From Nanobdellota archaeon (GTDB taxonomy: Archaea; Nanobdellota; Nanobdellia; Pacearchaeales; GW2011-AR1): DNA of 44,333 bases. The notes under the pieces were generated by a model. It was not told the DNA's origin and searched no databases. It saw only the letters and a list, made by a program, of their open reading frames with translations. The stretch lies in the NCBI GenBank assembly GCA_038044985.1, contig JBBSYY010000013.1, positions 1 to 44,333 on the forward strand, given 5' to 3'. The position numbers and the translations under genes are program-made. Positions 1-44,333 of the stretch are shown one piece after another; positions within the stretch are counted from its first letter, which is position 1, and each line of letters starts with the position of its first letter.

Positions 1-33
1 ACATTTTATTAGTTAATTTGGTTTAATTTTATG

Positions 34-267
34 TCAAGAATTCTCAAAAACCACGTACTTTAGTGCGTGGGAATTCTTGAACACCTCAAGAATTCTGACA
101 ATTGAATTCTTGATGGCCATCAGGAATTTTATTCCCGAGGCAAGAAAATTTCTTACAAAGGAAATTTTCTGTACAGAAAATTCCAAACAACAAAAGGAAT
201 TTTCTTGCATCCAAAAATCCAAACAAACCATGCCCTAAAGGGCATGGTTAGACGAAAGGATTTTTTG
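34..267. repeat. Array of six consecutive stem-loops (nested-hairpin repeat family, locus 1)
   Basis: Read directly. TCAAGAATTC(34-43)/GAATTCTTGA(71-80) encloses CCACGTAC-TTTA-GTGCGTGG(51-70). Then TCAAGAATTC(86-95)/GAATTCTTGA(104-113); GGAAT/ATTCC(123-135); AGAAAATTTC(143-152)/GAAATTTTCT(161-170); AGAAAATTCC(175-184)/GGAATTTTCT(196-205). Finally CCAAAAATCC(211-220)/GGATTTTTTG(258-267) encloses AAACAAA+CCATGCCC-TAAA-GGGCATGG(221-247). ORF 34..231(-) is composed of these palindromes and is treated as spurious. Confidence 0.85.
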
Positions 268-321
268 ATTTACTAGTTGATTTTCTTTTTCTCTATTCAG
301 TTCTACTAATCTTTTTTACCT

Positions 322-777
322 TTATTTACTAGTAAGAAAAAGTTTAGTAAAATTTATAAATTTTTCTAGAGTTTCAGCATACTCTCTTAATTTTTCAAGA
401 TTAACTGCAATTTCCTTTCCTCTATACAAAACTCTTAAACACACGCCCCTTCTAAATTCACTCTCTTTTGTTTTTTGAAGGCTATCAATAAGTTTAAACA
501 TTTCATATTCATTTAAAGCATTTATAACTTCAGGATTTTTATTAAAAACAGTTCTTACTAAATCAATTCTTAATTTTGGAGCTTCTGGAATAGTTTTAAT
601 AAGTTTTTTCTTTTTTGCTTTTTCCAATAATGCATCAAAAGTATAGTCTATCATTATTTTCCATCTTTTTATAAGATTTATCATTACATCGCACGTTTTC
701 GTATATTTCATACTTACATACATTAAATGGTCTGCGCTAATCTTCTCTTTTATAATTTTTTCAAGTGTTTCAGACAT
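322..777 (-). CDS. hypothetical protein (151 aa)
   Basis: Long stop-free ORF in an AT-rich background with an ATG start. No motif recognised. Confidence 0.55.
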   Translation of the reverse strand: MSETLEKIIKEKISADHLMYVSMKYTKTCDVMINLIKRWKIMIDYTFDALLEKAKKKKLIKTIPEAPKLRIDLVRTVFNKNPEVINALNEYEMFKLIDSLQKTKESEFRRGVCLRVLYRGKEIAVNLEKLREYAETLEKFINFTKLFLTSK

Positions 778-1146
778 TTTCTGCTTCTTTTTTAGAATTT
801 AGTTTAAAGCTCATTACATTTTAACAGCTAGTACATGGCCTTTAAGATCGAAAGTTATTCACTTAAATTTAATTTTGATATATTTAAATTTTAGAGCGAC
901 ACTCTATTTGATTATCATGTTTGTTCTTAGCTCTTTTCAACTGATACTTTGCATTAGAGGTAGCAGTTCATTCGTTAGTTACATCTAGAAAGGGATTTAA
1001 ATATGGGGTCTGGGTTATATATAAACATTTATGTGGTTTTTTATTTTAAATAATTAATAAGAAATAATGATAATTGACGCAGAAACTCTGTTTATTGTAG
1101 AAACTTTTTACTAGCAGACTATTTTACTATGATCATCTTTTTCTTT

Positions 1147-1551
1147 TTAGCCTCTTTTTTTCTTTGGTGCTAGTATTTTTAAAACGCCATTTTTGTATTC
1201 TACATCTATTTTTTCTGATTCAGCATCTTCGGGTAATGAAATTGCTCTGTAAAATCCAGCATAGTTTTTTGAATATCTATATTCTTTTTCCTGCTTTTTT
1301 TCAAATTCCTGTTTCTTTTCTGCCTTTATCCTTAAGGTATTGTTTACTATATCAACATTTATGTCTTCTTTATTAACTCCTGGAATCTCTACGGCAATTA
1401 TGTAACCTTCTTCTTTTTCTATGAAATCTGCAAATGCATGACGATAATTTTCTGGTTCTAAACTTCTTTTAGGAAAATCTGTAAAACCAAAAGCTCTATT
1501 CATTCTTGCTTTCAATTTTTTCATTTCATTCAATAAATTATCTTCCCACAT
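1147..1551 (-). CDS. small heat-shock protein, Hsp20/alpha-crystallin family
   Basis: Alpha-crystallin-domain pattern: AVEIPGVNKEDINVDIVNNTLRIKAEKK ... YRAISLPEDAESEKIDVEYKNGVLKILAPKK. Confidence 0.85.
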   Translation of the reverse strand: MWEDNLLNEMKKLKARMNRAFGFTDFPKRSLEPENYRHAFADFIEKEEGYIIAVEIPGVNKEDINVDIVNNTLRIKAEKKQEFEKKQEKEYRYSKNYAGFYRAISLPEDAESEKIDVEYKNGVLKILAPKKKRG

Positions 1552-1632
1552 CTTTTCGCTTATCGAGTTTTGTTGACATTTAATTATTTTTATATTTTTT
1601 AATTTAAGACTTTAGATTATATGCAGTTGGTT

Positions 1633-4077
1633 TCACCCCAAATAACTTTTAGTTGGTTCTAGAGCTGCTTTAGCAGATCTTAAATAATCTGTTTCTATTT
1701 TTCTGTATCTGTCCATATCTGCTTTTGTTATACTAGCCCCTACTTTTTTTATAGCCTCTTCAAAGTGTTTCATTTTAACTTCTTTAGCCTCTATGTTTTC
1801 TCTTAGAGAAAGCATTGCCGCCTCTCTAACTAAAGATTCAATATCAGCCCCAACATAGCCTTCAGTTTGATCAGATAAATAATAAACTAATTTATCTTTA
1901 TCAGATAATTCTTTAAAGTCAACAAATTTAATAGATTTCTTTTTTGTTAAATCTGATTGATTAATTGGCTCATCAGCAGCCATTTTTGAAAAAACACCTT
2001 CTATTTTCTTATCTTTAAACGTTCTATCAAGTACCTCTCTTTCTCTATCGTCTAAAGAAATAGGCATATTTTTAGTATGTATTCTGAGAATTTGTAGTCT
2101 CCCTTCTTTATCAGAAGTTCCAACTAACAATATTCTGTCAAATCTTCCTGGTCTTAATAAAGCCCCATCTAACATATCTGGCCTGTTAGTGGCCCCAATA
2201 ACAATTACATTAGTTAAATCTTCAATACCATCCATCTCAGCTAATAACTGGTTTAAAACCCTTTCAGTAACCTTTGTTCCTGCCTCTAACCCTCTTTTTC
2301 CAGCTAAAGCATCAATTTCATCAAAAAAGATTATACATGGAGAAACCTGTCTTGCTCTGCCGAATACCTTTCTTATTCCCTCCTCTGATTTCCCAACCCA
2401 CATCGACAAAAGACTTGGACCCTTTACTTGTATAAAATTGGCTTCGCTTTCTTTTGCAACTGCTTTTGCTAATAAAGTTTTACCGGTTCCAGGGGGCCCA
2501 TAAAGCAAAATTCCTTTAGGAGCCTTTATTCCTAATCTAATAAAGGCATCTGGATATTTTAAAGGCCATTCTATAGCTTCTTTTAATTCTCGCTTAACTT
2601 TATCCAATCCACCAACATCTTCCCACGAAATATTCGGAGTTTCTACTAATACTTCTCTCATTGCAGAGGGTCTTACAACCTTCAGAGATTCATCAAAATC
2701 TTTTTTTCTTACTTTTAACTCTTTTAAAACTTCTTCAGGAATCTCTTCATTTTCTTTTAATTCTAATTTAGGAAGCACTCTTCTTAAAACAACCATAGCT
2801 GCTTCTTTTGCAAGTGCAGAAAGGTCTGCTCCGACAAAACCATGAGTAATGTTTGCAATTGCCTCTAAATCGACATCTTTTGTTAAAGGCATTCCTCTTG
2901 TATGAATTTTTATAATTTGTAGACGGCCTTTTTTATCAGGAGCTCTTAATTCAATTTCTCTATCAAATCTTCCTGGTCTTCTTAAAGCAGGATCTATGGA
3001 ATTTACCCTATTGGTTGCAGCAATAACAATAACTTTTCCTCTAGGTTGTAGACCATCCATCATAGTTAATAGCTGACTTACAACTCTTCTCTCAACTTCT
3101 CCCCCAACATCTTCTCGTTGAGGCGCAATAGAATCAATTTCATCAATGAAAATTATTGAAGGAGAGTTTTTTTCAGCTTCTTCAAAAATATCTCTTATCT
3201 TTTTTTCAGACTCGCCGTAAAATTTACTCATAACTTCAGGACCATTTAATAAAATAAAATTAGCATCAGATTCATTTGCAACAGCTTTTGCTAATAAAGT
3301 TTTACCGGTTCCAGGAGGCCCATGCAATAAAACTCCTTTTGGTGGTTCAACCCCAAGTCTTTCAAAGATTTCAGGATGTTTTAATGGAATCTCTACCATT
3401 TCCCTAATTTTTTTAACTTCATCCGTTAATCCTCCAATATCTTCATATGTAACTACAGGTATAGATTCCTCAGAAATTTCTACGGTTTTATTAGTTAGAG
3501 TAACTTCTGTGTTTTCTGTTATAATGCAAGGGCCATTTGGACCTATATTTGCAACTATAAATCTTATTTGTTGTATTCCTCCAAGATTTCCAAATCCACC
3601 AAAAATATCATTTAAATTTCCAAAAATATCATCCATTCCAAATTCATCATTAATTAAACTTCTTCTTCTATTCACTCCTCCAAGAACAAGAATATCTCCT
3701 TTAATAGCAGCTCTTCCAAGCAATCCTGGTTTTAAGTCTCCTTGAACCCTTATTCCTTTTTGAGTAGGAGCAATTACAATTTTTTTTGCTTCTTTAATTT
3801 CTGCTTTATTAATAATAACATTTTCACCAACACCTGTACGGGCATTTTTTCTTATAATACCATCAATTCTTATAATGCCTTCACTAACATCAGCAGGATA
3901 GGCCTTATCAGCAATTGCAACAGTTTCTCTTTCGCCTTTAATTATTATAATATCGCCTCTATGAACCCCCAACTCTTTCATAATTTCAAAATCAATTCTA
4001 GCAATTCCTTTATATGCATCATCCTGTAATGATTCTGCTACTCTTAATTTAATGCCTTTTAATGTTTTTGGTCCCAT
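1633..4077 (-). CDS. cdc48: CDC48/VCP-type AAA+ ATPase (two AAA domains)
   Basis: Two Walker A motifs (GPPGTGKT twice), Walker B motifs IIFIDEID and IIFFDEID, and two PGRFDR motifs. The N-domain begins LRVAES...GIARID. Confidence 0.92.
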
Positions 4078-4184
4078 AATCTAAGACAACCTACGGTTTT
4101 CTTCGATGTATCTTTCCCTTAGGTTATACATCTTATCATTTATTTTTATCATTTTTAACTTAAAATTTCCTTCATTTTAATTCC

Positions 4185-4358
4185 TCATCCTAGTTTTTCA
4201 TCAAACTTAATATATGCTAATGGTTCATAATCATCGCGGACCATTCTTACATTTTGTCTTTTAAGATCATTTATAATATATTTAGGCGTTGTATTATCAA
4301 GAACCATTAATAATCCTTCTCTAGGCACGTTTTCATAGACTCTTATTAAATAATCCAT
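4185..4358 (-). CDS. small hypothetical ORF (57 aa, below the ORF-track cutoff)
   Basis: Hand translation: MDYLIRVYENVPREGLLMVLDNTTPKYIINDLKRQNVRMVRDDYEPLAYIKFDEKLG*. The ATG lies 11 nt after the stop of the upstream gene 4370..4783. Confidence 0.35.
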   Translation of the reverse strand: MDYLIRVYENVPREGLLMVLDNTTPKYIINDLKRQNVRMVRDDYEPLAYIKFDEKLG

Positions 4359-4369
4359 TTTAATTAATT

Positions 4370-4783
4370 TTATTTCACCTTTAATTTATTTTCATCATTT
4401 AAATTAGAATGACTATTTCCGTTATTACCATTTCCATTTTTATGACAAGCAAAGTTAAGTTTTAAAATTCCAAACTCTTCAAAACACAGTTTGACCATAT
4501 AATCCATAATTTTTTCTTGCTCTTTCATAAACTCAACAATTTCTCTAGGAATAGAAATCGCATAACTATTCCCAACAAATCTCATCTTAACAGAAAATTG
4601 TTTTTTCTTTAAATTTGTAAAATGGTTATATTCCTGTTCATCCTTAGGGTGCAGAATTTTAGAGTTACATTTTTGACATTCAATTGCTCTTAAAACTAAA
4701 CCATTTTTTGTAATTTCTATTGGTTTCATTGTAGTATTGCAGTTCTTACATAAAATTTTGTTGTCAAAGATGTCTGTTGTCAT
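4370..4783 (-). CDS. zinc-ribbon plus AbrB/MazE/SpoVT-like domain protein
   Basis: N-terminal CxxC...CxxC (CKNCNTT...CQKCNSK). This is followed by VKMRFVGNSYAISIPREIVEFM, typical of the AbrB/MazE swapped-hairpin fold. Confidence 0.55.
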   Translation of the reverse strand: MTTDIFDNKILCKNCNTTMKPIEITKNGLVLRAIECQKCNSKILHPKDEQEYNHFTNLKKKQFSVKMRFVGNSYAISIPREIVEFMKEQEKIMDYMVKLCFEEFGILKLNFACHKNGNGNNGNSHSNLNDENKLKVK

Positions 4784-4895
4784 TTTGAATTTATAGCTTA
4801 TTGATAATTAGATTAAATTTATTATTGATATTTTAGTAATACTAAAATGGTTTTTGTTAGTCATGCTAAACCATAATTCTAATATGGTTAACATT

Positions 4896-5033
4896 TTATT
4901 GATTAACTGTATAACAAACTATAATATTATTATTTAATTTTGAAAATTTGTTAATAAAGAGAGAATTATTAAGAGTATTAAAAATGGTATAAGGCTCAGA
5001 ATCATTTGTATTATTACTTGTTTTTATTGCCAT
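4896..5033 (-). CDS. micro-ORF 2 (45 aa), paralog of 5051..5155
   Basis: Hand translation: MAIKTSNNTNDSEPYTIFNTLNNSLFINKFSKLNNNIIVCYTVNQ*. It shares MA.K and D[AS]EP..IFN[ST] with the neighbouring micro-ORF. Confidence 0.35.
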   Translation of the reverse strand: MAIKTSNNTNDSEPYTIFNTLNNSLFINKFSKLNNNIIVCYTVNQ

Positions 5034-5050
5034 TTTCTTTATATGCTATT

Positions 5051-5155
5051 CTAATAGTTATTAATTAATAATTTATTTAGAGAGTTAAGAATTAATTTTT
5101 TATTTTTAGAATTAAAGATAATAGCCGGTTCAGCGTCTAATTTTTTATTTGCCAT
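5051..5155 (-). CDS. micro-ORF 1 (34 aa), paralog of 4896..5033
   Basis: Hand translation: MANKKLDAEPAIIFNSKNKKLILNSLNKLLINNY*. The codons of the conserved residues differ from the paralog mainly at third positions. Confidence 0.35.
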   Translation of the reverse strand: MANKKLDAEPAIIFNSKNKKLILNSLNKLLINNY

Positions 5156-5377
5156 TCTGTTTTTTCTAGTTATTTTTTTCTGTTTATTTTAAACCCCAGA
5201 AAAGCAGGCTCATACAAAAAGTATGTTTTTGCTCTTCTAGGGGAAAAGAGGTGTATTAAGAAAACATATACATTAACTGTATACACTTTCTGTATACACA
5301 AGAGATAGCTAATATTTAAATCTTTCGGTTTTTTTGGCTTTGCACATAAATTAATTTCTGCACAAAAAACAAATAAA

Positions 5378-5986
5378 CTAAACCTCAATCACTCTTCCTT
5401 TTCTACCAACACTAAAAACTCTTGTTTTTCCAATTTTTTCGCTTAAGCCTTCTGCCTCATGAATATGTCCGCTTAGAAAAATATCTGGCTGAAACTCTTC
5501 AATAGCTTTTCTTAATGCTCTGCTTCCCCTAAAACCAGAAAACTCTGCTTTAGTTCCTGCTGCATGCAAATGACTAACCATTATTTTTTTCTCTAAATTT
5601 TTAATTTTTTCAAAATCTTTTTTTAATTTTTCAAAAGTCTTTTTTTCATTCAAACTCATCTGCCAGTCAGGACTTCCAATTCCAAAAATTCCTATATTAC
5701 CATATTTAACATAATGCTCTCCTACATTTTCAGCTCCATAAAGTTTTGATAGAAAGTTTGCGGTTTCTGAAGATTCCCAGTTGCCAGGAACAAAAACAAC
5801 TTTCTTCCCCCTTTCAACAAACGGCTTTAAAATATTATCTGTCTCTATTAACCCTGTTATATCTCCAGCTAAGACAACTAAATCAACCTTTTCTTTATCT
5901 GCCAGCTCAGCTAGTTTTTTTGCTGCACTTGAATCCCCATGAAAATCACTTGCCGCAAGTATTTTGAATTTTTTTTGTTTTTCCAT
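5378..5986 (-). CDS. metallophosphoesterase (calcineurin-like)
   Basis: Ordered motifs: ASDFHGD, VLAGDITG, VPGNWE, SHLHAAG, SGHIHEA. Confidence 0.85.
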   Translation of the reverse strand: MEKQKKFKILAASDFHGDSSAAKKLAELADKEKVDLVVLAGDITGLIETDNILKPFVERGKKVVFVPGNWESSETANFLSKLYGAENVGEHYVKYGNIGIFGIGSPDWQMSLNEKKTFEKLKKDFEKIKNLEKKIMVSHLHAAGTKAEFSGFRGSRALRKAIEEFQPDIFLSGHIHEAEGLSEKIGKTRVFSVGRKGRVIEV

Positions 5987-6162
5987 GATTTAAGTTATTT
6001 TATTAATTATTATAAATTTATCTTTATATACTTACTTTTGTAATCCACCCCAAATTTATGTCTTAAAGATACCAAATTTCTTACTAAAAACCATTATTTA
6101 TAAATGTGATTTATTGAGATTCTGTTAACCGATAAGGTGATAAATTTGTAAAAATTTTAAAT

Positions 6163-6534
6163 TTACCGAAGATAAATTGACATTTTAATATTTAACCCCT
6201 CTTGATCTGGCTGATATAAAAAAGGATTTCTTTTTAATTTCAGATCTAATCTTAGTTCATACTCTCGCTCTAATTTTGACATTTGTTTTTGAGTAAATGG
6301 TTTAAATTTTTTAATTTTTCTATAGAAGATTTCAGTTTTTATTGTTCCAGGTTCTTTGCTTAACAAAATTTTTTTATCTAGTTTAACATGAGAACATAAA
6401 CATTCAAGAATAGCTCCAAAAGATTTTAAAATTATATGTTTTCCATTTGGATCTAAAGCAACAAAATATTTGCTCCTATCTTCAATACATCTGCCAATAA
6501 ACATATCGTAATTATTTAATTCTATATCTATCAT
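6163..6534 (-). CDS. hypothetical protein (123 aa)
   Basis: The ORF start overlaps the uppS stop by 4 nt, suggesting a coupled operon arrangement. No motif recognised. Confidence 0.45.
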   Translation of the reverse strand: MIDIELNNYDMFIGRCIEDRSKYFVALDPNGKHIILKSFGAILECLCSHVKLDKKILLSKEPGTIKTEIFYRKIKKFKPFTQKQMSKLEREYELRLDLKLKRNPFLYQPDQEGLNIKMSIYLR

Positions 6535-7217
6535 GTCCCAAAATTCCTCTTCCTCTTTTTATACTCTTCAATGCAATTAATCAAATCATTTTTATCAAAC
6601 TCTGGCCACATCTTATCTAGAAAAAACCACTCTGAATAAATTGACTGCCAAGGAAGAAAGTTAGAGGTTCTCTTTTCTCCTCCAGTCCTTATAATTAAGT
6701 CTGGTTCACTTTTTAAATATAACCTATCTTCAAATAAATTTTCATTAATATCCTCAACTTTAACTTTATTTTTCAAGATTTTTTTTACAGCTTCTATTAT
6801 CTCCTGACGACCGCCATAGGCAATTGCAAAATTAACAATAACTTTTTTATTATTTTTAGTCCTTTCCTCTAATTTTAAGCACAACTTTCTTAGCTCTTCT
6901 GGCAATAATGAAAGATCCCCAATAAATTTGATTTTTATTTTATTTTTTTCAATCTTTTCACTATCTATTTCCTTAAAAGTCTCACTAAAAATTTTATATA
7001 AATAATTTAATTCTTTTTTAGGCCGATTTTTAATGTTTTCTACAGAAAGAGCATAAAAGGTCATTTCTTTTATTCCTAGTTCCATAACATGATCTAAAAG
7101 CTCTTCTACCTTTTTCCTTCCATATTCATGGCCTTTCCAAGGTTCTAACATTAATCTTTTTGCAAATCTTCTATTCCCATCAAGTACAAATGCCACGTGT
7201 TTTAGTTCTGTATTCAT
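6531..7217 (-). CDS. uppS: cis-prenyltransferase, undecaprenyl-diphosphate synthase family
   Basis: HVAFVLDGNRRFAKR near the N-terminus, then AYGGRQEI, and IRTGGEKRTSNFLPWQ near the C-terminus. Confidence 0.9.
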   Translation of the reverse strand: MNTELKHVAFVLDGNRRFAKRLMLEPWKGHEYGRKKVEELLDHVMELGIKEMTFYALSVENIKNRPKKELNYLYKIFSETFKEIDSEKIEKNKIKIKFIGDLSLLPEELRKLCLKLEERTKNNKKVIVNFAIAYGGRQEIIEAVKKILKNKVKVEDINENLFEDRLYLKSEPDLIIRTGGEKRTSNFLPWQSIYSEWFFLDKMWPEFDKNDLINCIEEYKKRKRNFGT

Positions 7218-7319
7218 GTTTAAAAATTAACTCTTAAAGGTTTTTAAGGTTTTTTGTTCTAGAATTTAATTGATTATCCAATTAAGATATATTGGAAGGG
7301 AGATAAGAGAGAACAAGGC

Positions 7320-7694
7320 TTAATCTGGCAACGAACGCTCTGGACAAGCCCTTAATTTACTATAATTCAAAATAACCAACAATAAGAAAGATGTAAGAGC
7401 CATGAAAGGAATTGTAATATAGCCATAGGCCAACGAAAAATATTTAGAACAATTGGCAGTAAAGCCAACAACACCACAGCTTAATAATTCGCTATTCAAT
7501 GCTCCAATCTGCAATAGATAATGATAACTTGCAATTAAAAATCCTATTAAAGATAAAACAAGGCTATTAAAAATTATAGAACTTTTTTTGGTTTTCATGG
7601 CAATAAAAAACAAAAAAACTTGCGGATACATAAAAATTCTTTGATACCAACACAGAACACAAGGATTGTAACCCATAATTTCTGAGTAAAACAA
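7320..7694 (-). CDS. DsbB/BdbC-like disulfide bond formation protein; the annotated ORF lacks TM1
   Basis: CVLCWYQRIFMYP motif and multiple TM segments. Family-like sequence DHYLFLGFLVSLVATIGSLFYSEI continues upstream to 7748 and is cut by an in-frame TAG at 7749-7751. The ORF-track start at 7694 is a TTG. Confidence 0.6.
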   Translation of the reverse strand: MFYSEIMGYNPCVLCWYQRIFMYPQVFLFFIAMKTKKSSIIFNSLVLSLIGFLIASYHYLLQIGALNSELLSCGVVGFTANCSKYFSLAYGYITIPFMALTSFLLLVILNYSKLRACPERSLPD

Positions 7695-7908
7695 GCTTCC
7701 TATAGTGGCTACTAAAGAAACAAGAAACCCTAAAAATAAATAATGATCCTACAATAAATGAACCAAACTATCATAAATTAGTATTTTCTTTCCAAAAACA
7801 AATTTTAGTATAAATAATAAAACCAGCAGTCCAATAAACAGGCTACTCACTAATGTCAAAATTTCTAATCCGCTTTCTATTAATTCTTTGACCATCTTGA
7901 TTAATCAT

Positions 7909-8508
7909 TTATTCTGTTGAGGATTTATACTCGATCACAATTTCTTGTTTATCTTTTAAAACCAAATTTTCAAATTCTTGACTTTCTTTTCCATCAACAA
8001 ACATTTTCAAACTGCCTTTATTATTACTTGTATTATCATCAATACATTTATCAAAAATACACTGGCTGTTAAAATCTTTCTCATAGATGCTAAAAAAATC
8101 TTTTAAAGTAAAGTTTCTTTTGCAATGATCTTCTATATGTATTTTTCCTGAATCATCATGAGTATGAATAGGCCTCATAATTCCATAAGCAATTCCTATA
8201 TCTTTAGGAACTGTTTCTTGTTTTTCATCAATAATAATTTTTAGATGAGGATGAATATGAAGTTCCAAATTCTTATGCCCACCTATATTAGTTTCTTTTG
8301 CTGGTTTACTACACTCATCTTCTCCTGAAACAAAAGAATATGCCAAAAAAACAATAAAAACTATAATAAAAATTGCAAACAGATAAAAATACATTTTTCT
8401 GTAAGTACTTTCTTTTTCTTCTTCTTTTATATGGTGTTTGTCTTTTTTATGACTATTTAGAGCCTCTAAACCAGCAAATTCTTTTCCGCAAGGTTTACAT
8501 TTATGCAT
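7909..8508 (-). CDS. membrane-anchored protein with an N-terminal C2H2-like zinc finger and a His-rich extracytoplasmic domain
   Basis: CKPCGKEFAGLEALNSHKKDKHH, then one TM (YFYLFAIFIIVFIVFLAYSF), then HIHPHLKIII and RPIHTHDDSGKIHIEDHC. Confidence 0.6.
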   Translation of the reverse strand: MHKCKPCGKEFAGLEALNSHKKDKHHIKEEEKESTYRKMYFYLFAIFIIVFIVFLAYSFVSGEDECSKPAKETNIGGHKNLELHIHPHLKIIIDEKQETVPKDIGIAYGIMRPIHTHDDSGKIHIEDHCKRNFTLKDFFSIYEKDFNSQCIFDKCIDDNTSNNKGSLKMFVDGKESQEFENLVLKDKQEIVIEYKSSTE

Positions 8509-8509
8509 T

Positions 8510-8941
8510 TTAAATAACCCACCATAAATTTTTCATAAGTTTTTTATCTAGACATAATTCATCAGGACCATTTAAAAAAACAGAAATTAAAACTAGTAAT
8601 AAACCAAAATCCCTTACAGAGATATCATTATAACCTAAAGAAAAAATTATTCCTGCTATATGCAACGCTCCTATTAAAGCAACAGCTCTAACAAATAAAC
8701 CAGCTAATAATAAAAAACCAACAATTAAATCAAATAAACCATTAAAATAAATAAAGTGAATATCACTCGCGCCAAAATTAGTTGCAAAATTAATTATAGA
8801 ATTAGGAACCCACGCAATCCATGTTCCTGGTCTAACTAACTGGTCAATTCCAAAAATAAAAAATACTATTCCAACACCATATCTAGCTAGAACTGGCACA
8901 TACAATGCTGGTGAATATCTTTTTCCTTTTTTTAAAGTCAT
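8510..8941 (-). CDS. DoxX-like small integral membrane protein
   Basis: About four hydrophobic segments. The pattern GIVFFIFGIDQLVRPGTW resembles DoxX-family proteins, but this is a weak call made without a profile search. Confidence 0.4.
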   Translation of the reverse strand: MTLKKGKRYSPALYVPVLARYGVGIVFFIFGIDQLVRPGTWIAWVPNSIINFATNFGASDIHFIYFNGLFDLIVGFLLLAGLFVRAVALIGALHIAGIIFSLGYNDISVRDFGLLLVLISVFLNGPDELCLDKKLMKNLWWVI

Positions 8942-9078
8942 ATTTATTAAGGCTAATTTATAATCTTTTTTAATCTCTAAGCAAGAAATCCATCACACTT
9001 TAATATGAGGATGAATTGCGTTCTTGCCATCCTGATAATTATTTCTTTTATTTATTATTAATAAATTTATCTGAAATT

Positions 9079-9333
9079 AAAGATCAGTTCATTACGTAGG
9101 AACGATCTTTATGTTGTTGAGAATGTCCTTTTATTAGTTTATGTTAGAATTGAGTTGCAGGGACGTTTTCAATTCCGAGCATCCCAAAAATCAACGAACA
9201 GACAAGAGGATTTTTCTGATACAGAAAACAAACTCCCGTTTTTAAACTGGAGTAATCGCAGTTGTTTGTTTTCTGTCTCCCCAACTTTAGAACAAACCTC
9301 GGACTTTAGTCCGAGGTATACGCGAAAAGTTGG
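9079..9333. repeat. Nested-hairpin repeat cluster (locus 2)
   Basis: AAAGATC/GATCTTT (9079-9110). ACAGAAAACAAAC(9221-)/GTTTGTTTTCTGT(-9276), 13 bp. CCAACTTT/AAAGTTGG (9281-9333) encloses AGAACAAA+CCTCGGAC-TTTA-GTCCGAGG. ORFs 9155..9376(+) and 9169..9360(-) lie on these palindromes and are treated as spurious. Confidence 0.8.
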
Positions 9334-9349
9334 TGATTTAGCAACTAAA

Positions 9350-9850
9350 TTATTCAACAACTATCACTCCTGTTGAACTTGGGTTTAGATGGTCATGATA
9401 TCTCCAAGAGCCTTTTTCATTAAAAGTAAAACTGTAACTTTCTCCATTTTTTAATCCTCCACATGCATCAAAAATTTTATTTTTTTCAGAGGTATTACAT
9501 TTGCTTATGTCTGATCCTGGATAAGCTCTATGTTCAGTATGGACAGCCGATGCTGGCCAACTTAATCCAGAGTCTTTATTAATAAAAGTAATTTCCTTGC
9601 CTTGAGAAATAGTTAAACTTTGTGGAAAAAATCCAGAAGAGGTTATTTCAACAACGTTTTCTTTAGTTTCTTGTGTTTCTTCTTGAGATTGTTCAGTTTC
9701 TGTTATAACCTTTACTTCTCCAGTTTCTTTAGCTATCCCATTAGTTTTGGGCGATGTTGGAGTTTTCTGTGTATTTAAAACAAAATAACTAGCTATAGCT
9801 ATTAAGACTAAAATAATAATTATAATACCTAAGGCCTGAACTTTTTTCAT
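9350..9850 (-). CDS. membrane-anchored cupredoxin-like domain protein
   Basis: N-terminal signal anchor (ALGIIIIILVLIAIASYF). The C-terminal pattern F.P..LTISQGKEITFINKD...H...SYSFTFNEKGSWRYHDHLNPSSTGVIVVE is typical of a cupredoxin fold. Confidence 0.5.
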   Translation of the reverse strand: MKKVQALGIIIIILVLIAIASYFVLNTQKTPTSPKTNGIAKETGEVKVITETEQSQEETQETKENVVEITSSGFFPQSLTISQGKEITFINKDSGLSWPASAVHTEHRAYPGSDISKCNTSEKNKIFDACGGLKNGESYSFTFNEKGSWRYHDHLNPSSTGVIVVE

Positions 9851-10060
9851 GTTAATTAAACTAAATTACAATATAAAAGCTTTTCTAAAAATTTCTATCC
9901 AAAATTAATTGAAATTTAACTCAGATTTACTATTATCTTGATTTATTAATCTTAATAATTATTATAAACGATTGTCGAGGTAGATTCACAGAGTAAAATT
10001 AAAAATCTCTAATTATTAACATTCTCTTACCTCTATGGATAAAAGTTGGGTGATATAATG

Positions 10061-10295
10061 CAGAAAAAAAGTAAGCCACTGCATTTAGGCAGTGGACGTT
10101 GCTTCGCAACGTCTTTTTTTCTGTCTCAAAAACTTCAAACAAACCGCGACCTAAAGGTCGCGGTAAAACACAAGAAATTTTTGATGTCGAAGTGTTTGAC
10201 AAACCACGCACTTTAGTGTGTGGAACACTTCGAGCATCCAAAAGTCCTAAACAAACCTCGGCTTTTAAGCCGAGGTACACACAAGAACTTTTTGA
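10061..10295. repeat. Nested-hairpin repeat cluster (locus 3)
   Basis: CAGAAAAAAA/TTTTTTTCTG encloses two hairpins (CCACTGC/GCAGTGG and GACGTTGC/GCAACGTC). Three canonical units follow: TCAAAAACTTC..GAAATTTTTGA around CCGCGACC-TAAA-GGTCGCGG; TCGAAGTGTT..AACACTTCGA around CCACGCAC-TTTA-GTGTGTGG; CCAAAAGTCC..GAACTTTTTG around CCTCGGCT-TTTA-AGCCGAGG. Confidence 0.85.
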
Positions 10296-10367
10296 TATAC
10301 AGAAAAATTCTTATATCTATAAATTTATCACAATAATACTTAAAACCCTCAATTTATTATTTCTTAA

Positions 10368-11102
10368 ATGGAACTTGAAAACAAAATTATGACAGGAAGC
10401 CATGATTTAAATAAATGGCTAGACGGAGGTTACGAAAACGGTGTGATAACTTTATTTTATGGTCCTCCTGCTTCTGGAAAATCAAATTTTATTATTCTTG
10501 CTGCTTGTCATCAGGCAAAAAAAGACAAAAAAATTATTTTTATAGACACAGAAGCAAGTTTTTCTATTGATAGAGTTAGTCAGATTACTAAAGGACTTCC
10601 AGAATTTGTACTAAAGAATATTGTTATTTTAAAGACAACAAATTTTCAAGAACAAAAAAAAGCGTTTATAAATATGTATAAGGAATTAAAAGCCTCTAAA
10701 AATATAGGATTAATTATTGTTGATAGTATAACCATGTTGTATAGACTAGAGCTTGCTGAGGCTAGAAAATCTGGTTTGGAAAAAGTGCAAAAAATTAATT
10801 CAGAATTAGCAGAACAAATGCAAGCTCTTAATGAAATATCAAGAAAAAGAAACATTCCTATACTAATAACCGCCCAAGTTTATAGTGAATTTTTAAGTGA
10901 AGAAGAGTGGCTTGCTGGAAAACAAGCAGGAGTTAGCGTTGTTGGCGGGGATTTATTAAAATATTGGAGTAAGTGTATAATTGAGTTACAATACAAAAAT
11001 GGCAAGAGAAGAGCTATTATCAGAAAACACCGTTCTATTCCACAAAAAGAGTTAAATTTTGAGGTTATTAGTGAAGGGATTAGAAAGAGAGGGTGGTTGT
11101 GA
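10368..11102 (+). CDS. radB: RadB-type recombinase paralog (RecA/RadA superfamily)
   Basis: Walker A GPPASGKSNF, Walker B-like LIIVDSI, about 240 aa, and no N-terminal HhH domain (RadB rather than RadA). Confidence 0.8.
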   Translation: MELENKIMTGSHDLNKWLDGGYENGVITLFYGPPASGKSNFIILAACHQAKKDKKIIFIDTEASFSIDRVSQITKGLPEFVLKNIVILKTTNFQEQKKAFINMYKELKASKNIGLIIVDSITMLYRLELAEARKSGLEKVQKINSELAEQMQALNEISRKRNIPILITAQVYSEFLSEEEWLAGKQAGVSVVGGDLLKYWSKCIIELQYKNGKRRAIIRKHRSIPQKELNFEVISEGIRKRGWL

Positions 11103-11152
11103 ATATAATAACAAAAACAAAACCTTTTAAGTTTGTTATAATTGTATAAACT

Positions 11153-11263
11153 ATGCAAAATAAAGAAAAAGAAAAACTTGATTATATAGTAAAAGAACTT
11201 TCAAAATTACCTTATGTTTCAGCAATAATTTTATCTGGAAGTCAAGCTACCAACAACATCTGA
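11153..11263 (+). pseudogene. possible 5' relic of a nucleotidyltransferase-fold gene
   Basis: Hand translation: MQNKEKEKLDYIVKELSKLPYVSAIILSGSQATNNI*. This resembles the N-terminus up to the GS motif of minimal nucleotidyltransferases. It stops before the catalytic D.D and overlaps the topA 3' end on the opposite strand. Confidence 0.25.
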
Positions 11264-13489
11264 ACCAGTCTGCTTTCTCGAACTGCAATTAGGATTAAAG
11301 CAGAAAACCCAGGGCATTCTACCTTTTCTAATAGAAATCAGCATTGGCCAATTACATTTCTCGCATTTTTTATTTTCATTTTTAATTAAACTTCTAGGCA
11401 AAGAATATGTTTGAGTACAATTAGGGTAGTTGGTACATGCAACAAAATAACTTTTAAATCTTGGACTAAACTTAATAGTAAGTTCTCCTTTATCACAACT
11501 AGGGCATTTAAACTTAAGATTATTGTTTTCTTTTTCTTCATTTAATAAAGCTTGATTTGCATTAACTAACTCTTTTCCTATTTCTAATTCCTTTTTCTTA
11601 AAATCGATAGAAATTTTTGTTAATGCCACTTCGGCTTTTTTTATAATTTTTTCTTCTTTTTCTTTCAGCTCTTTTTTAGAACTTCTGATAATTTCCATGT
11701 CTTTTTCAAGTTCTCTAGTTAGTCTTTCGTCAATAATTACAGGAGAATGTTTTTTTAAGCTTTCAACCAACATGATTCCTAGCTCTGTTGCCTTTATTTG
11801 CTTGTCTCTTATGTAATTTCTATTATAAAGAGTTTCTATAATTCCTGCACGGGTCGCCTTTGTCCCTAAATTTCTTTTTTCTAATTCAGAAATAATGCTT
11901 GCTGGAGAATATCTTTTAGGAGGATGTGTTTGTTTTTCTTCAATTTTAACTTTTTCTATTTTAACCCTGCCATTCATATCTTTTATTTCTTTTTCCTCTA
12001 TTTTTGCTGGATAAACTTCCATCCACCCTTTCTTTAAAACTTCCATTCCTTTTGCAATAAACCTTAAATTATCAAATGTAACTTCTACTCTTTTGTTCTC
12101 TAACTCTGCATTATCACAAAAACAGCTTATGAATCTTTTAACTATTAATTCGTAAACTTTTTTATAATCATCATCAAGTCTTTGAACATTTCCTGTTGGA
12201 ATAATTGAAGGATGAGCTGGATCTGACTTATTTCCTTCAACAGGTTTATTTCTTGTAGCGTTTTTAGTTAGTTCTTGAAAAGTTTTCTCAAGTTTTTTCA
12301 AAATTTCTAAAGGCTTCATTGAATCAGGAATTTTCTGGCTAGAAGTTCTAGGGTAAGAAATCAGTCCCGTAAGATAAAGTTTTTGAGCAATTGAAAGAGT
12401 CTGACTAGGAGTTATAAAATGAAATTTATAAATCTCTGTTTGCAGGCTGGTTAAATCAAAAGGGGCAGGAGGATTTATTGTTTCTTTTATTTTTTTAGTT
12501 TTAGCAAGAGCCTCTCTACTTTCTAATTCTTTAAATTTGTCCAGTTCTTTTTTCTTTGTTATATCTCTATAATATTTTACTTCTAATTTATTTTTTCCAT
12601 CACTAACAGTTAAAAAAACCTGCCAGTAAGGTTTTGACTTAAAATTTCTAATGGCAAGTTCTTTATCAACTATCAAATTTAAAGTTGGTCCTTGAACTCT
12701 GCCAATAGACATTATCTTAAATTTTCCGGCTTTTTTTATTGCCTGCATTAAAGCTCTTGACAAATTAATACCATATAACCAATCTAAAAAATGTCTTGTT
12801 TCTCCTGCAATTGCCTGCCCCCATTCAATAGTCTCTCTTAAATTATCATAAGAATCCTGAATTTCTTCAGCAGTTAAAGAGCTGAATTTCATTCTTTTAG
12901 CATCTTCTTTTTTAGCAATAAATCTAACAATATTATAACCAATAACTTCTCCTTCAACATCAAAATCAGTAGCAATAACAATTTCATTGGCATTTTTGAC
13001 TAAAAATTCAATAACCGAATAATACTTTTTAGTAAAATCGCCACTTTTTATTTCAAAGTTTGGCTTCCATTTAATATCAAAAATAGGATAACTAGAACCA
13101 TTGACATTTTGAGAAACTGTAAATAAATGGCCAACAGCACACGCAACAACTATTTTTTTTCCGTTTCTTTCTAATTCATAATATGAAACCTGATTTTTTG
13201 TAATTTTATTATCTTTACCTTCAGAAAGAGCTGCTGCAATTTTACCAGCTGCCTGTGGCTTTTCAGTTATAATCAAAATATATCCATCTTTTTTTAATTT
13301 TAAATCAGTTTTTTTAGTTTTTTTTAGTCTTTCTTTTTTCTTTACTGCTCCAATAACTTCTATAGTCTCTAGATCTTCAACTTCTGGCTCTTTAACAGCT
13401 ACTTCTACGCTCTGCTTTACGTTCGCAGGGTCAAAAATCCTGTATTCTTTTGTTTCAACTGCCAAGGCATCTGGTTTTTTTCGAGGCAT
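11231..13489 (-). CDS. topA: DNA topoisomerase I (type IA) with C-terminal zinc ribbons
   Basis: TOPRIM start LIITEKPQAAGKIA and DFDVEGE. Active-site region GLISYPRTSSQ. C-terminal CPSCDKG...CTNYPNC and CEKCNWP...CFNPNC. The true start may be an internal Met, because the first 70 aa are a charged extension. Confidence 0.9.
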   Translation of the reverse strand: MPRKKPDALAVETKEYRIFDPANVKQSVEVAVKEPEVEDLETIEVIGAVKKKERLKKTKKTDLKLKKDGYILIITEKPQAAGKIAAALSEGKDNKITKNQVSYYELERNGKKIVVACAVGHLFTVSQNVNGSSYPIFDIKWKPNFEIKSGDFTKKYYSVIEFLVKNANEIVIATDFDVEGEVIGYNIVRFIAKKEDAKRMKFSSLTAEEIQDSYDNLRETIEWGQAIAGETRHFLDWLYGINLSRALMQAIKKAGKFKIMSIGRVQGPTLNLIVDKELAIRNFKSKPYWQVFLTVSDGKNKLEVKYYRDITKKKELDKFKELESREALAKTKKIKETINPPAPFDLTSLQTEIYKFHFITPSQTLSIAQKLYLTGLISYPRTSSQKIPDSMKPLEILKKLEKTFQELTKNATRNKPVEGNKSDPAHPSIIPTGNVQRLDDDYKKVYELIVKRFISCFCDNAELENKRVEVTFDNLRFIAKGMEVLKKGWMEVYPAKIEEKEIKDMNGRVKIEKVKIEEKQTHPPKRYSPASIISELEKRNLGTKATRAGIIETLYNRNYIRDKQIKATELGIMLVESLKKHSPVIIDERLTRELEKDMEIIRSSKKELKEKEEKIIKKAEVALTKISIDFKKKELEIGKELVNANQALLNEEKENNNLKFKCPSCDKGELTIKFSPRFKSYFVACTNYPNCTQTYSLPRSLIKNENKKCEKCNWPMLISIRKGRMPWVFCFNPNCSSRKQTGSDVVGSLTSR

Positions 13490-13650
13490 TTTATTAAAAA
13501 TCTAGAGATAAGTTATATAAAAAGGTTTTTGAACTATTAAATTCAATATCAAACTTAACCTCGCATAAACCTTTAAATACCTCTTGTTTTTCAAATATTA
13601 TACATAATATAAATATATAATTGTCATAAAAACTATAGGAGTTATAAATA

Positions 13651-14214
13651 ATGGTAGATGTATTATGGGGAAGTAAAGAATCTCTGAAGTTTATAACAAA
13701 TGTTGGACTAATTACTAGTTATGGACCCGATGGTCATAACATAATGGCCTGTGAATGGACACATCATATTTCATATAGTCCTGGATTAATAGCGGTTTGT
13801 ATTCATAAAAATGATGCAACCGCCTCTAATATCAAAGAAACAAAAGAATTTGGTGTTAATCTCGCTTCTATAGAACAGTCAAAAATGTCTTCAATATCAG
13901 GCAGCAGTACTGGTAAAAAGACAGATAAAATTGCTGTGTTAAAAGAATTAGGATTTGAATTTTACAAAGCTAAAAAAATTAAACCTTTAATGATAAAGAA
14001 TTCACCGCTAAATGTTGAATGTAAACTCTATAAAGAAATTGAATTAGGAGACCATATCATATTTGTAGGAGAAGCTGTCGAAGCTACCAGTAATCCAATT
14101 GAGGCACTAGCCTATCATGATGGCAAATACTGGAAAATGTCAACTCCTTTAGAAAAACCATCCCAAGAAGAACTTGATAATATTAATAGTGTTGTTGAAA
14201 AATATAAAAAATAA
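13651..14214 (+). CDS. flavin reductase-like FMN-binding domain protein
   Basis: ITSYGPDGHNIMACEWTHHISYSPGLIAVCI and GDHIIFVGEAV are typical of the flavin reductase-like split-barrel domain. Confidence 0.65.
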   Translation: MVDVLWGSKESLKFITNVGLITSYGPDGHNIMACEWTHHISYSPGLIAVCIHKNDATASNIKETKEFGVNLASIEQSKMSSISGSSTGKKTDKIAVLKELGFEFYKAKKIKPLMIKNSPLNVECKLYKEIELGDHIIFVGEAVEATSNPIEALAYHDGKYWKMSTPLEKPSQEELDNINSVVEKYKK

Positions 14215-14456
14215 TGACAGATTTCAAATTTGAGAAATATCTAAGGAGATTAAAAACCAAGGAACAAATTCCTTATTTATTTGACGAAAATTTATTTAAA
14301 AAAACAAAAGGATCAAATTATATTGGAAGAATTGATGGAATCTTAACAAAAATAATTTTTAGGAGAGGAACTTGTTGTTCTATATATGCAGAAACTCAAG
14401 AAAATCTAAAAAAAGTTTATGATAAAACTATAGAGAGGTTAATTGAGGAAGTTTAA
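14214..14456 (+). CDS. hypothetical protein (80 aa)
   Basis: The ATG overlaps the preceding stop (TAATG). No motif recognised. Confidence 0.45.
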   Translation: MTDFKFEKYLRRLKTKEQIPYLFDENLFKKTKGSNYIGRIDGILTKIIFRRGTCCSIYAETQENLKKVYDKTIERLIEEV

Positions 14457-14507
14457 TTACATTTTCAAATAAACAATAGCTATTTTGTTGCACATAAAAC
14501 TAAACTC

Positions 14508-14651
14508 AGAGAAATTTCCTAACTTTAAGTAAGAGTTGGTAGTATATTTCTCTAACTCACAAAAGCAATTTTTATTATGTTCATAGATTGTAAATTGCTT
14601 TTGTTCGGCATCACAAAACCAATACAGAACCGAAGGTTTTGTGATATTATT
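14508..14651. repeat. Nested-hairpin repeat mosaic (locus 4): modules IV + V + I
   Basis: A degenerate AGAGAAAT..TATTTCTCT module (14508-14553). ACAAAAGCAATTT(14559-14571)/AAATTGCTTTTGT(14592-14604). ATCACAAAACC/GGTTTTGTGAT (about 14609-14646). Confidence 0.8.
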
Positions 14652-14735
14652 AATCTAATTATTAATAGGAAATTTAAAGGATCTTAGATGATTGGTGGAA
14701 ATCCCGACTACTATAATTTTTCTAAAAGTCTTCTA

Positions 14736-15500
14736 TCAAACTTTAAGCACTCTGCCAGTAATCTTCGTCACAAAATTTCTCGGAAGAAATCTTTTTAAAA
14801 ATATACTAAATATATTTCTTAATCCATAAACCGCAATAGTTTTATTTTTCATCATCATTTCATAACCATATTCTGCTATTTCTTTTGCGGTTGTTAAATT
14901 CCCCCAAGTTTTTATTTCATCATCGCTAATTCCAGATCTTTTAAAAAAACTAGACATAGTTAATCCAGGACATAAAGTTGTAACAGTTACACCAGTTCCT
15001 TTTAATTCTTCTGCCAGTGCTTCTGAAAAATATAATACATATGATTTTGTAGCCGAATAAACTGCTAAATAAGGTCCTGGCTGAAATGCTGCTACTGAAG
15101 CAACATTCAATATTTTTCCTTCTCCTTTTTCAACCATCTTTTCTGAAAAAATTTTTGTTAAAAAAGTAAGCGCCTTTATATTAAGATTTATTACTTCATT
15201 ATCTTTTTCCCATGGTGTATCTAAGAATTTCCCAAAATTTCCAACTCCAGCATTATTTATTAAAATACCTATATCTTCATTTTTTATTTTCTGATAAAAT
15301 TTATTTACTTCATTTAATTTAGATAAATCTGATTTATATAGATAAACTTTTGTTTTATGCCATCTTTCAATTTCTTTTTTTATTTTTTGAAGTTTTTCTT
15401 TATTTCTAGAAACAAGAATAATATCATATTTGTTTTTAGCTAACACTTTTGCAAATTCATAACCAATTCCAGAAGAAGCTCCTGTTACTAATGCTTTCAT
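14736..15500 (-). CDS. short-chain dehydrogenase/reductase (SDR)
   Basis: TGASSGIGYE cofactor motif, NNAG, and catalytic YSATKSYV (YxxxK). Confidence 0.9.
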   Translation of the reverse strand: MKALVTGASSGIGYEFAKVLAKNKYDIILVSRNKEKLQKIKKEIERWHKTKVYLYKSDLSKLNEVNKFYQKIKNEDIGILINNAGVGNFGKFLDTPWEKDNEVINLNIKALTFLTKIFSEKMVEKGEGKILNVASVAAFQPGPYLAVYSATKSYVLYFSEALAEELKGTGVTVTTLCPGLTMSSFFKRSGISDDEIKTWGNLTTAKEIAEYGYEMMMKNKTIAVYGLRNIFSIFLKRFLPRNFVTKITGRVLKV

Positions 15501-15616
15501 GATCTATTAATGTTTGTTATGTATAAAAACTTAAGGTTTAGTCTTTTGATGCTTTATTTCTTTAAATCAAGGTTCGTTTTCCAAACTCTTAAAAACCCCT
15601 TCCTCCATCAATAATA

Positions 15617-16294
15617 ATGGATTTTAGAAAAATACTTGATAATATAAAAAAAGCGTGGAACTGGATTTGGAATTCTGACTCTTTTTTAAGCTGGGTCATC
15701 GCTTTGATTTTAATTTTTGCTTTTGTAAAATTTGTATTTTTTCCTGTTTTATCTTTGATAATGGGAACTTCACTCCCTTTAGCTGGAATAGAAAGTTCAA
15801 GTATGGATCATCAAATATCAAAAGATGATTCTGGAAGATTAAGTTTATGTGGTAATGGGTATACTAAAGAAGAAAAATATTATATAAGTTTTGATGATTA
15901 TTGGGAGAAATGTGGAAGTTGGTATGAGGAAACAAATATTAGTAAAGAAAAATTTTCTGGTTTCTCATTAAAAAATGGATTTAGAAAAGGAGATATAATT
16001 ATTGTTTATGGCAGATTTAAACCAAAAATAGGAGACGTAATTATTTTTAAACCAAATGTAGAATCAATAGCACCAAGGCCGATTATTCATAGAATTATTA
16101 AGATTGAAGACGGGAGAATAGAAACTAAAGGAGACCATAATGCGAATCAGCTAGTAGGTTCTAATAATTTTTACTATACAGATGAAACTAATATTAAAGA
16201 AAGTCAGATTGTTGGTAAAGCAATTTTTAAAATTCCCTTTTTAGGATGGCCAAAAATCTGGTTGATTGAATTATTGAAATTGTTTTTTTGGTAG
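15617..16294 (+). CDS. signal peptidase I, archaeal/ER (Sec11/S26B) type
   Basis: N-terminal TM, catalytic Ser region GIESSSMDH, then GDIIIV, IIHRII and KGDHN. Confidence 0.75.
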   Translation: MDFRKILDNIKKAWNWIWNSDSFLSWVIALILIFAFVKFVFFPVLSLIMGTSLPLAGIESSSMDHQISKDDSGRLSLCGNGYTKEEKYYISFDDYWEKCGSWYEETNISKEKFSGFSLKNGFRKGDIIIVYGRFKPKIGDVIIFKPNVESIAPRPIIHRIIKIEDGRIETKGDHNANQLVGSNNFYYTDETNIKESQIVGKAIFKIPFLGWPKIWLIELLKLFFW

Positions 16295-16524
16295 TTTATT
16301 TTAAATCTTATTTAATAATTTTGATAATGAATAATTGATAATATTAACCAAAGAGTAGAGGGGTTGTATAAATTAACTCGTTAGATTGCCTACTTATTAT
16401 TAATAAGAGCTACTTTTTAACTATTACTAACATTAATAATCACTTCTTAATCACAACTATAAAAAAGAAACTTTTTTAAATCAGCTTTTAATAAATAAAC
16501 AATAAATAATTAAGATTTCAGAGA

Positions 16525-16833
16525 ATGGAATTTTGTCCAAAGTGTGGTTCAGTTTTGATTGAAAAAAATAAGACCTTTAGATGTATAAGGTGTAATCATA
16601 AATCTAAATTTAAGATAAAAATAGAATCATCTGAAAAACTTGACAAAACTCCAGAGATTGGGGTTATTAAGGATAAAGATACAGATGTTTTTCCAACTAT
16701 TAATGCTATTTGTTCTAAGTGTGGTCATAAAGAAGCATATTTCTGGACTTCTCAGACAAGAGCCGGCGATGAAGCGGAAACAAAATTTTTTAGATGCACA
16801 AAGTGCAAGAATACTTGGAGAGAGTATAGATAA
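16525..16833 (+). CDS. tfs: transcription factor S (TFS / RpoM-like)
   Basis: N-terminal zinc ribbon CPKCGS...CIRCNH. C-terminal ribbon CSKCGH...QTRAGDEAETKFFRCTKC with the acidic DE hairpin. Confidence 0.9.
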   Translation: MEFCPKCGSVLIEKNKTFRCIRCNHKSKFKIKIESSEKLDKTPEIGVIKDKDTDVFPTINAICSKCGHKEAYFWTSQTRAGDEAETKFFRCTKCKNTWREYR

Positions 16834-17156
16834 TCATTCAAATTTTGATTTGCAATAATCTGCAAGAGCCTTTAAAAGAATGCTATCAGCTATGAACATG
16901 ATGGCTATAAGAGTTAAATTAAATTTAATAGAATTATTGATTATGCCTCCAAGTAATACAGCACTTATTAGTAAAAAATAGTTGCGAGAGATTCAGACGC
17001 AAAATATACCATGAAATAATTTCGTCTCTTGATATGAAACATGAAATTAAGATATATCCATAGTTTAAAATAATAATTATGATAAAAATTACTAATTGCC
17101 AAAGAATATTATAAATTTAAATATACCCCACTCAAACATGAAAATAGTATGGGTGA

Positions 17157-17507
17157 ATGTCAATAACACAAAACTTTAAAAATACAATTAAATACCCTTT
17201 ATTAGATAAAAAAGAGAAAATGGAAACTGAAATAAAAATGATTTCTGCCGCATCAAGAGTTACATTCTTTTTAAAAGATAATCCTCATGCAACTGACGAA
17301 GAAATTTTCAAAGACCTTTTTGATTATATCCTTGAAGAAGATATTGGAAATGAAAACTTAATAAGATACATGATTGCTTCTGCAACTAGAGCCATCCAAT
17401 TAAAAAGAAAAAATTTAAATTCTTTTGATAAACAGAGTGAAAAACAAATTTTAAAGCAAGTTATTGACGAAATTCCCAGTTTAGCAGAAGAAATAAGTGG
17501 CTATTAG
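17157..17507 (+). CDS. hypothetical protein (116 aa)
   Basis: Stop-free ORF. No motif recognised. Confidence 0.45.
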   Translation: MSITQNFKNTIKYPLLDKKEKMETEIKMISAASRVTFFLKDNPHATDEEIFKDLFDYILEEDIGNENLIRYMIASATRAIQLKRKNLNSFDKQSEKQILKQVIDEIPSLAEEISGY

Positions 17508-17614
17508 ATTTTTTGTTAAGATATAAGTTTTAGAATAGAGCTTTTATTATTTTTATGGATAATTATTTATCTTACCATTAATAAGTATTAATAGCTAATT
17601 AAAATAGAAGGAGT

Positions 17615-17857
17615 TTACTTTCTCTTTTTCTTGATTTTTTGGTTTTTATTGTTTTTAGGTTCTCTTATTTGTATAAGTCCGTTTACAGATTCGGCTTCAG
17701 TTGTTGGTTGTTCTTGAATAGTTGTTTGTTGCTGTATTTGTAAAGATGACTCCAGTTTTTCGTATCTATCCGTCAGTTTTTTTATTTGTTCCTTTATTTC
17801 TGCCATATCTTTTTTAACGTTCCAAAAAGATTTTCTTATATTTTTTTCTAGTTCCAT
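17615..17857 (-). CDS. hypothetical coiled-coil protein (80 aa)
   Basis: Heptad-like charged sequence with a basic C-terminal tail. Confidence 0.4.
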   Translation of the reverse strand: MELEKNIRKSFWNVKKDMAEIKEQIKKLTDRYEKLESSLQIQQQTTIQEQPTTEAESVNGLIQIREPKNNKNQKIKKKRK

Positions 17858-17956
17858 TTTAAGATAATAAAAAATAAAAGAACAAGTATTTAAACCTTTT
17901 GTTTTGATGTCATTTTAAAATAGTTACCTAATTTTTAGTACATTAATTGGATAATC

Positions 17957-17966
17957 TTTTAAATAA
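17957..17966 (+). promoter_or_regulatory. candidate TATA box for tRNA-Lys
   Basis: TTTTAAATAA is centred about 29 nt upstream of the tRNA 5' end, the usual archaeal TATA spacing. The surroundings are so AT-rich that specificity is low. Confidence 0.3.
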
Positions 17967-17990
17967 GGTGCTCTATTTAATCTATAGGGC

Positions 17991-18065
17991 GGCTCTGTAG
18001 CTCAGTCTGGTTAGAGCACTGGACTCTTAATCCAGGTGTCGAGGGTTCAAATCCCTCCAGGGCCA
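17991..18065 (+). tRNA. tRNA-Lys (anticodon CUU), 75 nt, no intron, CCA not encoded
   Basis: Folded by hand. Acceptor GGCTCTG/CAGGGCC (one G-U). D arm GCTC-AGTCTGGTTA-GAGC. Anticodon arm CTGGA-CTCTTAA-TCCAG (CTT at positions 34-36). Variable loop GTGTC. T arm GAGGG-TTCAAAT-CCCTC. Discriminator A. The gene is followed by TTTTT. Confidence 0.93.
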
Positions 18066-18070
18066 TTTTT
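18066..18070 (+). terminator. oligo-T stretch after tRNA-Lys
   Basis: TTTTT immediately 3' of the discriminator base. Archaeal RNA polymerase terminates at oligo-T. Confidence 0.35.
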
Positions 18071-18090
18071 GATAATCAATAAAAGAAAAA

Positions 18091-18212
18091 ATCACAAAAC
18101 CCTGCGTTTTACCACATACTAAAGTATGTGGTTTGTTTGGGTTTTGAGATTCCCAAAAAATCCACTACAAATAATCCACTATCTAAAGATAGTGGATTTT
18201 TTTAGGATTAAT
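18091..18212 (+). repeat. Nested-hairpin composite element, copy A (modules I + II)
   Basis: ATCACAAAACCC..GGGTTTTGAGA encloses CCACATAC-TAAA-GTATGTGG+TTTGTTT. Next comes AAAAAATCCACT-ACAAATAA-TCCACTATC-TAAA-GATAGTGGATTTTTTT. Confidence 0.9.
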
Positions 18213-18341
18213 AATTATCAGTTAAATTTAAAATGAATAAAGTATAAGAGAGATATAAAAATCAGAAAATAGTAAGAATAAAAAAGTAAGAGATGATGAG
18301 TCTTATAATCAACGTTGACTAACTTTCAAAAATAAAGATAA

Positions 18342-18510
18342 ATCACAAAACCCTGCATTTTACCACATACTAAAGTATGTGGTTTGTTTGGGTTTTGAGA
18401 CTTCAGAATTGAAAATTCTGATAGTGATCAAGAACTTTGTTCTTGACATTCCCAAAAAATCCACTACAAATAAACCACTATCTAAAGATAGTGGATTTTT
18501 TTAGGATTAA
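18342..18510 (+). repeat. Nested-hairpin composite element, copy B (modules I + two type-III hairpins + II)
   Basis: As copy A, plus an inserted middle block TCAGAATT-GAAA-AATTCTGA and TCAAGAAC-TTTG-TTCTTGA. It differs from copy C by one base by eye (CTGCATTT versus CTGCGTTT). Confidence 0.92.
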
Positions 18511-18572
18511 ATAATTTGACGAAATAATCAATTGTTATTTTAGTTGGAGATATAAATATCTTTGAACAAAAA

Positions 18573-19223
18573 ATGAAAACCAAAATATCAGAAATAATGA
18601 ATCTTCTTAAAAATCGTTTTAATCATGAGAGAAAAACTACTTTAAACAGAATGCGTGAAGAAAAAGACCCGTTTAAAATATTGATTGGATGTTTAGTTAG
18701 TATTAACATTAAAGACGAAGTTACCGAAAAAATTTTAAACGAGCTGTTCTCAAAAGTAAATTCTTTTAACGATATTCTTAATATGAATACCCAAGAATTA
18801 GAGAAAATTTTGTATTTAGCAAGATATAGAAAGGTTAAAGCCTCTACTTTAAAATCAGTTTCTAAAGAAATTTTAGAGAGATTTAATGGCGAAGTTCCTA
18901 ACAATAAACTAGATTTGTTAAGTATTAAAGGGATTGGAAATAAAACTGCAAATGTTGTTTTGAATTTTGCATTTAATAAGTCATTTATTCCTGTTGATTC
19001 AAATACAATTAGAATTTCAAATAGATTAGGATGGAGCAATACAAAAAAGCCGGAAGAAGTAGAAAAATTTTTAGTGGAAAATTTAAATGAAGATTTTCTT
19101 AAAGAGGCAAATGCTTTATTTATGCTTCACGGAAAAAAAATTTGCGTTCCTGTCTCGCCATTTTGTAGCCAATGTCCTATTGAAAATCATTGCATGAAAG
19201 TAGAGGTTGAAAAAAGCAGATAA
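18573..19223 (+). CDS. nth: endonuclease III (HhH-GPD DNA glycosylase with a 4Fe-4S cluster)
   Basis: HhH motif LLSIKGIGNKTANVVL. C-terminal cluster CVPVSPFCSQCPIENHC. Confidence 0.88.
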   Translation: MKTKISEIMNLLKNRFNHERKTTLNRMREEKDPFKILIGCLVSINIKDEVTEKILNELFSKVNSFNDILNMNTQELEKILYLARYRKVKASTLKSVSKEILERFNGEVPNNKLDLLSIKGIGNKTANVVLNFAFNKSFIPVDSNTIRISNRLGWSNTKKPEEVEKFLVENLNEDFLKEANALFMLHGKKICVPVSPFCSQCPIENHCMKVEVEKSR

Positions 19224-19342
19224 CCTCTAATTTTGATAATTTTTATCTTTGAGAGTTAACTAACCAGGAATTTATTTGCTAAAATAAAGTTAATCTAAAA
19301 GTAATAATTAATACCAATGTAATAAATAGGCATTTGATAAAA

Positions 19343-19511
19343 ATCACAAAACCCTGCGTTTTACCACATACTAAAGTATGTGGTTTGTTTGGGTTTTGAG
19401 ACTTCAGAATTGAAAATTCTGATAGTGATCAAGAACTTTGTTCTTGACATTCCCAAAAAATCCACTACAAATAAACCACTATCTAAAGATAGTGGATTTT
19501 TTTAGGATTAA
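19343..19511 (+). repeat. Nested-hairpin composite element, copy C
   Basis: A 169-nt direct repeat of copy B (18342-18510). I counted one mismatch. Confidence 0.92.
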
Positions 19512-19545
19512 AATATTGAATTTATGGCAAAATTTTGATAAAAGA

Positions 19546-20928
19546 TTAATTTTTATGGTTATTATTAAAAAATCCATTAAACTTATTTAAGCTATCCATG
19601 GTTATATTCAATGATTTTTTTAATCTAAACTCTTGAACCTCTCTGATTTCTTTTATTTTAGGCATCATTATAGCATAGCTAAAAAATCTCATTAAAGCAG
19701 ATAAAAAAAAGAGGGATAAAAAAGCGCTAAGCCCCAACAACTTAAAATTAGCAGAAAGCAGTAGTCCTCCAACTAATGCTCCTATAAAAATTCCTGCTCC
19801 TTGAAGCACGTTAAAATAAGCAGAGCATAAACTAGTTTTTTCTCTTGTAACAGCGTCATAAATGAAATTTGAATAAGAAAGATTAAATCCTGCCCATAAA
19901 AATCCGGAGAAAAATTCAAGGCTACATAAAAATAAAAATAACATAGAAGATAAAGGATCAAAAAAATAAGTCAGCATCCAGATTAAAGGAATTAGGGGAA
20001 TTAAAAATCCTGTAATTTTTAAAGTTTTTATGCTTCCATATTTATCTGCAAACTTTCCCCATAGTGGCATAAAAAATAAAGTAGATCCAGACCCAATAAT
20101 AACTATTGCTGTCCATTTTATGTAGCTGAAATTAAGATTTTTTAACATGTAAACTGTAAAAAACGGGCCGGCTATATATACTGATAACATAAGAAAGGAA
20201 ATAAATAAACTAAACTTAGCAAAATTGCTTTTTCTAGCTCTTTTTAAAAAATCAAAAAAACTAAAATAATCCGATTTTCTGATTTCTATTTTTGGCTCGT
20301 AATGTGATAGGGATAAAATTCCTGATATAAATCTAAATACAAATGCTGTAAAAAACAAAATGAAAAAACCAATAAAAATTTTATCAGCTTCTAAAGAATC
20401 TAATAATAAACCTGCTAATAAAGAAGATAAAATTGCTATAATTCCTGCAATCATATTTCTTTTCCCAAAATAATCTCCTCTACCACGAACAACAATATCT
20501 TTCATCAAAGAGGTCCATGCAGGAACAACAAAAGCTCCAGCTAAAACAAGCAAGGTATAAAATATGGTTAAAAAAATTAACGATAGAAAAGAGTTAAGTT
20601 TAAATAAAAAAAATAAAGTCCCAGAAAAAATAACTCCAAACCACAATAAAGATTGTATAATAATTCCTATAAATAGTATTTTTTTTCTTTTGTATCTTTC
20701 CATTAATTTTGTAGTATAAATCTGGGATAAATTTCCAATTAAAGAAGGCAGAGAGCTTAGCAACCCAACAAATGTATTAATATGTGGATTGTTTTTTCCA
20801 ATTGCAAGCGCAAAAGGAGTTATGCATCTGATACCTAAACCATCATGAACACTGAAAAAACTAGCTTCTATTATACTTAGCTTTTTAGTCTTCTCTTTTA
20901 ATTCCGCATCACCTATTTTTTTATCCAT
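19546..20928 (-). CDS. MFS-type transporter (about 12 TM segments)
   Basis: 460 aa, almost entirely hydrophobic helices in a 6+6 arrangement with a central basic loop (RKSDYFSFFDFLKRARKS). Confidence 0.7.
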   Translation of the reverse strand: MDKKIGDAELKEKTKKLSIIEASFFSVHDGLGIRCITPFALAIGKNNPHINTFVGLLSSLPSLIGNLSQIYTTKLMERYKRKKILFIGIIIQSLLWFGVIFSGTLFFLFKLNSFLSLIFLTIFYTLLVLAGAFVVPAWTSLMKDIVVRGRGDYFGKRNMIAGIIAILSSLLAGLLLDSLEADKIFIGFFILFFTAFVFRFISGILSLSHYEPKIEIRKSDYFSFFDFLKRARKSNFAKFSLFISFLMLSVYIAGPFFTVYMLKNLNFSYIKWTAIVIIGSGSTLFFMPLWGKFADKYGSIKTLKITGFLIPLIPLIWMLTYFFDPLSSMLFLFLCSLEFFSGFLWAGFNLSYSNFIYDAVTREKTSLCSAYFNVLQGAGIFIGALVGGLLLSANFKLLGLSAFLSLFFLSALMRFFSYAIMMPKIKEIREVQEFRLKKSLNITMDSLNKFNGFFNNNHKN

Positions 20929-21422
20929 ATTAAAACTTATTTAAAAAAATTTAAAGCGATAATAACAAAAAAGTAATATTTTTAAACATTTTGTTTAGAT
21001 GTTTTTATTATAGAGTAGATTTAAGGTAATAACAAATATTTATTTGTTCGATTAAGCTTTTAGAGTTTAATTTGCTATAAAGTTTGTTCAGTTGGTTATA
21101 ATTAGAGCTATGTCAAGTTAAAAGACAATGGCTTCAAATTTATTAACTTATAAATGATAAGGATTTTAATAATTAATAGTTATTGATGATAGATCTTATT
21201 GATAATCATAGGTAATTGGGCAGAGTCAACAGAGTTATAATTAATATTTTTAATAAAAAAAATTACAAAAATTAATTGTTACTCAAAATTAAAGCAACTA
21301 AAATTTGCTACTAGCTGGTTAGTTTTTTCAATAGAAATCTTTATAAACAGAAGTATAACATTAAATATATAGTTTTGAAAAGTAATTTTAAATTACACTT
21401 TTTAAAAATCCCTTCAGATACA

Positions 21423-21689
21423 ATGAAAGATAATTTTGATATATTTTTTAGAAGAAAGCCGGCATTAATGTTGGTAGCTTTAAAGAAAGTGTCTAAAGCA
21501 AGATATGGTTCTTTATTAGCGAAGGAAGTTGATTGTACTTATTCTCATGCAGTTAAGATCTTGCAAACATTAGAAGTTCTTGGCTTAGTTGTTTTTGAGA
21601 AAAAAGGCAGAATAAAATTAATAAAATTGACTAAGAAAGGCGAAGACATTGCAGATGATATTGATTCTATAAGAAGACAGTTGGCTTAA
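21423..21689 (+). CDS. winged-helix DNA-binding protein
   Basis: YGSLLAKEVDCTYSHAVKILQTLEVLGLVVFEKKGRIKLIKLTKKG fits an HTH plus wing. I prefer the ATG at 21423 to the ORF-track TTG at 21375. Confidence 0.6.
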   Translation: MKDNFDIFFRRKPALMLVALKKVSKARYGSLLAKEVDCTYSHAVKILQTLEVLGLVVFEKKGRIKLIKLTKKGEDIADDIDSIRRQLA

Positions 21690-21757
21690 TTTTTTATTTT
21701 AAAATTTAGTCTAGTTAAGAGGTGATTTTTGTTTTTTTAAAAAGAACTTAACAAAAA

Positions 21758-22096
21758 ATGAACCTCCAAGAAATAATACAAAAATTAAATAAAGAATTTA
21801 ATCCAGTTTCCATAGTTTTATATGGTTCTAGAGCAAGAACAGATTTCTTAGATAGAAGCGATTATGAAATCGGTTTATTTTGTTCACAGAATCATCTTGT
21901 TACATGGAACGACATTATACAGGTTGTAAACAAGAGAGGAACTAATATTTATCCATTTGTCTATGAAGATTTTTTAGAAGGAAAATTTGATACGCCGTTT
22001 CAAAAGAGGATTTACGCAAGAGAGATAATTGTTGCAGGAAAAACGCTTTCTGGAAAGAATATACAATCTTTATCCCCTTCAGAAATTAGAATATAA
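21758..22096 (+). CDS. minimal nucleotidyltransferase (MNT-like)
   Basis: LYGSRARTDFLDRSDYEIGLF matches the GS-x(n)-D.[DE] nucleotidyltransferase signature. No HEPN partner is seen adjacent. Confidence 0.7.
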   Translation: MNLQEIIQKLNKEFNPVSIVLYGSRARTDFLDRSDYEIGLFCSQNHLVTWNDIIQVVNKRGTNIYPFVYEDFLEGKFDTPFQKRIYAREIIVAGKTLSGKNIQSLSPSEIRI

Positions 22097-22356
22097 AACT
22101 TAATCTTCCATTTGAGATTGATTTTTCAAAACTTCCTATATAGTTTAAAAATATTAATTGGAATTCCATTGCCGGTCAATGTAAAGATAGAGGTAGGGAT
22201 TAAGGTTTTTATTTGTTAATAAAATTGATAATTTGTAATTCGTAGACTAATCGCGTCACTTTTTCTCGCTAATTATTTTTTAATATTAATAAATAGTTAA
22301 TAAGATACCAGGAAACCACATATTAAATTGTATAAATGATATCATTAGTTGTGTTA

Positions 22357-24306
22357 TCAAAACCCCAAAACTCTTTGAGTCCAGTCACTTCCAAAAGTAT
22401 CTCTTGAAAATTGCCTCATGTTCTCTGCTCCTCTTGAGTTTCTTAAATTATTCTGAACATTATACTGTGTTTGAAAATTTTTAAAATAACTGATATCTTT
22501 TCCTTCATCAAAAACCTTCATCTGTCTTTCTAACTGGAATCTTAAAAATCCTCTAAACCTGCTTCCTTCAGGGCTATTCCAGTAACCAATATCTTTTTGT
22601 TGTACTGCCATTCCTAATGCTAGATTATATGGAATGAATTCCATTGGGCCAGAGACAAGGTCTTGACCACTACCAGTCCATCTTCTAGTTTTAGCCATTT
22701 CAATCCCTACCTCCGCTCCGTTTGTATAGGCAGTTGCTTCATTGAGTATGTAAAGTGGTTCATCCCAATGATTTGCAAAATTTGCTCCTGATACTTTTTC
22801 AATATTTTGTCTGATATAAAGGTCATATTTCCCAATTTTAAAATCACTAGGAAGATAACTATTAATATCTCTCATTAAAATATTTGGTTCTTTTAAAATA
22901 ATGTATTTTCCATCTCCAATATAAAATCCACCATATTTATTGCCATCTCCAGCAATCTTGTTTCTTATGTAAGAATTAATGCCATGAGTTGTTTCATGTG
23001 CTCTTGTTGTAAGCTCTGGATAAGGATTTGAATCCCCAGGAGATTCATGACTCATAATATCATCTAATGTTTTGATTCCTGTATTACTTTTTCTAGTAGG
23101 ACGAAGATATTTAAATTCAATTTGTTCGCTAGGAACAATTTTTCTAGTTTCTCTTGATATTAACACTCTAGCATTTTTAGAAATTAGAGCATTATCTAAA
23201 ACTTTAATATCGCCATATCTTACATTATTCCCATTTTGCACAATATCAATTTTATTTCCTTTTTTTGCTGCCTCATTTGCATAAGTTTGAGCATTTTTAA
23301 ACTCATATAAATTTCCAGAGTTTTTCACAAAATTTCTTTCTCCGCTAACCTCGATTTTTTTCAAAGATTTAAAAACTTCAGTTGTTATATCCTCGCCAAC
23401 AATTTTTATACTCTCGCCATTTTCGTTAAATGCAACATATTGATTATCTTTTAAAATTGGACCTTTTCCTAGTTTATCTACAAAAACCTCTGTTATTTTA
23501 TCAACAGGAGTTATAGCTCTTGCAAATTTATTCCCATTTTCATCTTTAATAAGGACATCCAAGTTTTTTCCTCTGACATAATTATTTCCATTATCTCCTG
23601 GAAGAAAAATTGCAAAACCCTCTTTATCTTTTTCAGCAGCAGTTATCTCCATTCTGCCTAGAGTAATTTTTGCATCGCCTTGAAGTTTAATTCCTTCTGC
23701 TGCTTGTGTAAACTTTCCTGCTATATTCCATTTCAATCCATCAGAAGGCCAATTTGTCCCTTTTATTATTAAATATCCATCTTTATAATCTAAAGTTCCG
23801 TCTTTCATTGCTAGAGTAATAGTTTTTTGAAGCCTTTTTCCGTCTTTTTCGAAAAACTCTTTAAACTTGTAAATAAAAGAATCTTCTTTATCGTCATAAG
23901 ATAATTCTTGAAGACTAGGAGGCAGGTTTTCAGGATCTAAATAGGTTCTTCCATTTGTTAAAACAATTTTATTATCAATATTATTAAATTTTAATTCAGA
24001 AGACCCAAAATTAACTAACTTAATTCTGTATTTTTGTCCTATCAAGTTCTCCATAGCTTTTTGCCTGTTTTGTAGAGATGCTTTGGACCATAACGCATTA
24101 ACTTTATCTGAATCGGCTTTAAGTTCTTGTTTTATCTTATTCCAGTCTAGATACCAAGTTTTTGGGTCGTCTAAACTGAAAACTTTAGGAGCATCACCAA
24201 CTCCAAAATTTGAGGTTTCTTCTGAGATTGTAGTTCTAAAAAAAATTCCTATAATTAAGAACAATAAAACAATAGCTAATAATTTTTCTTTCATTAAATA
24301 CCTCAT
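22357..24306 (-). CDS. large secreted or membrane-anchored protein with a C-terminal HExxH-containing domain
   Basis: N-terminal signal anchor (LLAIVLLFLIIGIFF). About 400 aa of beta-rich Lys/Asn/Gly sequence. Then TRAHETTHGINSY (HExxH). I prefer the ATG at 24306 to the TTG at 24312. Confidence 0.6.
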   Translation of the reverse strand: MRYLMKEKLLAIVLLFLIIGIFFRTTISEETSNFGVGDAPKVFSLDDPKTWYLDWNKIKQELKADSDKVNALWSKASLQNRQKAMENLIGQKYRIKLVNFGSSELKFNNIDNKIVLTNGRTYLDPENLPPSLQELSYDDKEDSFIYKFKEFFEKDGKRLQKTITLAMKDGTLDYKDGYLIIKGTNWPSDGLKWNIAGKFTQAAEGIKLQGDAKITLGRMEITAAEKDKEGFAIFLPGDNGNNYVRGKNLDVLIKDENGNKFARAITPVDKITEVFVDKLGKGPILKDNQYVAFNENGESIKIVGEDITTEVFKSLKKIEVSGERNFVKNSGNLYEFKNAQTYANEAAKKGNKIDIVQNGNNVRYGDIKVLDNALISKNARVLISRETRKIVPSEQIEFKYLRPTRKSNTGIKTLDDIMSHESPGDSNPYPELTTRAHETTHGINSYIRNKIAGDGNKYGGFYIGDGKYIILKEPNILMRDINSYLPSDFKIGKYDLYIRQNIEKVSGANFANHWDEPLYILNEATAYTNGAEVGIEMAKTRRWTGSGQDLVSGPMEFIPYNLALGMAVQQKDIGYWNSPEGSRFRGFLRFQLERQMKVFDEGKDISYFKNFQTQYNVQNNLRNSRGAENMRQFSRDTFGSDWTQRVLGF

Positions 24307-24363
24307 TAACAAATATTTATTAGAATATATAAAATCATTGATATAATAATTTTATGGTTATGT

Positions 24364-24484
24364 TAATCCTAAAAAAATCCACTATCTTTAGATAGTGGTT
24401 TATTTGTAGTGGATTTTTTGGGAATCTCAAAACCCAAACAAACAACATACTTTAGTATGTGGTAAAACGCAGGGTTTTGAGATA
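24364..24484 (-). repeat. Nested-hairpin composite element, copy D (inverted relative to A-C)
   Basis: Reverse complement of the copy A architecture: TAATCCTAAAAAAATCCACTATC-TTTA-GATAGTGG...CTCAAAACCC-AAACAAA-CAACATAC-TTTA-GTATGTGG-TAAAACGCA-GGGTTTTGAGAT. It carries a few substitutions. Confidence 0.88.
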
Positions 24485-24807
24485 TTCAATATCAAATTTA
24501 ATACTCATAAACCTAGCTTCGCTCGGCTACCTTAAGATTGTCTGCTCAGAAGCCTCCTCCTGATCGGCTATTTCGCAGTTATTATATTTTTATTAATAAT
24601 CAATTAATAAGATTATTAGTTCTCAAATATTAAGTTGGACACTTAACTTAACCTCTACCAAATATTTAAATATTCTCTAAATTTTATTAATTATAGTTTA
24701 TTAAAGCTGAAAGAATATCAAGAAGTAACCTAAATTATAGTTATCCGATTAATTTATCTGTTAACAAAAATGAGGCGATTTTACTCTTAATAAAGAAAAC
24801 TTAAAAC

Positions 24808-26097
24808 ATGCTAGACATAAAACTAATTCGAGAAAATCCTAAGCTTGTCAAAGAAAATATTAAAAAAAAGTATCAGAATGAAAAGCTAGTTTTAGTTGAG
24901 CAAATTAGGAAAAAAGACGAAGAGTGGAGAAAATTAAAATATGAATTAGACCAGTTCAGAAAATCAAGAAATGAAATTTCTGAAGAGATTAATAAAGCTA
25001 AGAAAGCAAAAGATGAAAAACTTGCCAATGAGCTAATAAAACAAGCAAAAGAAATTCCAGAGCAAATTAAAAAAACTGAAGAAAAAACTGATTTGTTGGA
25101 AAATGAAATTGAAGAATTAATACTCGTAATTCCAAATATTATCTCTAAGAAAACTCCTATTGGAAAAGACGAGACTAAAAATAAAGTAATAAAAAAAGTC
25201 GGAAAGATAAAAAAAAGAACCTTTAATATTAAAAATCATGTTGAATTAATTGAAGGTTTTGATTTGGGAGATTTTGAAAAGTCTGGGGTAGTCTCTGGAA
25301 AAGGATTTTACTATCTGAAAAATAAACTAGCTTTGTTGAATCAAGCTTTGATTAGATTTGCTATTGATTTTATGAAGAAAAAAAACTTTGAGTATATAGA
25401 AACACCTTTAATGCTAAATGAACATACAATTTATGCTTCAATGGATAAAAAAGCCATTGAGGAATCTGTCTATTCTATCAAAGATGAAGACTTAAATTTA
25501 ATAGGAACTGCAGAGCAATCACTTTTAGCAATGCATTCAAACGACGTGATTCCAGAAAATCAACTTCCCAAAAAATATTTTTCTTATTCAATGTGTTTTA
25601 GAAAGGAAATTGGAAGTCATGGGGTAAATGAAAAAGGCCTTTGGAGAACCCATCAATTTAATAAAATTGAACAGTTTATTTTTTGCAATCCAAAAGATTC
25701 TGAAAAATATTACAATGAACTATTAAAAAACTCTGAGGAAATTTTAAAATTATTACAATTGCCATATAGAGTAGTTGAAATGTGTTCAGGAATGCTTGCT
25801 GACTGGAAACATAGAAGCGCTGATTTAGAGGTTTACAGGCCAACTATTAGAGATTATGGAGAGGTTATGAGTTTAAGCAACTGCGTTGATTATCAGGCTA
25901 GAAAATTAAATATTAAACTAATAGATAAACATGGCAATAGAAAAACTATTCATACTTTGAATAATACCGCTTTAGCTACTTCAAGAATAATGGTTGCTAT
26001 TTTAGAAAACTTCCAGACAAAAAATAGTATTAAAATTCCCAAAGTTCTTTGGAAATATACAGGGTTTAAAGAGATAAAATTGAGAAAAAATAAATAG
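24808..26097 (+). CDS. serS: seryl-tRNA synthetase
   Basis: N-terminal coiled-coil arm beginning MLDIKLIRENP. Class II motif 2 FRKEIGSHGVNEKGLWRTHQFNKIEQF. Motif 3 region NNTALATSRIMVAILEN. Confidence 0.92.
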   Translation: MLDIKLIRENPKLVKENIKKKYQNEKLVLVEQIRKKDEEWRKLKYELDQFRKSRNEISEEINKAKKAKDEKLANELIKQAKEIPEQIKKTEEKTDLLENEIEELILVIPNIISKKTPIGKDETKNKVIKKVGKIKKRTFNIKNHVELIEGFDLGDFEKSGVVSGKGFYYLKNKLALLNQALIRFAIDFMKKKNFEYIETPLMLNEHTIYASMDKKAIEESVYSIKDEDLNLIGTAEQSLLAMHSNDVIPENQLPKKYFSYSMCFRKEIGSHGVNEKGLWRTHQFNKIEQFIFCNPKDSEKYYNELLKNSEEILKLLQLPYRVVEMCSGMLADWKHRSADLEVYRPTIRDYGEVMSLSNCVDYQARKLNIKLIDKHGNRKTIHTLNNTALATSRIMVAILENFQTKNSIKIPKVLWKYTGFKEIKLRKNK

Positions 26098-26120
26098 GCA
26101 AAACTCTTAAAAATCAATTC

Positions 26121-26426
26121 TTGAATAGAAACATGTATTTACAAAAACAACCGAAGCACAACAGAAGATTTGTAAAAAAATTAATTATCTTATCAATAAT
26201 AGTTTATATTTTAAATATATTACTTATCTTGCAGTTAATTCCTGTTTTAGAAAGTCAAACATTTGGAGCTAAAACAATTAATTTATTAGTCTCTCCCCCA
26301 AATTTTATTTTTGAGGATTTACTGGGAATAAGCAGTGTAAAAATTATAGACTATCTTACTTGGATTTTGCAGTTTTTTTATGATTTTTTGATTGTTTTAA
26401 TATTATTAAAATTGTTTAGAAAATAA
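26121..26426 (+). CDS. hypothetical small membrane protein
   Basis: Two hydrophobic segments. The ORF-track start is a TTG, and an ATG lies at 26133. Confidence 0.4.
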   Translation: MNRNMYLQKQPKHNRRFVKKLIILSIIVYILNILLILQLIPVLESQTFGAKTINLLVSPPNFIFEDLLGISSVKIIDYLTWILQFFYDFLIVLILLKLFRK

Positions 26427-26505
26427 CTGATAATCTCTAATCTCGCTATTTTAACTACCTCGCTTTCATAAACTAGATAAACTTGTGTTTATACAGGTCA
26501 GAAAA

Positions 26506-26769
26506 TTATTTTGGTTTTCTGAACTCTTCTCTATATTTATCTAAATCTTTTTGGATTTTAGAAATAGTGTCTTGTAACGCCTTTTTTGCACTTTTACCTT
26601 CTGTTTTAACTTTTAATATTAAGGGCTTTGAATAGTGTTCTTTTTTCCACGCCCCTATTTTTACACTATCATCTTTATTCAAGTAAACTCTAACTATCTC
26701 TGCAACCGTTTGATTATCAACGCTTAATTCTAAATCATTTTTTTCTTTTTTAAGAATTTTTATTTCCAT
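26506..26769 (-). CDS. rpoL: DNA-directed RNA polymerase subunit L (Rpo11)
   Basis: The size and the pattern MEIKILKKEKNDLELSVDN...HYSKPLILKVKTEG..AKKAL fit RpoL. Confidence 0.7.
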   Translation of the reverse strand: MEIKILKKEKNDLELSVDNQTVAEIVRVYLNKDDSVKIGAWKKEHYSKPLILKVKTEGKSAKKALQDTISKIQKDLDKYREEFRKPK

Positions 26770-26885
26770 AATCTAAAACAACCCAAGGTTTTCTTTATTC
26801 GCAATCCTGCTTGATATTTATTTTCAATTGCATCATAAATATCTACTAATAACTCAAGAAAAACAGGGTTTTTAAAAGTTTAGTT

Positions 26886-27125
26886 TTAAAGATAAAGTTG
26901 AATTAATCCCCTAGAATTTATTATGGCCTCTCTTTCCAAAGTCGATGCCGTTAAAATTTCAAGTGCCACATATATTTTTCCATCAGTAACCGGGTCTTGA
27001 TTTTCTATTGCAGATTTTAACGCTTCTTTTAAATTAGCATAAACTTCTTGATAATTTTTAGCACCTTTAGAATAAAGAGGAATAAAATCTTTAAACTCAA
27101 AGAAATCTCCTACTCCCAAAAGCAA
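26886..27125 (-). pseudogene. HicB/UPF0150-like ORF without an ATG; its 5' end is buried in a repeat element
   Basis: 79 codons stop-free, including KGAKNYQEVYANLKEALKSAIEN (HicB-like helix). The only start is a TTG inside the AAAAGCAATTT arm, with a stop 2 codons upstream. Confidence 0.4.
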
Positions 27126-27304
27126 TTTTTATTTTATACAAATTTGTAAATTGCTTTTGCTCGCCTTTAGGTAGGATATCTCTTTGGCATCACAAAACCA
27201 GCAAACAAAAAACATTTTTTATCCAATTTTAATTTTGTAAAATGCTTTTTGTTTGACAAACCCACACATTTAGGTGTGGGTTAAAACCGAAGGTTTTATG
27301 ATAT
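27117..27304. repeat. Nested-hairpin repeat mosaic (locus 9): module V + half module IV + expanded module I
   Basis: AAAAGCAATTT/AAATTGCTTTT. CCTTTAGGTAGGATATCTCT, which is one half of module IV. ATCACAAAACC(27189-)/GGTTTTATGAT(-27303) encloses a 17-bp stem (CAAACAAAAAACATTTT/AAAATGCTTTTTGTTTG) and ACAAA+CCCACACA-TTTA-GGTGTGGG. Confidence 0.85.
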
Positions 27305-27399
27305 TTTAAAGTGCTTAATACATATGGACCAGATACTGCTTCAGCATGTAATCTATATCCAACCTTTTCATCATATATCTCTTTGAATTTTAGTTTCAT
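27229..27399 (-). pseudogene. 56-codon ORF: 31 native-looking codons that run into the repeat arm
   Basis: Hand translation: MKLKFKEIYDEKVGYRLHAEAVSGPYVLSTLKYHKTFGFNPHLNVWVCQTKSILQN*. From KYHKTFGF onward the codons are repeat-element sequence. The N-terminus resembles the first strands of HicB-like proteins. Confidence 0.35.
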
Positions 27400-27461
27400 T
27401 ATCTAATTTATTAATCTTTTCAAATTAAGCCTCTCTTAAAATCCTTTTTTTCAGAATAATG

Positions 27462-28463
27462 TTATTTTTTAATTAACTCTTTTCCGCCAAGAAGTTTATC
27501 AATATCTTCATGTTCTCTTTTTTTTAGAGCTTCTAATCTTTTTTTATTTTCTTCTATTATTCTCATCCTTTCTTGTGCCGATTTTCGTTTTTCTAAAAGC
27601 TCTTGTTTTTTCTTTTCTTCCAGTCTTAATCTCTCTTTTTCACGCATGGCAAGGATAATTCTTTTTCTTTCTTCAATTTTTCTTTGTTCTTCAATCTGCT
27701 CTGATTTGGTTGCTTCGACTCTTTTTTTATGAAGTTTTTGCAAATATCCTATAGTTACTTTATTTGGATCAAATTTATCTATCTCAAAATCATCTACTTC
27801 GCCCTGAATAGTTTCTGTTTCTGAAGTTTCTTTTTCAGTTTCTTCAACAGGTTCTTCTATAAAAACCATTTCCTCTTCTTCTGGTATTATATCGATTCTG
27901 TTTCCCTTGACATCTAACAAAATTGGTTCTTTTGGCCTTTCTCGTGTTTCATAGTATGGAGCTTTTCTTAGTCTAACCCTAAGAAATTGTTCTAATTTAT
28001 TTATTAAAGGTTCTGCATTTGCAGGGAGCTTTCCATTTTCTATCATCTGAACAGCTGTTTCTGATTCTCCTATTGCTCGAGCAAGCTGTTGTTGAGTAAA
28101 TCCTTTTCTTCTCCTATTTTTCATGATCTCCCAATGAAAATATTCGATTAAGTTTAAATTCTTTTTTTCAGGCAGTTCTAATAAAGGATTAATTTCTAGT
28201 TCCTTTAATCTATCTTGCCTTAAAACAAGATCTCTTTTTTCTAGTTTTTTTAAAGATGTTACTCCAGAAAGTCTTTGCATTCTTTCGTAAATTCCTTCAA
28301 CTTCTGATTCTTTTAGCTGATTTGCCTTAGGTTTTTTAATTATTGTTATATTTTCTATTATAGCACATCTTTCGCAAAATTTAGCTATTCTTCCATCGGG
28401 AATAGCATCTAAAATCCTGACTTCATTTTCGCTTACGCCGCATCTCTCACAAATTTCTATCAT
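27462..28463 (-). CDS. MBF1-like protein: zinc ribbon, Cro/C1-type HTH and a long Glu/Lys-rich tail
   Basis: CERCG...CERCA ribbon. HTH KGFTQQQLARAIGESETAVQMIENGKL. C-terminal 150 aa of charged low-complexity coiled coil. Confidence 0.6.
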   Translation of the reverse strand: MIEICERCGVSENEVRILDAIPDGRIAKFCERCAIIENITIIKKPKANQLKESEVEGIYERMQRLSGVTSLKKLEKRDLVLRQDRLKELEINPLLELPEKKNLNLIEYFHWEIMKNRRRKGFTQQQLARAIGESETAVQMIENGKLPANAEPLINKLEQFLRVRLRKAPYYETRERPKEPILLDVKGNRIDIIPEEEEMVFIEEPVEETEKETSETETIQGEVDDFEIDKFDPNKVTIGYLQKLHKKRVEATKSEQIEEQRKIEERKRIILAMREKERLRLEEKKKQELLEKRKSAQERMRIIEENKKRLEALKKREHEDIDKLLGGKELIKK

Positions 28464-28694
28464 GTTACTTTTAATATAAGAGCTATTTTAAAAGGTTTAT
28501 CTTACTTAAGTATATAGGTCAGATTTATTGTTATTAGTTTTTGGAAATATATTTTTTATTCAAGTTCCTATAGATAAAAAAGATGCCCGAAGATTAATTC
28601 TAGGAGATTTTGATCAAGTTAGTATGTTTACGTAAATAGTTCTATATTATAACTTAAGAGATTTTTAGTTAGCATATTTTTTAATTTTTTATCA

Positions 28695-29357
28695 CTAAAA
28701 ATATCTCAATAACTCATCAATAGTCTGTATTTCTGTTATTTTTGTTTTTCTATCAATTAAAATAATAGGAAGTTCATTCTCATTAATATTATATTTTTCA
28801 AGTATTATTTTTACAGCAGAAATTTCATTATCCCCTGCTATTGGAATTAATAAAATTTCCTTTCCTTTAATTTTCTTTAGTTCATTTAAAAGTTTTGAGA
28901 AAACATTTTGCTTTGCTTTTATATCATAACTGGCATCATTAAGCACATAAAAATAAACTACTTCATAATAAGAATTAGAGCATTTTTCTTTTATTTTTAT
29001 TGAATTAATAAGTAACATTGTTCTTAAAAGATCATATTTTTTATGTTGAATAGCTAAATTTTTTTCAGTAAGTCTATTAGCTTTTTTATATCTATAAAGA
29101 ATTTTTGCTTCTTCAAAAATTTTATCTGCAAATTCTATATTTTCTTTTACAGCCTTATCACAATTAAAATTTCCTATAGAATAAATTTCAGTTTGCAGTT
29201 TAACATCTAATAAATCTAATTCTGATTTTTCATATAGGTTACTAATTTTATTAGTCCTCCAATTTTCTAAAATAACCCCAATAAAAACTCCTATTCCAAA
29301 AATTAAAATAGTTACTAGTAACGCCTGCCAAAATACGTGTTTTTGTGAATCTAGCAT
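28695..29357 (-). CDS. hypothetical membrane-anchored protein (220 aa)
   Basis: Single N-terminal TM (FWQALLVTILIFGIGVFIGVIL). No motif recognised. Confidence 0.5.
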   Translation of the reverse strand: MLDSQKHVFWQALLVTILIFGIGVFIGVILENWRTNKISNLYEKSELDLLDVKLQTEIYSIGNFNCDKAVKENIEFADKIFEEAKILYRYKKANRLTEKNLAIQHKKYDLLRTMLLINSIKIKEKCSNSYYEVVYFYVLNDASYDIKAKQNVFSKLLNELKKIKGKEILLIPIAGDNEISAVKIILEKYNINENELPIILIDRKTKITEIQTIDELLRYF

Positions 29358-29595
29358 TTTCAGTTTTTTAATTTAGCGAATATTCAGTTAATAAATTAGT
29401 AATTTATTTTAATTTGTTAAATCTTATTATCAGGTTAATTATAACTCGCTTTACATGACAAATGGCTATCTTTATTAATTTGTATTTAATTATTAATATT
29501 AGTTTATAATTATATTGGTAATGTGATCAAATCAATAAATAGAGGTTTAATTGCCCTTATTACTAACTAAATTAACTACAGATCATCTATTAAAA

Positions 29596-30825
29596 TTACC
29601 TCCAAATCCTTTTTCTTTTTGCAAAATGCCACAATGAGTTTATCATTATAAATGGATAAAGTATAAGGTAGAATATTAAATAAAAGGGGATATTAAATAG
29701 GTTTTCTTTTTTCTTTATTTTTTCATTTAAAATTGATAAGGTAAATAATACAAACAATAAACCAAAAAGAAATAAAACAATTCCTAAATAATTTAAGATG
29801 CTTGGGGTTATATAAAATTCTTCTAAAGTTATTAAAGGAGTGTCAGCTATTATAGAATATTTTGTCAATAAATAATTGGAAATAATCCTAGTTGTTAATA
29901 AATAAAAAAAAATACTTAATCCTATCACTCCTAAAAACAAATTTATTATGAAAAAGGGTATTATAAAAGCTCCTAACATACCTTTTTTTCCTATAACCCT
30001 CTTATATTTTTTGATGCATTGCAATCCTCCTACATTCCATCGTCTTCTTTGCTTCCACCAAAGATTTATTTTATTCGGAACCTGGCTCGTAACACTAGCA
30101 CCTAAACTCATTTTTCTCTTCCAACCATTATGAGCCAGATGCCAGGTAGCCTCAATATCTTCTGTCAAATTATCATTATCAAATCCATTAATATCTTCTA
30201 AAGCTTTTTTTCTGTATAAAGCCAATGGCCCAGGAGTAACATAAATAGCATCGACATACTCTAATAGCTTTCGTCCAAATGAAATTGCGATATATTCAAT
30301 GGCTTGTAATTTTTCCCAAAATTTATTTTTGTTTCTTACTAAAACCGGACATGTTACAGCTCCTACATCTTCATCGTCAAAGAAGCCGACCATTTTTTTT
30401 AAAGAATCTTTTTGAGGGAAAGAATCAGCATCAACAACAGCTATTAGTTCCCCATTTGCCACTTTCCATCCTTTATTTAACCCTCCAGCTTTTCCAAGAT
30501 TTTTTTCATTATTAATCAATTTCAGATTAGAATATTTTTCTAATAGTTTTTCAACAATTTTCTTTGTATTATCTGTAGAGCAATCATTAATTACTATTAC
30601 CTCTTTAATATCATAATCAATATCAAAAATATGTTTTATAGTTTCTTTAACAGTAGATTCTTCATTATAAGCTGGGACAATGAAACTTACAGAGTAATTT
30701 TTTTTAGGTTTTGGATAATCAAAAAACCTGTTTTTATTTCTAAAATAAAGTATTAGAAAAAAACTTAGCATGTATAGCGAAATAAACATATATGCAAGAT
30801 AAACATAGGGTAGGAATTCTGTCAT
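29596..30825 (-). CDS. family 2 glycosyltransferase, membrane-integrated processive type
   Basis: VPAYNEE, DCSTDNT, VDADS (DxD), TEDIE and QRRRW (the Q.xRW motif of processive beta-glycan synthases). TM helices flank the catalytic domain. Confidence 0.85.
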   Translation of the reverse strand: MTEFLPYVYLAYMFISLYMLSFFLILYFRNKNRFFDYPKPKKNYSVSFIVPAYNEESTVKETIKHIFDIDYDIKEVIVINDCSTDNTKKIVEKLLEKYSNLKLINNEKNLGKAGGLNKGWKVANGELIAVVDADSFPQKDSLKKMVGFFDDEDVGAVTCPVLVRNKNKFWEKLQAIEYIAISFGRKLLEYVDAIYVTPGPLALYRKKALEDINGFDNDNLTEDIEATWHLAHNGWKRKMSLGASVTSQVPNKINLWWKQRRRWNVGGLQCIKKYKRVIGKKGMLGAFIIPFFIINLFLGVIGLSIFFYLLTTRIISNYLLTKYSIIADTPLITLEEFYITPSILNYLGIVLFLFGLLFVLFTLSILNEKIKKKENLFNIPFYLIFYLILYPFIMINSLWHFAKRKRIWR

Positions 30826-30924
30826 TTTATTGCCTCTCTGATTTTTTATTTTAATCCTTTATTAAGATATAGATATTTATTTATCAGCCTCTTTTTTTTC
30901 ATCCTGGTTTTTTTCTGAACTTGA

Positions 30925-31527
30925 TTATAGTTCAACACCATCTTGATTATTTTCTTTTTCTTGTAAGTCTGAAAATTCTTCACTTTGTTCAGAATTATCT
31001 GGACCATTCAAAACATTATCCTTAATGTTTTGAAGGTGAAAATAATCAAAAAAATCCTCACTTAGAGCAAGTTCTTTCGTATGCCCAAGTTTTTTTGCTT
31101 TAACTAACCCAATACCAATAAAATTTTTTATATGATCATAAGATTTATTGCCCCTTATTTTTACAACAACAGATTGTTTAACCGGCTGTTTATAAGCTAT
31201 GACTGCCAATGTTTCTTGCTCTGCTTTTGTAAACTCTGAAGTTCCTGTCGCAAGTTTGTTAATCATATGAACGTATTCTGGTTTAACGTCCATTTTCCAC
31301 ATATTTTCTTTAGAAATAATCTGAATTGCAGAATCTTCTTTGTTATATCTTTCAATTAGCTTTTCAATTAATTCTCTTGTCATTAAAGGATTAATGTCTG
31401 TAAGTAAAACTAGTTCTTGTAAATTTAAAAATCTTGCAGATAAAAACAAAGCTGCCTCTATCTTCTTTAAATTATCAATCTCTTTTGATTCTTCCAGCTC
31501 TCTTACTGTTTCTGAGGTAATTGTCAT
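30925..31527 (-). CDS. scpB: segregation and condensation protein B
   Basis: IEAALFLSARFLNLQEL and LAVIAYKQPVKQSVVVKIRG, two winged-helix repeats typical of ScpB. Confidence 0.78.
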   Translation of the reverse strand: MTITSETVRELEESKEIDNLKKIEAALFLSARFLNLQELVLLTDINPLMTRELIEKLIERYNKEDSAIQIISKENMWKMDVKPEYVHMINKLATGTSEFTKAEQETLAVIAYKQPVKQSVVVKIRGNKSYDHIKNFIGIGLVKAKKLGHTKELALSEDFFDYFHLQNIKDNVLNGPDNSEQSEEFSDLQEKENNQDGVEL

Positions 31528-31701
31528 AAAAGAAATAATGATAAAGAGGATTTAAAGTTTCCTAATTTATATTGTAAATAAACAGTATAACAGATCTGAT
31601 TATAACTCAAGCAAGAAACTATGGGTTTTAAGTTATAGACTAATTGTGGCAATAAACAAACTAGACAAATTAACTATAAATAAAGAATTAATAATTAATA
31701 A

Positions 31702-31826
31702 AATCAAAAAGTCCTTGAGTATTACCACACCTTAAAAGGCGTGGTTTGTTTTAGGATTTTTGGATGCTCAGAAATTCGAAACACATCCTAAAGGATGTGG
31801 TTTTAAACTGTTGAGAATTTCTGAGA
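31702..31826. repeat. Nested-hairpin composite element E1 (modules II + III)
   Basis: CAAAAAGTCC..GGATTTTTGG encloses CCACACCT-TAAA-AGGCGTGG+TTTGTTTTA. TCAGAAATTC..GAATTTCTGA encloses ACACATCC-TAAA-GGATGTGG. Near-identical to 43516-43640. Confidence 0.9.
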
Positions 31827-31890
31827 TAAGAAAATTATGTATTTTAGTGAGTGGGATAAATCCCTTTGTTATTTAAAGATCTAAAAAAGT

Positions 31891-32775
31891 TTAATTCATT
31901 ATTGTTAATGATTCTTTAGTTTTCTTGTTTTTTTCAGAAAGGTTTGGGATTTTTAATTTAGAGTAATCACTTATAACTTCATCACTATCTTGTTTTATAG
32001 AGTATTTTAAATTTTCAGAGTAAAATATTGGTTTCCCCATAGACTTTGCACCTCTTATAGCGTCCTTGACCCCATTCGATTCATTAACTAAAAAAGGCAT
32101 TAATCCATCACAGCCATATACGACCAAATTATTTCTAAAAGAATAACAATCTTCTCTATATTTTTCATTTATAGGCTTTAGGAATTCATTTTGATCAAAA
32201 CAGGAAGCATCAAATATAATCTCTGGGAAATTTTTATTAATATAAACTATTTGTTTTGCAATTGCTTCCATTTGTGAAGTATGTATTCTAGAACTTAAAG
32301 AACTATTCATAAAATGTTTTAAGTAATCACTTCTATTAATTGGCAGAGCTATTTTTAAGTATTGTTTTGGGTTCTCCTGTTCTCTTAATACTATTTCTGT
32401 TGCAATATAGTCAACTCCTAGTGCCCCCCCAGTTAAAATTCCAAAGCCATTAGATGTAATATATCTTACAATTTCTGTTACGTCATCTACAACTCTTTGA
32501 TTGATTGTTCTCCATGAGCCAGTTATTCCAACCCAATGATTAATTGGTATATAGTATTCCCACCAACCAATAAAATTTTCAAGTGTTTGAGCAGCACCAT
32601 ATAAAAAAAATTTATCAATCTGTTTGGCAGTATCTTCTTTAAGAAATTCTTCATCATCTTTTGGGGGCTCTCTCTGTTTTCTATGCAATCTTCCCATTAT
32701 ACATGATTCTAAAAAATCATCAAGGTTTTCCCATAAATTAGTCTCTTTTCCTATGTCTTCTATTACACTTGCCAT
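31891..32775 (-). CDS. SLOG/DprA-like Rossmann-fold protein with a distinct N-terminal acidic motif
   Basis: GITGSWRT...NGFGILTGGALGVDYIATEIVL resembles the DprA/Smf-LOG (SLOG) glycine-rich nucleotide-binding signature. The N-terminus carries NLWENLDDFLES. Confidence 0.45.
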   Translation of the reverse strand: MASVIEDIGKETNLWENLDDFLESCIMGRLHRKQREPPKDDEEFLKEDTAKQIDKFFLYGAAQTLENFIGWWEYYIPINHWVGITGSWRTINQRVVDDVTEIVRYITSNGFGILTGGALGVDYIATEIVLREQENPKQYLKIALPINRSDYLKHFMNSSLSSRIHTSQMEAIAKQIVYINKNFPEIIFDASCFDQNEFLKPINEKYREDCYSFRNNLVVYGCDGLMPFLVNESNGVKDAIRGAKSMGKPIFYSENLKYSIKQDSDEVISDYSKLKIPNLSEKNKKTKESLTIMN

Positions 32776-32950
32776 ATTAAAATAAGTATTACTACTATTT
32801 AAAAACTTTTCCTTTTAATCCGAAAGTGATATTTTACAGTATACTAAGAAGTTAAAAAAATATGCAGACGCTTAATTTTTCGGTTAATTTAAGTTAATTT
32901 TAGAGCGTTAGTAATGTCTCTTACTAAGTTTTCACATTATAATTAAGAAG

Positions 32951-34054
32951 TTAATATATTTTAAATCTTAATATAGCTCCAATGCCGCTCAAGTTAAAAA
33001 ACTGCAATCCTTCTTCAGTATCTGTTGAAACTAATTCTATTTTAGCAGAGGTTTTTTCAGCTTTTTTTTCAAGCTCTTTAATTTCAGGTTTCTTCAGTTT
33101 TTTAGATAGAAATAATGTGTCTACTGCTCCGACATCAAGAGCTTTTTCAACATTTTTTCTGCCATAGTTTGCTTTATCAGGCTCTTTTCCCAACATATTG
33201 AAAAATTTTTCTAAGATTTTTTTTTCACGAGTAATTTCTTGGTCTGCTAAAACATCCTGTGAACATTCTATTAATAATTCTAAACCATGTTCATCAGCAT
33301 AACCTATATCTTTAACAGCCAAAACTTTTTCTTGTAAAATAGTTACTAAGTTCCCATCTTTTAAAAAATCCTCTTTTGTTGGACCTGGACCACCAACCAA
33401 AATACCTTTTAATCCTTTTAAGTCAAAAAATTCTTTTTTCGCTGTATCTGCAATTTTTCTAAAGAATTCCTTAGCAAGCCCTTCTCTTATTCTTGCATAG
33501 CGTGCAGCGGATTGTCCTCCCTTATTAGTTTTTCCTGGAATATAACTTTCAAGTTTACGAAGCACTTTTATTTTTTTCCCTATTAACAATCCAAGCGTTG
33601 CTTCATTTCTTTCTACAACAATCAATCCATAGACTTCTTTAACTTCTAGTATTTCTTCTAATGGATCTAAAACAAAAGTCTGATCACATCTGTAAAGCCT
33701 TGCATTAAGCTCTTCTGGAGGTTCAAAAGCTTCTGCAATAAATTCATTTTGACCTTCAACCCTAGAAATATTTCCAGCAAATAAAGCCACCCCATTTTTT
33801 GAAGTATGTTTCATACTTTTTGTTATTCTAATCAACGATTCTAACGCTTCCTGAACATTTTTTCTTGTTGCTGTTGATTTTATATTAGCGGCAGTTGATT
33901 TTTCTGATTCTAATTGACGAGTTATCAAGTTAATATCAAATCCTTTTGGAACTAAAACAGTGATAAGTTCTGTATGTCTCGCTTTATAAGACTTCATTCT
34001 TTCAATAAACTCTTCAAGTTCTAATTTCTGTTTTTCGTCCATTTTGTTAATCAA
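32951..34054 (-). CDS. prf1: peptide chain release factor aRF1
   Basis: NIKS motif (AANIKSTATRK) and GGQ motif (KGGQSAARYARIR) in the canonical order. Confidence 0.92.
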   Translation of the reverse strand: MINKMDEKQKLELEEFIERMKSYKARHTELITVLVPKGFDINLITRQLESEKSTAANIKSTATRKNVQEALESLIRITKSMKHTSKNGVALFAGNISRVEGQNEFIAEAFEPPEELNARLYRCDQTFVLDPLEEILEVKEVYGLIVVERNEATLGLLIGKKIKVLRKLESYIPGKTNKGGQSAARYARIREGLAKEFFRKIADTAKKEFFDLKGLKGILVGGPGPTKEDFLKDGNLVTILQEKVLAVKDIGYADEHGLELLIECSQDVLADQEITREKKILEKFFNMLGKEPDKANYGRKNVEKALDVGAVDTLFLSKKLKKPEIKELEKKAEKTSAKIELVSTDTEEGLQFFNLSGIGAILRFKIY

Positions 34055-34097
34055 TATATTATAGTAAATAAATCTTTTTAAATACTTTTAATTAGTA

Positions 34098-34400
34098 TTG
34101 TTGATGGAAGAAGGATATTCATTTAATTTGGATAATCGATATAGAACATTACATTCTAGAAACGCTTTGAGTCAAATGGAGGCATTATTAAAAGAACAGA
34201 ATTTAATGGGTTATATAGATGGTTATTTAATCGCTAAAGGCTTGTTTTTAGTCTCTAAAGAAGATGAAGATAAAAAATTTTATGATACATTGTACCAGAT
34301 TCATGAAGAAGAAAAGAATAAAAATTTAAGCCTGCCGGATCTAAAAGCTTTATCAAGAGAATATATTAATTCTTATTTAAAAGAAAAAATTCAAAAATAG
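34098..34400 (+). CDS. hypothetical protein (about 98-100 aa)
   Basis: Stop-free ORF. The ATG at 34104 is more likely than the TTG at 34098. No motif recognised. Confidence 0.4.
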   Translation: MLMEEGYSFNLDNRYRTLHSRNALSQMEALLKEQNLMGYIDGYLIAKGLFLVSKEDEDKKFYDTLYQIHEEEKNKNLSLPDLKALSREYINSYLKEKIQK

Positions 34401-34408
34401 GATTGTTA

Positions 34409-34507
34409 AGATTAAAGGAACAAATTTATAATGCTGATGAATATATTAATAAATTAGTTTATAATCTCTACGGAATCACAGAAAAAGAAATTATTGAAAA
34501 GTGTTGA
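34409..34507 (+). pseudogene. C-terminal relic of a restriction-modification (type I/IIG methyltransferase-like) gene
   Basis: Hand translation: RLKEQIYNADEYINKLVYNLYGITEKEIIEKC*. LVY.LYG[LI]T..EI is the familiar C-terminal tail of many RM methyltransferase/endonuclease fusions. It has no start codon, and a stop lies immediately upstream. Confidence 0.5.
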
Positions 34508-34814
34508 ATGGAAAATAAACCGAGGTAACAAATTGCAATATCTTTATTTACTGGAGCAATTATTGCGTCATTTATTCTTGTTTGAGATTTAGGAGAAACT
34601 TTCTTTGATAAGATATTGATTCTTTTAATCTTGGGTTTACTTATTATTATATCCTTAAAAGTTATATTAGACCCCTCAACTGATTTACATTTTGTGGGAG
34701 ATATATTAAAGAAAATTTTGAAAATAAATAGCGATTGTTGAAAGTTCTTAATTCTTTTTCTTTCTCGCTTTCTGTAAAAAAAGTCAGTCAAAAAGGCGAC
34801 TTAATTTACAAAGC

Positions 34815-37187
34815 CTATACAAACTCAACTCCAAACCCACCTTCTTTTATTTCTTTAGTGTTTGTAACATCTTTTAAATCTTCTGATAGGGGTTTTATTT
34901 TATTTTTTTCTGATTTAGGTAATGTTAAAACTATTTCAGAGTTCATTGGTTTTTTGGCAGTTGATTTTTCCTGCCTAACTTTAGTTAAAATATCTAAAAA
35001 TAAATCCAAGATTTCTGTTTTTTCCACAATTTTTTCTGAAATGGGCCATTTTGTTAAATGTATGCTTTTTTCCTTTTCTGTTTTTTTAAAATAGTTTTGA
35101 TAAATCTCTTCTGTTATAAATGGCATTATTGGAGCAATAAGTTTAAGAATTGTCAATAAGCTTTTGTAAAGAGTATATTGAGCCGACAATTTTTTATATC
35201 CTGTTTTGTTATAAATTCTTTTTTTAACTATCTCTAAATAATTATCACAAAAATCCCAGAAGAATTTTTCTATTTCTGTTTTTGCCTTTGAATAATCATA
35301 CTTTTCAAAACTATTTGTGCAGTTTTTAATTAAGTTATTTAATTTAATTAGAAATAATCTGTCAATTACTTCTAATTTAATTTTTGCTCTTTGCTCTTTG
35401 CTCTTTGTATTATGTTTGTAGTCTCTTAAATTCATAAACATAAATCTATTTGCATTCCATATTTTTGTAATAAACTTTTTTCCTGATATAAGGTCTTTTT
35501 CATTATAATCTAAATCTTCTCCTGGCTTAGAGCTGGCTGCCCAGAATCTTAAAGCATCTGCTCCGTATTCTTTGAAAATTTCTTGAGGCTCAATAACATT
35601 GCCTTTGCTTTTACTCATTTTTTTGCCTTCAAGAGTAACAAATCCAGAGACCATTATATTATTCCATGGAATCTTATTTTCATGATATAATGATTTAACT
35701 ATCGTGTAAAATGCCCAAGTTCTTATTAAGTCATGAGCTTGTGGTCTTAATGAATATGGAATTTCTATTTTTGCTGTTTTATTATTTTTTAATAATGAGC
35801 TTGCTATTTTAATTGCAATTTGTGGCGTTAAAGAAGAGGTAGCCCAGGTATCTAAAACTTTTTCTTCAGGTTTTGCTTGTTGATTGCATTTTGGACAGGG
35901 TTTTTTTATTTCTAATGGGTCAACAGGGAGTTCGTTTTCATTAGGCAAAATAATTTTATTACAAGATTTGCATTCCCAAACAGGAATAGGAACTCCAAAA
36001 TGTCTATCCCTTGAAATACTCCAATCCCATTCTATTCCTTTAACCCAATTTTCATATCTTTTAAACATGTAACTAGGATACCAATCAATTTTTTTGCTTT
36101 GATTAATTAATTTATTTTTTTTATCTAAAATTTTAATAAACCATTGTTCTGTTGGAATAAATTCAATTTCAGTTCCACATTTATCATGGACATTTATATT
36201 ATTGATTATTATTTTTTGTTCTGCAACCAATCCAGAATCTCTTAAATCTTCTAAAACTCTATTTCGAGCTTCTTTAATTTTTAGTCTTCCATATTCTTTT
36301 ATATTTAGTTTTCCATCTTTATCCAATAATATTTTTGGCGGTAATTTATGCCTATTAATTGCATCAACGTCATATTTATCTCCATAAGAACATATCATTA
36401 AAACTCCTGTTCCTTTTTTAATATCTGCACTAGAGTCATCTATTATTGGAACCTTATAGTTAAATAAAGGGACTGTTGCTTTTTTTCCAATAAAATGTTT
36501 ATATCTTTCATCTCTGGGATTAATAAAAACTGCTACGCAAGCAGGAAGTAGTTCTGGTCTTGTTGTCGCTATTAATAAATCTTCATTATTAACTTTAAAT
36601 TTAATGGTTGAGAACAAACTTTCTTGTTTTTTATCTTCTAATTCTGCTTGTGCAATTGCCGTCTGGCATTCAGGACACCATAATGTTGGAAATTCTTTTT
36701 TATAAATAAACTTCTTCTTATATAATTCTAGAAAGGATTTTTGAGATAGCTTGATTGAATTTTTGTCAATTGTTGAATAATAAAGATTATAGTCGCAGCT
36801 TATCCCTAAATTCTTCCAATCTTGTATAAAATCAGGGGTTATTTCTTTTATGGTTTCAAGACATAATTTTACGAATTCATTTCTTGACATTTCTTTGCTT
36901 TTAACATTTTTAAGTCGTTCAATTAGTCTTTCAGTAGGGAGGCCATTATCGTCTGTTCCAAAAGGATAAAATACATTTTCTTTCATTCTTCTATAACGTG
37001 CTATAAAGTCTTGTTGAGAGTAAGAAAAAGCGTGTCCTATATGCATTTTTCCAGAGACGGTTGGTGGAGGAGTATCTATACTATAAATCTTGCCCCTCTT
37101 TGGATTAAATTTATAAATTTTATTAATCTTCCAAAACCCTAAGATTTTAGATTCTGTTTTTTGTGGGTCGTAATTTTTAGGGTCCAT
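34815..37187 (-). CDS. valS: valyl-tRNA synthetase
   Basis: PPPTVSGKMHIGHAFSY (HIGH region, archaeal ValRS style). KMSKSKGN (KMSKS). A zinc-type CP1 insertion (CPECQ, CKSCNK, CPKCNQ). Confidence 0.88.
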   Translation of the reverse strand: MDPKNYDPQKTESKILGFWKINKIYKFNPKRGKIYSIDTPPPTVSGKMHIGHAFSYSQQDFIARYRRMKENVFYPFGTDDNGLPTERLIERLKNVKSKEMSRNEFVKLCLETIKEITPDFIQDWKNLGISCDYNLYYSTIDKNSIKLSQKSFLELYKKKFIYKKEFPTLWCPECQTAIAQAELEDKKQESLFSTIKFKVNNEDLLIATTRPELLPACVAVFINPRDERYKHFIGKKATVPLFNYKVPIIDDSSADIKKGTGVLMICSYGDKYDVDAINRHKLPPKILLDKDGKLNIKEYGRLKIKEARNRVLEDLRDSGLVAEQKIIINNINVHDKCGTEIEFIPTEQWFIKILDKKNKLINQSKKIDWYPSYMFKRYENWVKGIEWDWSISRDRHFGVPIPVWECKSCNKIILPNENELPVDPLEIKKPCPKCNQQAKPEEKVLDTWATSSLTPQIAIKIASSLLKNNKTAKIEIPYSLRPQAHDLIRTWAFYTIVKSLYHENKIPWNNIMVSGFVTLEGKKMSKSKGNVIEPQEIFKEYGADALRFWAASSKPGEDLDYNEKDLISGKKFITKIWNANRFMFMNLRDYKHNTKSKEQRAKIKLEVIDRLFLIKLNNLIKNCTNSFEKYDYSKAKTEIEKFFWDFCDNYLEIVKKRIYNKTGYKKLSAQYTLYKSLLTILKLIAPIMPFITEEIYQNYFKKTEKEKSIHLTKWPISEKIVEKTEILDLFLDILTKVRQEKSTAKKPMNSEIVLTLPKSEKNKIKPLSEDLKDVTNTKEIKEGGFGVEFV

Positions 37188-37373
37188 TTTATTAGTTGGT
37201 TTCAGTAATTATGAGTTTTATTAATTTATATCTTAACAATAATGGTTTAAGTTATTGAGTTTATCTTAAGCCAGCTTCTTAGTGTTTATACTAGTTGTAT
37301 AGGTTTATATTATCAACCTAAGAATAATTATTTTTTAAAGTTAATCTTTTTTAGATTAGCGGGTAAGAAAAAA

Positions 37374-37841
37374 TCAAGCAGCCATTCCATAGCTGTTTCT
37401 TAAATTATAACCTGTTTTTGATGCTGCATAATCATCAGCCTGACTTTCACTCATAATCCCTAAAGAGTGAGCTTCTTCATGGTAATAAACAAATCTTTCA
37501 TCGTTTGGAGATAAATTATTAGCGAGATATATAGTATGAGTCGAAGGATCATACTGTCCAAGAACTTTCCATCCAACTCCAGAAGGCAGTTCTTGAGGAG
37601 AAACATAAATAACTCTTGCTTTGCTTTTTTGATTTATATTCTTATTTTTAGAGTGAAATTTACTATATTTTATTAAATTACTTTCTATAAAATCCTCCAA
37701 GTCTTCCCAAATCTCATTATTATTTTTGATATTTTTATTAATAATATCTTCAAGCAAATTTTCAAATGGGTCTTTAATAAGGTATCTTTCTTCAGAATTC
37801 TCAATTAAACTGATTAAAGAGTATTTTTTTATTTTTCGCAT
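37374..37841 (-). CDS. small HExxH (putative zinc metallopeptidase-like) protein
   Basis: YYHEEAHSLG (HExxH) near the C-terminus. The N-terminal part carries EIWEDLEDFIES, related to the N-terminus of 31891..32775. Confidence 0.5.
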   Translation of the reverse strand: MRKIKKYSLISLIENSEERYLIKDPFENLLEDIINKNIKNNNEIWEDLEDFIESNLIKYSKFHSKNKNINQKSKARVIYVSPQELPSGVGWKVLGQYDPSTHTIYLANNLSPNDERFVYYHEEAHSLGIMSESQADDYAASKTGYNLRNSYGMAA

Positions 37842-37946
37842 TTTTTATAATCAATAACTGATAGTATTTAAATTTTATTTTTCAAAAGTTAAATTTCAGT
37901 CAGTATAACCAAAGTTTGAGTAAATCTCCTGGTGATTATTAATATC

Positions 37947-38321
37947 TCAAAAAACCTCTTCTTCAATTTCTTCTTTTTCCTCAAAATTTTCTTCTGATAA
38001 GCTAGACTTTTCTAGATTTTTTGATTTTTGATTTATTATTTTCTTCTGGAAATTGTTTTCATTAAACGATCTTTGTGGCTGAGATTTTTTAGCAGATTCA
38101 TGCATTGATCTTAATTCAGATTCATCAATAGAATTAATTAATTCCTTAAATTCAGAAAAAGATTCTGCAGGAATTCTTGTTCCTGATTTCGTAAATCCAG
38201 TATATCTATCAGAACTTGTAAATTCTCTAATTGTTAAACCAATTCTTCCTCCAAAATCATCTATTCTAATAGCAATATCAGTATTCTCGTTTTTTCTGAT
38301 TTTCCCAATGTCTTTTTCCAT
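37947..38321 (-). CDS. PC4/YdbC-like ssDNA-binding domain protein with an acidic tail
   Basis: IAIRIDDFGGRIGLTIREFTSSDRYTGFTKSGTRIPAESFSEFKELI fits the PC4-like beta-sheet/helix pattern. This is a tentative call. Confidence 0.4.
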   Translation of the reverse strand: MEKDIGKIRKNENTDIAIRIDDFGGRIGLTIREFTSSDRYTGFTKSGTRIPAESFSEFKELINSIDESELRSMHESAKKSQPQRSFNENNFQKKIINQKSKNLEKSSLSEENFEEKEEIEEEVF

Positions 38322-38478
38322 TTTTATTGTTTTGTAGTTTATTCAGTATTGATAATTTAATAAGCTATGGCTTTCTTGCCTTGCGTAAGTCACCCTAATA
38401 TTTATGCTACTCATCATACTTGTTTGTTTAATAGATTTATTATTTTATCTGGATTGTTTATTACCTTTTGGATTTTAA

Positions 38479-38760
38479 TTATTTTCTGGCTTTTTGGTTT
38501 ATAAACCCATAGTTTTTAAATTCAAAAGTTTCGCATTTTATTTGCTCAATAACGCTATTCAAACCACCATATTCTTCAACAGACTCATTTTTTAAAATAA
38601 TTATCTCTTTAGGAGCTTCAATGCAATCTATTGCATAATATCCTTGACTACTTATTCCAATATACTCTTTTTTTATTCCAATATAATCCCCTTTTTTTAG
38701 CTCACCAACTACAAAAAAGAAATATTCTCCATCATTTCTTCTTTTAACTCTTAATACCAT
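38479..38760 (-). CDS. hypothetical protein (93 aa)
   Basis: Stop-free ORF with an ATG start. No motif recognised. Confidence 0.45.
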   Translation of the reverse strand: MVLRVKRRNDGEYFFFVVGELKKGDYIGIKKEYIGISSQGYYAIDCIEAPKEIIILKNESVEEYGGLNSVIEQIKCETFEFKNYGFINQKARK

Positions 38761-39052
38761 CTTTTATTATACGATAAAAAGAAAAGGAGTTTATTAAGTT
38801 TTGTATGTTTTATTTTTAATAATTAGGTAATAGACATAATAACCTCTAAATTAATATAATTTGATGAATAAAGGACTAGTAATTTTTTTGACGATATATC
38901 TAATTTTCATGCAATTCAGTTTCATACAATTTGGATATAGTTTATCTTCAAAATAGTTTTCTGATAAGCGAAACAAAAATATAGAAAGGTTTTTAAATAG
39001 GCTTTTTTTAGATTAAACAAAACTTAAAGATTTTTATTCTATAGAGGATAAG

Positions 39053-39493
39053 ATGGCAACCAAAAAAAAAATTGGGTTAGATAAACTGAAAAAAGGAATT
39101 TTTTTAGTAGTTAGTTTAGGAATTATTTTTGATACTAAAACAAGAAAAATTTTAATTGCTAGAAGAGATGGTGACCCCCATATAAAAAATCTTAGATGGG
39201 GTTTTCCAGGGGGAAGACCTAAATATGGAAAAGATTTAGAGAGAGATTTAGAAAGAGTAATAAACGCAAGGACGGGATTGAGAGTTAAGAATCTAGGAGC
39301 TATTTTTTCAAGAGTTCTGGAAGAAAATAAAAAAATCTTATTAATTTATTATTTGTGTGAAGTTGTTGGAGGAAAAGAAAAAGCTGGCGAAGATTTTATT
39401 GAATTAAAATGGGTTAAACCAAAAGATTTACAAGAACATTTCACGACTTCTTTTGACAAAAGGTTAAAAGAGTATATTTTTAATTTGAAATGA
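39053..39493 (+). CDS. Nudix-fold protein with a degenerate Nudix box
   Basis: GFPGGRPKYGKDLERDLERVINARTGL aligns to G-x5-E-x7-R-E-U-x-E-E-x-G-U. The scaffold G, R, U, G and U are kept, but all four Glu positions are replaced (K, V, A, R). Confidence 0.65.
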   Translation: MATKKKIGLDKLKKGIFLVVSLGIIFDTKTRKILIARRDGDPHIKNLRWGFPGGRPKYGKDLERDLERVINARTGLRVKNLGAIFSRVLEENKKILLIYYLCEVVGGKEKAGEDFIELKWVKPKDLQEHFTTSFDKRLKEYIFNLK

Positions 39494-39629
39494 TTTTTAT
39501 AACAGCACCAACCCAACTTAGTTTTCAAACTTTTTATATATTTTTAGCTATATATTAGTGCATATATATTTTTTAAAACCAGCCCTGTTTACTAAGTCAA
39601 GATTTAATAAATAAAGCTGGTTATAAAAA

Positions 39630-40442
39630 ATGAGCCTATTTTCAATTTTTGGCAAAAGCAATACTGTTTATTTTCCTTGTTGTATAACTTATTTCAAATT
39701 TAGAGAAGGATTTGAACTCTATAAAAATATTTTTTCTAAATTAGGAATTAGTTTCGGAATTTTAGATAAACAGAACTGTTGCGGATTAGAAGCGTTAGAA
39801 GCTGGTTATGATATTGAGGCAAGAATGCTAGCTAGAAAAAATTTTGATGTTTTTAAAGAAAAGAAAATTAATAGCATTATAACAAATTCTCCAGACTGTT
39901 ATAAAATGTTTTTACAAAATTATCCAGAGCTTTTGCCTGACTGGAATATAAAAGTTATAAATTTATGGAAATTAATTTTAGAAAAATTAAAAGATAGTAG
40001 GTTAATTAAAAATAAAGCAATAGAAATAGTTACTTATAATGATAATTGTTATCTAGGAAGGTATTGTAATATTTATGAGGAACCGAGAGAAATTCTAAGA
40101 CTTCTTGGTTATGAAATAAAAGAATTGGATAATTCTAAAGAAAATAGTTTTTGTTGTGGAAGTTGTGGAGGATTACCGAGAATTAACCAAGAGCTTGCGA
40201 ATAAGATTGCAAAAGAGAAAATTTTGCAAGCGAAAAGAGTAAATGTAAAAAAAATGATAGTTATTGGTTTTGATAGTTATGATTTATTAAAAAATAATTC
40301 TCAATTAATGCCGCAAGGAAAAGAAATAGAAATTTTAGAGTTTTCAGACGTTTTAGGAAATGCTTTAGGAATTAAAACTTCATCTAAATTGACCGAAAAA
40401 CTAAAAGAAGAGTTTATCAAGCAAGAACAGTTTAAATCCTGA
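39630..40442 (+). CDS. CCG-domain (cysteine-rich) oxidoreductase subunit, GlcF/HdrB/LutA-like
   Basis: Two CCG-type motifs: NCCGLEALEAG and SFCCGSCGG. Confidence 0.7.
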   Translation: MSLFSIFGKSNTVYFPCCITYFKFREGFELYKNIFSKLGISFGILDKQNCCGLEALEAGYDIEARMLARKNFDVFKEKKINSIITNSPDCYKMFLQNYPELLPDWNIKVINLWKLILEKLKDSRLIKNKAIEIVTYNDNCYLGRYCNIYEEPREILRLLGYEIKELDNSKENSFCCGSCGGLPRINQELANKIAKEKILQAKRVNVKKMIVIGFDSYDLLKNNSQLMPQGKEIEILEFSDVLGNALGIKTSSKLTEKLKEEFIKQEQFKS

Positions 40443-40487
40443 ACTAAATTAATATTACCAATTAAATAAATCCTGAAAAGATAAAAA

Positions 40488-41993
40488 ATGAACCAAGAAT
40501 TAATTTGTTATAATACTGATGGCTCAAGGATAATTGGAAATGCATTGAAAGTAGTTTTTCCAGAAAATGTAGAAGAAATTAAAAAAGTTGTTTTTAATAA
40601 TCAGAATATTGTTCCAAGAGGAAGCGGAAGTAATTTTGTTGGCTCCTGTGTTCCTAATAATTCTGTTGTAATTGACATGAAAAAAATGAATAAAGTAAGC
40701 TTTGAAAATGGCAAGGTTTATGCAGAGTCAGGAGTTACAATGAAAGAATTAAATGAAAAACTAAAATCCGTTGATTTTGAATTTCCAGTTTTTTCAAACG
40801 AAGAAAGAACAATTGGAGGGATGATTGCTATGAACTCTAACGGTTACTTAGGAAGATATGGAAATATTAAAGAATGGATCGAAGAAATTGAGCTAGTAAA
40901 TGGGAAAGGGGAGGTAGTTAAAATAGGAAAAGCGGATTTATCAGATGTATGTGGTATGGAAGGTATAACTGGTATAATTACAAAAGCTAGATTAAAAGCA
41001 ATTTATTTACAAAAAAGAAGCGCTTCTATTTTTCAGGCAGAAACACTTGAAGATATTTGGTCAATTGCTAGAAGATTAAAATTACAAGAAGATGTTGTTA
41101 TGTTGAGGTTTTACTCTAAATCTGTTTCAAAATTAATGGGTTTTTCTCAAAAATATCACCTTTTTGTAGGATTTAATTCTGAAAGAGGCAAAATTAAAGG
41201 TGAAGACTATAATAATATTCTAAAAAACATAAAAAAAGAATATTACTATCTTTCAGCTCAAGGATATTATGATACAGACGATGTAAAATTCTTTTTTGAT
41301 AAGATAAAAGGGTTTGTTTCTTTTTTGGAAGAGCTTAAAGTCCTTTATTTTAGCGATTTATCTAGCGGCAGCATATATCTTTTTTTTATAGAGCAGGACA
41401 TTAATAAACAAAATGTTTTAAAAATGATTCAAAGAATGGGTGGAAGGCCTGGAAGTTATGGGACTGGAATAAAAAGAAAAAATATTTTAGATAATATACA
41501 GAAAAAAATAATACAAAGAATAAAGTCAAGATATGATCCACATGGAAAACTAAATCAAGGTAAGTTAATCGACTTTCTAGCTGGAGCGAAAGAAAAAAAT
41601 TGGTTTAAAAAGGAAATTAATAATGAGGTTAAAGAAGAAAGAAGCATAGAGGAAGATGCTGGTAAAATGGAAGACAATTATTCTAGAGAAGGATTTGTAG
41701 AAGAAAAATTAGAAAAATCTAAAGAAGATCTGGAAATTGAAAAAAAAGAAATTGAAAAGAAAAATGAAGAATTGATTGAAAGGAAGGAAGAGCTTATGAA
41801 AGAACCAGCTATTAAATACAAGGAATTTGAAATAGTAACTGAACCAGGGGCTGGAAAAGTTAAAATTAGCGATAATCTTCGAAGGAAAGCTATTATTTCA
41901 GAAAATGAAAAAGAGCTAATAAACAAGATTATGTTTAATAAATTAGACAACAAAGAGGATAGTAAAAAAGAACAAGAAAATAAAAATGGTTAG
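40488..41993 (+). CDS. FAD-binding (PCMH-type, GlcD-like) oxidase with a Glu/Lys-rich C-terminal tail
   Basis: VVFPENVEEIKKVV...IVPRGSGSNFVGSCVP is typical of the FAD_binding_4 domain. The last 130 aa or so are charged low complexity. Confidence 0.7.
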   Translation: MNQELICYNTDGSRIIGNALKVVFPENVEEIKKVVFNNQNIVPRGSGSNFVGSCVPNNSVVIDMKKMNKVSFENGKVYAESGVTMKELNEKLKSVDFEFPVFSNEERTIGGMIAMNSNGYLGRYGNIKEWIEEIELVNGKGEVVKIGKADLSDVCGMEGITGIITKARLKAIYLQKRSASIFQAETLEDIWSIARRLKLQEDVVMLRFYSKSVSKLMGFSQKYHLFVGFNSERGKIKGEDYNNILKNIKKEYYYLSAQGYYDTDDVKFFFDKIKGFVSFLEELKVLYFSDLSSGSIYLFFIEQDINKQNVLKMIQRMGGRPGSYGTGIKRKNILDNIQKKIIQRIKSRYDPHGKLNQGKLIDFLAGAKEKNWFKKEINNEVKEERSIEEDAGKMEDNYSREGFVEEKLEKSKEDLEIEKKEIEKKNEELIERKEELMKEPAIKYKEFEIVTEPGAGKVKISDNLRRKAIISENEKELINKIMFNKLDNKEDSKKEQENKNG

Positions 41994-42291
41994 TTTATCT
42001 GATAATGAGATGAAAATCCTTGAAACATTGAGAAACATGAAAAGAGGAATCTCAGAGGCAGAGGTTCATATTGTAAATGAGCTGCTTGATAGTACTGGTC
42101 ACTGGTTAGGGTTTAATTATGAGTTAAAACATTGGCATCATATTAATGAAAAATTCGTATCTTCATATGGGGCTAGTTATTTTAATCAGGAATTGCACGA
42201 TATTATTAATAAGTTAGTATCTAAAGGATATATTGTTAGAAACCTTGATGATCCAATTAACATAAAATATCACAAAACCTTTGGTTTTTAA
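41986..42291 (+). CDS. hypothetical protein (101 aa); the last 8 codons and the stop lie in a repeat arm
   Basis: The ATG overlaps the upstream gene by 8 nt. The N-terminus (LSDNEMKILETLRNMKRGISEAEV) may be winged-helix-like. The C-terminal KYHKTFGF* is encoded by ATCACAAAACC-element sequence. Confidence 0.5.
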   Translation: MVSLSDNEMKILETLRNMKRGISEAEVHIVNELLDSTGHWLGFNYELKHWHHINEKFVSSYGASYFNQELHDIINKLVSKGYIVRNLDDPINIKYHKTFGF

Positions 42292-42379
42292 CCCACGCCC
42301 TTAGGCGCTGGTTTGTATTGGTTTTGTGATGCTAGAGAAATATCCTACCTTTAGGTAAGAGTTGGTAGGATATTTCTCT
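42269..42379. repeat. Nested-hairpin repeat mosaic (locus 11): modules I + IV
   Basis: ATCACAAAACC(42269-)/GGTTTTGTGAT(-42330) encloses CCCACGCC-CTTA-GGCGCTGG+TTTGTATT. AGAGAAATATCCTACC(42334-)/GGTAGGATATTTCTCT(-42379), a 16-bp stem, has an internal TACC-TTTA-GGTA. Confidence 0.9.
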
Positions 42380-42393
42380 AAGTTTAATAAAAG

Positions 42394-42732
42394 ATGAAAA
42401 TTGAAGAGCATAATTTAAAAGAAGAGATAGGAGAAATTGTTGACAAAGCAGTTAAAATAGGCGTAGTTAATGAAAATTGTGGCGTTTTTAGGATTATGAG
42501 GCAGGAAAATTATTCTCCAAGAGGAAAGGCAGTAATGCTTAATAGCGGTTTTTATGAAAAAATTTTATATGAGTGTAATTTGTGCAAGGCCTGTGAGTTT
42601 AATAACAATTTATGCACCGCTTTTCTTAAAGCAAGGCAAGTTCTAGTTTTACAGAAAAAAGAAAATCCAAAAAATAAAAAGATGATTGAAAATTTGAGGA
42701 GAACCGGAAATATTTATGGGATAAAAGAGTAG
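42394..42732 (+). CDS. GlcF N-terminal-like Fe-S domain protein (one cluster motif degenerate)
   Basis: SPRGK plus CNLCKACEFNNNLC (CxxCxxC...C). The expected first cluster position (VNENCGVFRIM) has lost its cysteines. Confidence 0.5.
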   Translation: MKIEEHNLKEEIGEIVDKAVKIGVVNENCGVFRIMRQENYSPRGKAVMLNSGFYEKILYECNLCKACEFNNNLCTAFLKARQVLVLQKKENPKNKKMIENLRRTGNIYGIKE

Positions 42733-42836
42733 TAAACTTCAAATCTTAACATCAAAACACCTCTTAATATACTCAGATAATTCGTTAAACCAAATCTCTG
42801 CTAACTAATTTTATTAGTTATTAATAATAACTAATT

Positions 42837-43145
42837 CTAATCCTTCATTTCTATCTTAATGTTTATGTTTCTTGGGATATAGAGCCTCATTATAGCATGC
42901 AAAACTCGGTCATCAGCGGAAATATCAATAATTCTTGAATGAATTCTCATTTCATAGTTATCAAAAGTAGCTGTTCCGTTTCCGCATGGAGATTTTCTTG
43001 TAGTTATTCTAAGTCTTTTTGTTGGTAAAGGTATGGGTCCGCTTATTGGAACTCCAAGTTTGCTTGCTATTTCTTTTATTTGATAGCAGAGATTATTCAA
43101 ATCTTCAATCTTCATGCTTTTTAGTTTTATTCTTACTTTTGACAT
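42837..43145 (-). CDS. rps10: 30S ribosomal protein S10 (uS10)
   Basis: RIKLKS...ISGPIPLPTKRLRITTRKSPCGNGTATFDNYEMRIHSRIIDI is the canonical uS10 pattern. Confidence 0.92.
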   Translation of the reverse strand: MSKVRIKLKSMKIEDLNNLCYQIKEIASKLGVPISGPIPLPTKRLRITTRKSPCGNGTATFDNYEMRIHSRIIDISADDRVLHAIMRLYIPRNINIKIEMKD

Positions 43146-43515
43146 TTTTTATTATATTTACTAGAATTAATTGAAAAAATAGATTTAAATATGTTGCTAT
43201 GAATTTAAAGATAATGGAAAGTTTAAATAAAAAATAAGATCCATTTAATAAAAAATAGATAGGAAGAAGTTTTTGAATAATTCAGTTTTTTATTATTAGC
43301 ACATGTTTCTAGTTTTTTACCCCACCTTAAAAACATCTTTTACATAATGTATATTAAATGATATATAAAGATTTATAAATGAAAGATCTTAATAAAAATG
43401 TAGTATAGAATTAGAGCATACAAATAGTAGAATGATCTAGCTTTAATAATTGGAAATTACTAGAATAAAACAAAATAAATTAATAAATCAAAGATGATAA
43501 AAATGTTAACTCATA

Positions 43516-43640
43516 AAATCAAAAAATCCTTGAGTATTACCACACCTTAAAAGGCGTGGTTTGTTTTAGGATTTTTGGATGCTCAGAAATTCGAAACACA
43601 TCCTAAAGGATGTGGTTTTAAACTGTTGAGAATTTCTGAC
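43516..43640. repeat. Nested-hairpin composite element E2
   Basis: Same sequence and orientation as 31702-31826. I see about two mismatches over 125 nt (AAAAAGTCC versus AAAAAATCC; CTGAGA versus CTGACA). Confidence 0.9.
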
Positions 43641-43710
43641 ATAATCAAAAAAGTCCAACCCAAGCTCTATAAGTTTATAAATTACCAAAAATAAAATAAT
43701 CAATAATAAA

Positions 43711-44333
43711 ATGAAACCAACACAAAAAAAGATTTATAGAGAACAGTTTAGCTGGCTTAATCCAGAAGAAAATCATAAAGTAGAACTTAATGATGTGTCT
43801 AAGAAAGAATTTAAAGCTTATAAAGAAGAAGCTATTATAACTAAAGAAATATCTAAAAAAGGATTTAGTAGAAGAAATTTCTTAAATGGATTATTATTTG
43901 GTGGTATGGCCGTCGGTTTAGGTGGTTATGCAGCATATAAAACAATAGATGATATAATAGAAAAAACAAAAATTAAAATTGTAAAAGATGTAACTTCAGG
44001 TGAGCTTTTATCAGCTTATGTAGAAGCGCCATTTGATAAAGGAAAAGAAGCTTTAGAAAAAGAAGGTTATGAAATTATTTCTTTAGAGGAAAATGCGAGG
44101 TTGAGGATGCAAGTGGGATATAAATCTCCGGTTACTATAAACGGAAATTGGGTAAGAGAAGCTATTATTTATGTTCCAAATAAAGGAGCATTTTTAACTA
44201 AACGGTCTCCAATAATGGAAAATGCTAAAGAAGCTACAGATTGTCATAGAAAAGGAATAGAGTATTTTTTAACTGACGAGCAAGTTGAAAAAGCTTTAGA
44301 AAATGCAGTTGAAATTATAACAGAAGTAATTCC
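43711..44333 (+). CDS. hypothetical protein, 3'-truncated by the window end, with a twin-arginine-like motif plus TM
   Basis: Open from the ATG at 43711 to the window end (207 codons). It was absent from the ORF track because no stop is reached. Contains SRRNFLNGLLFGGMAVGLGGYAAY. Confidence 0.6.
   Translation, partial: MKPTQKKIYREQFSWLNPEENHKVELNDVSKKEFKAYKEEAIITKEISKKGFSRRNFLNGLLFGGMAVGLGGYAAYKTIDDIIEKTKIKIVKDVTSGELLSAYVEAPFDKGKEALEKEGYEIISLEENARLRMQVGYKSPVTINGNWVREAIIYVPNKGAFLTKRSPIMENAKEATDCHRKGIEYFLTDEQVEKALENAVEIITEVI

Follow-up and report, generated by a model that had tools for sequence, protein, structure and literature searches.

The REP/BIME/REPIN palindromes of Proteobacteria are mobilised by RAYT, a Y1 HUH enzyme whose gene is present in single copy and is usually flanked by REP sequences, and the PATEs derived from IS200/IS605, found in genomes that encode a TnpA Y1 transposase, insert on the 3' side of a fixed tetra- or pentanucleotide. 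The BOX repeats of Streptococcus pneumoniae are assembled from few subunit types in variable number and in the fixed order A-Bn-C, and in integron attC sites it is the structure, not the sequence, that is conserved. The genomes of DPANN archaea rank among the smallest and most compact of any cellular organisms, and selfish repeats are expected to be rare in them. REP palindromes are described as having a conserved GTAG or CGTC tetranucleotide at their 5' foot (PMC3733652), the SPRITE of S. pneumoniae as a 'rho-independent terminator-like element' (PMC10969869), and Methanocaldococcus jannaschii as having palindromic repeats with coding potential (Suyama et al. 2005, cited in PMC2229807). In a 2024 census of MITEs, the archaeal genomes richest in such elements include 'a Woesearchaea genome' with 105 per Mb, and its text does not describe the nested-hairpin family analysed here (PMC11602168); an earlier note on this DNA had supposed such a family to be undescribed, which in view of that MITE-dense genome is only partly right.

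The window, i.e. the whole stretch of DNA that was analysed (44,333 nt), belongs to a tiny-genome groundwater archaeon of the Pacearchaeota/Woesearchaeota (DPANN). The dense family of modular hairpins that the earlier note had described at 12 loci is borne out both by enrichment over shuffled sequence and by folding. Indeed, when 8-bp CC......GG stems closed by a 4-nt loop are counted with up to one mismatch tolerated, the inner hairpin turns up 18 times in the window, as compared with a mean of 0.6 and a maximum of 2 in 30 mononucleotide shuffles, with 17 of the 18 falling within the 12 listed loci, and the pattern AACAAACC-N6-TWWA-N6-GGTWA has 7 matches in the window against 0.00 expected. 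Stacked or nested hairpins are predicted at 12 out of 12 loci, and five composites folded as single-stranded DNA gave z-scores from -4.8 to -7.6, which none of 200 shuffles equalled. We interpret the elements, with a probability of roughly 0.78, as non-autonomous, structure-dependent palindromic mobile DNA repeats of a DPANN (Pacearchaeota/Woesearchaeota) lineage. The loci are as follows, with scores in bits referring to the R1 covariance model.

34..269: mosaic of about six modules, in which a class B unit (34-80; arms TCAAGAATTC, inner hairpin CCACGTAC-TTTA-GTGCGTGG) and a class A unit (209-269, plus strand) are accompanied by small hairpins and by an arm-only unit (about 171-207); 76.4 bits.
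9079..9337: mosaic of about five hairpin modules, the final one a class A unit (9278-9337, plus strand); 64.6 bits.
10061..10296, plus strand: mosaic in a divergent gap, with an outer stem around two hairpins (10061-10123), followed by a class A unit (10125-10185) and then by composite Y (10185-10296: class B unit, junction GCATC, class A unit); 80.5 and 70.4 bits.
14508..14651: type IV hairpin (14508-14553), type V hairpin (about 14559-14604) and type I arm pair (about 14611-14647) lacking the inner hairpin; 27 bits.
18091..18150, minus strand: folded class A nested-hairpin unit, first unit of composite A, starting 25 nt past tRNA-Lys; read on the minus strand it has arm ATCTCAAAACCC, linker AAACAAA, inner hairpin CCACATAC-TTTA-GTATGTGG, spacer TAAAACGCA and arm GGGTTTTGTGAT; 72.8 bits, E about 1e-14.
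18150..18211, plus strand: second unit of composite A, with arms TTCCCAAAAAATCC / GGATTTTTTTAGGATT, linker ACTACAAATAAT and inner hairpin CCACTATC-TAAA-GATAGTGG; on either strand the hairpin is succeeded by T-rich stretches.
18342..18510: composite B, with a 48-nt insert at 18401-18448 made of two small hairpins, TCAGAATT-GAA-AATTCTGA and TCAAGAAC-TTT-GTTCTTGA.
19341..19517: composite B again, 1001 nt downstream of the first copy, to which it is 98% identical and in direct orientation.
24363..24484: composite A, reversed, in a divergent intergenic gap, 96-97% identical to 18091-18211; 67.9 bits.
27095..27304: type IV hairpin split by one of type V, then a type I unit with a V-like hairpin in its linker.
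31695..31830: composite X, with a class A unit (31703-31763, minus strand), junction GATGC and a unit with TCAGAAATTC arms.
42269..42384: class A unit (42269-42330, minus strand) and type IV hairpin (42334-42379); an insertion polymorphism.
43510..43645: composite X again, with 96% identity to the copy at 31695, lying in the gap between two divergent genes.

Two of these loci call for corrected boundaries: the ninth locus is better started at about 27095 than at 27117, and the eleventh is better given as 42269-42384 than as 42269-42379. Single units measure about 60 nt and composites 107-260 nt, and together the 12 loci occupy 4.6% of the 44 kb and 19% of its intergenic DNA. The claim that nearly every large intergenic gap is filled proved too strong, as elements are present in only 10 of the 22 gaps that measure 200 nt or more, and in 6 of the 9 that measure 400 nt or more. 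Nor is the family strictly extragenic, given that one element enters the 3' end of the ORF 41986-42291. The mosaics are of mixed orientation, with composites A and B pairing opposed units and the units of 10061-10296 running direct. The likeness to BOX lies in this modular make-up, with few subunit types in variable number, and that to SPRITE in the terminator-like appearance of the repeated hairpins; however, both are bacterial and unrelated in sequence, and whereas the order of BOX subunits is fixed, here order and orientation vary.

The core unit of about 60 nt reads ATCCAAAA(G/A)TCC - AAACAAA - CC N6 TTTA/TAAA N6 GG - TAAAACRCAA - GGAYTTTTTGAT. Its outer arms, of 10-12 bp, act as terminal inverted repeats (e.g. 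ATCCAAAAGTCC / GGACTTTTTGAT). The plan of an outer stem, an A-rich linker and an inner hairpin put forward in the earlier note holds for this core but omits the 3' spacer TAAAACRCAA, whose conservation results in an asymmetric internal loop (AAACAAA / TAAAACRCAA, 7 x 9-10 nt) that is kept on both sides; on the 5' side, AACAAA(C) is conserved in all 20 distinct units. Likewise, of the five arm types distinguished there, I and II merge as variants of one consensus, (GC)ATC[CA]CAAAA[AGT]CC, while III, IV and V stand as related smaller hairpins behaving as additional modules.

The structure is conserved in a model-based alignment of 20 distinct units from eight sources, where strong covariation is observed in the inner stem. 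The inner helix is 96.3% paired, with both-sided changes at 7 of its 8 pairs, as counted on an alignment fitted to the model structure, which favours that structure, the inner stems being unambiguous by eye. The inner-stem covariation score amounts to 0.431 against 0.174 for shuffled data, a value reached by none of 500 shuffles, and pairing with slid partners gives at most 0.183. At locus 1, the substitutions between L135 and the window are too few and not clearly compensatory. Conserved unpaired nucleotides together with covarying stems are the classical signature of a structured RNA, and one could thus regard the elements as small structured RNA genes or protein-binding RNA motifs, with the internal loop as a binding site and the copies spread secondarily. 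We consider this very improbable: no promoter, C/D box, H/ACA box or K-turn GA pair is recognisable by eye, copies lie in both orientations relative to their neighbours and also inside ORFs, and they turn over fast between close strains. Also, the stems are 94% Watson-Crick and their wobble pairs show no strand bias (3 G.T versus 2 A.C), which is more in keeping with a palindrome in DNA than with a strand-specific RNA. In agreement, Rfam 15 offers no family that matches the elements at gathering score, tRNA-Lys alone passing in the window, and at E<=1 it returns only sub-threshold, chance-level matches. Inspection by eye also led to the rejection of C/D box sRNA, H/ACA sRNA, K-turn, bulge-helix-bulge (BHB), attC and CRISPR repeat as identities of the units.

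The palindromic DNA repeats of this DPANN lineage resemble REP/BIME/REPIN in being short palindromes with a conserved unpaired 5' tag by the hairpin and compensatory stem changes, in the mixing of units of both orientations with other short motifs into mosaics that are dense in intergenic DNA, and in having a terminator-like look, no terminal inverted repeats spanning the composites and no evident target-site duplication. The parallel drawn in the earlier note is therefore upheld as regards palindromic units, mosaics and intergenic density, but the elements are REP-like and not members of the family, since GTAG or CGTC at the hairpin foot is absent in 20 out of 20 distinct units, where the tag is AAACAAA. 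They further differ in the nested two-stem unit, as opposed to the single hairpin of 20-40 nt of REP, in their archaeal DPANN host, in having copies also within ORFs, and in the fact that no RAYT was found over about 54 kb and the flanks of copies.

Copies exist well beyond the window. Within the same genome, the adjoining 9.7 kb has further ones at L133 11733-11851 and L133 17568-17835, the latter a homologue of the nested locus 27095-27304. Class A units are present in at least six assemblies or strains (the window genome, the L127 strain, L001, L150, L151 and L153), and the units of L154 and L155, two sequences that are not placed taxonomically, bring the sources to eight; overall, strain variants, a sister species and other Pacearchaeota/Woesearchaeota assemblies have the repeats, the repeat-bearing assemblies numbering at least 6-8, with 28-37% GC. 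Composite A recurs with 100% identity in strain contig L127 (303-426), and composite Y in L150, L151/L152 and L153, while L154 and L155 have variants that resemble it. Three patterns searched against IMG/VR viral sequences gave chance matches lacking the stems, or nothing.

The elements are mobile DNA, as evidenced by insertion polymorphisms. The composite of 107-116 nt at 42269-42384 is present in the window and in L130, whereas alignment shows it to be absent from L127, L128 and L129, whose flanks of the empty site are 86-96% identical to the window. The sister species L001, with genes 66-88% nucleotide-identical to those of the window, has no elements at the sites orthologous to 31695-31830 and 27095-27304, and strain L149 also lacks composite X at the former; L001 in turn holds a 94%-identical composite X at a non-orthologous site. 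Taken alone, the strain polymorphism at 42269-42384 could also be a deletion, but composite Y, which forms an exact 37-aa in-frame insert in the HEPN-like protein P0004, argues for insertion: six aligned homologues (110-118 aa) are devoid of the 37 residues and the flanking residues are conserved. The mobility of the elements, earlier only inferred, thus follows from presence and absence among strains and sister species together with the HEPN-like insert.

Modules are also found inside modules, in composite B compared with A, in L154, and in L133 and 27095-27304. The proposal that copy B equals copy A plus an inserted pair of hairpins is confirmed by alignment, in which composite B corresponds to composite A (18091-18211) with the insert at 18401-18448 added. 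Modules and two-unit composites have been copied to new sites that are intergenic, at gene 3' ends, in gene interiors in-frame, and in or beside resident modules, and this copying results in the mosaics.

As regards how they move, no transposase is visible in the window, as had been stated before, nor was one of any kind detected over about 54 kb of this genome (the window and the 9.7-kb extension), according to precomputed Pfam annotation and to Pfam scans of the ORFs having no precomputed hit. Pfam scans did not find any transposase beside copies in other contigs either, and no Y1_Tnp-like match was obtained for window ORFs, variable neighbouring genes or genes beside copies elsewhere. The variable genes at polymorphic sites (in L001, L127, L132, L144, L149, L150 and L151) gave toxin-antitoxin-like or DUF domains, or nothing, and no parent insertion sequence with matching termini was seen in the loci examined. 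Since no transposase was found near the copies, we can only infer the mobilising enzyme and its chemistry.

The target sites were analysed by comparing filled with empty sites in three cases and by inspecting the sequences that flank 8 copies, in which the AT-richness of the flanks and the 6-14% divergence of the strains have to be considered. There is no clean target-site duplication at 42269-42384, where an imperfect TAAGAT-like repeat is conceivable, and no consistent flanking repeat around three X copies or five A/B copies; the 48-nt insert of composite B duplicates at most 1 nt. Junctions lie near GAT at three sites (...AAGAT|, ...CTGAT| and ...GAGA|), from which no fixed target emerged. 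In the HEPN-like gene, the insert may be bordered by a 3-nt repeat, GAT.

The elements share with MITEs a small size, the non-coding and multi-copy character, presence/absence polymorphism between strains and, at the level of the unit, terminal inverted repeats, and with PATEs the terminal or subterminal hairpins; PATEs have no target-site duplication or terminal inverted repeats, which seems also to be the case here. They depart from both in that no parent insertion sequence was identified, no defined target tetra- or pentanucleotide emerged, and the modular nesting is unusual. A rather unlikely possibility is that they are MITEs of the DDE type, with outer arms serving as terminal inverted repeats and with cut-and-paste movement whose short target-site duplications are hidden in AT-rich flanks. 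This would be consistent with the 10-12-bp inverted repeats bounding each unit, with the GAT and TAAGAT-like repeats just mentioned, and with the MITE-dense Woesearchaeal genome reported in the census (PMC11602168). However, the GAT is part of the conserved unit terminus, the insert of composite B leaves no room for a duplication longer than 1 nt, two-unit composites move whole without inverted repeats that span the element, terminal repeats alone need neither a conserved inner hairpin nor a conserved internal-loop sequence, and a parent insertion sequence is missing from the loci examined.

For the structure-dependent mobile repeats that we favour, a trans-acting enzyme encoded elsewhere would be responsible for movement. 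It would most plausibly read folded single-stranded DNA and insert it without target-site duplication, the candidate class being a Y1 HUH transposase of the IS200/IS605 TnpA or RAYT type and the alternative a DDE transposase. Copies would need to fold as a hairpin for mobilisation, and this need would explain the compensatory stem changes around constant unpaired loops. It is possible, and we suggest it tentatively, that the hairpins are substrates of a so far unrecognised DPANN single-stranded-DNA transposition system, an archaeal counterpart of REP-RAYT or of the IS200/IS605 PATEs. In such a system the internal loop AAACAAA / TAAAACRCAA would act as a recognition or guide sequence, and incoming modules would be directed to the ends or loops of those already in place, which would account for the mosaics; some copies might further have taken on a function as bidirectional terminators, or as peptide inserts in the proteins of these very small genomes. 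The constant loops and covarying stems provide a handle for finding the recognising enzyme.

The position of several copies relative to genes calls for another interpretation to be weighed, namely that the hairpins are selected transcription terminators, insulators or other cis-acting RNA elements at the gene ends of a compact genome, their structure being kept through covariation. On the strand opposite to the ACAAA linker every unit presents a GC-rich hairpin followed by TTTGTTT, and a scan for terminator-like sites over 1-20 kb yielded 20 against 7.5 ± 2.9 expected, 15 of them inside elements. Sense-oriented units come right after a stop codon or a tRNA at 9278-9337 (13 nt downstream of the stop of the minus-strand gene 9350-9850), 18091-18150, 19343-19402, 42269-42330 and L133 11733-11798. 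Nevertheless, orientation with respect to the upstream gene, tallied from coordinates, is consistent with termination at 7 loci and inconsistent at 5, which lends no support, with three loci situated in divergent promoter regions and two antisense. Element positions differ between strains and from the sister species, some copies are in-frame within ORFs, and the wobble pairs show no strand asymmetry. Moreover, transcription termination in archaea is known to be governed chiefly by oligo-T tracts and aCPSF1, not by hairpins (PMC7515710). Terminators or other cis-acting RNA elements are for these reasons a distinctly improbable origin of the family; some copies may have been exapted as terminators, and for mobile repeats terminator-like effects on adjacent genes would be by-products.

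The pair of composite B copies brings in a different scenario. They bracket the endonuclease III gene (18573-19223) as 98%-identical direct repeats, and strain synteny breaks at 19273/19274, beside the second copy, as could be expected if the elements were attC-like recombination sites of an integron-like cassette system, attC sites being likewise conserved in structure rather than in sequence. Yet the window has no integrase domain by Pfam scans, the elements, many of them multi-hairpin mosaics or located within ORFs, are scattered in both orientations among housekeeping genes, and the R-box consensus (RYYYAAC/GTTRRRY) is not visible by eye in the arms, rendering this reading scarcely credible.

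Mobile repeats of this kind affect proteins and genome sequences alike. Composite Y is the only type seen within ORFs, its peptide being also interior to the predicted ORFs P0005, P0020, P0062 and P0066, and the element at 42269-42384 provides the final codons and the stop of the ORF 41986-42291. In these respects a close analogy is with the Rickettsia palindromic elements (RPEs), which are palindromic repeats of about 100-150 nt in the reduced genome of a host-dependent organism, have an open frame, are fused in-frame into conserved protein genes (here P0004 versus six homologues) and have no known transposase. The comparison serves as a working analogy, with no sequence relationship expected, and it differs in that most copies here are intergenic mosaics of nested-hairpin modules of about 60 nt; it nonetheless draws a parallel in the genome evolution of episymbionts. 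About 5% of the window DNA and a fifth of its intergenic space correspond to a hairpin family that moves fast, varies among co-occurring strains, changes the ends of genes, inserts peptides into proteins and marks a rearrangement breakpoint, and whose polymorphic insertions could be used as strain-typing markers. It also breaks short-read assemblies, with several contigs terminating within elements, so that the binning and assembly of these genomes are affected, and it leads to spurious ORF calls across the elements, such as the 97-aa 'gene' at 10099-10392.

All 12 loci at which the earlier note had described a modular nested-hairpin family indeed present stacked or nested folds as described. 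Inner hairpins with an 8-bp CC......GG stem and a 4-nt loop, perfect or with one mismatch, number 18 in the window against 0.6 in shuffles, with 17/18 falling within the listed loci, and the pattern of linker plus hairpin yields 7 matches against 0.00 expected. Likewise, single-stranded DNA folding of five composites gives z scores of −4.8 to −7.6. The elements, as we call the hairpin mosaics at these loci, total 2,044 nt and account for 4.6% of all window sequence and for 19% of its DNA between genes. The statement that they fill nearly every large gap was too broad, as they are held by only 10/22 intergenic gaps of ≥200 nt and 6/9 of ≥400 nt, and the start of the ninth locus is corrected to near 27095. 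The composites and arm-only units are as follows:

18091-18211, composite A
18342-18510, composite B
19341-19517, third copy, 98% identical to B
31695-31830, composite X
10185-10296, composite Y
14611-14647, arm-only unit, without inner hairpin
about 171-207, arm-only unit, without inner hairpin

The single core module, class A (units aligned in one orientation), has the consensus (GC)ATCCAAAA(G/A)TCC - AAACAAA - CC N6 TTTA/TAAA N6 GG - TAAAAC(R)CAA - GGA(C/T)TTTTTGAT, comprising an outer stem of 10–12 bp, a GC-rich inner stem of 8 bp with a 4-nt loop and, between the two stems, an asymmetric internal loop with conserved sequence on either side. The hairpin plan proposed previously lacked a 3' spacer, which is conserved as well, and two of its five arm types, I and II, are variants sharing a single consensus. 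In class B units the arms are of TCAAGAATTC or TCGAAGTGTT type and the 3' spacer is missing. Further modules are small hairpins of type III and long ones of types IV and V. The modules follow one another head to tail, commonly joined via GCATC/GATGC, and are also nested: a type I unit holds a V-like hairpin in its linker, type V lies inside type IV (27095-27304, and 17568-17835 of L133, the contig carrying a 9.7-kb leftward extension of the same genome), and in the public contig L154 a class A unit has a small-hairpin pair lodged in its outer arm. In composite B such a pair sits between the two units, and the claim that B equals A plus an inserted hairpin pair is confirmed, the 48-nt insert being located at 18401-18448.

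We have investigated structure conservation with R1, a covariance model of the class A unit built from 10 units. R1 recovers all window class A units at 61–80 bits, together with same-genome units left of the window (L133 11733-11851 and 17568-17835), a strain variant (L127 508-572) and copies in the sister species (L001) and in contigs L150, L151/L152, L153, L154 and L155, so that the family extends beyond the window. Pairing in the inner helix reaches 96.3% across 20 distinct units, with two-sided changes in 7/8 pairs, and inner stems vary between copies by compensatory changes, e.g. CCACGCAC/GTGTGTGG vs CCTCGCAC/GTGCGAGG. The covariation score is 0.431, compared with 0.174 in shuffles (0/500 reach 0.431) and ≤0.183 for slid partners, which bears out the conservation of structure; for the outer helix the same alignment gives 74% pairing, a value partly lowered by register shifts. 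Because the 20 units were fitted to the model, the alignment is biased towards the structure; the inner stems can be read by eye without ambiguity. A reading as small RNA genes is countered by the absence of box motifs, of strand asymmetry and of any Rfam match. Of the stem pairs, 94% are Watson-Crick, and wobble pairs are equally common on both strands (3 vs 2), a result more in keeping with a DNA palindrome than with a strand-specific RNA.

Comparison of strains and of a sister species provides direct evidence of mobility. Both the window and L130 contain the composite at 42269-42384, which is cleanly missing from L127, L128 and L129; there the 101-aa gene has a different end and overlaps the 113-aa gene by ATGA. 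In the window, the 101-aa ORF (41986-42291) takes its last 7–8 codons and stop from the inserted element (...INIKYHKTFGF*). L001 is syntenic with window 39.5–25.9 kb at 66–88% nucleotide identity, has no elements at the sites of 31695-31830 and 27095-27304, and carries at a non-orthologous site a copy of composite X which, at 94% identity, is more alike than the surrounding genes. In strain L149 a different gene occupies the 31695-31830 site. Short-read contigs end inside elements at both ends (L131) or one (L134, L136, L145, L146, L129), as expected of multi-copy repeats.

Insertion also reaches into coding genes. Two ORFs run across the 10061-10296 mosaic, one of 97 aa (10099-10392, plus strand) and one of 93 aa (9999-10280, minus strand); the former, annotated publicly as a gene (L133 386-679, L147 3459-3752), is almost certainly spurious. 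Used as a protein-search probe, its translation retrieved the peptide DVEVFDKPRTLVRG.LRASKSP...LFD in ORFs on other contigs. The predicted protein P0004 (HEPN-like, by a weak Pfam match only) equals its six aligned homologues (110–118 aa) plus an exact insert of 37 aa (111 nt), with conserved residues flanking it on both sides, and the DNA of this insert is composite Y (L151). The element-encoded peptide is also interior to further predicted ORFs (L150 1893-2387; P0020, P0062, P0066), P0066 having an additional module nested between the two units.

These results show that the elements are non-autonomous mobile DNA, in which single modules and two-unit composites each act as units, landing in intergenic DNA, gene ends, gene interiors and in or beside other modules; the REP/BIME- or MITE-like interpretation of the earlier note is thus supported. 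On the strand opposite the linker every unit resembles an intrinsic terminator, and a terminator-like scan of 1–20 kb gave 20 sites vs 7.5 expected, 15/20 inside elements. However, orientation to the upstream gene is only 7 vs 5, element positions are not conserved and copies lie in divergent promoter regions and ORFs, so that at most some copies have been co-opted as terminators or insulators. The endonuclease III gene (18573-19223), flanked by direct, 98%-identical copies of the 177-nt composite B (region 18340-19517), and a strain-specific rearrangement from 19274 suggest a use as attC-like cassette sites; against it stand the lack of an integrase in the window, the mixed orientations and the housekeeping-gene contexts. 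In L144, L145 and L146 synteny with the window ends at 19273 and resumes, in inverted orientation, with window 21285-21695, which makes 19274-21284, containing the second B copy and a 460-aa membrane-protein gene, specific to the window strain.

Much of the strain-variable content adjoining elements consists of toxin-antitoxin-like small genes (nucleotidyltransferase/HEPN, DUF2283, HicA/HicB-like and PIN/MazE-like), located at:

window 21758-22096
L144 5135-6196
L001 13023-13373
L153 408-875
L154 5684-7319

In L150 the usually contiguous S13-S4-S11-RpoD is split by three and five small overlapping ORFs (2964-3921 and 4883-7036), with zero Pfam matches.

As noted earlier for the window, no transposase domain is found there, and none of HUH, DDE or recombinase type either; the 9.7-kb extension and the sequence next to copies in other contigs are likewise free of them. 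At the junctions no clear target-site duplication is seen: duplication is ≤1 nt for the 48-nt insert in B, the HEPN-like insert shows a 3-nt GAT ambiguity, GAT being the conserved unit terminus, and around the X and A copies the flanks follow no consistent pattern. Constant unpaired loops, compensated stems, Watson-Crick symmetry and the movement of composites without spanning inverted repeats point, tentatively, to hairpin recognition: an enzyme acting in trans might recognise the unit's fold in single-strand DNA, by analogy with Y1 HUH enzymes (RAYT with REPs, TnpA with IS200/IS605 ends), a reading we consider less likely than not. A DDE-type MITE mechanism appears unlikelier still. Quasi-palindromes undergo template-switch 'correction', which could help keep the stems perfect. 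The family would gain in significance should the enzyme that moves it turn out to represent a new hairpin-specific system.

In their way of working the elements are nearest to REP/BIME/REPIN mosaics and palindrome-associated MITEs, but, lacking the GTAG/CGTC tag, do not belong to the REP family in its defined sense. Their in-frame gene insertion parallels that of Rickettsia palindromic elements and of the palindromic repeats with coding potential in M. jannaschii (PMC2229807, PMC10969869). A 2024 census places 'a Woesearchaea genome' among the highest archaeal MITE densities, at 105 per Mb (PMC11602168), and genomes of DPANN archaea rich in repeats have thus been recorded in bulk; the 12 loci (~30 modules) per 44 kb correspond to a higher ~270 loci per Mb, extrapolated from one window. 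A full-text literature search found the nested modular family, its covariation and its gene insertions nowhere described; the elements belong with the small palindromic non-autonomous mobile repeats, a kind not yet characterised in this lineage.

The window (GC ~28%) carries archaeal informational genes (CDC48, topoisomerase I, RadB/RecA-like ATPase, TFS, endonuclease III, SerRS, ValRS, aRF1, ScpB, ribosomal protein S10) and one tRNA-Lys(CTT) at 17991-18065. The nearest public aRF1 relatives are from MAGs labelled Candidatus Woesearchaeota or Pacearchaeota (91%, then 74–78% identity), one match at 77% being from a MAG labelled Candidatus Dojkabacteria. CAYHUQ010000001.1 (GCA_964360005.1) is 99.99% identical to the left 10.8 kb, and Hainich groundwater assemblies hold strain contigs near-identical or 86–96% identical. 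Gene content, aRF1 relatives and matching contigs therefore identify the host as a DPANN archaeon with a small genome. The cumulative GC skew has its minimum at ~38.8–39.1 kb, near which a divergent gap of 292 nt (38761-39052) separates genes lying mostly on the minus strand from genes on the plus strand; this may simply reflect coding-strand composition.

Occurrence of class A units
window genome
L127, strain, 90–96%
L001, sister species
L150, GCA_016234025.1, Candidatus Pacearchaeota MAG, 37% GC
L151, another Hainich organism
L153, JGI contig
L154, GCA_964626985.1, archaeal judging by eIF-1A and tRNA-intron endonuclease genes
L155, GCA_053534955.1

No copy lies in the ~60 kb of sequence covered from five more distant relatives (L002-L006), and the viral contigs searched gave chance matches only. 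One chance-pattern match, at L137 378-407 (RHMF01207539.1, 40% GC), shows a perfect 9-bp hairpin, ACAAA-CCACGTACC-TTTA-GGTGCGTGG-TAA, that agrees with class A in linker, loop and 3' TAA and has no R1 match at E≤1; the likeness may reflect distant kinship or be coincidental.
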